NCBI GenBank assembly: GCA_002269645.1
Contig: NIVC01002902.1
Coordinates: 66,686 to 130,685, forward strand
Origin: Macrostomum lignano
Lineage: Eukaryota
Direction: 5' to 3'
DNA: 64,000 bases
This document shows positions 1 through 64,000 of this stretch, piece by piece. A program made the translations under genes and the position numbers. Position 1 is the first letter of the stretch; each line of letters begins with the position of its first letter. The notes beneath the pieces were generated by a model, which made no database searches, was not told where the DNA came from, and saw nothing but the letters and a program-made list of their open reading frames with translations.

Positions 1-44
1 ATTGTCATTTATGCAATAATGTCCCTGCTCTAATCCACTGAAGG

Positions 45-403
45 TCACTTGTCAATCAGGGTGACGAGAATGTTTGGCAGGCCGTACAGGATCATGTTGA
101 ATGACGTCCGGTTCGCTGCGGCCGCATCCGCCTCGGAGCCGTCGGTGGCCGCAGCTCCGGCTGCCGTCTCCGTCATCGCTGTTCCAGCATCCGCGCCAGT
201 AGCTGTCGCGGCATCCTGCAGAGCCTGACCGTCAGGCACTTCAGCGACTGCTGCGGCTGCGTCACCGTTGATCGCCTCGCCAGTTGCAGGGGCCGCAGGC
301 TCGTCAGAAGCTGCAGCTGCGGCATCCTCGGGGTTGGCGCGCTTGTACGGCTCGTAGACAAAGTTGAAGGCTTGGCCCACCGTCTTGCCGCCCTCGCGCA
401 CGT
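45..403 (-). CDS. Probable last coding exon of a minus-strand gene of unknown product (Ala/Glu/Asp-rich tail)
   Basis: GC-rich open frame ending in TGA at 45-47. It is preceded on the minus strand by a pyrimidine-rich acceptor (ctccccaaacttggcttcaaaacccctcAG|acgtg) at 404-405. Upstream exons were not found. Confidence 0.5.
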
Positions 404-502
404 CTGAGGGGTTTTGAAGCCAAGTTTGGGGAGTTGATATCTTTGATTCAGTGTATATAGAAGTATATGAGGTAAATAGCATTTCTATTCCGTGGACACA
501 GT

Positions 503-581
503 GGGGGGAGACGTAGTCCAGTGGTCTGGTGCGGTGCTCTGATGTTCCAGAGGCCCAGGCTCGATTCCAAGTGCATTCTCA
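503..581 (+). mobile_element. tRNA-derived SINE-like head or tRNA pseudogene
   Basis: A-box-like TAGTCCAGTGG and B-box-like GGCTCGATTCC at tRNA-like spacing; the cloverleaf is poor. Confidence 0.35.
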
Positions 582-1504
582 AAAATTTGGGACTATGTTG
601 GAATCTTTGCTTGGCTCTTCTCGTGCATTTTACTTGAAGTGTACATGCCTAACGTACAGGTGTAACCTAAGCGGGTTGTAGCCAAGTGGTTCGAGCGTCG
701 GACTCACGACTTACTCGAGACTCGAGGTGCTGTAAGCCAATTTGCTTGACAACTGGAACTGAGGAAACCACGGTAATAAGTTTTTGAGTCAGCAATATGG
801 CAGCAGTTGGCTTGTCTACTCATTCCTTTCTCTATTAGCTCAGAGCTGCTTGTCTGTGTGAAGTCTTTTGTTACCTTTTGCCTCTCATTACTTGCTTGAC
901 TGGCTGAAAACATAGCTTACTCGTATGCGAACCAAGGACTACTCAAGCACTCCACTCTATTCTACTTGAGTAGTCTTTGGTGCAAACCTGCTGTTGACTC
1001 CTCCCTGACAGGCTGCTCAAGCATCTCAAGCAGCGGCAGAAGCCCCCGCACAAGACAACAACAGCTCAAATAATCTATAAGCTACTTGGCTCCTTCTTAG
1101 CTTCTAAAACTAAAAAAACAATGGAATCATGCGGCTGTCACTCAATCCCAACTTCCTCAGCCTCAAGGATCAGCCATTGTGTGAGCAGCTCCTTCACTTA
1201 GCTGTGAGGGGCTCAACAGCAGTGCTGATGCAATGCGTCTCTCTGCAAGCTGAAACTCAAGAAAAACCAATACTGGTTCTTAACTGTTGTTCGGTGCATC
1301 TTTAGCGGCTGCAACTCCATCACCGGATGCTGGCAGGCGAATACGGGGCCTCGATTGGCGTACAGGCCCAGAAACGTACCTTAAAGACGCTGTTTTTAAA
1401 AGACCTGACGCATCCTGTATTGTTTTTATTATTATTGTAGCTTTACAGGCTTTAGGCAACTGCGTGGGCTTTCTGATTACTTGAGTGATACTGGGCAATT
1501 GTCA

Positions 1505-2073
1505 TGCATTGGTCACTGCAGGTATTGGTCACTGCAGGCATTGGTCACTGCAGGCATTGGTCACTGCAGGCATTGGTCACTGCAGGCATTGGTCACTGCA
1601 GGCATTGGTCACTGCAGGCATTGGTCACTGCAGGCATTGGTCACTGCAGGCATTGGTCACTGCAGGCATTGGTCACTGCATGCATTGGTCACTGCAGGCA
1701 TTGGTCACTGCATGCATTGGTCACTGCAGGCAATGGTCACTGCAGGCATTGGTCACTGCATGCATTGGTCACTGCAGGCATTGGTCACTGCAGGCATTGG
1801 TCACTGCAGGCATTGGTCACTGCAGGCATTGGTCACTGCATGCATTGGTCACTGCAGGCATTGGTCACTGCATGCATTGGTCACTGCAGGCAATGGTCAC
1901 TGCAGGCATTGGTCACTGCAGGCATTGGTCACTGCAGGCATTGGTCACTGCAGGCATTGGTCACTGCAGGCATTGGTCACTGCAGGCATTGGTCACTGCA
2001 GGCATTGGTCACTGCATGCATTGGTCACTGCAGGCATTGGTCACTGCATGCATTGGTCACTGCAGGCATTGGT
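1505..2073. repeat. 16-bp minisatellite (gcattggtcactgcag)n, ~35 units
   Basis: Direct tandem repeat; explains the repetitive ORFs in three frames. Confidence 0.97.
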
Positions 2074-2956
2074 TTCGCTACCGTTGCAAGCACAGCAGCA
2101 TTTGAAGAACTATGTTAATACAGTTCCATCAGCACACTTTTTGACCCCTTGCTGATCTTGGATTTCATTTGCGTAGCTGGTGCGAAATTAATAATTAACT
2201 TTTGTGGTCTTGAACAGCAACTGCAGCAAAACACGTTGCGTGCTTTTGTGCGGCTCACAAGCTTCCTGTTACAACTAGGGCAGTCAATCACAAAAGCATG
2301 AAACTGAGTAGCCACAGCTTAGATGAAGAGAGCTGCCACCACATTCGATTCAACCACAAGGTTTTACAACCTATAGCCTCACTAAAATAGGGGTAATTTT
2401 GAATGTCGTGTATTTTCGAAACTGAGTTTATGGGACTTTGAAATTACTCGGATGTGTCTGCTGGTGCATCATACTGTAATCTCATGGAAAATCTGTACAT
2501 CAGTCAGGCGATTCGGTGACTCATCGATAGTTGGAACGAGCCGCAGAAGATGGTTTGTAATATTTCCCACAAGTTTCCAGGCTCAGCTGCAGGATATGAA
2601 ACAGCTTGAAAAGTGTTTTTAGAGCTCACGACCAACTTTATTTAGTCTTTACTCTGCAAATGCTGACTTGCAGGAGATTTTCTGTTATCTGCTTAGATCA
2701 GAACTCCCATCTCAAGCGGCATCTTCAAAGCCGATTCTCAGTGCTTGTAAAAATCGATCATTTTTCCAACTGGCAGTATAAAAAGCTAGGAAATGAGAAA
2801 CAAATGCATTCGCTATCCAATGACAAGCATCCAGTGTGCAGTATCCAATGACAAGGTAGAAGATAACGATATTAGTGCAAAGTCTGTCTCAAAAGCGCGA
2901 AACCTTGAAATGAAATTTGCCAATTCCGCAGCCTAATGAAAGTATGCGGAGAAGAT

Positions 2957-3742
2957 ATGCCTTTAGAAACTGTCTTCGCTGTCTATTCTCTGTTGCTCAT
3001 TTGGCTCTGGAGCTGCATGGCCTCTACAACTCCGAGTCCGCTGGGTTTTCAGTACATCAGCTGTTATGTGGACGGTCTCTATAACAGCAACCGAGACTTG
3101 CGAGGACTTCAAGGCATTGTCAAGTTCGGTCCGTACGCCACGGAACCGACTGTGCACGCCTTTGTGCAGAGGCCGGGCGAGATGACGCTGCAGCTGTGCG
3201 CCGACATCTGCAAGTGCGGCCGATTCCGCTACTTCGGGGCTCGGGCGGGCGAGTACTGCTGCTGCAGGTCGGCCTACGGCTCTATCGGAGCCGCTCCTGA
3301 CTCCCAGTGCAATTCTCAATGCGCCGGGAATGCATCTCAGGTGTGCGGTGGTGGCTATAGAAATTCAATCTATGAAATCATCTACCCGAAATGTAAGCGA
3401 ATGAAATGTTTGTCGGTATGGGTGACTTTGGCTTCGTGCACATGATGGGTTTGAATCGGGTGGGTATGTTAATAAGCATGAGCTCGTAATATCAAATCAC
3501 CATGATGCTAACCAGATAAAAACATTTCGAAGAAGCTGGCAGCTGCATCGATGCCCAACATGAGCAGGGCTCAGAGCTCCATCACTCACAGCAGTTTCCC
3601 AGCCAGAGTTGAATTCGAGTGCAGCGCCGCCTGCCACAGCAGCCCGAGCTGCCTGGGCAGCGCCTTCTCGCCATCAGGCCGGATGTGCCGCCTGTCCGAG
3701 GAGTTGGCCAGCGAGTTCGAGTACGTCTGGATGAAGCCGTGA
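2957..3742 (+). CDS. Secreted WSC-domain + PAN/apple-like protein, copy A (exons 2957-3392, 3516-3742)
   Basis: Hydrophobic signal-like N-terminus and WSC cysteine pattern (YISCYVD...MTLQLCADIC...YFG...CCC...CNSQCAGNASQVCGG). Phase-1 intron GTAAGC 3393 to AG 3515 joins in frame to a PAN-like CxxxC..C..C exon. Start could be 2936. Confidence 0.85.
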
Positions 3743-4650
3743 GGCTGGGAGCAGCCAGCAGCTGTCAGAATGGAATCGATTGCAATAATTAGCCAATCAG
3801 AACTCTGGGAATGTTGAAGGAACAACTTTAAGCTGACTTTACGCTCGTATTGCTGGATTGAAACTCTCTCAAAAGACGCAATATTTCTGTTCGTAATGGG
3901 TCTGAAGCAGAGTCTTTTTTAAACTCAACGAGGCTGAGAACTATCTGATATCTTTATATATGAATGTATTTTTCATGTGCTCCGTTCTTGAGTATGTCAC
4001 TCTATCCTACTGACGAGACAGATACAGCTTTTGAGTTGGAGTCCAGAGTTAAGAACCAAGTTTCTTTTTTAAATTTGTAAAGCTGTACTTTACTTTGTTT
4101 CTTTTTTAACAACCTGAAACTCAACGCTTTGTGCTTCTTTTTAAGTGTGCTACCTCGTAAATCCCAAAATATACAGATCTACGATTGAAAAGCGCTCTGT
4201 TCTGAAATATTAACCAATTAAATGAACTGCTTTCTATGTGCGATTCTTATAGAAGACGATTGCTCAATGAGTGGCCTCAGTGCATGCTGCTTGACTCGAT
4301 TGCTACTTGAAACTTCAAGGCCCGCTTGCTCACCTGCTTGTATTTAGCGATACTTGTCTTCAAAAAGGAATTCTATTGGACTGTTTTAAAGAAACTTGCA
4401 CTAGGTTTGTGCTACAAAAGTGCATGTATATTTATAATGGCTTTATCTGTTCAATTTAGACATTTAACGTATAAAAGGCTAAAATGAGGAAAAGCACGTT
4501 TTTAAACTTTGAAGCCGGAAAAAAAACAAGTAGTGCACGAAAACAATTCGAAGGCCTCAAAGTGCAGCTCTACAAAATGCACTATAAAACGACATGTGTA
4601 CTTTTGTAGAAGTAGCTTACACCTGAAAATCCGCATGCATTCATTAGGCA

Positions 4651-5204
4651 GGTGACTGTAGGGATGGTGACTGTAGGGATGGTGACTGTAGGGATGGTGA
4701 CTATAGGGATGGTGACTGTGGGGATGGTGACTGTAGGGATGGTGACTGTAGGGATGGTGACTGTAGGGATGGTGACTGTAGGGATGGTGACTGTAGGGAT
4801 GGTGACTGTGGGATGGTGACTGTGGGGATGGTGACTGTAGGGATGGTGACTGTAGGGATGGTGACTGTAGGGATGGTGACTGTAGGGATGGTGACTGTAG
4901 GGATGGTGACTGTGGGATGGTGACTGTGGGATGGTGACTGTGGGGATGGTGACTGTAGGGATGGTGACTGTGGGGGATGGTGACTGTAGGGATGGTGACT
5001 GTGGGATGGTGACTGTAGGGATGGTGACTGTAGGGATGGTGACTGTAGGAATGGTGACTGTGGGGATGGTGACTGTAGGGATGGTGACTGTGGGGGATGG
5101 TGACTGTAGGGATGGTGACTGTGGGATGGTGACTGTAGGGATGGTGACTGTAGGGATGGTGACTGTAGGGTAGGTGACTGTAGGGATGGTGACTGTAGGA
5201 ATGG
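4651..5204. repeat. ~15-bp minisatellite (ggtgactgtagggat)n, ~37 units
   Basis: Direct tandem repeat with 14-16 bp variants; absent from copy B. Confidence 0.97.
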
Positions 5205-5904
5205 GCCGCAAGGCAGAGAGTACAGCCCTGCACTTTGAACTAAACAAACGCGCGGTCACATGACAAAAGAGGGGAGAGGGTCAGCCTGCTCTTGGCAATG
5301 AACTAAGAGCAGGCTGAGCGGAGAGACTCAGACACTGAAAGCGAGAACGCAGCGAAAAAAGGACGGGGAGGGAGAAAGGGAAGCTGCGACCAGCGGCAGC
5401 CAACAGCTCAGGACAGGCGCGGGAAACAGCTGACTAATTAAGTGGGGCACCTAACAGTAACTATTGCTCACTTTACTATCTTCTGTTCTTAAAGATTCCT
5501 TAAAAGAAAGCATTTTAATACACTGGCCTCCAACGGCCCTATAATGAGTGTGAGGCTCATATCTCGAAATTCTCTCTGTACCGCAAATTATTCAAGACAA
5601 ACTTTTATAGTCCAACAAGCAAGCAGGTGAGTTTGACAAAATGCAGAGTAATGCATAGTTTGAGTAGGGCAGGGTTATCGCTTGAGCAGTTTTTTTCAGC
5701 GCCGTTGTTAGGCAACCATATCGCCCCCCCATGCATTGCTCGAGTCAACTGTGTCACGCGTTCGCAGGCTGCTGGCTTGGCCTTCAAACCTCAGCTTTGT
5801 TATCTGCTATTTAGTGCAGAGCTGGTCTGGCTTGATGGTCCTGGTCAAGACAGGAGGTGCTGTTTTTCGCTTCGATGTAAGCACTTCGCCATTGCTTACA
5901 AGCC

Positions 5905-6570
5905 GCCGTGACTGACATCTGCCACTCTGACAGCAGCCGTGACTGACATCTGCCACTCTGACAGCAGCCGTGACTGACACCTGCCACTCTGACAGCAGCC
6001 GTGACTCACATCTGCCACTCTGACAGCAGCCGTGACTGACATCTGCCACTCTGACAGCAGCCGTGACTGACATCTGCCACTCTGACAGCAGCCGTGACTC
6101 ACATCTGCCACTCTGACAGCAGCCGTGACTGACATCTGCCACTCTGACAGCAGCCGTGACTGACATCTGCCACTCTGACAGCAGCCGTGACTGACATCTG
6201 CCACTCTGACAGCAGCCGTGACTGACACCTGCCACTCTGACAGCAGCCGTGACTCACATCTGCCACTCTGACAGCAGCCGTGACTGACATCTGCCACTCT
6301 GACAGCAGCCGTGACTGACATCTGCCACTCTGACAGCAGCCGTGACTGACACCTGCCACTCTGACAGCAGCCGTGACTGACATCTGCCACTCTGACAGCA
6401 GCCGTGACTGACATCTGCCACTCTGACAGCAGCCGTGACTGACATCTGCCACTCTGACAGCAGCCGTGACTGACATCTGCCACTCTGACAGCAGCCGTGA
6501 CTGACATCTGCCACTCTGACAGCATCCGTGACTGACATCTGCCACTCTGACAGCAGCCGTGACTGACATC
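5905..6570. repeat. 31-bp minisatellite (gtgactgacatctgccactctgacagcagcc)n, ~21 units
   Basis: Direct tandem repeat just upstream of the polypyrimidine tract preceding the ankyrin exon. Confidence 0.97.
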
Positions 6571-6728
6571 ATTCATTATATTCATTAAAAAAATTAGAGC
6601 AGTCAAACGACTTCTCTACCTTCTTTCTACTCAACTCACTAGCTTTTACTACCTTCCCTCTCCCTCGCCCTCTCTTTCTCCATCCACTCTTCCTCCCTCT
6701 CTAAAGTCTTTAACACGGCAGCCGCACA

Positions 6729-9700
6729 ATAGGCCAAAACCTCAGCAGCCGTCGGGCCGTCACCAGCGGCAACATCCGGGCAGTGAGAGCTCATGTGCGG
6801 CTTCGACCGGGACAAACACGGAAGACCCGCTTTTGCATAGAGAATGCTCGACTGGCTGTATGGCATCGTCAGTGGGAAGTCGTCAAGTTTCTCGTGCCAC
6901 AAGTCGCTGACCAAGCAAACAGAGATCGCTGCTGCATCGACGCTGCCGACTCTGCTGCAAGAAATGGTCAGTGGGAAGTCGTCAAGTTTCTCGTGTCACA
7001 AGTCGCTGACCAAGCAAACAGAGATCGCTGCTGCATCGATGCTGCCGAATCTGCTGCAAGAAATGGTCAGTGGGAAGTCGTCAAGTTTCTCGTGTCACAA
7101 GTCGCTGACCAAGCAAACAGAGATCGCTGCTGCATCGATGCTGCCGAATCTGCTGCAAGAAATGGTCAGTGGGAAGTCGTCAAGTTTCTCGTGTCACAAG
7201 TCGCTAACCAAGCAAGCAGAGATCAGTGCTGCATCGACGCTGCGGAATCTGCAGCAACAAATCGTCAGTGGGAAGTCGTCAAGTTTCTCGTGTCACAAGT
7301 CGCTGACCAAGCAAACACAGATCGCTGCTGCATCGACGCTGCAAAATTTGCTGCAGGATATGGTCACTTAAAAGTCGTCAAGTTTCTCGTGCCACAAGTC
7401 GCTGACCAAGCAAACAGAGATCGCTGCTGCATCGACGCTGCCGACTCTGCTGCAAGAGATGGTCACTTAGAAGTCGTCAAGTTTCTCGTGTCACAAGTCG
7501 CTGACCAAGCAAACAGAGATCGCTGCTGCATCGACGCTGCCAAATCTGCTGCAAGATATCGTCAGTGGGAAGTCGTCAAGTTTCTCGTGTCACAAGTCGC
7601 TGACCAAGCAAACAGAGATCGCTGCTGCATCGACGCTGCCAAATCTGCTGCAATATGTGGTCACTTAGTAGTCGTCAAGTTTCTCGTGCCACAAGTCGCA
7701 AACCAAGCAAACAGAGATCGCTGCTGCATCGACGCTGGCAAATCTGCTGCAAGATATCGTCAGTGGGAAGTCGTCAAGTTTCTCGTGTCACAAGTCGCTG
7801 ACCAAGCAAACAGAGATCGCTGCTGCATCGACGCTGCAAAATTTGCTGCAGGATATGGTCACTTAAAAGTCGTCAAGTTTCTCGTGCCACAAGTCGCTGA
7901 CCAAGCAAACAGAGATCGCTGCTGCATCGACGCTGCCGACTCTGCTGCAAGAAATGGTCAGTGGGAAGTCGTCAAGTTTCTCGTGTCACAAGTCGCTGAC
8001 CAAGCAAACAGAGATCGCTGCTGCATCGATGCTGCCGAATCTGCTGCAAGAAATGGTCAGTGGGAAGTCGTCAAGTTTCTCGTGTCACAAGTCGCTGACC
8101 AAGCAAACAGAGATCGCTGCTGCATCGATGCTGCCGAATCTGCTGCAAGAAATGGTCAGTGGGAAGTCGTCAAGTTTCTCGTGTCACAAGTCGCTAACCA
8201 AGCAAGCAGAGATCAGTGCTGCATCGACGCTGCGGAATCTGCAGCAACAAATCGTCAGTGGGAAGTCGTCAAGTTTCTCGTGTCACAAGTCGCTGACCAA
8301 GCAAACACAGATCGCTGCTGCATCGACGCTGCAAAATTTGCTGCAGGATATGGTCACTTAAAAGTCGTCAAGTTTCTCGTGCCACAAGTCGCTGACCAAG
8401 CAAACAGAGATCGCTGCTGCATCGACGCTGCCGACTCTGCTGCAAGAGATGGTCACTTAGAAGTCGTCAAGTTTCTCGTGTCACAAGTCGCTGACCAAGC
8501 AAACAGAGATCGCTGCTGCATCGACGCTGCCAAATCTGCTGCAAGATATCGTCAGTGGGAAGTCGTCAAGTTTCTCGTGTCACAAGTCGCTGACCAAGCA
8601 AACAGAGATCGCTGCTGCATCGACGCTGCCAAATCTGCTGCAATATGTGGTCACTTAGTAGTCGTCAAGTTTCTCGTGCCACAAGTCGCAAACCAAGCAA
8701 ACAGAGATCGCTGCTGCATCGACGCTGGCAAATCTGCTGCAAGATATCGTCAGTGGGAAGTCGTCAAGTTTCTCGTGTCACAAGTCGCTGACCAAGCAAA
8801 CAGAGATCGCTGCTGCATCGACGCTGCAAAATTTGCTGCAGGATATGGTCACTTAAAAGTCGTCAAGTTTCTCGTGCCACAAGTCGCTGACCAAGCAAAC
8901 AGAGATCGCTGCTGCATCGACGCTGCCGACTCTGCTGCAAGAAATGGTCAGTGGGAAGTCGTCAAGTTTCTCGTGTCACAAGTCGCTGACCAAGCAAACA
9001 GAGATCGCTGCTGCATCGATGCTGCCGAATCTGCTGCAAGAAATGGTCAGTGGGAAGTCGTCAAGTTTCTCGTGTCACAAGTCGCTGACCAAGCAAACAG
9101 AGATCGCTGCTGCATCGATGCTGCCGAATCTGCTGCAAGAAATGGTCAGTGGGAAGTCGTCAAGTTTCTCGTGTCACAAGTCGCTAACCAAGCAAGCAGA
9201 GATCAGTGCTGCATCGACGCTGCGGAATCTGCAGCAACAAATCGTCAGTGGGAAGTCGTCAAGTTTCTCGTGCCACAAGTCGCTGACCAAGCAAACAGAG
9301 ATCGCTGCTGCATCGACGCTGCCCACTCTGCTGCAAGAAATGGTCAGTGGGAAGTCGTCAAGTTTCTCGTGTCACAAGTCGCTGACCAAGCAAACAGAGA
9401 TCGCTGCTGCATCAAAGCTGCTGAATCTGCTGCAAGAAATGGTCAATTAGAGGCTGTAAAGTTCCTCATCTCGTGTCTCTCAAGTCCGGATCAGAAAGCG
9501 AATCTGCATTTCCATTGCGCAGTCGCGGCTTGCTCTTGTCTTCGCAAAGATGTCGTAACCTTTCTCGGCCTCGAGCCCGACTGGCTCTTCCAATCCAGCT
9601 CCATCCTCAGCTTCACTGCAGCAATGGCTATCGAAGGCAGGAACTCTGTTCTCAACGACACCCTCTCTCGAATGCAGCCAGCTCACATCACACAGCTGCT

Positions 9701-12700
9701 CCGTCTTTCCATCTCTCAAAGACACGTCGCTCTTGCTGCCACCTTGATCAATGATGAGCGAGTCAGCACAGAGCATGTCGATCTGCCAGACAGCACTGGA
9801 GCCACTGCTCTCATGCTGGCAGCTGATGCAGGTCATCACGAGCTCATTGAGAAACTCATCGATCTCGGTGCGTCAGTGCGTGCTGAAGACAGTCAGGGTC
9901 GGACTGCTCTGTCACGAGCGTGCGAAGCCGGTCACGTGCGAGCAGCCAAAGCTCTGATGGACAGAGAAGCGGATGCGAGTAATCGAGACGGTAAGGGTCA
10001 GACGTGTGCTCAGGTGGCAGAGCGATTTGAGCAGCGGCAGGTGCTACGGCTGCTGGATCTCAGTGGAGCGGGGTGAGTGCAACGAGAATTTCACAGTTCT
10101 TTTCAGTATAGTATTGTGTTTTACTTGTGTTTTATTCTTTAGTCTTTTGGAATGTTTTTCCTGCTGGCCAATCCTGCTGGTCTTTTCACTACATTAGCTT
10201 CATTGCGTTTCATGCCTCTGCAATTGCCGTCTTTTCTTCTTAAAAGAAAAGTTCCAAATCCCTGCTGGCAGACAGGATGAGCAGCCAAGCCCAGTTCGCG
10301 CATCTCTTGCTCACTGTCTTCTTTCTCTCGGTCATCTGCTGCTGCCCGCCTCTCCCAGTACACAACAATATGTTGTGTACTCTAACAGTACAATATGAGA
10401 ACCCTGGCTTTCCTATCCGCATTGCAGAAGCCCAGAGGCCGGGCAGGCAGCCGCTCACGGCTTGGATTCAAGGCTTCATCGGTGAGTCTGACCGGTACGG
10501 CTTTCACTGCCGCATTGCGCCTTCCATCAGGCTGGCAGCTTGGGGCAGAAATTGCAGCGAATCTCAGGAGGGTTGAGATTGGGTTGGACTGAGTTCTGCA
10601 GCAGCTGCACTCGCAGCTCTCCTGCTTGAGATGCCAGTCTGAGTGCTGCAGCAGCTGCACTCTCGGCTCTCCTGCTTGAGATGCCAGTCTGAGTGCTGCA
10701 GCAGCTGCACTCTCAGCTCTCCTGCTTGAGATGCCAGTCTGAGTGCTGCAGCAGCTGCACTCTCGGCTCTCCTGCTTGAGATGCCAGTCTGGCACTCTCA
10801 GCTCTCCTGCTTGAGATGCCAGTCTGAGTGCTGCAGCAGCTGCACTCTCGGCTCTCCTGCTTGAGATGCCAGTCTGAGTGCTGCAGCAGCTGCACTCTCA
10901 GCTCTCCTGCTTGAGATGCCAGTCTGAGTGCTGCAGCAGCTGCACTCTCGGCTCTCCTGCTTGAGATGCCAGTCTGAGTGCTGCAGCAGCTGCACTCTCG
11001 GCTCTCCTGCTTGAGATGCCAGTCTGGCACTCTCAGCTCTCCTGCTTGAGATGCCAGTCTGAGTGCTGCAGCAGCTGCAGTCTCAGCTCTCCTGCTTGAG
11101 ATGCCAGTCTGAGTGCTGCAGCAGCTGCACTCTCAGCTCTCCTGCTTGAGATGCCAGTCTGGGTGCTGCAGCAGCTGCACTCTCAGCTCTCCTGCTTGAG
11201 ATGCCAGTCTGAGTTCTGCAGCAGCTTCACTCTCAGCTTTCCTACTTGAGATGCCAGTCTGAGTGCTTGTTCTGTCCATCCAACTCTGAGCAACTCGGAT
11301 CATTGCAGGCTCTCAAACGACTCCCAGCAAGACACGCGCCTGAGCGAGGAGCTGTATCGACTGCTCAACGATGCGGGGTTCACCTGGCAGAGAGCAAAGT
11401 GTCAGCAGATACTGGCTGACTGGCTGGAAGGAGTCGCTCGAGTCCTCACACAGGATCACAGGCAGATGACGGGCAGCTACGCAGAGGGCTGGGCCAACAG
11501 TCTGGTGCAAGTGAACGGCAGGACAGCTGCAGACTCGGACATTGACTGGACTGTGCTGGTTGCTGGGCAAGAGTTCCATCTGGAAGGTGGCTGCGTTGGA
11601 AAAAAAAGTCGGTTGAAATCCTGCAGAGACGCCACTCGTCTGAAGGTCACGGAAGGCCACGCACAGGTGGCAGTGGGAGCAGGTAAGTGAGGCTGAGTAA
11701 ATCATACGAAAACGACGAGCATCAATCAAACAGTAACTTAAATCAAATATTTTTCATATTTTTCTGAATAATATCAAATGAATACTTTCTCCTTCTGTTC
11801 CTCCAGGCGCATCTACAAAAATACTTTTCTCCATTCAGTAATAACAGTAGTAGCACTGACACGGGAGCAGAACAAAGTCAATTAACAAAATCAAGCAGTT
11901 TCAAACCAACCCATGTTTTTCACTCCCCTCAAAGCGACTTTCCTCTTATTGCCCTCTGCAGGCAGCCAACCTGCAGCCACAGCCACGGCGTGCGGTGTGC
12001 GACCTGCACAGGACACATGCCATGCGATCGACTGCTGCAGCAGTTTCTGTGAGGACAGATATAAAAAACTGCTTTCATTCGCTTTTCATGTTCACCTCGT
12101 TCGGGCGACCAGACCGAGCTCGACCAACGAGCTCAGAGTGAGCTTCAGCTTCCATGAGAAATACATCATGAGAGAGCTGAGCACAGTCCAGGGCCAGCTG
12201 TTCACACTCATCAAGTTCATCTTCAAGAAACACTTGCCACTCACTCTGGAGACACCTGGACTCAAGACCTACCATGCAAAGACTCTGCTCTTCACAATGT
12301 TGGAGAAGCATGGCACATATCCTGAAACTGAGGCTTGGCAGCCCCACAATCTGATCGCTCTGTTAAAGGAGTGTCTTGACATGATGCTGAGCTTCATCGA
12401 CTCGAGCAGCTCGCCCGATGAGTGCATGCCGCACTTCTTCATGTCCGACGCTCCGCTCTACTTCAAGAACGCTGGAATCGGCGGCGACTTCGACAACACA
12501 AAGGCGAGGGTTCGAGACCGACTTTTTGAGCTGAGAAGCGACATCAGCGGAGTGGTCGAGCAGTTGAGGAGACACGTGGGACCTCTGCAGTCAGAGAAGT
12601 TCTACTTTCACATGTTCACTCTGCTGCCTCTGACAGCGCCGCCTGCTGTCACGGAGATCAGGAAAGGAATTTGGAGTTCAGAAATGTACTACAAGTTCGC

Positions 12701-13385
12701 AGACGTGTACAGTGTGGTGCACCAGTGTGTGAGCGAGCTGCAGTCGGAATCGAGCGACAGAGACATCCTGATGAGGCAGCTCAGTCTCCTGCAAAATAAT
12801 TGGCTGCAGTGGTGCAGGTGCGCCGCCTTGAGCATGACCGCCATGGCGCATTTGAAGTTCGGAGAATCTGAGGAGGCTGAGAGACTCGCGATGGAGCTGC
12901 AGAGACATCAGGTCGAGTCAGGGTTGAAGCCACAAGATATTCAAGGGTCTGAATTCAGCCCAAGAAAATTGCCAAAAGACTCAGACTGGGCGTGGAGGTT
13001 CTGCCTCCCCTGCGACTCTCCGCCTTGCTTCCCATTCCTTCCCGAATTCACGCAGACTCTGTTCACAGCCAGACTGTCGCAGCCTCTCTCCTCCCACCTG
13101 TACGTGAACTTCCGCTGCCTGAGCTGGAGTCTCCAAGCTGAGCTGCTCCGCAATCGCGCACCTGCAATCGCATTCGATCATTGGATTGAGCAGCTGCTTG
13201 GAGACCCGGACTTGGAGGAGCTGCTCACTCTGGCTCACTACAGCGACTGCCGCGAGCACGTGGAGCTCAGCCTGCAGCAGATGGAGATGATCGAGAAAGA
13301 GAGACGCGTCGCCATGGAGACGCAGGACGAGGAGAAGATCGGCTGGGTCAGGCAGAAGCTGGAGAGACTTGATGCAGCAGCTTGA
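6729..13385 (+). CDS. Ankyrin-repeat / Mab-21 (cGAS-like nucleotidyltransferase, cGLR-type) fusion gene, copy A; exons 6729-10072, 10428-10481, 11309-11682, 11962-13385 (~1731 aa)
   Basis: Donors GTGAGT (10073), GTGAGT (10482), GTAAGT (11683) and pyrimidine-rich CAG acceptors (10427, 11308, 11961) give phases 2/2/1 and an unbroken frame. NTase motifs TGSYAEG and DSDID plus QDTCHAI; Mab-21-like LRVSFSFHEK, LKTYHAKTLLF, MPHFF. The codon matching the copy-B ATG is ATA, so the true start is uncertain. Confidence 0.82.
6870..9480 (+). repeat. Coding 99-bp (33-aa) divergent ankyrin-like tandem array, 26 full units plus a partial, with a 990-bp higher-order period
   Basis: Consensus QWEVVKFLVSQVADQANRDRCCIDAAESAARNG; AAxxGHLEVVKFLV matches the ankyrin core. 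Units 2-11 recur as 12-21, and 2-4 as 22-24. Confidence 0.9.
10589..11266. repeat. 50-bp intronic minisatellite (with 35-bp short variants) in intron 2 of ANK-cGLR copy A
   Basis: ctgagtgctgcagcagctgcactctcagctctcctgcttgagatgccagt repeated, e.g. 10681 vs 10731. Confidence 0.95.
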
Positions 13386-13579
13386 GTTTAACTCGTAATT
13401 TTGTAGGCTTCTCTGGCTTTTGCGCGAGTTTGTAAAGAAGTTGTACCGTACATATTGTGTGGCTTTAAATATTGTGTGTACATGCTCATAAATTTTAGGC
13501 ACATACTCCCAGAATCAGCTCAATCAGTCTGAAAATTGATTTCATCACCTACTTTTATTATGCACCCATGTACCCCGCA

Positions 13580-13899
13580 GTGACTGACAGCCTGACAGCT
13601 CCCTCATGAACAATCACTGACTGACAGCCTGACAGCTCTCTCATGAACATTCAGTCACTGACAGGCTGACAGCTCCCTCATGAACATTCAGTGACTGAGA
13701 GCCTGACAGCTCCCTCATGAGCATTCAGTGACTGACAGCCTGACAGCTCCCTCATTAACATTCACTGACTGACAGCCTGACAGCTCCCTCATGAACATTC
13801 AGTGACTGACAGGCTGACAGCTCCCTCATGAACATTCAGTGACTGACAGCCTGACAGCTCCCTCATGAACATTCAGTGACTGACAGCCTGACAGCTCCC
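13580..13899. repeat. 37-bp minisatellite (gtgactgacagcctgacagctccctcatgaacattca)n, ~8.5 units
   Basis: Direct tandem repeat; only one partial unit at the matching site in copy B (~32140). Confidence 0.93.
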
Positions 13900-14438
13900 A
13901 TTGTCTCCCTCCTCTCCTCTCTGCTGAAATCTCCCATTACAATTTGAACCTCATTGGCTCAAATGATAAGCATTGCACTCATCAAATCTCAACCATTTCA
14001 TCTTGTGTATATTAATTATAAACTTCAACTCGCTATTGTTAGTTTTGCCTACAAATATACTCAGCACAAACAATATAACATGGATAGAAAAACAGTTTTC
14101 GCAGTCTGCTACTGTCAGTAGAGTTGAAGACATTCGCAGCCTGAAACAAAGGCCACTGCAGCCTCATCCGGCATGCAGTTTCTAAATCAACATCCAGTGC
14201 GAACTTCAGCCGGCCATCCGGGATACCAGGAGGCTGCTGCAGATCCCCCAAGTCATTGCAATTTGCCTTTCTCGACTCCCCCTCAGGCAGCAGAGATGCC
14301 GCGCACTGATAAGCTGGAGCCGATCATCAGCCAAGGGCCACCACGGGAGCGGGACACGAAGCCCCCCTCTCCCTTCCTTTTGCCCCATCCGATTTCGTCA
14401 CAAATCCTCACCATCATTAGGAGGCTGGTAGGTATTAT

Positions 14439-15302
14439 TCTCCTCTCCTCTCCTCTCCTCTCCTCTCCTCTCCTCTCCTCTCCTCTCCTCTCCTCTCCTC
14501 TCCTCTCCTCTCTTCTCCTCTCCTCTCCTCTCCTCTCCTTTCCTCTCCTCTCCTCTCCTCTTCTCTTCTCTGCTCTGCTCTGCTCTCCTCTCCTATCCTC
14601 TCCTCTCCTCTCCTCTCCTCTCCTCTCCTCTCCTCTCCTCTCCTCTCCTCTCCTCTCCTCTCCTCTCCTCTCCTCTCCTCTCCACTCCTCTCCTCTCCTC
14701 TCCTCTCCTCTCCTTTCCTCTCCTCTCCTCTCCTCTCCTCTCCTATCCTCTCCTCTCCTCTCCTCTCCTCTCCTCTCCTCTCCACTCCTCTCCTCTCCTC
14801 TCCTCTCCTCTCCTCTCCTCTCTTCTCCTCTCCTCTCCTCTCCTCTCCTTTCCTCTCCTCTCCTCTCCTCTTCTCTTCTCTGCTCTGCTCTGCTCTCCTC
14901 TCCTATCCTCTCCTCTCCTCTCCTCTCCTCTCCTCTCCTCTCCTCTCCTCTCCTCTCCTCTCCTCTCCTCTCCTCTCCTCTCCACTCCTCTCCTCTCCTC
15001 TCCTCTCCTCTCCTCTCCTTTCCTCTCCTCTCCTCTCCTCTCCTCTCCTCTCCTATCCTCTCCTCTCCTCTCCTCTCCTCTCCACTCCTCTCCTCTCCTC
15101 TCCTCTCTGCTCCTCTCCTCTTCTCTCCTTTCCTCTCCTCTCCTCTCCTCTCTTCTCTTCTCCTCTTCTCTCCTCTCCTCTTCTCTCCTCTCCTCTCCGC
15201 TCCTCTCCGCTCCTCTCCGCTCCTTTCCTCTCCTCTCCTCTCCTCTCCTCTCCTCTCCTCTCCGCTCCTCTCCTCTCCTCTTCTCTCCTCTCCGCTTCTC
15301 TC
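14439..15302. repeat. (CTCCT)n pentanucleotide microsatellite
   Basis: About 860 bp of CTCCT with point variants. Confidence 0.98.
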
Positions 15303-15686
15303 TATATTGCCTTTTTATAACGTCCTTATCTTCACTCTTATGGCTGAGGCGTGTCTGTCAGTCACGGTTTCTTACATCATCGATCCGTCTCCAAATTTTT
15401 CCAATCCCCCAATTCTCTGGCCGAGTCGCTGACTACGAGTATACCGATGATCTTGCTTCTCTCAATTGCAATTAGTCCCATCTTTCTCCCATGAATTTAA
15501 GCCCTGATCACGAAACAATTGCAGGTTTCGATTTGCAAATCGAATTGAGCTTTGGTCAAATAATACGCGGAGTAGACAGGTCCTTTTATAGGATTCTCCA
15601 AATGCCTCGCCTTGACAATAGCGCGCATTAGCAGTGTTTAGAGTGGATCCGCACTGCCCTGGCAAGTATATTGGAGTTGCATTGAT

Positions 15687-15861
15687 TGAGTTGGATGCAG
15701 CCCAGCCATAGAGTCAGATACAGGTGCAGGTGCAGATGGAGGTTGAGTTGGATGCAGCCCAGCCATAGAGTCAGATACAGGTGCAGGTGCAGATGGAGGT
15801 TGAGTTGTATGCAGCCCAGCCATAGAGTCAGATACAGGTGCAGGCACAGATGGAGGCTGAG
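15687..15861. repeat. 57-bp tandem repeat, 3 units
   Basis: tgagttggatgcagcccagccatagagtcagatacaggtgcaggtgcagatggaggt x3. Confidence 0.9.
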
Positions 15862-16644
15862 CTACTCGTAGATAGGTCCCGTTGCTAGGCGTGATCCGTG
15901 GTCGCTATTGATCGGGTCGCTTTTACAAATACTACACTTCACAACGTCAACAAAACTTGTATCAGACTGCACAAACTCTAACTTTCTCAAGTCATAATTT
16001 CCACATGCCCTAAATTTTGCAACACCTAAAACTGAATGTGAAGGTGAGAAGCAGAGATTTTAGGTTAGTGAAATTTAGGGCTTGTAAAATTTCGAATTCG
16101 TAAATCTGTTCTCCTTTTTGAAACTTTTTACCCATTTAAAGCTACTGAAAGTAGCAAGTCGTAAAACATTACTGCGGCAGTCAGGTTACAGGTTGATAAA
16201 GCTTGAAGATGTTCCCAGCTGACGTCGAATGACGAGACGTCCAACATGCAGCTCTCTAATTAGCTATACTGAGCTCGGTCTGCCAGCGAAGACGTGCCTG
16301 AAAACAATGCTTGTTTTTTAAACCAGAGCGACACTGGAAACACAAAATAACAGCTTCCCGTGAGCTGTCAGCTTTTCGGCTCTCGATTTATCCGTCGCCA
16401 TCTTCTGTCTCTAAATTGAATTTTCTGCCCCTAAATTTCAAGCGGTCGCACAGTGAATTTCAGATTGAGGACAGCAGAGATTAAACAAAAAAGGAAAGAA
16501 AAGACTCGTTTCCAAGGCAACCGGAGAACAATAAATGCGACAAGCACATTATAAATGCATTTACTTTCAAGCGCTCCGAAAGCCGATCCTGACTAATTAA
16601 GCCAGTGAATTTCTGTTTCAAAAGACTCAAAGCACCTTGACGAC

Positions 16645-17409
16645 ATGCGGCTGTCAAACGGTCTCGCTGTTTGCCTCGCCCTGACGTGGGCGAGCCTTCA
16701 AGGCTGCGCGGCTTCCGAGCCCGTCCAGCCACTCGAGTTTCGCTACGTTGGCTGCTATAAAGACGGCGACAGTCGCGATCTCAAAGGACTTTTAGGAATT
16801 TTTCACTATGGCCCCTACGAAATGTCAACATTTTCTCCGGGCTTCGTTGAAGGCCGATTCACAATGACTCTGGAAATGTGCAACCAGATTTGCTCCTACG
16901 GTCGGTTCCGCTACTTCGGAACTCAGTACTTTTACTTCTGCGGCTGCAGCTCATCCATCGGATCCTTCAGCAAAGCGGCAGAGGAGGAATGCGATTCCAG
17001 TTGCCATGGAAACTCGCTGCAGGTGTGCGGCGGCGCAATGAGAAACTCGATTTACGAAGTCACCTACTCACCGAGTAAGATGAGCGGCAGATTCAGTCTG
17101 CTTCAAGTGTTTGAGTCAATCAGTGGTTTTACAAAATTTGATTCCAACCCACCCACAGCTCGATCGAAGCTGACGAAGCTGCCGATTGCGTCCGTTCCCA
17201 GCATCTCCGCCGACTCCTCGTACGGCTCCATCACCCACAGCTCCACGGTGACGGGCACCGCCATCCAGTGCGCTGCCGCCTGCCAGCGCAGCCCGGACTG
17301 CCTTGGCTGCGCCTTCGTGGCCTCGAGCCGCGTGTGCCGCCTGCTGAAGTTCTTCGCTGTGCCCGCCGAGGTGGCCAGTGAAGTTGAGCACGTCTGGATG
17401 AAGCTGTGA
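16645..17409 (+). CDS. Secreted WSC + PAN/apple-like protein, paralog 2 (probable exons 16645-17074, 17159-17409)
   Basis: Signal-like N-terminus, WSC motif (YVGCYKD...MTLEMCNQIC...CHGNSLQVCGG) and C-terminal CAAAC..C..C. A probable 84-bp phase-1 intron (GTAAGA..CACAG) sits at the same position as in the paralogs. Confidence 0.88.
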   Translation: MRLSNGLAVCLALTWASLQGCAASEPVQPLEFRYVGCYKDGDSRDLKGLLGIFHYGPYEMSTFSPGFVEGRFTMTLEMCNQICSYGRFRYFGTQYFYFCGCSSSIGSFSKAAEEECDSSCHGNSLQVCGGAMRNSIYEVTYSPSKMSGRFSLLQVFESISGFTKFDSNPPTARSKLTKLPIASVPSISADSSYGSITHSSTVTGTAIQCAAACQRSPDCLGCAFVASSRVCRLLKFFAVPAEVASEVEHVWMKL

Positions 17410-18330
17410 AGAGAGTAGTAAAAATGAAGGGACGCCGACCGCAGTTACTGGTCTGTTGATATGCGGAAGTTAAAAACTGAATTACGCTCTACTCGTAATT
17501 GTGCTACCATCCTGTTGTTTACGATGGCTATCAGGTCTCCTAAAAATCTGCGGTTCCGATATTCTGGATTTCAAATCAAATAAAAAGTTCGACGCATACA
17601 GTTAAAGACTGTTGAAGCACCTGGCAAACAGCTTTCATTACAGACACAGTTCTCTTATGCATCAAGGAAGGTTTGGAGACTGAATAAATCAACCAAACAT
17701 TTTAGCGGAAACTAAATGACTCCTATCTGTATTAAATCACCTTCCCGTTTAAAACATACTCCTCACTTGAGCAAATCAATTAGACTCTTGAGAGCCTTTT
17801 GCTGCCATTGTTCAATTCGGCGTTAATTGAAGGCGCAAAAAATGCTTTCATGTTGCCATAAATGGTGAGCTCACAATGAACCACTTAAGTAAGCGCATCG
17901 CTTCCTAGAACGCATCATAGCGTTAATTAAAAGTCAATCCCGAAATTAATTTTCATAGATCAGTATCCCAACCGACCCTTCTAAGAGGCCCACCTGTCGG
18001 CTTTGCCTCTAATGGACTGCAGAGGTTGGGCTTTGAGAGACGCATTTTCCTTACTTCAATTTGCCTGCAGTCTCATTGTAGAATGTGCTGAAAATAAATT
18101 CTATCTCGATGAAAACAGCACTTAAGCCAAGAAGCGTCCTAAAGTCACTTGCGTCGAAGCAGAGTCGTTTTAGGGTCGATGCAGGTAACACCGGTAAAAA
18201 AGGAAAGAAGTGACTTTAGACGACTCAAAGCAACAACATACCATGGTACAAGCGTAAGAAGTCGCCAAAAGTTGTCAAAGAGTCGCTAAAGAGTGATTTC
18301 GATGCGTTTTATTGTCTGCGACGCTGAAAC

Positions 18331-21300
18331 GACTTTGGGGCGCTTCTACTCGTATAGTGACTCTGGGGCGCTTCTACTCGTATAGTGACTCACTCTGGGG
18401 CGCTTCTACTCGTATAGTGACTCACTCTGGGGCGCTTCTACTCGTATAGTGACTCACTCTGGGGCGCTTCTACTCGTATAGTGACTCACTCTGGGCGCTT
18501 CTACTCGTATAGTGACTCACTCTGGGGCGCTTATACTCGTATAGTGACTCACTCTGGGGCGCTTCTACTCGTATAGTGACTCACTCTGGGGCGCTTCTAC
18601 TCGTATAGTGACTCACTCTGGGGCGCTTATACTCGTATAGTGACTCACTCTGGGGCGCTTCTACTCGTATAGTGACTCTGGGGCGCTTCTACTCGTATAG
18701 TGACTCTGGGGCGCTTCTACTCGTATAGTGACTCACTCTGGGGCGCTTCTACTCGTATAGTGACTCTGGGGCGCTTCTACTCGTATAGTGACTCACTCTG
18801 GGGCGCTTCTACTCGTATAGTGACTCTGGGGCGCTTCTACTCGTATAGTGATTCTGGGGCGCTTCTACTCGTATAGTGACTCACTCTGGGGCGCTTATAC
18901 TCGTATAGTGACTCACTCTGGGGCGCTTCTACTCGTATAGTGACTCACTCTGGGGCGCTTCTACTCGTATAGTGACTCACTCTGGGGCGCTTCTACTCGT
19001 ATAGTGACTCACTCTGGGGCGCTTCTACTCGTATAGTGACTCACTCTGGGGCGCTTCTACTCGTATAGTGACTCTGGGGCGCTTCTACTCGTATAGTGAC
19101 TCACTCTGGGGCGCTTCTACTCGTATAGTGACTCACTCTGGGGCGCTTCTACTCGTATAGTGACTTTGGGGTGCTTCTACTCGTATAGTGACTCACTCTG
19201 GGGCACTTCTACTCGTAAAGTGACTCTGGGGCGCTTCTACTCGTATAGTGACTCACTCTAGGGCACTTCTACTCGTATAGTGACTCTGGGGCGCTTCTAC
19301 TCGTATAGTGACTCACTCTGGGGCGCTTCTACTCGTATAGTGACTCACTCTGGGGCGCTTCTACTCGTATAGTGACTCTGGGGCGCTTCTACTCGTATAG
19401 AGACTCACTCTGGGGCGCTTCTACTCGTATAGTGACTCTGGGCGCTTCTACTCGTATAGTGACTCTGGGGCGCTTCTACTCGTATAGTGACTCACTCTGG
19501 GGCGCTTCTACTCGTATAGAGACTCTGGGGCGCTTTCTACTCGTATAGTGACTTTGGGGCGCTTCTACTCGTATAGAGACTCACTCTGGGGCGCTTCTAC
19601 TCGTATAGTGACTCACTCTGGGGCGCTTCTACTCGTATAGTGACTCTGGGGCGCTTCTACTCGTATAGTGACTCTGGGGCGCTTCTACTCGTATGGTGAC
19701 TCTGGGGCGCTTCTACTCGTATAGTGACTCACTCTGGGGCGCTTCTACTCGTATAGTGACTCTGGGGCGCTTCTACTCGTATAGTGATTCTGGGGCGCTT
19801 CTACTCGTATAGTGACTCACTCTGGGGCGCTTCTACTCGTATAGTGACTCTGGGGCGCTTCTACTCGTATAGTGATTCTGGGGCGCTTCTACTCGTATAG
19901 TGACTCACTCTGGGGCGCTTATACTCGTATAGTGACTCACTCTGGGGCGCTTCTACTCGTATAGTGACTCACTCTGGGGCGCTTCTACTCGTATAGTGAC
20001 TCACTCTGGGGCGCTTCTACTCGTATAGTGACTCACTCTGGGGCGCTTCTACTCGTATAGTGACTCACTCTGGGGCGCTTCTACTCGTATAGTGACTCTG
20101 GGGCGCTTCTACTCGTATAGTGACTCACTCTGGGGCGCTTCTACTCGTATAGTGACTCACTCTGGGGCGCTTCTACTCGTATAGTGACTTTGGGGTGCTT
20201 CTACTCGTATAGTGACTCACTCTGGGGCACTTCTACTCGTAAAGTGACTCTGGGGCGCTTCTACTCGTATAGTGACTCACTCTAGGGCACTTCTACTCGT
20301 ATAGTGACTCTGGGGCGCTTCTACTCGTATAGTGACTCACTCTGGGGCGCTTCTACTCGTATAGTGACTCACTCTGGGGCGCTTCTACTCGTATAGTGAC
20401 TCTGGGGCGCTTCTACTCGTATAGAGACTCACTCTGGGGCGCTTCTACTCGTATAGTGACTCTGGGGCGCTTCTACTCGTATAGTGACTCTGGGGCGCTT
20501 CTACTCGTATAGTGACTCACTCTGGGGCGCTTCTACTCGTATAGAGACTCTGGGGCGCTTTCTACTCGTATAGTGACTTTGGGGCGCTTCTACTCGTATA
20601 GAGACTCACTCTGGGGCGCTTCTACTCGTATAGTGACTCACTCTGGGGCGCTTCTACTCGTATAGTGACTCTGGGGCGCTTCTACTCGTATAGTGACTCT
20701 GGGGCGCTTCTACTCGTATGGTGACTCTGGGGCGCTTCTACTCGTATAGTGACTCACTCTGGGGCGCTTCTACTCGTATAGTGACTCTGGGGCGCTTCTA
20801 CTCGTATAGTGATTCTGGGGCGCTTCTACTCGTATAGTGACTCACTCTGGGGCGCTTCTACTCGTATAGTGACTCACTCTGGGGCGCTTCTACTCGTATA
20901 GTGACTCACTCTGGGGCGCTTCTACTCGTATAGTGACTCACTCTGGGGCGCTTCTACTCGTATAGTGACTCTGGGGTGCTTCTACTCGTATAGTGACTCA
21001 CTCTGGGGCACTTCTACTCGTAAAGTGACTCTGGGGCGCTTCTACTCGTATAGTGACTCACTCTAGGGCACTTCTACTCGTATAGTGACTCTGGGGCGCT
21101 TCTACTCGTATAGTGACTCACTCTAGGGCACTTCTACTCGTATAGTGACTCTGGGGCGCTTCTACTCGTATAGTGACTCTGGGGCGCTTCTACTCGTATA
21201 GTGACTCTGGGGCGCTTCTACTCGTATAGTGACTCTGGGGCGCTTCTACTCGTATGGTGACTCTGGGGCGCTTCTACTCGTATAGAGACTCACTCTGGGG

Positions 21301-21840
21301 CGCTTCTACTCGTATAGTGACTCTGGGGCGCTTCTACTCGTATAGTGACTCTGGGGCGCTTCTACTCGTATGGTGACTCTGGGGCGCTTCTACTCGTATA
21401 GAGACTCACTCTGGGGCGCTTCTACTCGTATAGTGACTCTGGGGCGCTTCTACTCGTATAGTGACTCTGGGGCGCTTCTACTCGCATAGAGACTCACTCT
21501 GGGGCGCTTCTACTCGTATAGTGACTCACTCTGGGGCGCTTCTACTCGTATAGTGACTCACTCTGGGGCGCTTCTACTCGTATAGAGACTATGGGGCGCT
21601 TCTACTCGTATAGTGACTCACTCTGGGGCGCTTCTACTCGTATAGAGACTCTGGGGCGCTTCTACTCGTATAGTGACTCTGGGGCGCTTCTACTCGTATA
21701 GTGACTCACTCTGGGGCGCTTCTACTCGTATAGAGACTCTGGGGCGCTTCTACTCGTATAGTGACTCTGGGGCGCTTCTACTCGTATAGTGACTCACTCT
21801 GGGGCGCTTCTACTCGTATAGTGACTCACTCTGGGGCGCT
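18331..21840. repeat. 28/32-bp minisatellite (tgact[cact]ctggggcgcttctactcgtatag-type), ~3.5 kb
   Basis: Two unit lengths differing by a 4-bp insert; rare variant units recur with ~1024-bp spacing (19165 vs 20189). Confidence 0.97.
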
Positions 21841-22582
21841 GCGGTCACTGCGGTTCCGCATGCTCTATCCGAGGAGAACAAGACTGCCCGCATCAATTGT
21901 GCCAAGCAAATTCGCAGGCTTTTTTACAACGAGGGGTGGAAAACTTTTGCGACAAGTACGTGGTGGAAGATGAGACGTGGGTGTACCTGAACAACACTGG
22001 CACAAAGCAAAACAACTGGTGCTGGCTTGGCCAAGGAGATCATCGGCCCCAGGTTGTCAGGCACTCGGTCGGGAATGCAAAGACAATGCTTCTGGTTGCT
22101 TTCACTCCAAGCAAGCGCTTCTCCATTGAATCCACAGCCCCGAAGCAAACTGTTGATGCAGATGGCATAGTTGAATTCATTCGGCACACGGGAGACCTAT
22201 GGCGTACTCTGAGGTCAAAGCCAATTCACCTGTCGGATGTTCTTTGGCAGTGGGACAATGCGCGACCTCACGTAGCCCGTTCTGTGCAGCAGTACGTGGA
22301 GTCCCGTGGAGTTCAGCTGGTGTTTCAGAGTCCTTACAACCCAGACTTCAATCTGTGCGACCGTTTTTTGTTCAGTTGGATGAAGAATGATTTCTCCAGG
22401 CGAGTATTCAGCGACCACAATGAATTTCGAGAAGCTGCGTTGCAGTGGGCAAGAGGCCTTGACGAAGATTGCTTAAAAAGAGAGGTTCAGCGACTCGTTG
22501 ACCATTGCCAAGCTGTAATCAATGCAAGGGGAGATTACATTACCAAGGGGACTTACATTTTTTACTTGAAAAGTAGTTGCTA
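21841..22582 (+). mobile_element. 5'-truncated mariner (DD34D) transposase remnant
   Basis: VPHAL in one frame, then a frameshift at a T-run to DETWVY, WDNARPH and SPYNPDFNLCD (34 residues between the second and third D), ending at GDY. The N-terminal part is absent. Right boundary approximate. Confidence 0.85.
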
Positions 22583-23704
22583 TCTGGATACGACTCAGCA
22601 AATACATTTTTCTAAATACGCCAACCCTCCCGACTGTCTCTGGAACAATGACCCTCTGCTTTCTTCAACTCCTCTTTTAGAGCTCCCATCATATTCTCTT
22701 TTAACTTTTAACAGGACACTTTTTCTTGGCCCGGCTCTCCGTGGGAAGAATCTGCTGCTGCACTGGTGGGTTGGGGATTCAAAGCCTCACTTGGCCTCAG
22801 AGCATCTCTTTCGTCCGTGATCTCGTCTCTTGGAGAACAAGGACTTTTGGCTTTCCCAATGGGGGAAACAGTAAGCCCAGCACTGTTTGGGCCGATTGCC
22901 GGATTAATAGACAAATTATACCTGTGCTGTCAGCTTCGAGATAAAATAATCATGGATAAGTCTCATTTTATAGTAACACATTTGGTATTTGAGTCCATGA
23001 GGCTGCTGTAAGCCAATTTGCTTGACAACTGGAACTGAGGAAACCACGGTAATAAGCTTTTGAGTCAGCAATATGGCAGCAGTTGGCTTGTCTACTCATT
23101 CCTTTCTCTATTAGCTCAGAGCTGCTTGTCTGTGTGAAGTCTTTTGTTACCTTTTGCCTCTCATTACTTGCTTGACTGGCTGAAAACATAGCTTACTCGT
23201 ATGCGAACCAAGGACTACTCAAGCATCTCAAGCAGCGGCAGAAGCCCCCGCACAAGACAACAACAGCTCAAATAATCTATAAGCTACTTGGCTCCTTCTT
23301 AGCTTCTAAAACTCAAAAAACAATGGAATCATGCGGCTGTCACTCAATCCCAACTTCCTCAGCCTCAAGGATCAGCCATTGTGTGAGCAGCTCCTTCACT
23401 TAGCTGTGAGGGGCTCAACAGCAGTGCAGATGCAATGCGTCTCTCTGCAAGCTGCAACTCAAGAAAAACCAATGCTGGTTCGTAAACTGCTGTTCGGTGC
23501 ATCTTTAGCGGCTGCAACTCCATCACCGGATGCTGGCAGGCGAACGCGGCCTCGATTCGCGCCCAAGCCCAGAAACGCACCTTAATGACGCTGTTTTAAA
23601 AGACCTGACGCATACTGTATTGTTTGTATTATTATTGTAGCTTTACAGGCTTTAGGCAACTGCGTGGGCTTTCTGATTACTTGAGTGTTACTGGGCAATT
23701 GTCA

Positions 23705-24017
23705 TGCATTGGTCACTGCAGGCATTGGTCACTGCAGGCATTGGTCACTGCAGGCAATGGTCACTGCAGGTATCGGTCACTGCAGGCATTGGTCACTGCA
23801 GGCATTAGTCACTGCAGACAATGGTCACTGCAGGCAATGGTCACTGCAGGCAATGGTCACTGCAGGCAATGGTCACTGCAGGCAATGGTCACTGCAGGCA
23901 ATGGTCACTGCAGGCATTGGTCACTGCAGGTATCGGTCACTGCAGGCATTGGTCACTGCAGGCATTGGTCACTGCAGGCAATGGTCACTGCAGGCATTGG
24001 TCACTGCAGGCAATGGT
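23705..24017. repeat. 16-bp minisatellite, copy B (~19 units)
   Basis: Same unit as 1505-2073. Confidence 0.95.
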
Positions 24018-24912
24018 TTCGCAACCGTTGCTAGAACAGCAGCACTTGAAGAACTATGTTAATACAGTTCCATCAGCACACTTTTTGACCCCTTGCTGAT
24101 CTTGGATTTCCTTTGCGTAGCTGGTGCGAAATTAATGACCAACTTTTGTGGTCTTGAACAGCAACTGCAGCAAAACACGTTGCGTGCTTTTGTGCGGCTC
24201 ACAAGCTTCCTGTTACAACTGGGGCAGTCAATCACAAAAGCATGAAACTGAGTAGCCACAGCTTAGATGAAGAGAGTTGCCACCACATTCGATTCAATCA
24301 CAAGGTTTTACAACCTATAGCCTCACTAAAATAGGGGTAATTTTGAATGTCGTGTATTTTCGAAACTGAGTTCATGGGACTCTGAAAATAATCGGATGTG
24401 TCTGCTGGTGCATCATACTGTAATCTCATGGAAAATCTGTACATCAGTCAGGCGATTCGGTGACTCATCGATAGTTGGAACGAGCCGCAGAAGATGGTTT
24501 GTAATATTTCCCACAAGTTTCCAGGCTCAGCTGCAGGATATGAAACAGCTTGAAAAGTGTTTTTAGAGCTCGCGACCAACTGTATTGAGTCTTTACTCTG
24601 CAGAGGCTGACTTGCAGGAGATGCTCAAGAAAATTTTCTGTTATCTGCTTAGATCAGAACTTCCATCTCAAGCGGCATCTTCAAAGCCGATTCTCAGTGC
24701 TTGTAAAAAGCGATCATTTTTCCAACTGGCAGTATAAAAAGCTAGGAAATGAGAAACAAATGCATTCGCTATCCAATGACAAGCATCCAGTGTGCTGTAT
24801 CCAATGACAGGGTAGAAGATAACGATATTAGTGCAAAGTCTGTCTCAAAAGCGCGAAACCTTGAAATGAAATTTGCCAGTTCCGCAGCCTAATGAAAGCA
24901 TGCGGAGAAGAT

Positions 24913-25698
24913 ATGCCTTTAGAAACTGTCTTCGCTGTCCATTCTCTGTTGCTCATTTGGCTCTGGAGCTGCATGGCCTCTGCAACTCCGAGTCCGCTGG
25001 GTTTTCAGTACATCAGCTGTTATGTGGACGGTCTCTATAACAGCAACCGAGACTTGCGAGGACTTGAAGGCATTGTCAAGTTCGGTCCGTACGCCACGGA
25101 ACCGACTGTGCCCGCCTTTGTGCAGAGGCCGGGCGAGATGACGCTGCAGCTGTGCGCCGACATCTGCAAGTGCGGCCGATTCCGCTACTTCGGGGCTCGG
25201 GCGGGCGAGTACTGCTGCTGCAGGTCGGCCTACGGCTCTATCGGAGCCGCTCCTGACTCCCAGTGCAATTCTCAATGCGCCGGGAATGCATCTCAGGTGT
25301 GCGGTGGTGGCTATAGAAATTCAATCTATGAAATCATCTACCCGAAATGTAAGCGAATGAAATGTTTGTCGGTATGGGTGACTTTGGCTTCGTGCACATG
25401 ATGGGTTTGAATCGGGTGGGTATGTTAATAAGCATGAGCTCGTAATATCAAATCACCATGATGCTAACCAGATAAAAACATTTCGAAGAAGCTGGCAGCT
25501 GCATCGATGCCCAACATGAGCAGGGCTCAGAGCTCCATCACTCACAGCAGTTTCCCAGCCAGAGTTGAATTCGAGTGCAGCGCCGCCTGCCACAGCAGCC
25601 CGAGCTGCCTGGGCAGCGCCTTCTCGCCATCAGGCCGGATGTGCCGCCTGTCCGAGGAGTTGGCCAGCGAGTTCGAGTACGTCTGGATGAAGCCGTGA
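24913..25698 (+). CDS. Secreted WSC + PAN/apple-like protein, copy B (exons 24913-25348, 25472-25698)
   Basis: Near-identical to 2957-3742 (offset 21956), same intron, few amino-acid changes. Confidence 0.85.
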
Positions 25699-26966
25699 GG
25701 CTGGGAGCAGCCAGCAGCTGTCAGAATGGAATCGATTGCAATAATTAGCCAATCAGAACTCTGGGAATGTTGAAGGAACAACTTTAAGCTGACTTTACGC
25801 TCGTATTGCTGGATTGAAACTCTCTCAAAAGACGCAATATTTCTGTTCGTAATGGGTCTGAAGCAGAGTCTTTTTTAAACTCAACGAGGCTGAGAACTAT
25901 CTGATATCTTTATATATGAATGTATTTTTCATGTGCTCCGTTCTTGAGTATGTCACTCTATCCTACTGACGAGACAGATACAGCTTTTGAGTTGGAGTTC
26001 AGAGTTGAGAACCAAATTTCTTTTTTAAATTAGTAAGCTGTACTTTAATTTGTTTCTTTTTGAACAACCTGAAACTCAAGGCTTTGTGCTTCTTTTTAAG
26101 TGTGCTACAGGTAAATCCAGAAATAAACAGATCTACGATTGAAATGCGCTCTGTTCTGAAATATTAACCGTATTAACCGACTCAATGAACTGCTTTCTAT
26201 GGGCGATTCTTATAGAAGACGATTGCTCAATGAGTGGCCTCAGTGCATGCTGGTTGACTCGATGGCTACTTGAAACTTCAAGGCCCGCTTGCTCACCTGT
26301 ATTTAGCGATACTTGTCTTCAAAAAGGCATTCTATTGGACTGTTTTAAAGAAACTTGCACTAGCTTGGTGCTGTAAAATTGCATTTATATTTTTTAAGGT
26401 CCTAATCTGTATAATTTACACATTTAACGTATAAAAAACTAAAAAGGACGAAAAACGCGTTTAACAATTGAAGTCGACCAAATTCGACTGAAGTTATAAA
26501 TTCAACCCAGCGGATTCTCAGTTGCCTGAACTGCGCCCGAGAGGAGCAGAGGCGAGAGGCGAGACTGGCCAGAGTGCAGGGTGAGAGAGAAAACTGGCCC
26601 AGTTCAACAATGCATTTTCTGTACATTTGACCGCCTCCTCAAACCGATGCACTGCGGGACTGAGCAGCATTTTACTCCGCTCAGTGGGCCATTAAATACA
26701 TTTAAAGATCTCACACTGCACTGAGGCACAATGGGTCAGCTCACCCTCATCAAGTACAGCTTGGGGTGGCCGCTGCAGTCCCAGACTCTCCGTTGCCATG
26801 CTGGCTGCACAGAGGCGAAGGCGGCGGACTCAGCGCTCCTGCTTGGGAGAGAAGTTTCGGCTGCTAAGGCCGAGGGTGGTTGGCCTCGCCAGAGGCTGCA
26901 AAAGGGAGGGCAGCTGAGAGATGAGGCGGTAAAATCTTTCTGGCAACCGGCCGAATAAACTTTGAA

Positions 26967-27426
26967 ACACCTGCCACTCTGACAGCAGCCGTGACTGACA
27001 TCTGCCACTCTGACAGCAGCCGTGACTGACATCTGCCGCTCTGACAGCAGCCGTGACTGACATCTGCCACTCTGACAGCAGCCGTGACTGACATCTGCCA
27101 CTCTGACAGCAGCCGTGACTGACATCTGCCACTCTGACAGCAGCCGTGACTGACATCTGCCACTCTGACAGCAGCCGTGACTGACATCTGCCACTCTGAC
27201 AGCAGCCGTGACTGACATCTGCCGCTCTGACAGCAGCCGTGACTGACATCTGCCACTCTGACAGCAGCAGTGACTGACATCTGCCACTCTGACAGCAGCA
27301 GTGACTGACATCTGCCACTCTGACAGCAGGCGTGACTGACATCTGCCACTCTGACAGCGGCCGTGACTGACATCTGCCACTCTGACAGCAGCCGTGACTG
27401 ACATCTGCCACACTGAGAGCAGCCGT
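26967..27426. repeat. 31-bp minisatellite, copy B (~15 units)
   Basis: Same unit as 5905-6570. Confidence 0.95.
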
Positions 27427-27575
27427 TTCTCTTTCTCCATCTCCTCTTTCTCCGTCCCTCTCCCTCCCTTCTTTTTTCTCTGCCTGTTTTCTTTAATCCC
27501 CCTTAACTCCACCTTTTCCCCACTTTCGCCTTCTTTATAGTCCTCCTTTGCACTTTAACACGGTTTTCTGACACA

Positions 27576-30500
27576 ATGGGCCAAAACCAAAGCCGACATC
27601 GGGTCGTCACCAGCAGCGTCACTATACGAACTGCTGCAAGAAATGGTAACTTAAAAGTCGTCAAGTTTCTCGTGTCACAAATCGCTGACCAAGAAAACAG
27701 AGATCGCTGCTGCATCAACGCTGCCGAATCTGCAGTAAAAAATCGTCAGTGGGAAGTCGTCAAGTTTCTCGTGCCACAAGTCTTTGCTGACCAAGCAAAC
27801 AGAGATCGCTGCTGCATCGAGGCTGCCGAATCTGCTGCAATATTTGATCAGTGGGAAGTCGTCAAGTTTCTCGTGCCACAAGTCGCTGACCAAGCAAACA
27901 GAGATCGCTGCTGCATCGACGCTGCCGAATCTGCAGTAAAAAATCGTCAGTGGGAAGTCGTCAAGTTTCTCGTGCCACAAGTCGCTGACCAAGCAAACAG
28001 AGATCGCTGCTGCATCGACGCCGCCAAATCTGCTGCAATAAATGGTCAGTGGAAAGTCGTCAAGTCTCTTATTTCGTGTCTCTCAAGTCCGGAACAGGGA
28101 GCGAATCTCCGTTTCCAATACGCAGTCAAGGCTTGCTCTTGTCTTCGCAAAGATGTCGTAACCTTTCTCGGCCTCGAGCCCGACTGGCTCTTCCAATCCA
28201 GCACCATCCTCAGCTTCACTGCAGCAATGGCCATCGAAGGCAGGAACTCTGTTCTCACTGACACCCTCTCTCGAATGCAGCCAGCTCACATCACACAGCT
28301 GCTCCGTCTCTCCATCTCTCAAAGACACGTCGCTCTTGCTGTCACACTGATCAATAAAAAGCGAGTCAGAAAAAAGCATGTCGATCTGCCAGACAGCACT
28401 GGAGCCACTGCTCTCATGCTGGCAGCTGATGCAGGTCATCACGAGCTCATTGAGAAACTCATCGACCTCGGTGCGTCAGTGCGTGCTGAAGACAGTCAGG
28501 GTCGGACTGCTCTGTCACGAGCGTGCGAAGCCGGTCACGTGCGAGCAGCCAAAGCTCTGATGGACAGAGGAGCGGATGCGAGTCATCGAGACGGTCAGGG
28601 TTAGACGTGTGCTCAGGTGGCAGAGCGATTTGAGCAGCGGCAGGTGCTACGGCTGCCGGATCTCAGTGGAGCGGGGTGAGTGCAACGAGAATTTCACAGT
28701 TCTTTTCAGTATAGTATTGTGTTTTACTTGTGTTTTATTCTTTAGTCTTTAGAAAAGTTCCAAATCCCAAAGACAGGATGAGCAGCCAAGCCCAGTTCGC
28801 GCATCTCTTGCTCACTGTCTTCTTTCTCTCGGTCATCTGCTGCTGCCCGCCTCTCCCTCCGCTTTTTGATTTTGCTACCTGAAAAAAAGCGTTAGTATCT
28901 TTATGAAGCTGCGGAACGTGAGCGCGGCAATACGTAACAATATAATATGAGTTTCCGACTTATTAAAGTGATTTTTGCCGCTTAAGAACCTCAGACTCAA
29001 CTGCTGTGAGAACCCTGGCTTTCCTATCCGCATTGCAGAAGCCCAGAGGCCGGGCAGGCAGCCGCTCACGGCTTGGATTCAAGGCTTCATCGGTGAGTCT
29101 GACCGGTTCGGTTTTCACTGCCGCATTGCGCCTTCCATCAGGCTGGCAGCTTGGGGCAGAAATTGCAGCGAATCTCAGGAGGGTTGAGATTGGGTTGGAC
29201 TGAGTTCTGCAGCAGCTGCACTCTCAGCTCTCCTGCTTGAGATGCCAGTCTGAGTGCTGCAGCAGCTGCACTCTCGGCTCTCCTGCTTGAGATGCCAGTC
29301 TGGCACTCTCAGCTCTCCTGCTTGAGATGCCAGTCTGAGTGCTGCAGCAGCTGCACTCTCGGCTCTCCTGCTTGAGATGCCAGTCTGAGTGCTGCAGCAG
29401 CTGCACTCTCGGCTCTCCTGCTTGAGATGCCAGTCTGAGTGCTGCAGCAGCTGCACTCTCAGCTCTCCTGCTTGAGATGCCAGTCTGAGTGCTGCAGCAG
29501 CTGCACTCTCAACTCTCCTGATTGTTTTGTCCAGCCAACCCTGACCAAATCACTCACACGCATCTCGCATCATTCCAGGCTCTCAGATGACTCCCAGCAA
29601 GACAGGCGCCTGAGCGAGGAGCTGCATCAGCTGCTCAGCGAGGCGGGATTCACCGAGCAGAGAGCAAAGTGTCAGCAGAGACTTGCTGACTGGCTGGAAG
29701 GAGTCGCTCGAGTCCTCACACAGGATGGCAGGCGGATGACGGGCAGCTACGCAGAGGGCTGGGCCAACAGTCTGGTGCAAGTGAACGGCAGGACAGCTGC
29801 AGACTCGGACATTGACTGGACTGTGCTGGTTGCTGGGCAAAAGTTCCATCTGGCAGGTGGCTGCAAAAGAAATACGGACTCCTGCAGAGACGCCACTCGT
29901 CTGAAGGTCACGGAAGGCCACGCACAGGTGGCAGTGGGAGCAGGTGAGTGAGGCTGAGTAAATCATACGATCAAACGACGAGCATCAATCAAACAGTAAC
30001 TTAAATCAAATATTTTTCATATTTTTCTGAATAATATCAAATGAATACTTTCTCCTTCTGTTCCTCTTATTGCCCTCTGCAGGCAGCCAACCTGCAGCCA
30101 CAGCCACGGCGTGCGGTGTGCGGCCTGCACAGGACACGTGCCATGCGATCGACTGCTGCAGCAGTTCCTTTGAGGACAGAATTGAAAAACTTTTTCCAAA
30201 CGATTATAAGAAAGTTCACCTCGTTAGGGCGACCAGACCGAGCTCGACCAACGAGCTCAGAGTGAGCTTCAGCTTCCATGAGAAACGCATCATGAGAAAC
30301 CTGAGCACAGTCCAGGGCCAGCTGTTCACACTCATCAAGTTCATCTTCAAGAGACACTTGCCGCTCACTCTGGACACACCTGGACTCAAGACCTACCATG
30401 CAAAGACTCTGCTCTTCACAATGCTGAAGAAGCATGGTACATATCCTGAAACTGAGGCTTGGCAGCCCCACAATCTGATCGCTCTGCTCAAGGAGTCTCT

Positions 30501-31551
30501 CGACATGATGCTGAGCTTCATCGACTCGAGCAGCTCGGCCGATGAGTGCATGCCGCACTTCTTCATGCCCAACGCTCCGCTCTACTTCAAGAACGCTGGA
30601 ATCGGCGGCGACTTCGACAACACGAAGGCGAGGGTTCGAGACCGACTTCGTGAGCTGAGAAGCGACATCAGCGGAGTGGTCGAGCAGCTGAGGAGACTCG
30701 TGAGACCTCTGCAGTCAGAGAAGTTCTACTTTCACCCGTTCACTCTGCTGCCTCTGACAGCGCCGCCTGCTGTCACGGAGATCAGGGAAGGAAGTGTTAG
30801 CGATGAGTTTTACTACAAGTTCGCAGACGTGTACAGTGTGGTGCACCAGTGTGTGAGCGAGCTGCAGTCGGAATCGAGCGACAGAGACACCCTGATGAGG
30901 CAGCTCAGTCTCCTGCATGAGCTGCAGTGGTGCAAGTGCGCCGCCCTGTGCATGACCGCCATGGCGCATTTGAAGTTCGGAGAATCTGAGGAGGCTGAGA
31001 GACTCGCGATGGAGCTGCAGAGACATCAGGTTGAGTCAGGGTTGAAGCCACATGATATTCAAAAAAAAGAGAGATCGTTGTGGGGCGGTGAGATAAAACT
31101 GCCATCAGACTCAGACTGGGCGTGGAGGTTCTGCCTCCCCTGCGACTCTCCGCCTTGCTTCCCATTCCTTCCCGAGTTCACGCAGACTCTGTTGACAGCC
31201 AGACTGTCGCAGCCTCTCTCCTCCCACCTGTATGTGAACTTCCGCTGCCTGAGCTGGAGTCTCCAAGCTGAGCTGCTCCGCAATCGCGCATTCGATCATT
31301 GGATTGAACAGCTGCTTGGAGACCCGGACTTGGAGGAGCTGCTCACTCTGGCTCACTACAGCGACTGCCGCGAGCACGTGGAGCTCAGCCTGCAGCAGAT
31401 GGAGATGATCGAGAAAGAGAGACGCGTCGCCATGGAGACGCAGGACGAGGAGAAGATCGGCTGGGTCAGGCAGAAGCTGGAGAGACTTGATGAAGCCGGC
31501 CAGAGTCCTCAAAATCGAGTCGGAAAGTCGAGATCGGAAAAGGAAGGCTGA
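27576..31551 (+). pseudogene. Ankyrin / Mab-21 (cGLR-type) fusion gene copy B with one premature stop; exons 27576-28675, 29039-29092, 29579-29943, 30083-31551 (995 codons if read through)
   Basis: All three introns are conserved with copy A. Only 4 array units plus a partial. TAG at 28602-28604 replaces the CAG of copy A. Downstream exons are open with GS, DSDID and QDTCHAI intact. Confidence 0.75.
29200..29520. repeat. 50-bp intronic minisatellite, copy B
   Basis: Same unit as 10589-11266, fewer copies. Confidence 0.93.
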
Positions 31552-32160
31552 GTCAGACAATGTCTAATTTAGCAATGGAAACGCTTCTTCGGTTTGTCAG
31601 CTTTTTAGGAAATGAGCACATCGAGAGCCATCGAGTGCGAGCAGCCCTCCAGCTATGAACTGCAGTTTTGTACATTTGTGCTGCAATTCAATTTACACTG
31701 AATTCTGAATTCCTTTCTTCCCTTCAAACTGCGTGTCTGCTTTGATGCGGGCTTTTCTCTGTGATTTTCTTATGCGCACTTCAATACCCGATTGCCAATG
31801 CTGTTTAATGAAAATATTCAAGCCAAATGCACAGGTAGCAGTTATCTGCATGAACCTGAAAAATTCAAAGGTCGGCTGGGTCAGGGAGAAGCTGGAGTGA
31901 CTTGATGCAGCAGTTTGAGTTGAACTCGGAATTTTGTAAGCTTCTCTGGCTTTTGCGCGAGCTGTTCAAAAAATTTTAATTTATATATTACAGATTAACA
32001 TTTTCAATCTACTTTTACTATTACAAATACTTTGTGTACATACTCCTTTATTATTTAAGCACCCGCTCTCTGAATCAGTTCGATCAGTTTACAAATTGAT
32101 TTCATCATGTACTTTCAATATTTACTCATGTATCCTGCAGTGACTGACAGCCTGACAGCT

Positions 32161-32325
32161 CCCCGTGTCTCCCTCTCCTCCCCAGTGTCTCCCTCTTCTC
32201 CCCCAGTATCTCCCTCTTCTCCCCCAGTGTCTCCCTCTTCTCCCCCAGTGTCTCCCTCTTCTCCCCCAGTGTCTCCCTCTTCTCCCCCAGTGTCTCCCTC
32301 TTCTCCCCCAGTGTCTCTCCCCCCT
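32161..32325. repeat. 21-bp minisatellite (ccccagtgtctccctcttctc)n
   Basis: About 8 direct tandem units. Confidence 0.92.
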
Positions 32326-34534
32326 CGAGCACGTCTGAGGGGTTTTGAAGCCAAGTTTGGGGAGCTGTTTGCTTCGATTCACTCTAATATAGAAAGCCCA
32401 GTGAAGTGGCCGAAAGCATTTTTGATTCCAACATTGTGTTTTTAGTACTTGGCGCAGTGGTCCTAAAAACCTAAAAATCAGAGCTCCAACCGCCTAGTGC
32501 TCAAGTGTCATTTATCTCCTCGCCTTGTACTCAAATTATGGATTGCGCAGATCACCACAGTAAACTGTCCATATTGAAAGCATTGTACATAAAGAACGCA
32601 AAACCCTTCCTCAATGCTTAATTAGCAGGAAGGGCAGTAGTGTGCATCTCAGAGTAATATAGGATTGTCGCGTTTTTTAAAACTATTTTTGTTTGACTTC
32701 TAACTCACTGTTCACAATGCGCTCATCCACATGCATACGTTTCGCGCCTCTTGCCCTTTTCGTGCAAATCTTTTACTCCAGCTGACGATGCTGCATGCTC
32801 AGCGAAGCGTCTTACTCGTGATCTTGAGTTTTTTACGTCAATAGTATGTAGCAGTGTTGTATCGTCAACAGTAATTTATCGTTACTTCAACAAAAAACTT
32901 TTTTTACTTTTCAAAATCGAAACCCATCACCTTTTATTCGAGATGCCAATTATTTTGTAAAGAAAACGGGGATGCTTTGTTTTTTCTGAATTTCGTAGAT
33001 GCTAGTGATGTGCAACTATGCGAGAAGTATTCAGCAACAGTAAAAATGTCCACCCTCGAAGCAAGATAAAAGTTTTTTTCACTTATTGCGAAAATTTCTC
33101 ACCTCACTGACAGTTCAACCCTCCAGTTACGCCACAAAGCCGCCACGAGAAAGGGAAAGTTGATTCATAATCAATAATAAACGTCAGTCAAACAAAATCA
33201 GTTAGAATCGCGATTATTAATAACGCGTGTGGGTTTCCCTCGCACGCAGAAGGGCTTCCCCAGATGAGGCGGCGCAAAGTCCCGGGGAAGCTGCTGCCAA
33301 AAGCGTTTTCAATGGCATGACCGTTTAGTCACCAAGTTGTACCAGGTCTATTGGCTTTGTCTATTTAAATACCACTAATGCCACGAATTTGTCACAGCTG
33401 TCCTGTTACTTCTCTAAAAGATGCCACCTTTGACTCCAAGTTGTAGTTGGTTTTGTTTTATTTCTAAATGCTGTCTCAGTAAATTCTACCAAATATTACT
33501 AAGCTGCCTACTTTAAGTAGCGTTGGCTGCCCTAAACTATGATTCTTCCTAGAAATTTCTAACTCACAATTTCTTAGAAACCTTGTGATAGCGTGTAGTG
33601 CACTAGAGTAGTGCAAATACCTGTAGTGCACTTGTAAGACACTGTCTAATTTCCTAATTTTGTCTGAAAGTCTTGCGTTTTCCGAGGATCAAGGGTGTCC
33701 AGCGGTAGCTAATTTATTCTCATAATGCCTAATTCCTTAGCGCCTATCCAACCTGCACGGCTTTCTTAGGGTCTGTACGAAATGAATCCCGGCCTAATTC
33801 GGGGTCTCCACGACCTTTAGTTTCACTATTCAGATCCCCAGTTCTGAGGCTCCACGACCTTTAGTCTTCCCTATTCAGTAAATATATAGCGAAACAAGTT
33901 TTAGCGGAAGTTTTCAGAGTTGAACTTCAAGTTCTAAGAGTTATTAAGCCAGAGCTGTCGAACAAGTGAACAGGTGAACAAGTTGTATATTTTTCAACTC
34001 AAATTTCTTTCTTTTATAGTCATTAACAGAGGAGGGGGGTGAACATACTACGTTTAAACAAATCATCAAAGGGGGAATTTTAACAAAAGTAGAGTTGAAA
34101 CAAAATTTTACGATATTAAAACAAAAAAAGAGAAATTCGCTGATTGGTTATAAATTGGGTTATAATTCGCATGATTAATTACTATAAGTAGACTGATTCA
34201 GATATTTAAACGACCCTGCCTCACTTCATTCCTCAAGATTGAGAGACTTTACCTGCACTCTCAAAAGCGGCGACCACAGACGGAATCTTCTGTGATGGCG
34301 AATTTTCGATTTTGCTGAGTATATACAGCATAGACGAGAACGTGAAAAGAGGTCAGATACAGCTATCGCCCCAGATCCCTAAAAACTCATGCTACAGTTT
34401 GTTGGTTATCATAAGCGCTACTCATTGGCTGATCAGCCAAGCTGTGTTCAAGCCAAATAAAGCGACTCAGTTCCCACAGTTTTCATATCCACACACTGTG
34501 TGTCTCACCGTTTGTTAGCTAATTTGATTCACCG

Positions 34535-35659
34535 ATGAGGTTCAACCCGATCGAGTTGACGTCTCTGCTGAGGCTTCTTCTGCTCCTTCTGCTCCAGCTG
34601 CTGCTGACGGCTGCCAGCGGAGCCGCGGACGCGACCGGCTGTCGCAGCAGCTCCCTGCAGTCGCTGCAGCCCCTGCATAGCGAAGCCTCTGTGCCGGATT
34701 CGGATCGGCAACGCCAGATTCGACTGCCGAACGCGCAGCTCATCGACGGCGCCGCCGACCTGAAGTCCTGCGCCCTGGCCTGCGCTCTCCGACCGACCGT
34801 CTGCGCGATCGCTCAGTTCCGGTTCGCTGCCCGTCTGTGTCACGTGACCCCGGAGCTGCCGCAACCCGCCAGCGAGACCGAGGCTGCTGTGACGGCGACT
34901 CGAGGTGACTGCGTGGCGACGCTGCTGAGACGCAACGCATCCGGAGCCTCGGGCTGGCCGTTCGCTGCTCGAATGTCCGCTTTCTTCGACTTCTGCCTCT
35001 CCGAGCGGAACCTCGGCGGCAGCGTCGGATCCGGCTTCTCGACGTCGGCACCGGCGCAGTTCCTCGGCGCCGCTGAGCGCAACTTGTCGGGCGCGGCGCT
35101 GCCGGGCCGGTTCGATTCGTTCGTAAAAATCCCACTGCCATCTCCAGGATTTCAAGCTTTTGTCTCTCCCAACAAAGAGTACTCAGTTTTCTTTAGCATC
35201 GATGGATCGCCAAGAGTTCCTTCCGAAATGACTCACCTGTGGTGGGTGGTGACGTCTGGCGGAAGCAACACGCCGTTCTGCGCGTTCGCCTACTTCTCGG
35301 GCAGCAAAGTGAAATTCGTAAACTTGTTTACCCGTCTGACTGGGTTCCTCACGGATGCTTCATTGCCTCTGGTGCCTTTTAAGAAGTTCTACATGGGCCT
35401 GAGCTACAGCAGTGCTTCTGGAGCTCACACTGTTGTCTGCAATGGCACAGACTTTTCTATTTCAAATCGGACCAACTACGAGCTGAATATTGATGCCGAG
35501 TACACTGAGATCTGGCTGGGATCGCAAGGGACCAGCGATTCTGCCGCCTTTGAGGGAAGAAAAATCTGCTTTGCATTTGCTCCCGTGTCCATGACGGTTG
35601 AACCTATAAAGCTTTGGGTTCAGTTTGCTGAGCTGTTTGTCACGAGTGTGACGGATTGA
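34535..35659 (+). CDS. Secreted protein (374 aa) with an N-terminal PAN/apple-like module and a probable LamG/concanavalin-A-like C-terminal domain
   Basis: Poly-Leu signal peptide; SCALACALRPTVC...LCHV PAN pattern; beta-rich C-terminus with IWLGS...FEGRKI. The ORF is solid, the LamG call is tentative. Confidence 0.7.
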   Translation: MRFNPIELTSLLRLLLLLLLQLLLTAASGAADATGCRSSSLQSLQPLHSEASVPDSDRQRQIRLPNAQLIDGAADLKSCALACALRPTVCAIAQFRFAARLCHVTPELPQPASETEAAVTATRGDCVATLLRRNASGASGWPFAARMSAFFDFCLSERNLGGSVGSGFSTSAPAQFLGAAERNLSGAALPGRFDSFVKIPLPSPGFQAFVSPNKEYSVFFSIDGSPRVPSEMTHLWWVVTSGGSNTPFCAFAYFSGSKVKFVNLFTRLTGFLTDASLPLVPFKKFYMGLSYSSASGAHTVVCNGTDFSISNRTNYELNIDAEYTEIWLGSQGTSDSAAFEGRKICFAFAPVSMTVEPIKLWVQFAELFVTSVTD

Positions 35660-36903
35660 ACTAACAACAAAACCGTTTTTATTGTTTGTTGTCAGCCCTA
35701 AAGTTACAAGAAACACTGACAAGATATAAGAAAATATGCACAGTGGCAGTGCATAGTAAAATATCTACTTTATCTGAGCAACTTTTTTCTGAAAGTTTTT
35801 TTGGTTTGCCTGTCAGATTAAAAATCAAATTCAATCTAACGACCCACTCCGTTAAAAAATTCGAAAAACTAACCAGTTTATACTTTCTATTGATTCATGG
35901 TTTTCTTTTTGATCCACCTAGCAAAAAAGTTGTGTTGCTATCCATTTTAATTAATAGTCCTTAGCTCTCCTCTGTTGTCAAAAGGCCCTAAAATATTTGA
36001 ATACTAATAATATGGGAATATCTTAATATAATTGGCTCACGCTGTTACGCGGCGGCACAAAAGAAAGTGCTAAGCAATGTCTTTATATGTTAGTTTCAGC
36101 AGGTATCGTCTTACGTAACGACAAGCCTGCAAAAGAGGCATCCTTGATCACAAGCCGGTCGACTTTTCGCTTGGGACTTTTGCTTTACGAAGTCCCAGAC
36201 GAGCAGACTCCGATTGAAGCGAAGTGTTCTTCTGCGCCTGTCTTCATGCAATTACAGTTTGTAGGCACTGGACTAATCAATCAATCAATATTCAATCAAA
36301 AAGCTGCTACACTCACTTCCGATCAAATTGGATAGTCTGATGTACACTTTGATATTGACTCTCATAGTTCGTGTGAGTCCATTTCTTTTTTCTTGCTACA
36401 GAAGTGAATTTTAGCCCCGAAAATTTGCTGGATATGCTTACAGAGTACACATGCGCACGAAAGTAACCAAGTAGGCTCGTACTAACTTCAGTATCAAAAA
36501 ACTTATCTCACCCCTGCCGTGTGTCCACCAAATCTGAGAAAGTTAGATAAGATGCACTAAAATGGTTTTAATTGCTTTCATGTCCTCCCATGTCCCCCCG
36601 GTGGCGACGACCCATGGTTGATTATACGAGTTATATGCACTTAGGCTTTTAACATCGTTGGCATCAGCCCTAGACTTTCTCTCATTAGCAAGTTAAAAGT
36701 CTTAGAAGAAGAAGCATCTCAAATCCTAGGAGGTTTCCCTCAGCTTCCTCTCCCAATTAGAACAACGACTGAGCCCTCGTATAGTTTTGAGCCGCAAAAA
36801 AGGCCGTAAAAATTAAGTAGCCGCTCCTGTTTGAACAATTACAGACAGGTGCATGTTTTCTGTTCTAATACAGCTGAGAGCCACCTAAATCGGAGGCCAC
36901 GAG

Positions 36904-36910
36904 TATAAAT
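36904..36910 (+). promoter_or_regulatory. Candidate TATA box for the PAN-lectin gene
   Basis: TATAAAT ~70 bp upstream of ATG 36978. Confidence 0.35.
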
Positions 36911-36977
36911 CTTGAGCTAAAACTCAGCTGCAGATGCGTCTGTTAATTTTACCGCCGTGGTTTCTTAAGCGTTGACA

Positions 36978-37715
36978 ATGAGCATTATTCTCTTGACGAT
37001 GTTCTTGGCTCTGGGCCTCACGCTCGGCAGTGACAACCAGCAGCTGTATGTCCTCATCAACGGATATCTCTGCATCAACGGCGAGTTTGTTGAGACCTAC
37101 TCAAGCGTACTCAACGAAGTCGGCTGCGCCGCTCTGTGCGCCCAAAACCAGCGCTGTCAGGCGTTCAGCCTGGCTGACGGTCCGTGCCAGCTGTTCGTGT
37201 TCGACAAGTGCAGCAAGTCGGTGAGGAGCTGCGGCTGCTCCAGGAGAGGCCGGGTGTTTGTCAAGCAGCGGCCGGGACTCGAGGCGGGCGCGCTGTGTCC
37301 GTCTGGCTACGGCATGGACCTGTGCGGAGTAAAGTACAGGCTGTACTCTGGCATCGGGACGTGGTGGCCGAGCAGGCAGAAGTGCGAGTCAGAGAGCGGT
37401 CTGGTCATCATGGCCGACGTGACCAGCAAGCAGGAGATGAGCCACGTGGACTCGATCTGCTCGAACTACAGCTCTGGACAGTCGATCTGGCTCGGAGGCC
37501 TCCAGCCAACAGGCAGTGCAGAGCCGGCTGGCGGCTGGTACTGGGTCGGCTGCAATGGCACCGTGGACGCTGCTCTGTGGGCCGACGGTGAGCCTAGCAA
37601 TTCGGGTAACGAAAACGTTATAATCAGATACCATGGCTTGGCTGGTCTGGCCGACTGTTCCGAGACATGCACAGTGTCTACCGTTCTGTGCGAGTGCGTC
37701 TCGCCCTTCGCCTGA
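36978..37715 (+). CDS. Secreted PAN/apple + C-type lectin domain protein
   Basis: Signal peptide; GCAALCAQNQRCQAFSLADGPCQLF (PAN); then CPSGY, TWWPSRQKCE, IWLGG, WADGEPSN and a terminal LCEC typical of a CTLD. First ATG at 36978. Confidence 0.88.
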   Translation: MSIILLTMFLALGLTLGSDNQQLYVLINGYLCINGEFVETYSSVLNEVGCAALCAQNQRCQAFSLADGPCQLFVFDKCSKSVRSCGCSRRGRVFVKQRPGLEAGALCPSGYGMDLCGVKYRLYSGIGTWWPSRQKCESESGLVIMADVTSKQEMSHVDSICSNYSSGQSIWLGGLQPTGSAEPAGGWYWVGCNGTVDAALWADGEPSNSGNENVIIRYHGLAGLADCSETCTVSTVLCECVSPFA

Positions 37716-38103
37716 TGCCCGGATGCTGCGCTGTGACAACAAGCTGATGCCAACTTCAGAGATCGGTCTGTGGAATAACTTTTAAATTATTAAATCTGAA
37801 AATTTAATTTACCAGCTCTTGAATATTAGCTGAACAGCGAATCGTCTTGATTTGTTTAAACTTTAAAGTTTGTGCCGTATCTTCTGAAGAAATGTACCGG
37901 ATATATGAATTTCAGTGTTTCGAATTACTCGTTGTTCTAGGACGCAACACAAATGCTCCATATTTTGTTTCAATTTTTATGTGCCATATTTTTATGGCAC
38001 AGTCTTTCATAATGCCAAAATGGCTTAGTCAAGTCTTTTGCATTGTGTATTGTTACGAGATCAAAGGCAGACATATGGTAGATTGTGTCTATGGTTTTGA
38101 AGG

Positions 38104-39250
38104 TACGAGGGGCGTACTGAAAGTTTTGAGATACGGCTGACTCATAAGTCACAACTGCACAACTTTTTATGTACACATTCTACCACCCTTAAGATGATTG
38201 AATATTAGTTTTTAGCCTTTGCGCTCCTGTCAATTTTTCATAATCACTCTTCAAAGTCAATACCCCCTACCAAACTGTACTTGCTCCAATGGAGTTGACA
38301 AGCCGCGACTTTCGTGCCATGATAGTTTACGACCAGCGAAAAGGTCTCACGCAGGAGCAGTGCGTTGAAAGTTTACGTGCTGCTTTTGGAGACCAAGCCC
38401 CTTTACGTGCCACAGTTTTTCGGTGGTACAGCGAATGTAAGCGGGGCCGAAGCAGCCTTGATGACGAGCCTTGGACGGGATGTCCAGCTTCCGCAGTCAC
38501 GTCCGAAAACATCACTGCTGTCTGGAGAATGATTGCCGAGGACCGGCGAGTGACTTGTGCAGAGATCTGAGAGGCTCTCGGCATTGGATCGGCAGCGGTT
38601 ACGACCATCCTGCACGACAAGCTGGGAACCTCCAAGCGGTGTGCCCGCTGGGTGTCCCACAACCTGACGGAGGACCAGAAAGCGGAGAGGGTGCGTTGGT
38701 GCGAGTTTATGCTCGAATGATTCGATTCTGGGACCTCAAAGCGATGCTGGGAGATCATCACAGCTAATGAGACCTGGGTCTACCAGTACGACCCGGAAAC
38801 CAAGCAGCAGTCGGCAGTTTGGCTCCTTCCGGACGATGCCACCCCAACGAAGGTCAAGCGGGCCCGCAGCGTCGGGAAGCAGATGGTGGCGACTTTCTTC
38901 AGTCAGGCTGGCCACCTGGTGACCGTAGCGCTCCAAGACAGACGGACAGTCAATGCCGACTGGTATATCAACCAGTGCCTGCCGCTCGTGCTCGATGCGT
39001 GGCGCAGACGCCGGCCGCGCACCGGACTTCGTGGCCTGCTCCTGCACCACGACAACGCCAGTGCGCACACGGCTGCTGCAACTTTGGCATTTCTGGCCCA
39101 GAATGGAGTCCAGTTGGTGACGCATCCTGCATATTCCCCTGACCTGGCACCCTGCGACTTTTTCTCTTCCTTTTGGTGAAGAACCAACTGCGTGCATGGG
39201 ACTCGGTTTGAGAGCCCTGAAGCAGCAAGATTCAAGTTCGAGCGAGTGGT
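38104..39250 (+). mobile_element. Inactive mariner element, 5' TIR present, 3' end not found
   Basis: TA followed by CGAGGGGCGTACTGAAAGTT, which I recall as irritans/Bytmar-like. Transposase from 38289 has WVSHNL, HDNASAH and YSPDLAPCD (D34D), stops at 38568 and 38718, first catalytic D changed to N (ANETW), and a frameshift near 39170. Confidence 0.9.
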
Positions 39251-39447
39251 GTCAGCATGCAGTGCCAAAATAAAAACACTTATTCACAAAACATTTCTGT
39301 AAGGTGCGAGTACTTCTAACGCAGAAAGTCACAATTTCAATTTGGATACACGATCAGCTCTACTCAGAGCAGCAGTATAGATGAGGAAAGTCAACAAAAG
39401 AAGGTTTGATTCAAACCTAAAAGTTGCCTAACAGGCTGTAGTACTCG

Positions 39448-39455
39448 TATATAAA
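39448..39455 (+). promoter_or_regulatory. Candidate TATA box for WSC-PAN paralog 3
   Basis: TATATAAA ~45 bp upstream of ATG 39497. Confidence 0.4.
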
Positions 39456-39496
39456 GCAGTGAGACAAGAGTTCTCAGCACAAGAAAAGAGACCAAG

Positions 39497-41038
39497 ATGT
39501 CTCCTCTTGTCTATCGCCCGGCAGTCTTGGCAGCAGCCTGCTACTCTCTCCTACTGGTCATTGGCGTCACCGCTGCTCGAGTCATTCAAGTCTCCTACAT
39601 TGGCTGCTTCATGGACAACAGCACCAGGGACATGAGAGGCTTGTCAAGAATCAGGAGTGTCGGCGAAATCTCCGTTTCGGATTCAAAGGTGTCGAGCGAT
39701 AACATGACTCAGGAGTTCTGCAGCGGCTTCTGTGCACTTGGAGGCTTCCCGTACTTCGGGTTGCAGTACGCAAGGGCCTGTTACTGCAGCTGGGACTTCG
39801 GCTCGGTCGGACCTGCCAAGGAAAGCGACTGCAATATAACTTGCAACGGAAACTCCAGTCAGATCTGTGGAGGCTTTTGGCGAAATTCGGTGTTCGCTCT
39901 GACCTATCCGAGTGAGTTTGTCTGCACTCAGATTGCACTCCAATCAGAATTGGTGTACCATTTCTTTTAGCATATACATGCAGCCTCAAGCAGTCTAAGT
40001 GATGAATTGAAACGAAACGCGAGTTCATAGCAACAAGACATTAATGATCAATTACTGCATTTAGGCCGTATTTAAATATTATATTGCAATAGATGGCGAC
40101 TTATCGCGTTCAGAACTGAACTTTAGTTCACTAGTCTAGCTATTCATTAGACTAGCTGCGAGTGTAGCACTATGGCTATTGATCGAATAGTTAAGAAGCA
40201 GAAGACGTACATTCACAGCGACAGAATTCACAGTTTCTGAGGAACATGCACGTGCCATCCCGAACGGAGCATTTTCTCCAGCAATCAACGGAGACAATGA
40301 AGCAGGTGCTTTTGTTAACCAAACAGAAGATGAAGATTAGACTTTGACGCCTCAGAAATCCCATCATTCAGTCGGATGTAGCATCGGAGCATCGGAGTAC
40401 AGTATTCTGCACTTGCACTTCTATTTTTTTATGCCTCTGCTTCTGCTTCTGTTCCCGCTTCTGTTCCTGCTTCTCTCACTCTTTAGAAATGTGTCTGCTT
40501 TAGAATCTACTCTGCTTTCTCTACAAGTATATTCCATGCATGTAACCCATTACCGGTCAGGATGTTTGACCAAAGGCAGTGCTTCGCTTTAAAAAATCTC
40601 ACATGAGTCTTACTGCAAGTCAAAAAAGTTTACTCATGTCTTTTAAAAGATTTTCTTGACTAGCAAGAATTTCTACCGAGATTCTCTTAATATCATATCT
40701 ATTCATAGCGTCCATTGAGCCAAAGTTCATACATTTCTTGACGTCTTGACGTCTATTCTTACAGATGCTTTAACTAAAATTAGCCCTGCTTGTTTGCTTC
40801 AGAGCGGAGCTGCTTCAAGCAGTCGCAGATGCCCAACCTCAACGTCTCGTCGACCCTGCCAACCTCCTGGAGTCTCGCCGCCCAAACAGCTCTGGACTGC
40901 CTGATCCCGTGCGAGGCCTCAGCTGACTGCCAGGCTGTGATTTTCTCTGGCCAGCAGCGCCTGTGCCACCTGCTGAGGTTCGCCTACCCGCCTGCCAGTC
41001 TGAGCAGCACCGATGGAGACTACTTTCTGCGCGGCTGA
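39497..41038 (+). CDS. Secreted WSC + PAN/apple-like protein, paralog 3 (exons 39497-39911, 40803-41038)
   Basis: Signal peptide, clear WSC domain (YIGCFMD...MTQEFCSGFC...YFGLQY...CYC...CNGNSSQICGG). Phase-1 intron GTGAGT 39912 to TTCAG 40802 joins in frame to a PAN-like exon (DCLIPC...DCQAV...LCHLL). Confidence 0.87.
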
Positions 41039-41575
41039 GTCTGCAGTTGCTAAAGAAACATTAAATGGCTTCACAACTATATCTGAGAGCCACTGGGGAT
41101 ATGAAAGTCTATAAAAATCGGCCTCCTACTTTTGATAAATATTTGCCAAATAAAGAGTCTCAAAACTGTAATAGTTACAAAGAACAGAAGGCATGCAACA
41201 AAACTTATAGTGTGTGTAAGTATTAGTTCTTGGCTCTGAACAGCTCAAGATGAATCTGAATGGAATCATTGATATGCTTTAAATTGCTGCTTTAAAACAT
41301 TGCTACTAAAACACACAAAAATTTGTAAGGAAACATTGCCAAGTTGGAAGCAAAGGCACTTCAGAATCCTGAGTAAAACACATTTCTTATTTTAAATAAA
41401 CCATTTTAAACATTAAACATTAAATAACCTTTGGCTTATCGATATGCATGTAGAAGAAAACAACCAGAAGACCTCACTATTCCTTTGAATCCACAAGTAC
41501 ATACATAATACATAGCATACGCTTAGCTCTATGGGCTCAATCGACGCTATGAATAGATATTGAGAAAATCTTCTT

Positions 41576-43749
41576 TCTTATATACTAAATCTCTAATCTA
41601 TGTCTGTCTGTCTGTCTGTGTAAAACGCTCTACAGACTGCAATTCTTGACCAATTTTGATCGCGTTTTCACCAAAAAATTGCAACTCAGCCAAGGATTGT
41701 ATGGTTCAAAATTTCTTTTATCTGCTTCACTTCTAAAGGTCTTAAATATTAAAAAAACTGTATTTTCCCTATCTAATTAGTGCATTTTTCTCGCAGTGAG
41801 AGCTCGAAAAATAATAATACGTCTATGGCCATAGACTAAACTTTAACTTCTTGAGCTGATGCTACGAGCTATAAATAATTAAATATTCGCAAGCTTCAGA
41901 GTATGCACGTGGGAGATAAAATACGCGTATAATAAATTACGCGTAGCTTGTACCTGCCTGGACTAATCGCTAAAATGCAGACGATGCAAAATCTTCGTTG
42001 CATTGATGTGCAAAAGACTGCCAATATCTATCGAAAATTGATTATATAATGAGCCGTACAATTATTGAAAGGATCATTGCAGCTTCCTGAGGATACTGAG
42101 GAGCCAGCAAAGAGGAAAACTGCAGACTGCTGAGGGGATAAATGAGAATTGTTGTAGACTGCAAATGGAATGATCAAATATCGAAGGGATCATTCATTTA
42201 AACTGAAAAGTTGAAAAACGAAAAACTGCTGAGGTAGTTCCTCCAGACTTATGAGTGTATAGCTGCAAACTTCCGATGGGATAACTATCTACAGAGTTTA
42301 AGTGGATAATAACTGTGAATGATTAAGTGCAAGTTGTTGAGGGGATAACTGCAGACTGCTGAGTGAAGGTTTTGATTCATAGTAACTGGGGGAATTGCTG
42401 AGATGACAAGGCTTACTGGGGGAATCGCTGAGATGTCAAGGCTTACTTTGGGGAATTGCTGAGATGTCAAGGCTTACTGGGGAGAATTGCTGAGTTGTCA
42501 AGGCTTACTGGGGGAATTGCTGCGACTTCAAGGCTAATTGGGGGAATTTCCGAGATTTCAAGGCTTACTGGGGGAATTCTGAGATGTCAAGGCTAACTGG
42601 GGGAATTACTGAGATGTCAAGGCTAACTGGGGGAATTGCTGAGTTGTCAAGGCTAACTGGGGGAATTACTGAGATGTCAAGGCTAACTGGGGGAATTGCT
42701 GAGTTGTCAAGGCTTACTGGGGGAATTGCTGCGACTTCAAGGCTAATTGGGGGAATTTCCGAGATTTCAAGGCTTACTGGGGGAATTCTGAGATGTCAAG
42801 GCTTACTGGGGGAATTACTGAGATGTCAAGGCTTACTAAGGGAATTTCTGAGATGTCATGCCTTACTGGGGAAATTGATGAGATGTCATCAAGGCTTATG
42901 GCATATTGAGCTCCTGCTGCGGACCAGAATACGCCCAGGCCAATGACGACATGCACTAAGAGCTTGTGCTTGAAAGGATAAGTACTATTTGCTGAATGAG
43001 AAAGGCTTTTGGGCTGATGAAGGAAACTTTGGCTGGTGAAGGTTTTGATTCATGGCAACTGGGGGAATTGCTGAGATGACAAGGCTTATTTGGGGGAATT
43101 GCTGGGATGTCAAGGCTTGGGGAGAATTGCTGAGTTGTTAAGGCTTATTTGGGGGAATTGCTGAGATTTCAAGGCTTGCTGGGGGGAATTGCTGAGATGT
43201 CAAGGCTTACTCGGGGAATTGCTGAGATTTCAAGGCTTACTCGGGGAATTGCTGAGATTTCAAGGCTTGCTGGGGGAATTGCTGATATGTCAAGGCTTAC
43301 TAGGAGGAATTGCTGAGATGTCAAGGCTAACTGGGGGAATTGCTGAGATGTCAAGGCTAACTGGGGGAATTACTGAGATGTCAAGGCTTACTGGGGAATT
43401 GCTGAGATGTCAAGGCTTACTGGGGGAAGTGCTGAGTTGTCAAGGCTTACTGGTGGAATTGCTGAGATTTCAAGGCTTAATCGGGAAATTGCTGAGATTT
43501 CAAGGCTTGCTGGGGGGAATTGCTGAGATGTCAAGGCTTACTGGGAGGAATTGCTGAGATGTCAAGGCTTACTGGGGGGAATTACTGAGATGTCAAGGCT
43601 TACTGAGGGAATTGCTGAGATGTCAAGGCTTACTGGGGGAATCACTGAGATGTCAAGGCTTACTGGGGGTAAGGTTATTACTCATAGGCCAAAATAAAAA
43701 CCATTTAGCGTCATTCTTGCGTCCCCCAACGGGGGGCTTAAATTGCTAG
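41576..43749 (+). mobile_element. Non-autonomous Helitron-type element E1 with internal ~30-bp minisatellite
   Basis: 5' TC..tatactaaa plus (tctg)n. 3' hairpin cccccaacggggg then CTAG at 43746-43749. A second copy lies at 51170-53012. Confidence 0.72.
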
Positions 43750-44097
43750 TCTTCTAAATATACTAAATCTCTAAGGTTTGTTTGTATGTTTGTCCATAAC
43801 GCTCTAGAGACTGCAATTCTTCACCGATTTTCATCGCGTTTTCGCCAAAAGATTCAAAATTGTCTGGAAAGAAGACAGTTAAAATTTATTGTATCTGCTT
43901 CAATGCTTAAGGGATTAAATATTCGAAAAACTGTTTTAAATGGGCTTTTTCAATGCAAATTTTATCAGCGAGAAACTTCACAGTCAATTTTAATTGATTG
44001 CGCCAGAGCCAACTGATAAGAAAACTCACTGGGCCTCACTTAAAGGGGGGCAATAAAAATTTATTCTGGCTGCTGGCAGCCAGCTCTAATTAGCTAG
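43750..44097 (+). mobile_element. Short non-autonomous Helitron-type element E2
   Basis: Starts TC..atatactaaa directly after the E1 CTAG; ends with hairpin gctggcagccagc and CTAG 44094-44097. Confidence 0.65.
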
Positions 44098-44468
44098 TCT
44101 CCTATATACTAAAAATGAAAATCTTGCTTGCTTGCTTGTATGCAATCGATTATCTCCCGAACGGCTCAACCGATTTTCTCCGTTTCTTCGCCAAAACATG
44201 TCAAATGTGCCCGGGACGGTACATGTAATTTTATTAAGCTCTAGCTCAATGCTAAGGGGATTAAATATTCGAAAAACTGTTTTAAATGGCCTTTTTAGTG
44301 TATTTTTTTATCAGCCTGCGCGCAGCGAGAAACTTCACAGCCAATTTTAATGATTGCGCCAGAGCCAACTGATAAGAAAATTCACTTTGCCCCACTGCCC
44401 AGATAATTACTCTATTTAACTTGCGTAACCAATTAAGGGGGGGGGGTATAATAAAAATTCTGGATGCT
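44098..44468 (+). mobile_element. Helitron-type element E3, 3' end not recognised
   Basis: TCtcctatatactaaaa plus (gctt)n directly after the E2 CTAG; internal sequence related to E2. Confidence 0.55.
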
Positions 44469-45378
44469 TCCAATATACTAAAAATCAAAACTATGTACCT
44501 ACCTACCTACCTACCTATCTACCTATCTATAGGAACCTTCGTTTAACTTGACATTGCGTGGTCGGAATTTCGTGGGGTTTGCTGCATTCGATGCGTATTG
44601 ATGGTGCGCTGGTACACAAAATTTTGCTAAGAAATCGCTTCATTTTTTAGGGATTAAATATTCGAAAAACTCGATTTTTGTCCCGTTTTTTTTTAGTTTA
44701 AACAGTTTTTTTCCGATTAAGAAGCGTTCTGACTGCCGATGGAATTGTATTGCATCATAACTCAGTGCCAACTATAGCATTGGTTCTCTACACTCGCGTG
44801 GAGAGCTACAAGCGTTGAAAGGTTGCGCAACACATTTTAGTTATTGAAATTGAGGGGCGGGTGTCGCTATTCAATTTGGCTTGGTTGTGAATTTCAATGC
44901 ATCAACTTGCAGGCCTCTCACAGTAGCTGGCGCTGAATGTACACCTTATGAATTTGAATGCTTTAAAGCAGGAATGTTGAATCGTTGTTTGTGCTTCGAG
45001 TTTTTCACTTTCAGAAGAGAGCCTTGTATTGCTGAAAAGAGCTAGGAACGCTGAGTTCGGGAATATAACTCATTTGCTGAGATTCGAAAAATGAAAAACA
45101 CAGCATTAAAAAGAAAATTTCTATACTTTTTACTTTAAATGCTCATTGTACATCTCCAGTATCGCAAACCCCTACTTTATCACAACTCCACAATTCAAGC
45201 CAGCGCCATTTGATTTAGATTTAGATTGCGTAACCATATTGTTCACTTTAATAGTTGAAACTGATATTGCCTGCCTGAGAAATTGATTATGTTATAACTT
45301 GCTTCGAGTGATTTCTACTCTATGCTTGGAGTTTTCAGTGTTGAATTATATATGTGCTACAATTCATGTTATCAAAAC

Positions 45379-45438
45379 GATGAGTTAGCCTAGAGGTGAA
45401 CAGACTGAACTGCTAATGCAGCGACGTGGGTTCGAATT
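45379..45438 (+). other. tRNA-Ser(GCU)-like fragment (second copy 48230-48289)
   Basis: GATGAGTTAGCCTAGAGG...ACTGCTAAT...CGTGGGTTCGAAT resembles tRNA-Ser A box, anticodon loop and B box; it stops after the B box. Confidence 0.35.
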
Positions 45439-48400
45439 TTTAGAGTAAAAGTTTTTTATTAAAAAATTTTAACTTGAAAAAAACGTCCGGTAAATCAAGT
45501 AAAAGAGAAGAAGCTACGAGCGTTCATGTAGTAGATTCAAATTTTTTATTAAACTTTGAATTTTGAAAAGGATTATTGCACTAGATAAGAAACTAATTAT
45601 TGTACTAGCTGAGTAAATTGTTTCACTGTCTTGCTTGGGTTACTTTCTATCAGGGGATGCTTGCTATCAAAAGGACGCTTGCTCTTAGGGCATGCTCGAT
45701 CGGGTGAGATTGCTAAGATGTCAAGACATACTGGGGAATTATTCAGATATGCAGGCTTACTGGGGAATTACTGAGATTTCAAGCCTTAAAGGGACTTGCT
45801 GAGATGCCAAAGAAATTGCTGAGGTTTAAAGGCGTGGGGGAATTTCTGAGATGTCAGGCATTTGGACGGGGAGAAATTGCTAAGTTGTGAAGACCTACTG
45901 AGGAAATCACTGAGCCTTGACACCTCAGTTCATTCTCTCTTAAGCTTTGACATCTCAGCAATTCGCTCTCAAGGCTGAAGAGGGACTTTCTGAGATGCCA
46001 AGGCTTGGTGGGGGGATTGCTGAGATGTTAAGGCTTGGGGGATTTCTGAGATATAAAGGCTTAATAAGGGAACTGCTGGCGTCGGGGGGGAATTTCTAAA
46101 ATGTCAAGGCTTGGGGAATCGCTGAGATGTTAGGTTTTGGACGGGGAGAAATTGCTAAGATGTCAAGACTTACTGGGGGAATCACTGAGATATAAAGGCT
46201 TACTTGGAGGACTGCTGAGATGCCAAGGCTTACTGGGGGAATCACTGAGATATAAAGGCTTACTTGGAGGACTGCTGAGATGTCAAGTCTTGGCGGGGAA
46301 ATTCCTAAAATTTCAAGTCTTGAGAGCGAATTGCTGAGATGTCAAAGCTTAAGAGAGAATTACTGAGGTCTCTAGGCTTGGGGGGAATTGTTGAGATGTC
46401 AAGTCTTGGGGGGGAATTCTGTGGATTGGGGATTCCTTCCATGAGGGCTGCTTCTAATGGATATCTTTAGATAGGTGATTCATTGGGAAATTCCATCGAT
46501 GCGGGGTTCTTTCGATGGAGGTTTCTTTGAATGGGGGATTCTATAGATGAAAGATTCTTTCGATAAAGGGATCCTTTGAATATGATGGGATTGTTTGGAC
46601 GGGGATTCTTTAGATGAGGGGATTCTTTAGCCCAGGATGTTTGTCCATAACGCTCTAGAGACTGCAATTCTTCACCGATTTTCATCGCGTTTTCGCCAAA
46701 AGATTCAAAATTGTCTGGAAAGAAGACAGTTAAAATTTATTGTATCTGCTTCAATGCTTAAGGGATTAAATATTCGAAAAACTGTTTTAAATGGGCTTTT
46801 TCAATGCAAATTTTATCAGCGAGAAACTTCACAGTCAATTTTAATTGATTGCGCCAGAGCCAACTGATAAGAAAACTCACTGGGCCTCACTTAAAGGGGG
46901 GCAATAAAAATTTATTCTGGCTGCTGGCAGCCAGCTCTAATTAGCTAGTCTCCTATATACTAAAAATGAAAATCTTGCTTGCTTGCTTGTATGCAATCGA
47001 TTATCTCCCGAACGGCTCAACCGATTTTCTCCGTTTCTTCGCCAAAACATGTCAAATGTGCCCGGGACGGTACATGTAATTTTATTAAGCTCTAGCTCAA
47101 TGCTAAGGGGATTAAATATTCGAAAAACTGTTTTAAATGGCCTTTTTAGTGTATTTTTTTATCAGCCTGCGCGCAGCGAGAAACTTCACAGCCAATTTTA
47201 ATGATTGCGCCAGAGCCAACTGATAAGAAAATTCACTTTGCCCCACTGCCCAGATAATTACTCTATTTAACTTGCGTAACCAATTAAGGGGGGGGGGTAT
47301 AATAAAAATTCTGGATGCTTCCAATATACTAAAAATCAAAACTATGTACCTACCTACCTACCTACCTATCTACCTATCTATAGGAACCTTCGTTTAACTT
47401 GACATTGCGTGGTCGGAATTTCGTGGGGTTTGCTGCATTCGATGCGTATTGATGGTGCGCTGGTACACAAAATTTTGCTAAGAAATCGCTTCATTTTTTA
47501 GGGATTAAATATTCGAAAAACTCGATTTTTGTCCCGTTTTTTTTTAGTTTAAACAGTTTTTTTCCGATTAAGAAGCGTTCTGACTGCCGATGGAATTGTA
47601 TTGCATCATAACTCAGTGCCAACTATAGCATTGGTTCTCTACACTCGCGTGGAGAGCTACAAGCGTTGAAAGGTTGCGCAACACATTTTAGTTATTGAAA
47701 TTGAGGGGCGGGTGTCGCTATTCAATTTGGCTTGGTTGTGAATTTCAATGCATCAACTTGCAGGCCTCTCACAGTAGCTGGCGCTGAATGTACACCTTAT
47801 GAATTTGAATGCTTTAAAGCAGGAATGTTGAATCGTTGTTTGTGCTTCGAGTTTTTCACTTTCAGAAGAGAGCCTTGTATTGCTGAAAAGAGCTAGGAAC
47901 GCTGAGTTCGGGAATATAACTCATTTGCTGAGATTCGAAAAATGAAAAACACAGCATTAAAAAGAAAATTTCTATACTTTTTACTTTAAATGCTCATTGT
48001 ACATCTCCAGTATCGCAAACCCCTACTTTATCACAACTCCACAATTCAAGCCAGCGCCATTTGATTTAGATTTAGATTGCGTAACCATATTGTTCACTTT
48101 AATAGTTGAAACTGATATTGCCTGCCTGAGAAATTGATTATGTTATAACTTGCTTCGAGTGATTTCTACTCTATGCTTGGAGTTTTCAGTGTTGAATTAT
48201 ATATGTGCTACAATTCATGTTATCAAAACGATGAGTTAGCCTAGAGGTGAACAGACTGAACTGCTAATGCAGCGACGTGGGTTCGAATTTTTAGAGTAAA
48301 AGTTTTTTATTAAAAAATTTTAACTTGAAAAAAACGTCCGGTAAATCAAGTAAAAGAGAAGAAGCTACGAGCGTTCATGTAGTAGATTCAAATTTTTTAT

Positions 48401-49489
48401 TAAACTTTGAATTTTGAAAAGGATTATTGCACTAGATAAGAAACTAATTATTGTACTAGCTGAGTAAATTGTTTCACTGTCTTGCTTGGGTTACTTTCTA
48501 TCAGGGGATGCTTGCTATCAAAAGGACGCTTGCTCTTAGGGCATGCTCGATCGGGTGAGATTGCTAAGATGTCAAGACATACTGGGGAATTATTCAGATA
48601 TGCAGGCTTACTGGGGAATTACTGAGATTTCAAGCCTTAAAGGGACTTGCTGAGATGCCAAAGAAATTGCTGAGGTTTAAAGGCGTGGGGGAATTTCTGA
48701 GATGTCAGGCATTTGGACGGGGAGAAATTGCTAAGTTGTGAAGACCTACTGAGGAAATCACTGAGCCTTGACACCTCAGTTCATTCTCTCTTAAGCTTTG
48801 ACATCTCAGCAATTCGCTCTCAAGGCTGAAGAGGGACTTTCTGAGATGCCAAGGCTTGGTGGGGGATTGCTGAGATGTTAAGGCTTGGGGGGATTTCTGA
48901 GATATAAAGGCTTAATAAGGGAACTGCTGGCGTCGGGGGGGAATTTCTAAAATGTCAAGGCTTGGGGAATCGCTGAGATGTTAGGTTTTGGACGGGGAGA
49001 AATTGCTAAGATGTCAAGACTTACTGGGGGAATCACTGAGATATAAAGGCTTACTTGGAGGACTGCTGAGATGCCAAGGCTTACTGGGGGAATCACTGAG
49101 ATATAAAGGCTTACTTGGAGGACTGCTGAGATGTCAAGTCTTGGCGGGGAAATTCCTAAAATTTCAAGTCTTGAGAGCGAATTGCTGAGATGTCAAAGCT
49201 TAAGAGAGAATTACTGAGGTCTCTAGGCTTGGGGGGAATTGTTGAGATGTCAAGTCTTGGGGGGGAATTCTGTGGATTGGGGATTCCTTCCATGAGGGCT
49301 GCTTCTAATGGATATCTTTAGATAGGTGATTCATTGGGAAATTCCATCGATGCGGGGTTCTTTCGATGGAGGTTTCTTTGAATGGGGGATTCTATAGATG
49401 AAAGATTCTTTCGATAAAGGGATCCTTTGAATATGATGGGATTGTTTGGACGGGGATTCTTTAGATGAGGGGATTCTTTAGCCCAGGAT

Positions 49490-50530
49490 TTTATTGATGG
49501 GGATTATTTGGACGGGGGATTCTTTGGATTCTTTGGATGGAGATTTTTTGGAGTATGATTCTTTGGATTATTTGGACGGGGTTCTTTAGATGAGGGGACT
49601 CTTTGGCCAATGCTTCTTTTGATGGAGGTTTATTGAGATGAGTGTATCTTTGCATTATTTTGATCGGGATTCTGTGGATGGGGATTATTTGGATTGGGAT
49701 TCTTTGGAGGGGGATTTTTCGGATATGGATGGAGGTCGGGGATTCTTTGGATATGAATCGATGGGGTGATTCTTTGTATAGGGATGGATGTGGGGATAGG
49801 GATGGATCGGGGGATAGGGATGGATGTGGGGATAGGGATGATGGGGGGATAGGGATGGATCGGGGGGGTTCTTTGGATAGGGATGGATGGGGGATTCTTT
49901 GGATATGGATGGATGGGGGGGATAGGGATGGATCGGGGGATTCTTTGGATAGGGATGGATGGGGGGATATGGATGGATCTGGGGAATTCTTTGGATAGGG
50001 ATGGATGGGGGATTCTTTGGATATGGATGGATGGGGGATTCTTTGGATATGGATGGATGGGGGATTCTTTGGATATGGATGGATGGGGGATTCTTTGGAA
50101 ATGGATGGATGGGGGATTCTTTGGATATGGATGGATGGGGGGGTTCTTTGGATATGGATGGATGGGGGGTTCTTTGGATATGGATGGATGGGGGATTCTT
50201 TGGATATGGATGGATGGGGGATTCTTTGGATATGGATGGATGGGGGGATTCTTTGGCTAGGGGATTCTGTCGATGGGGGATTCATTGGAAGGGGAATTCT
50301 TCGGATCGGGGATTCTATCGATAGGGGTTCTTTGGATGGGGATTCTCTGCATGTAATATTCTATGGATGGGCAATTTTTCAGATAGGAGGAAGGAGGATT
50401 CATTCAATGGGGAATTCTTCGGATCGGGGATTCTATCGATGGGAGGTTTTTTTGGATGGGGGCTTTTTGCATGTGAGATTCTTTGTATCGTGGATTCTAT
50501 GGGTGGTGGATTCTTTGAATGGGGGATTCT
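49490..50530. repeat. Degenerate G-rich low-complexity repeat (ggatggatgggggattcttt-like)
   Basis: Imperfect tandem repeats producing spurious G/M/D/W-rich ORFs. Confidence 0.9.
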
Positions 50531-51169
50531 TTAAATTTGAGATTCAGTTGGGTGAAATTTTATTGCGTGGGAAAACTGTGGTTGGAGTTTGGACGGAAAG
50601 CCCCAACGGGGGTTGGAATTGGCTAGCTGAGGAAATTGTTTCACTAATCTTGGTGGGGGTACTTTCTATCAGGGGATGCTTGCTCGGAAGAGAATTCTAA
50701 GATTTCAAGATTTACAGGGGATTTATTGAAATGCACGTATAAAATCTTACCTATTGGAATTAATGAGATGTGAAGGCTTAAGAGGGACTTGCTGAGATTA
50801 TTTAGATGGGAGATCTATGGATTATTTAGATGGGAGATCTATGGTTTATTTAGATGGGGATTATGATGTGAATTATTTGGATGGGGATTTACTGGGGGGG
50901 ATTCTTTGGATTTGGATGGATGGAGGATTCTTTATATTTGGATTCTGTGGATGAAGGATTCTTTGGATGGGGATTCTTTAGATAGGGGGCTTCTGTAGAT
51001 CGGGGATTTCTTGAGTAGGGGATTCACTGAATGGGGAATTATTCGGATCGGTGATTCTATCGATGGGGGTTCTTTGGATGGGGATTCTTTGCATCGGGGA
51101 TTTTGGGGATGGGGAAAACTGTGGTTGGAGTTTGGACGGAAAGCCCCAACGGGGGTTGGGATTGGCTAG

Positions 51170-53012
51170 TATATACTAAATCTCTAATCTATGTCTGTCT
51201 GTCTGTCTGTGTAAAACGCTCTACAGACTGCAATTCATGACCAATTTCGATCGCGTTTTCACCAAACAATTGCAACTCAGCCAAGGATTGTATGGTTAAC
51301 ATTTCTTTTATCTGCTTCAATTCTAAAGGTCTTAAATATTCAAAAAAACTGTATTTTCCCTATCTAATTAGTGTATTTTTGTCGCAGTGAGAGCTCGAAA
51401 AATAATAATACGTCTATGGCCATAGACTAAACTTTAACTTCTTGAGCTGATGCTACGAGCTATAAATAATTAAATTATTCGCAAGCTTCAGAGTATGCAC
51501 GTGGGAGATAAAATACGCGTATAATAAATTACGCGTAGCTTGTACCTGCCTGGACTAATCGCTAAATTGCAGACGATGCAAAATCTTCGTTGCATTGATG
51601 TGCAAAAGACTGCCAATATCTATCGAAAATTGATTATATAATGAGCCGTACAATTATTGAAAGGATCATTGCAGCTTCCTGAGGATACTGAGGAGCCAGC
51701 AAAGAGGAAAACTGCAGACTGCTGAGGGGATAAATGAGAATTGTTGTAGACTGCAAATGGAATGATCAAATATCGAAGGGATCATTCATTTAAACTGAAA
51801 AGTTGAAAAACGAAAAACTGCTGAGGTAGTTCCTCCAGACTTATGAGTGTATAGCTGCAAACTTCCGATGGGATAACTATCTACAGAGTTTAAGTGGATA
51901 ATAACTGTGAATGATTAAGTGCAAGTTGTTGAGGGGATAACTGCAGACTGCTGAGTGAAGGTTTTGATTCATGGTAACTGGGGGAATTGCTGAGATGACA
52001 AGGCTTACTGGGGGAATCGCTGAGATGTCAAGGCTTACTTTGGGGAATTGCTGAGATGTCAAGGCTTACTGGGGAGAATTGCTGAGTTGTCAAGGCTTAC
52101 TGGGGGAATTGCTGCGACTTCAAGGCTAATTGGGGGAATTTCCGAGATTTCAAGGCTTACTGGGGGAATTCTGAGATGTCAAGGCTAACTGGGGGAATTA
52201 CTGAGATGTCAAGGCTAACTGGGGGAATTACTGAGATGTCAAGGCTAACTGGGGGAATTGCTGAGATGTCAAGGCTTACTGGGGAATTGCTGAGATGTCA
52301 AGGCTAACTGGGGGGAATTGCTGAAATGTCAACGCTTACTGGGGGGAAGTGCTGAGTTGTCAAGGCTTACTGGGGGAAGTGCTGAGTTGTCAAGGCTTAC
52401 TGGGGGAATTTCTGAGATTTCAAGGCTTACTGGGGGGATTGCTGAGATGTCAAGGCTTACTGGGGAAATTACTGAGATGTCAAGGCTTACTGGGGGGAAT
52501 TGCTGAGTTGTCAAGGCTTACTGGGGGAATTACTGAAATGTCAAGGCTTACTTGGGGGAATTGCTGAGTTGTCAAGGCCTACTAAGGGAATTTCTGAGAT
52601 GTCATGGCTTACTGGGGAAATTGATGAGATGTCATCAAGGCTTATGGCATATTGAGCTCCTGCTGTGGACCAGAATACGCCCAGGCCAATGACGATATGC
52701 ACTAAGAGTTTGTGCTTGAAAGGATAAGTACTATTTGCTGAATGAGAAAGGCTTTTGGGCTGATGAAGGAAACTTTGGCTGGTGAAGGTTTTGATTCATG
52801 GCAACTGGGGGAATTGCTGAGATGACAAGGCTTACTGGGGGTATCGCTGAGATGTCAAGGCTTATTTGGGGGAATTGCTGAGATGTCAAGGCTTACTGGG
52901 GGAATCACTGAGATGTCAAGGCTTACTGGGGGTAAGGTTATTACTCATAGGCCAAAATAAGAACCATTTGGCGTCATTCTTGCGTCCCCCAACGGGGGGC
53001 TTAAATTGCTAG
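51170..53012 (+). mobile_element. Second copy of Helitron-type element E1
   Basis: Colinear with 41581-43749, same termini, different minisatellite copy numbers; CTAG at 53009-53012. Confidence 0.75.
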
Positions 53013-53377
53013 TCTAATATACTAAAGTTGAGTTTGTTTGTTTGTTTGTTTGCTTGTAACAGAAAATCTTGCGAACGGAATGACCGATTTTCTCCGTTTT
53101 TGCACCATTAGATGGCAAATTGTCCGGAATCGGTACACGTATTTTTAATAAGCTATCCAAATTAAAGAGGCCTCTCAATTGTCAGAAAACAGGTTTTTGC
53201 CCATCTCGCTAATGTATTTTATCGGCAGTGAGAGCTTGCAAACGGTTTTGGCCATAGATTATAATGCTAATAGCTGTAGGCTGCTTGGTTTTTATGTAGC
53301 CCACTGCTTCCTTTCCTTCTTTCTTTTCTTTGGTTTTTGAACCCTCTAATAGTGCTTTATCTATTTAGCCCCACTGT

Positions 53378-55681
53378 ATGATGGTGCGCCGTGGCGCAAG
53401 CCATTTGAAGAGAAGCCGTGACGCAAAGAAAAGACGACTGGCCGAGTCTGCTGGAGAGCGCGATGCCCGTCTGGAAGAGCAGCAGCTTGTGTATTTCAAC
53501 GAGCGGACCGCCAGCGCCAAAGCCAAGGCGCCCAGAGATTCGACACTGACGGCCTTCTTCAAGCTGTGCCGCACTGACGAGTTTGCTCGGCGTCTACTCT
53601 ACAACGAGGTGGCCTCCTACTTTGTGTGCCATCCGAGTGCAAGAGAGTGGCGTCGGGCAAAGCAGGGCGCCGATGTCGAAGGGCATCCTGGCGTAAAGCG
53701 CAATTCAAACATATCTCGCATGTACACAGTTAGTCCTAGAGCAGGTGACCTGTTCTACCTGCGACTGCTGCTGCTGCACGTGCGAGGACCGACCAGCTTC
53801 GAGTCGTTGCAGACCGTGGCCGGTGTTCATTTCGTCAGCGCCAAGGCTGCCTGCATGGCTCTCGGCCTGCTGCAACGCGATGACCACTGGCACCACTGCC
53901 TGACTGAGGCTGTCCAGAGCCGAATGCCGCGAGCTCTGAGGCACCTGCTGGCTGTCGTCCTCATCTGGGGAGAGCCAGACGATGGCGCCAACCTGTGGAG
54001 CAGCTTTGCAGAGGATCTCTGCGAAGACCTGCGATTCCACAACCCGGACCTGAGCGCCGAGGAAGTCAGCGACTTGGCTCTGCGAGAGCTGCAGAGCATG
54101 CTGACGTCAATGGGCGGCAGCAGTCTGCCAGAATACGGACTTCCTGCTGCCTCCGCTATGCCGCAAGTCGGGCCGCAGCAGTTCGACACGGTCGAGCAGG
54201 CGGAGATCACAGAGACGCGGCTGCCAATGCTGACGGCTGAGCAGCGGGTCATCTATGAGGCCGTGACTGAGGATATTTACAATGGCTCAGGTGGGCTGCA
54301 TTTCCTTGACGCTCCCGCAGGCACCGGCAAGACCTTCTTGCTTGAGGTTCTGCTGGCGTTTGTGCGTAGTCGAGAGGAAGTCGCACTCGCCGTTGCGTCG
54401 TCTGGCATCGCAGCCACCCTGCTGCCGGGTGGACAGACGGCGCATTCGACATTCAAGATCCCAGTGCGGCTGGTTCGCACCGACAAGGACGTGTGTTCTG
54501 TCCGAGCCCAATCAAGACAGGCCGTAGTGTTTCGCACCGTGCGGCTTATAGTCTGGGATGAAATCTCCATGACGAATCGGAAGGATCTGGAGGCTGTCGA
54601 CCGCAGTCTCCGAGACCTACGGAAGCAAGACCGTCCATTCGGCGGCATCGTTTTGGTCTGCGCTGGAGACTTTCGCCAGTTGCTGCCGGTGGTGCAGAAT
54701 GGCACCAGGGCAAACAACATTTTAGCTTGTGTGAGCAAATCTAATCTGTGGCCTTTATTCCACAGGCACAGACTTTCTAAGAACATCCGGCTCCAACGCT
54801 GTGCTGATGCTGAGCTGTACAATCGCTATATGCAACTGCTCATGCAGGTGAATATTTCTCTTGCTGCTTATATGAGCGTGGCAACATGAGATTCTCATGC
54901 ATTTTCTGCACATCCCGCACAGATCGGCTCAGGGCCGGCTGATCAGTCGGATGACACAGTCCGCCTTCCTGCCGAGATCGTCATTCCGGCAGAGGCGCCG
55001 CTCTCCGCGCTGATCCAGTTCGTGTACCCTTCGTTCGAGGCGTCAGCGGAGCGTGACGGCTACTTTTCAAGCCGGGCAATCCTGGCGCCCTACAACGATG
55101 CGGTTGACGCGATCAACAGCGAGTGCCTGGCAATGTTCCCAGGCCAACTGCGAGAGTATCGCTCAGTGGACAGCGTGGCTGACGAGGAAGCGGCCACGCA
55201 CTTTCCTCCGGAGCTGCTGAACCAGCTGGATGCTCCGAACTTTCCTACTCACCTGCTTAAGCTCAAGGTGGGCATGCCGCTGGTTCTGCTGCGGAATCTG
55301 AATCCGCCAAGGCTGTGCAACGGCACCCGGCTGATCATCCTGGAGCTGGGCGAGAACGTGCTGCGCTGCAAGGTCGCTGCCGGCCAGTTCTCTGGTGATG
55401 AAATCTTACTGCCGAGGATTCCGCTGCAGCCCAACAATGCTGACCTGCCAGTCTGCTTCAAGCGGCTGCAGTTCCCAGTTAAGCCGAGCTTTTGCCTGAC
55501 GATCCACAAGTCACAGGGCCAGTCGCTCGACACCGTGGGCATCGACCTGGCTGTCGGCTGTTTTGCGCACGGCCAGCTGTACACTGCGCTGTCGCGAGCA
55601 AAGAATGCGGCCAATGTACGGGTCCGAATCTCTGGAGATAAGACGAGAAATGTCGTGTACCCTGAAGTGCTGACTGTTTGA
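53378..55681 (+). CDS. Helitron Pif1-type SF1B helicase (exons 53378-54847, 54923-55681; ~742 aa)
   Basis: FYLRLLLLHVRGPTSF, DAPAGTGKT (Walker A), WDEISM (Walker B), GDFRQLLPV, TIHKSQGQSL, HGQLYTALSR. A 75-bp phase-0 GT-AG intron restores LLMQ|IGSG. Confidence 0.9.
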
Positions 55682-56225
55682 ATGGCCATCTAAAAGGATT
55701 GCTCACAATTACTATTAAGACGAAATAGTATGCACACTGTCAATCTCTGGGGTTGGGTGTTGCAGCTGCTCAATCGTGATAAATAAATAAAATGCACACT
55801 GTCAACTTACACGCATGTGTAAATACAGAAAAATATATCCTTTCTATCGGATTGTCATTGAATAACAAGTTATCGATGGAAAAGCACAAGTGTGTGTGTG
55901 TGTGTGCGTTTGTGCGTGATCTATGATACGCATTCTCGAGCAGAACATCGCAGCTTGTACGTCTATGTTAAAAAAGTACATGTGCCACTTAGGCGTCTAT
56001 GACGCATACAGGTAAGCCTAAGCGGTTGGGATTAAAGCCCGAAAAATAATTCACGCTTCAAATCAAAGTCAAAACTAAATCTTTCTTCATCTACAGCAGC
56101 CACCGCGTGTCAACAATAAAGATAATCTTTCTTCATCTACAGCAGCCACCGCGTGTCAACAATAAAGATAAGTGCATTACTATTTGTCAATTAAATCAAT
56201 TATAAACTGTGCTAATCAAATTATA

Positions 56226-57325
56226 ATGGAAGGTTCCTGCACAGTGCCCAATCAGCAGAGGCTGAACATCGCTGCGCTGGTGTCCGGCATGATGAAGGGC
56301 GCAATAATCGGATTGGTGTCAATGCTAACGGACATCAGAAATTATTCAAACGCAAAGGGAACTGGCCAAGTGTTCTCTTTTAATCTTGCAGACGAAGACA
56401 GCGAGATTCGGGTAAGCGTGTTCGGAACAAATTTGAGAACACACCATTACTTGTGCAAAAACGCTACGGCCGTGCGCGTATCTGGTGGTTGGTTGAAAGC
56501 CTCAAATTCTATGTACAACTCAACCGACAACGAGCTCGAAATGACTCTGTCAGTGGATAAAGATGGAGTCCTTGTTGCTAGCAACGAAATTGTCCAGCAG
56601 CGCAAAGCCCAGTACATAAAAATTGGCGTTCTCTCAACCTTTACACTGAGAAAGTAAGTTAAAGTCGTACTCGTACCATTCATTCTAAGCAACATTCGTT
56701 TTGGATGTGATTAACAATTAATGGCAAAATTCTTCAATGGTCATGTAGGAAGGTTGACATTCGAGGCGTCATTTCCAGTACTATGGCGCAAAGGGAAATC
56801 CAAACAAAACGAGGAACTACCACTAACTTGGCCAAGGTGACACTAGTCGATGACTCGGCATCGTCTGACTCCTGCACATTCTGGGCCGACAGTGCAAGTC
56901 TGGTGAATCACTGGACTGTGGGCGACACCCTAGAGGTTCAAGGAGCCCAAGTGCAAGAATATGGCAATGATATTTCGCTAAATTGTACCAGGGCCAATGT
57001 TCGCCAATATCCTGCCAATGACTCTGACTTGACGGAGTGGTTTGAAAGGGCTCAGTCGAGTCAGCAAATCTTTGAGCCAGTCCAAAAGACCCAATCGACT
57101 GCGAGACCGCCTGATAACCAGGAAGTTCGGAGGGACACATTTGTGTTCCAGTGCTCTCCTGAAATGTTCGCATCATTCCGCAATGTACAAATAATGCAAG
57201 TACGCTGCGGAGACGACGAAATTATTTTTTCGCGAGACAAACGCGGAGGCGACGTGTCACTGGGCCAAATGGAGTCTACTCCAATCGCTGGACCGTCGCA
57301 TTCTACTATCAATGAGGACGATTAA
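56226..57325 (+). CDS. RPA70/RPA1-like OB-fold ssDNA-binding protein inside the Helitron (exons 56226-56653, 56749-57325; ~334 aa)
   Basis: GQVFSFNLADEDSEIRVSVFG and GWLKASNSMY resemble RPA1 DBD-A; KVDIRGVI and VTLVDDS..CTFW resemble DBD-B. Phase-2 intron GTAAGT..GTAG keeps the frame. Confidence 0.75.
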
Positions 57326-58508
57326 AAAGAATTGTCATTGATAAAGCAACACAGTCAATCTCTGGTGTTGGGTGTTGCAGCTGCTAAGTTTAATAACAAT
57401 AAAGTGCACACTGTCAATCTCCGGGGTTGGGTGTTGCAGAAGCAGCAATGTTATTCTGATAATAATTCTGATTGATTGTTGATACTAAAAAAATAATACA
57501 ATAAACGCTGTATGCATCTGATTCAGTAAAAAATAAGAGAATAATACAAAAAAAAATAACTATTGTTTTCAAATAAATAATATAATCAATTCATTGCTCT
57601 GAACCTGAGCATTGCTATAATTGTCTATAGCCAACATTCTCCTTCTTACTTTTCGATCCTCTATTCTGTAATGGAGATAGCTTGAGTTCTTTCTTTCTGT
57701 GGTGTATTGTAGTGTAATAAATATTAATGACTAAATGAATGAGACCTATGAATAAGAATGAATATAAAAATTGATTTATGAATATTCATATTGAATTATT
57801 GAGATATTGAATTATAGATACGGTGAATAAGAGAGATTATTATGAATATTAGTTAATCAATTGCGATAAATAACTGTACTAAATACTCTCCCGAAGGGGG
57901 TCAACTATTGCTAGTATGTAGCTACTTGTGAATCCAAATAATTTAATTCAGTTGTGTCACACAAACATTGTCTCATTAGTCTAGTAAGCCTTGAGCAATG
58001 ATTTCGAATTAGTGTTGAAAAATAAGCGTACATAGCGCAATATGGGACTAATGCAGCAGTTGCAGGGGAGGATTTTCACGCAGACGATCGTCTTACGCAG
58101 ACGATGATGGCGCCCCCTTTTCCTTTGCCCTAATAAAAGAAAGGTCCAGCTCACCGTCCTCAGTTTGCTCAGTATGGCGCCCCTCTCGTGTATTATGCCG
58201 CCCAAAACAAGTTTGGTTTTATGCATGCTTTTGTGCGGACAACCCGCACACTTTCGTCTTACGAGATCTCCTCTCATATGGGGGATTTCACTTAATGTAC
58301 TTAATTTCCAATGAGGGAACCGTACGATGAATTAATCAGGCTACGTTTGTAAAGATATATAAGAAAATCTAGTACAAGCTTACTGTCAATTTTATTTTTT
58401 AAATGTTTTTTGAGTGGACTGCGGATCGGACCACGTGCACGGCCCCCTCATTTAATTTCGAAATTCGATATCCGCGATCCCCAAATAAAAATTTAAGCGA
58501 ACTCACTC

Positions 58509-58551
58509 TTCGTACGATCCGTACGTACGAATTACGTACGGATCGTACGAA
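58509..58551. repeat. Perfect 19-bp inverted repeat with 5-nt loop
   Basis: ttcgtacgatccgtacgta-cgaat-tacgtacggatcgtacgaa. Confidence 0.92.
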
Positions 58552-58966
58552 ATTGAAGATATAGTTTGGGCGTGCGGCTTCTCTTTAAAAAGTGTACGAA
58601 TACACTTTTGCGACATCCATTTTTTTACAGCGGTATGATATAAATCGAAAACTGACCTTGCCTTGACTTTTCTAAGGGATCACATAAACGAATCAACGCG
58701 GCAATATAAATACAGTTTAGCTCAAGTGCAAGGGATCGAATAACGAAACAGTGCAACAGAGGGGTCGCATAACGAAAGAATGCCAGAAATTCATTGCCAT
58801 TGTCATTTAAGGGATCTTTTAATAAGTGAATATATGCATTGCCTGCAGATGAATTGCTGACTTACAAAGTTTATTTTTTGTTGGTATTGTTCAAGTAAAA
58901 GGATTGTAGGCTAACAAATCAACACAATAATTCAAAAGGAATTTTTACGCAGATTTTTTGGGTGCT

Positions 58967-59445
58967 GACCAATTTGGCGACGAACAAATTTGGCGACGGA
59001 GATTTACAATGGACAAATTTGGAGAAAGCAAAAATAAATTGTTTATAATGCTAGAAATTCCATTTGTACAATGGTATTTGTCAATGCATATAAGTTTTTT
59101 TTAATGAGTTTGTTTTATCCATTTTTCACCTTTTAAAAATGGTTTCCAAGAAATGTCGGTTCATGAAATTCCATGCAATTTATTTCGAACAATCCAACAC
59201 ATTTTTTATCTATGGGACTATTGGCTTTAGTATGAAATCAGTGCACTTTCTTCGCAGCGGAGGACAAATTTTAAAATTTTAAACTGCACAAAACAGCACA
59301 AAGTGGTCCCTTTAAGCTTAATAATCTTCATTTCACGAGACTTTAGCTAATATTTCATATATGCAATTGCCTAGATTGTCGCCGATTTTGCTTTCGCCGA
59401 ATTTGTCTGTTGAATAAAATTATTTGTAGCCGAATTTGCATGCAT
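58967..59445. mobile_element. Possible MITE-like relic
   Basis: Imperfect inverted arms ggacaaatttggagaaagcaaaa (59011) and ttttgctttcgccgaatttgtc (59386) with aatttggcga subrepeats; ends not defined. Confidence 0.35.
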
Positions 59446-61429
59446 TCAATTTTTTACCTGAATTTTTTTGACACTGTTTGATATCAAATATTTTTAATAG
59501 CAGAGTCGGAGACAGTTCACTCTGGCAACAAGGTGCTTTGCTGACTAATGGTAGAAGTGGCAGTGATACTGGTAGGCCTAGTCTGGTAGAGACATTAGCA
59601 TTTGTGACTATAGTATTAGTGCCTCAGTGCCTGGGATATAAGTGCAGGAGACATTAGCAACTAAAACTTTAGCTGTTGGGACAGATAGTACTAGAGATAA
59701 TAGCATTGATCCTGGCTTTTTAAGTTATGCCATGGTAAATGCCATGCCAAGTCTAGTAATTTAACAATTACCTAGCTGGCTATAAATAAAAATGCTAATT
59801 TGTTACAGAGTTATACTTATAGCTTTTTAGAAATTCTTAAAAATTACATAGCCATAAAAGGAAAGCATTATTTGCTAGGACTTAATGCGATGACTTTTTA
59901 AGTGGCTTATGCAAAATGTGGCGCATGACCAAGATGGCCACACACTAAGATGGCCACAGCTCTGAATGGCTGCTTGGATAGGAATAGGTCTATATATTTC
60001 CTCATTTCCTATTGGCTATGATTGGGGTAGGGTATGACCTAGCTTCAAGTCTCGGAGAAAACAGATTTCGTTAGTGAAATTAGACTAAGTAAAACAAAAA
60101 ACAATTCCCTTTACAGCAGGTATTACTACCTACTAACTAAAGCTAATAGCACTACTAGCACAAGACATTTGATTTTTGTATCATGGATAATAGTTTCAAA
60201 CCTATTTCAATATACTAAAACTGACGTGTTGTTTGTAGTTTGTATATATTAAAAGTTAGAGGTAGATGGTAAAGGTATTAGTTATGATAGAAGTAAGCAA
60301 AAATTAGCTTGCACCTTCAACAAAAACATCACTTCATGATTGCACAACTTAACATATGATCATAAAGATGGACAGTCCTAATCTATTCAAGAATTCAAAG
60401 AATAGAATATAACAATTAATAAAACCAAAGGCAAATATAGATTATTTGTTAGGCAATAAGCAGTAGCACCAATGGATAGTAAAAACTTGAGTCTAGTTAG
60501 ACTACTTATGCTGAAGATTGGGGCATGTGTTAAGGTGCATTGCAAACTAAAGTAGAGAGTTCTAGGTGCATGGTTAGTAATTGGAACAACCTTTTTAATA
60601 GTGCAGGTTGAAAATGATTTTAAGGTATCAAACAAGTAATTGACAGTATACATTTTTAATAAAAGACTTGAATTCCACTATATTTTTCTTTACAATCAAA
60701 ACTGTAAAAACTTTGAAAGAGAAATTGAATAAGTAATTCACATTAAAAAATAAATGATTTTAGAATATCAGTAAATTCAGTTTTTTGTATAAAATTTAGG
60801 AATAAATGATAGTAATTCAGGTTTTATGAAGATCAACAAATTTCAGAATACCAGAAAATGATGGTCGTTAGGTAACTTTGCAGGTTTTTTTAGCATGTTA
60901 CACTTATCATAAACTAACAAAAATGACTATTAACTTAAATATAGGCTCAGAAAATATTTTAGCAAAAAATTATCAACTTATAAACCTCTTGAAAATTAGT
61001 ACAACAACTTTTTGTAAAAAAAATGATGGTCGTTTTTAACACTTAAAAAAGGGAAGTCAAACTTTTTGAAATAAAAAATTATGATAGATAGAACTATATT
61101 AGATCATAAAATTTTATAATTTCAGTCGTTAGATATAAGAAAGAAAGATTTTTATTATTTATGCACTTGATGCATTATGTTTATTAACTGTTTTTCTTAT
61201 TGAAAACTAGATTAAACTTTTTATAATGTCCCGCGGGACATTTAAAATCTTGCAAGGGTACCATGATCAAAACAAAATATATATTTCTAGAGGTAGATAA
61301 ATGTGTATGAAACTACATAAAAATGAAACTATACATAATTATATGCAAAATGAAATATTCACATTTGCAAATAATTTTTAAAAAAATTTCTATACCTTTG
61401 ATGACCCTATCATGGAATAACCCAGAGTG

Positions 61430-61960
61430 CCCTTTTGTCTCTTATCTTTTCTCTCATCTCTGCACTCTCGTCTCTAATCTTTTCTCTCTCTCTTATCCCT
61501 TGCCCTCTCCTCTCTCATCTATTCTCTCTTATGTCTGCCCTCTTCTCTCTTTTCTCTCTCCTCTCATCTCTTGCCCTCTCTCTTTCATCTATTCTCTCTC
61601 ATGTCTGCCCTCTTCTCTCATCTTTTCTCTCTTATGTCTGCCCTCTCCTCTCATTTTTTCTCTCTCTCATCTCTGCCCTCTGCTCTCTCCTCTCCTCACC
61701 TCTCTCCTCTCCTCTCTCCCATCTCTATCCTCTCCTTTCTCCTCACCTCTTTGCTCTCATCTTCCTTTTCCCCTTCGTTTTCTTCTCCCTTTCCTCCTTT
61801 CTCCTCTGCATTAATCTCCCTTCTCCTCTCTCTCCGCTCGTATTTAATTTCTCCTCTCATCAACTCTCTTCTCCTTTATTCCTTTGCCTCTCCTTTATCC
61901 TATGCTTGTATTTCTCTTCTCTATTCCTTACCCTCTCTCCTCACCTCTGGCCCGCTATCA
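61430..61960. repeat. CT-rich low-complexity tract
   Basis: Almost only C and T on the plus strand; produces spurious L/S/P ORFs. Confidence 0.9.
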
Positions 61961-62394
61961 TCAGGACTCCTTGCTTCGCTTTGGGGGCCAACAAAGTGGA
62001 CTAGAAGGGCAGTCATGAGCTGGGTTCTCAATCAAGGTAAAAAGTTTGCCAACCCCTGCACTAAAAGCACCTGGCTTAGTCACATTAGATAAAAACTACA
62101 TGTATAGTGGAATGGGATTGAGAACAACATGAAGATCTAGTTCTAAAATCTGAAGTCATACTCAAATAAAAACTTGTCTTTCGAAAACATGTATCGGCAA
62201 AATCTCTGGTCTCCTGTCTTTCTCTATGTCCCTCAGATCCTTTGAAACTTCTATCTTCTATTTTGTTTCCCCTTTCTCTCTTCTCTATCTCTCTCTCTTC
62301 TCTTCTCTTCTTTTCCTATCTCCTCTCTCCCATCTTTTCTCATCTTTTATCTTGATGACAAAGTTCAAGCAAATTATAGCAATGGGTGCAGCAA

Positions 62395-63246
62395 CTAAGT
62401 AAGTGCAGATTTTTTGGCTTTTTTAACTCGTTTTGATCTGAAATGGCAATAAGGTACGGGTGGCATGGATAGATGACAAAGTTTAAGCAAATAGCAAATT
62501 ATAGCAAAGGATAGATGACATGAAACAACATGCGCTTTTGCTCCTTCCTTTACCTCCTTTGCTGCCTTTCTCTTCTGAGCTGGCCAATCAACTGGATTGC
62601 ACGTGTGCAAAGCAAGGGCTTCTATGGTTCCTTCAGCATGGCGGACTGCAGAGCCATGACAGTGCAGTGATAAACGCTTAGTGCAGCGATAGTACGTGTT
62701 GCCATTTCGCTGCGTTTTTTCATCCATCAGATGGCCAAGGTCTCGTTGGGCATACTGCACTGGAAGGTCTTTTCTGTGACTGCATCCTGCACCTGTAAGA
62801 ATGTCAAAGGGCTGGGGAGGTGGGCTGCAGGGCGGTGCAAGCTCTGCTGGAGGAATTTGAATGGATTCTTCCAGAGCTGGATCAGGGTCATTGAAATCTA
62901 GATACTGGTTAAAAAAAATTTCTGCTTGTGCCAGAATCAAATGCACTGGTTCTGGATTTTCAGCAGGCAGAGGAACAGCCACTGGTCCAGAATTGGGGGC
63001 TTGTAAATGTACCACTGCAGCATCTGCAGCTTGAGACACTGCTATGTTGCCTGCATGAGCCCGTCTATTGCATTGATTGCAAAGCCAGAAAAACTCACCA
63101 ACATTTCTCATTGCAGAATACTAATTGATTGTGACGCGACTATCACATGCACAGTGCTGCCAATTCAAGCATTGAGAATACTCAATTGCTTCTTGTCCAT
63201 CGCAAACTGGCTGCAGACAGACCACACATGGATATGCGCCTGCCAT
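62395..63246 (-). pseudogene. PHD-finger + FLYWCH-like N-terminal transposase remnant
   Basis: ATG at 63246: CVVC...QC..WQH..C, TAG at 63121-63123, then FFWLCNQC; later YYRCTKRLSLHC...LHTC. No DDE domain recognised. Confidence 0.6.
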
Positions 63247-64000
63247 TTTGTATCTAAATGCTTAGACTGCTGTCAGTGAATGAGACAGATAATTTTGAAC
63301 AGGGCATGAAATTTACCCAGTTTTTATCCCTTTAAACAAGTAAATTAGTCTCGACCAATAAGAGAAATGGAAAAAAGCTACACCAGATTTTATATGAAGA
63401 AGAGATTTGTTTAATGCAAAATATGTTTACACCTCTTAGGGGCCTACTATAAGTAGGAAATTAAGACTCGTAACCATTTTTGTCTTTAGCCCTGCAATAT
63501 ACTAATAAAATTTTGACTGCCTGTCTAACCCCCCATTGCAACCCCACATCTCCCCACCTGAAGCTATCCAATAGTAAACCAGCTGTCATTTTCCGTGACC
63601 CCCACCCCAGCTATGGCCATCTTGGTGTGTGGCCATCTTGTGTGTGGCCATCTTGGTGTTTGGCCATCCTTGTCTTACACCCAAAATGCTTATTATTTAT
63701 TTGTAGGCTTTTAATAGATCAAAACTATCCTATCTAGCAATGTTTTCTAGTACCAAATTTTCTATTTATATCATTATTTTTTTACTGACTAGTAGGCCTG
63801 TCCAAAATCTTGTTTATTATAGGCCTAACTTTAGTTTTCATATATATACTAGGCCTTAGGCCCTAAAAATAGTTTGTTGGTAGGTATAAAATATTTTCTT
63901 CAAACTTGCACTATTGAATCAGAAAATTTATACTATAATAATTGGTTTTTATCATATCAACTCTAGTAAGATCAAAAGTTATTTTTTAGTTTTTTTTCTA

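Follow-up and report, generated by a model that had tools for sequence, protein, structure and literature searches.

Two tandem ankyrin-repeat cGAS-like receptor genes of Macrostomum lignano, probably damaged members of a known family

Exon structure of the two gene copies

Two gene copies, here called A and B, form a tandem pair on the forward strand of the analysed window, a stretch of 64,000 nucleotides of Macrostomum lignano DNA, and each appears to join ankyrin repeats to a cGAS-like enzyme domain. When the four exons of copy A are spliced at their flanking AG and GT dinucleotides, they yield a single open frame of 1713 codons ending in a TGA stop codon (13383–13385). Exon 1 (6729–10072; its start is given as either 6783 or 6729) encodes the N-terminus and the whole ankyrin domain. 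The ankyrin open reading frame ends in a TGA that lies inside a consensus splice donor, GG|GTGAGT (10070–10078), as an earlier note on this DNA had proposed. Intron 1 (GT-AG, 10073–10427) is followed by a mini-exon of 54 nucleotides (exon 2, 10428–10481) with a homologous counterpart in the locus of the paralogue P0006; it is predicted to encode a flexible linker and has low pLDDT in the structural model. Intron 2 (10482–11308) contains a 50-nt minisatellite at 10589–11267. According to the motif comparison and an AlphaFold2 (AF2) model, exon 3 (11309–11682) encodes a spine helix and the N-lobe of a nucleotidyltransferase with the TGS and DID motifs. After intron 3 (GT-AG, 11683–11961), exon 4 (11962–13385) encodes the third aspartate and a Mab-21 C-lobe, followed by a helical C-terminal domain that is specific to the family, and it ends with the stop codon. 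All coordinates by which the earlier note had connected the ankyrin frame in frame to the nucleotidyltransferase, through the mini-exon and two further exons, were correct.

Copy B (27576–31551) has the same layout. Its exon 1 (27576–28675) opens with an ATG (MGQNQS...) and encodes an ankyrin domain with about four tandem 99-nt units, and it is followed by a 54-nt exon 2 (29039–29092), an exon 3 for the nucleotidyltransferase N-lobe (29579–29943) and an exon 4 for the C-lobe, the C-terminal domain and the stop codon (30083–31551). Apart from one substitution, copy B is open over 995 codons, and the splice sites of copy A are all kept as GT-AG (six of six). The introns differ in part between the copies, again as claimed beforehand. 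Intron 1 can be aligned only partly, its middle being non-homologous; intron 2 measures 827 nt in A versus 486 nt in B because the copy number of the 50-nt minisatellite differs; and intron 3 measures 279 nt versus 139 nt.

The ankyrin and the Mab-21 reading frames might also be two separate genes that are joinable only in appearance, as a stop codon ends the first frame and the downstream one (11913–13385) has an ATG of its own. However, this ATG sits in intron 3 and the first residues after it are not conserved in paralogues, whereas both copies hold the frame through the 54-nt mini-exon. Moreover, annotated M. lignano proteins contain the same junction peptides and read continuously across them, and the genomic locus of P0006 (L001) shows a four-exon layout with introns at the same three positions as in copy A. 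The annotation of P0006 stems from RNA-seq-guided transcript assembly (PMC5730564). Since annotated paralogues span the junctions and P0006 shares the three intron positions, the in-frame joinability is not a product of chance, and two separate genes are extremely improbable. The four-exon ankyrin/cGAS-like structure and the family identity of both copies are regarded as very probable, judged from sequence comparison and structural modelling. An open reading frame with a WSC domain lies upstream of copy A and was considered as an additional 5' exon, as in the merged model P0041. A conserved ATG marks the start in copy B, in P0006 and in further paralogues, which makes such an exon unlikely.

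The ankyrin array and the lesions in both copies

In the ankyrin array of copy A (6870–9443), every one of the 26 units is 99 nt (33 amino acids) long according to the unit table and Tandem Repeats Finder (TRF), which reported 26.0 copies with a period of 99 and no indels at 6868–9445. These tandem 33-residue repeats match ankyrin profiles of Pfam (Ank_2, E 8e-38; Ank, E 3e-22), as do the terminal repeats (Ank_2, E 5e-27). Within the array, a higher-order repeat of 10 units (990 nt) is present in two copies (6969–8948) with 0 mismatches in 990 nt, and units 22–24 (8949–9245) are a further repeat of units 12–14. Such a perfect 990-nt repeat means that unequal crossing-over took place very recently or that the assembly is at fault. 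Differences between units are concentrated in a few codons, those for unit residues 1–3, 10, 27–28 and 31–33.

The array had been described as variable, and the unit number indeed differs sharply between the copies, 26 in A versus about four in B. Unequal crossing-over between near-identical 99-nt units would alter array length and is proposed as the origin of this difference. The earlier note had also called the sensor rearrangeable. This goes too far: the data show a germline change in copy number by unequal crossing-over (or an assembly artefact), and nothing in them is somatic or programmed. A recognition module that rearranges somatically by programme might be suggested, only indirectly, by 26 versus about four repeats in neighbouring paralogues and by the clustering of variation between units in residues 1–3, 10, 27–28 and 31–33. 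On the other hand, the window showed no recombination signals, no donor cassettes and no flanking machinery, and a perfect 990-nt repeat is expected from ordinary unequal crossing-over, from replication slippage or from an assembly artefact. In addition, the variable codons, as read from the unit table, seem to overlap the canonical ankyrin binding surface only partly, with invariant beta-hairpin positions. Programmed rearrangement is thus hardly credible.

Each copy carries one disabling substitution. A three-way DNA alignment placed ATA at the family start-codon position of copy A (6729–6731), where copy B and the P0006 locus have ATG, and copy A offers no in-frame ATG ahead of the methionine of MAIEG late in exon 1. 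Copy B has an in-frame TAG (28602–28604) in its last ankyrin repeat, upstream of the enzyme domain, at a position that is CAG in copy A. With ATG changed to ATA in A and CAG to TAG in B, the full protein may not be made from either copy, and neither reads as an intact translatable gene; this concerns the two copies and not the family. Both lesions, like the perfect 990-nt repeat, had been absent from the earlier note. A rescue of copy A by an upstream splice acceptor and a spliced-leader AUG was also considered, and reading of the sequence revealed no nearby AG dinucleotide in frame.

Copies A and B are most likely recently inactivated genes or segregating nulls in a family with fast turnover, unless the assembly has the wrong base at the two lesion sites; that they are true pseudogenes is somewhat more probable than the opposite. 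dN/dS was 0.66–0.95 between A and B and 0.72 against the paralogue P0006, and it cannot tell pseudogene decay from family-wide fast evolution because the intact P0006 gives a similar value.

Alternatively, both copies might be functional, with lesions that are assembly base errors or rare alleles, and would then represent two working receptors of very different array length. Apart from its one substitution, each copy stays open over a long frame (1713 codons in A, 995 in B) with all splice sites kept, which is in line with this proposal, as is the description of M. lignano assemblies as difficult, repeat-rich and redundant (PMC5730564). Each lesion, however, is a clean transition at a site where the alignment is otherwise good, and the protein collection contains no product of copy A or B. 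Exact look-ups of the products of three open reading frames of the window (27576–28604, 39497–39970 and 53378–54889) likewise gave no record. Errors of long-read assemblies are typically indels and not substitutions, which also counts against two working receptors. This alternative is considered unlikely.

The nucleotidyltransferase domain and its possible function

As named in the earlier note, copy A encodes TGS at 11469–11477, DID at 11538–11546 and a third aspartate at 12012–12014, which is conserved across paralogues. The motif published for cGAS-like receptors (cGLRs) is h[QT]GS, X8-20, [DE]h[DE]h, X50-90, h[DE]h (Li et al. 2023, PMC9980059). Its first two elements are present as MTGS, 20 residues and DIDW, and they are conserved in eight of the 11 aligned family members. 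The spacer of 20 residues between GS and DxD is the longest that the published motif allows, and model confidence is low there. In human cGAS, this spacer has 12 residues. The aspartate at 12012 follows 61 residues after DIDW and is flanked by Q and T (Q-D-T) and not by hydrophobic residues, while in the paralogue P0033 it aligns with the M-D-L of RPAMDLVPAF. A strict pattern match for the third element is obtained only through I-D-C, six residues after the aspartate at 12012, and the I-D-C aspartate is not conserved, with Q, E, H, K or W in paralogues. MTGS-X20-DIDW and the aspartate at 12012, by comparison, are kept even in paralogues of only 47% identity, and the MTGSYAEGWANSLVQVNGRTAADSDIDWTV stretch, GS, DxD and the third aspartate belong to the best-conserved parts of this fast-evolving family.

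The presence of a Mab-21-like C-lobe was confirmed by Pfam, with a match to Mab-21_C (PF20266) at residues 231–306 of the C-terminal 616 amino acids (12225–12452; 27.9 bits versus a cut-off of 24.1). PF03281 was not reached by the N-lobe of copy A. A phmmer search with the C-terminal 616 amino acids against PDB sequences returned no match, so that a family profile was needed. This profile matched cGLR1 (E 3e-7), cGAS (about 1e-4) and also MAB21L1 in the PDB, all in the same stretch as the Mab-21_C match, and the four distant profile matches that were scanned against Pfam all contained Mab-21 and Mab-21_C. By hhalign, only the C-lobe could be aligned between the family profile and the canonical Mab-21 protein P0177, and the catalytic N-lobe is therefore not confirmed by sequence comparison alone.

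Whether the fold is of the cGAS type had been named beforehand as the structural check, and the AF2 model of the copy A enzyme part (pLDDT 79, pTM 0.81) displayed a bilobal cGAS/Mab-21 fold. Foldseek against the PDB gave 50 matches at E ≤ 0.001, and all 50 were cGAS, MAB21L1 or MB21D2 (probability 1.0 each) with target-normalised TM scores of about 0.45–0.54. Assignment of the downstream domain of copy A as a cGAS/Mab-21-type nucleotidyltransferase is thus supported by the predicted structure. The C-terminal domain (12588–13382; about 265 amino acids; AF2 pLDDT 80.5) is conserved in the family, and its predicted structure consists of TPR-like helices plus a small beta element. When these 265 residues were modelled separately, Foldseek found no significant match, the best hits being IFIT1/TPR proteins at E 0.13.

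The N-terminus encoded by exon 1 (MGQNQS...) fits the N-myristoylation consensus. By homology, the most likely mechanism is one in which the ankyrin domain would bind a ligand or partner, probably a protein and not a nucleic acid. Such binding would control an active site of the cGAS type, with GS, DxD and D, and this site may make a nucleotide second messenger. The earlier note had likewise inferred that the repeat sensor gates a second-messenger enzyme, which is more than the data show. The calculated pI is about 7.7 for the core and about 6.0 for the whole C-terminal part; nucleic-acid-sensing cGLRs have a pI above 8.5 (Li et al. 2023, PMC9980059). A word-indexed search, a method not sensitive enough to demonstrate absence, with the cyclic-dinucleotide-binding domain of human STING found vertebrates and one hemichordate and no flatworm. 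The odds of an ankyrin-controlled second-messenger enzyme of this kind appear roughly even.

Another explanation is that the Mab-21 domain has no enzymatic activity and acts, as in MAB21L1 or MiD49/51, as a scaffold with a structural role or one that binds nucleotides, and that the ankyrin domain merely recruits partners. MAB21L1, which shares the fold, ranks high among the matches both by structure and by sequence profile. The N-lobe has diverged too far to be recognised by Pfam PF03281, and the insertion between GS and DxD is long. In the enzyme screen of Li et al. (PMC9980059), five M. lignano members were cloned, P0006 among them, and the 15 active enzymes that the authors describe are attributed to insects, anemones, molluscs, hydras and corals, with no flatworm group named. 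However, these M. lignano constructs lacked the ankyrin domain, and the same authors state that many cGLRs seem inactive in vitro, probably for want of a known ligand (PMC9980059). Furthermore, GS, DxD and the third aspartate, together with MTGSYAEGWANSLVQVNGRTAADSDIDWTV, are among the best-conserved parts of a family that evolves at an omega of about 0.7. A pure scaffold is therefore rather doubtful.

Relation to the ankyrin-cGLR family

All close relatives of copies A and B are M. lignano proteins, and sequence similarity places both copies most likely in a large, lineage-specific family of ankyrin-repeat cGLRs of this species. Dozens of annotated M. lignano proteins already have this architecture, the family comprises about 89 clusters at 50% identity, and ankyrin-cGLR fusions are a known architecture in Li et al. 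2023 (PMC9980059). The fusion had been called hidden in the earlier note, which does not hold; its caveat that such fusions may already be in databases was correct, and the further family members it had suggested to look for exist. The table in which Li et al. (PMC9980059) count cGLR and STING genes does not include M. lignano, and a literature search for other work on flatworm cGLRs found none. The flatworm phylum is otherwise reported as having mostly lost cGLR signalling.

The paralogues P0006 (PAA68676.1/BOX15_Mlig016402g1) and P0001 (BOX15_Mlig000394g2) share with copy A the domain order of ankyrin repeats, linker, cGAS-like nucleotidyltransferase and helical C-terminal domain, and they are 83–87% identical to it across the C-terminal 616 amino acids (P0006, 83%). 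The GS, DSDID and AQD residues are common to copy A and its M. lignano paralogues, and the MGQNQS N-terminus to copy B and P0006. Compared with these paralogues, the array of copy A is far longer, with 26 near-identical units and the perfect 990-nt repeat. Also unlike them, copy A lacks a start codon, copy B has a premature stop and neither has a recorded product. Human and mouse cGAS, Drosophila cGLR1 and human MB21D2 share the bilobal Mab-21/cGAS fold with copy A according to Foldseek, cGLR1 and cGAS align with its C-lobe motifs RVSFSF..EK and GLKTYHAKT, and animal cGLRs have the GS...DxD...D pattern in common with it. Identity to cGAS, cGLR1 and MB21D2 is, however, only 12–18%, and copy A has additional ankyrin and C-terminal helical domains. 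According to Li et al. (PMC9980059), Mab21L1/2/3 have no predicted functional active site, whereas the family of copy A keeps GS, DxD and the third aspartate. Copies A and B are new members of the known ankyrin-cGLR family and are probably damaged.

For genome annotation, some practical value lies in the fact that a reading without tools gave the correct four-exon model for a gene absent from protein collections. For the biology, the pair contributes two probably dead or null additions to the recognised ankyrin-cGLR fusions and by itself opens no new question. The family changes fast, as indicated by arrays of 26 versus about four units, one inactivating mutation per copy and an omega of about 0.7. 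It is conceivable, albeit with a low likelihood, that the M. lignano ankyrin-cGLR family is a large, fast-diversifying repertoire of sensors for ligands other than nucleic acids, in which specificity would arise from shuffling and expansion of ankyrin units by unequal crossing-over and some members would be wired directly to caspase domains instead of, or besides, STING. Three gene models, P0045, P0192 and P0046, combine cGLR, ankyrin and caspase parts. If the family is such a repertoire, the window would be a snapshot of a birth-and-death process. The wider ankyrin-cGLR family of M. lignano, a transgenic laboratory model, still merits study.

Gene structure and relatives

The ankyrin open reading frame of copy A, the ankyrin and cGAS-like gene, has 1097 codons (6783-10076, with the frame open from 6714), and sequence inspection confirmed that its TGA lies inside the donor GG/GTGAGT, as an earlier note had stated. 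The exons proposed there also agree with the sequence: spliced together, the four (6783-10072, or from 6729; 10428-10481; 11309-11682; 11962-13385) are open over 1713 codons in one frame, each boundary shows AG...GT, and TGS (11469-11477), DID (11538-11546) and a further D (12012-12014) lie exactly where they had been placed. Copy B (27576-28675, 29039-29092, 29579-29943 and 30083-31551), ~18-21 kb downstream, keeps all six splice sites, and its introns differ as claimed; the differences are a non-homologous insert, minisatellite copy number and a deletion. Intron 2 of both copies holds a 50-nt minisatellite (10589-11267 in A, ~680 nt; 29218-29524 in B, ~310 nt), and its different span accounts for most of the gap in intron length.

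The junction peptides ...SGAG/SPEA...HR/LSDDSQQD... and ...GAG/SQPA... are read through in annotated M. lignano paralogues. At the genomic locus of one of these, P0006 (PAA68676.1/BOX15_Mlig016402g1; GCA_002269645.1, NIVC01001377.1), tblastn gave an exon layout matching copy A, in the order ankyrin exon, 84-nt intron, 14-residue mini-exon, 99-nt intron, N-lobe exon ending in VGAG, ~17-kb intron and SQPA exon. As the M. lignano annotation was derived from genome-guided RNA-seq assemblies (PMC5730564), the ankyrin and enzyme halves are one mRNA in P0006; for copy A, the same layout is predicted from the genomic sequence.

A word-indexed protein search with the C-terminal 616 aa returned 39 relatives (best 86% identical), nearly all M. 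lignano "hypothetical" proteins with Ank and Mab-21_C Pfam domains already assigned. A family profile run against 1.84 billion representative proteins gave 1115 matches at E <= 1e-3, of which 89 reach E <= 1e-30; the strong matches with a name are all from M. lignano, and the four distant matches scanned with Pfam all carry Mab-21 (PF03281) and Mab-21_C, two with a weak TPR. These relatives place the window in M. lignano or a very close relative. Three M. lignano proteins (P0045, P0192 and P0046; BOX15_Mlig012150g1, 018330g1 and 026614g1) are annotated with the order cGLR, second ankyrin block and C-terminal caspase domain (Peptidase_C14, E ~1e-25); these could be true cGLR-caspase fusions or gene models merged from polycistronic transcripts.

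Fold and putative active site of the enzyme half

Pfam and structure prediction, the checks suggested in the earlier note, assigned to the enzyme half a Mab-21_C domain (27.9 bits against a gathering score of 24.1) and a predicted cGAS-type fold; PF03281 gave no Pfam match in the N-lobe. The AlphaFold2 model (18 family sequences; pLDDT 79, pTM 0.81) has the expected order of spine helix, beta-strand, GS, low-confidence loop and a beta-strand opening with DID. All 50 Foldseek matches in the PDB at E <= 0.001 are cGAS, MAB21L1 or MB21D2 (probability 1.0; target-normalised TM ~0.45-0.54), and the family profile matched cGLR1 (8gjy, E 3e-7), cGAS (~1e-4) and MAB21L1 (2e-4) in the PDB, always within the C-lobe.

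The published cGLR motif is h[QT]GS X8-20 [DE]h[DE]h X50-90 h[DE]h (Li et al., PMC9980059). Copy A reads MTGS-X20-DIDW, with a conserved third Asp in Q-D-T 61 residues further on; a second Asp (I-D-C) satisfies the strict regular expression, yet is not conserved among paralogues. The MTGSYAEGWANSLVQVNGRTAADSDIDWTV stretch is almost invariant even in paralogues of only 47% identity, which argues for a functional active site in the family. Between GS and DID, the 13-residue SLVQVNGRTAADS (residues 82-94 of the C-terminal part, ~11496-11534) is highly conserved in the family, has a pLDDT < 50 in the model and is an insertion compared with cGAS. A conserved helical domain makes up the last ~265 aa; its structural matches are only weak and TPR/IFIT-like (best E 0.13). 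Nucleic-acid-sensing cGLRs are basic, with a pI above 8.5 (Li et al., PMC9980059), whereas the enzyme core of copy A has a pI of 7.7 and its entire C-terminal part 6.0.

Lesions, ankyrin array and surroundings

The family start ATG GGC CAA AAC (MGQN...) is present in copy B and P0006. Copy A has ATA (6729-6731) in its place, and its next in-frame ATG downstream is the MAIEG methionine, late in exon 1; copy B has TAG (28602-28604) against CAG in copy A, and this stop falls within the final ankyrin repeat, ahead of the enzyme domain. Each lesion is one single transition, and no product of either copy is on record in the protein collection. Copies A and B differ at an overall dN/dS of 0.80 (0.95 for the enzyme core, 0.66 for exon 4), and either copy compared with intact P0006 gives 0.72; because the whole family evolves fast, these values do not decide pseudogene status. 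The conserved N-terminus MGQNQS (27576-27593 in copy B; P0006) fits the N-myristoylation consensus (Gly2, Ser6), and ANK-cGLR receptors may therefore be membrane-anchored.

The array of copy A comprises 26 units of exactly 99 nt, that of copy B ~4. Within 6969-9245, units 2-11 equal units 12-21 over all 990 nt, with 0 mismatches, and a third, partial copy follows in units 22-24, which match units 12-14. This perfect repeat is the pattern either of very recent unequal crossing-over or duplication, or of an assembly artefact; the "rearrangeable" sensor of the earlier note was not borne out, as no sign of programmed or somatic rearrangement was seen. Differences between units are concentrated at residues 1-3, 10, 27-28 and 31-33 of the unit, which appear to coincide only in part with the canonical ankyrin binding surface.

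WSC-domain ORFs lie at 2936-3445, 24892-25401, 16645-17409 and 39497-39970, one also with a PAN domain; within the duplicated segment, each cGLR copy is preceded by a WSC ORF. The same neighbourhood occurs again elsewhere in the genome, as the database model P0041 unites WSC, ANK, Mab-21_C and RING. Two ORFs with signal-peptide-like N-termini (34535-35659 and 36972-37715, the second with a C-type-lectin-like WLGG...WxW...EPSN pattern) had no Pfam match at E <= 0.001; together with WSC and PAN, they make the window look rich in putative secreted carbohydrate-binding proteins. On the + strand, PIF1-like helicase (E 9e-63), Pif1 2B/UvrD_C and RPA OB-fold ORFs follow in series (53378-57325), a content usual for a Helitron-type transposon. 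The duplicated segment of copy B starts at ~22999; slightly upstream of it, an ORF (21897-22820) matches a DDE_3 transposase weakly (26.3 bits, under the 28.6 cut-off). Long minisatellite arrays (1506-2073, 4651-5204, 5901-6570, 13578-13899, 14439-15302, 18332-21840, 42385-43669 and 51977-52634) agree with the 15% of simple and tandem repeats in the published genome (PMC5730564). Periods in the window are 5, 15, 16, 30, 31, 32 and 37 nt; several arrays are common to both duplicated segments in unequal copy numbers, and the 31-nt array precedes the start of each cGLR, ending ~160 nt before it.

Place in the published cGLR family

Ankyrin or TPR modules are present on some cGLRs, and ANK is among the listed domain architectures (Li et al. 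2023, bioRxiv version, PMC9980059); with the annotated Ank and Mab-21_C proteins, this justified the earlier caution that ANK-Mab-21 fusions might already be in databases. Table S3 of that study holds five M. lignano constructs (rows 89-93), of which row 93 is P0006, 83% identical to copy A, and row 92 comes from the P0012 clade. These constructs begin inside the spine helix or slightly ahead of it and are therefore without the ankyrin domain. The 15 active enzymes described came from insects, anemones, molluscs, hydras and corals, and many cGLRs were seemingly inactive in vitro, with an unknown ligand as the probable reason (PMC9980059). One low-sensitivity search for STING gave no flatworm match.

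The observation of a spliced ankyrin-enzyme gene was confirmed, and its interpretation was supported in part, namely in gene structure, cGAS-type fold, conserved catalytic residues and the ankyrin domain. Copies A and B are new, probably damaged members of the published ANK-cGLR family, in which the ankyrin domain would sense a ligand, probably a protein, and thereby control the synthesis of a nucleotide signal.
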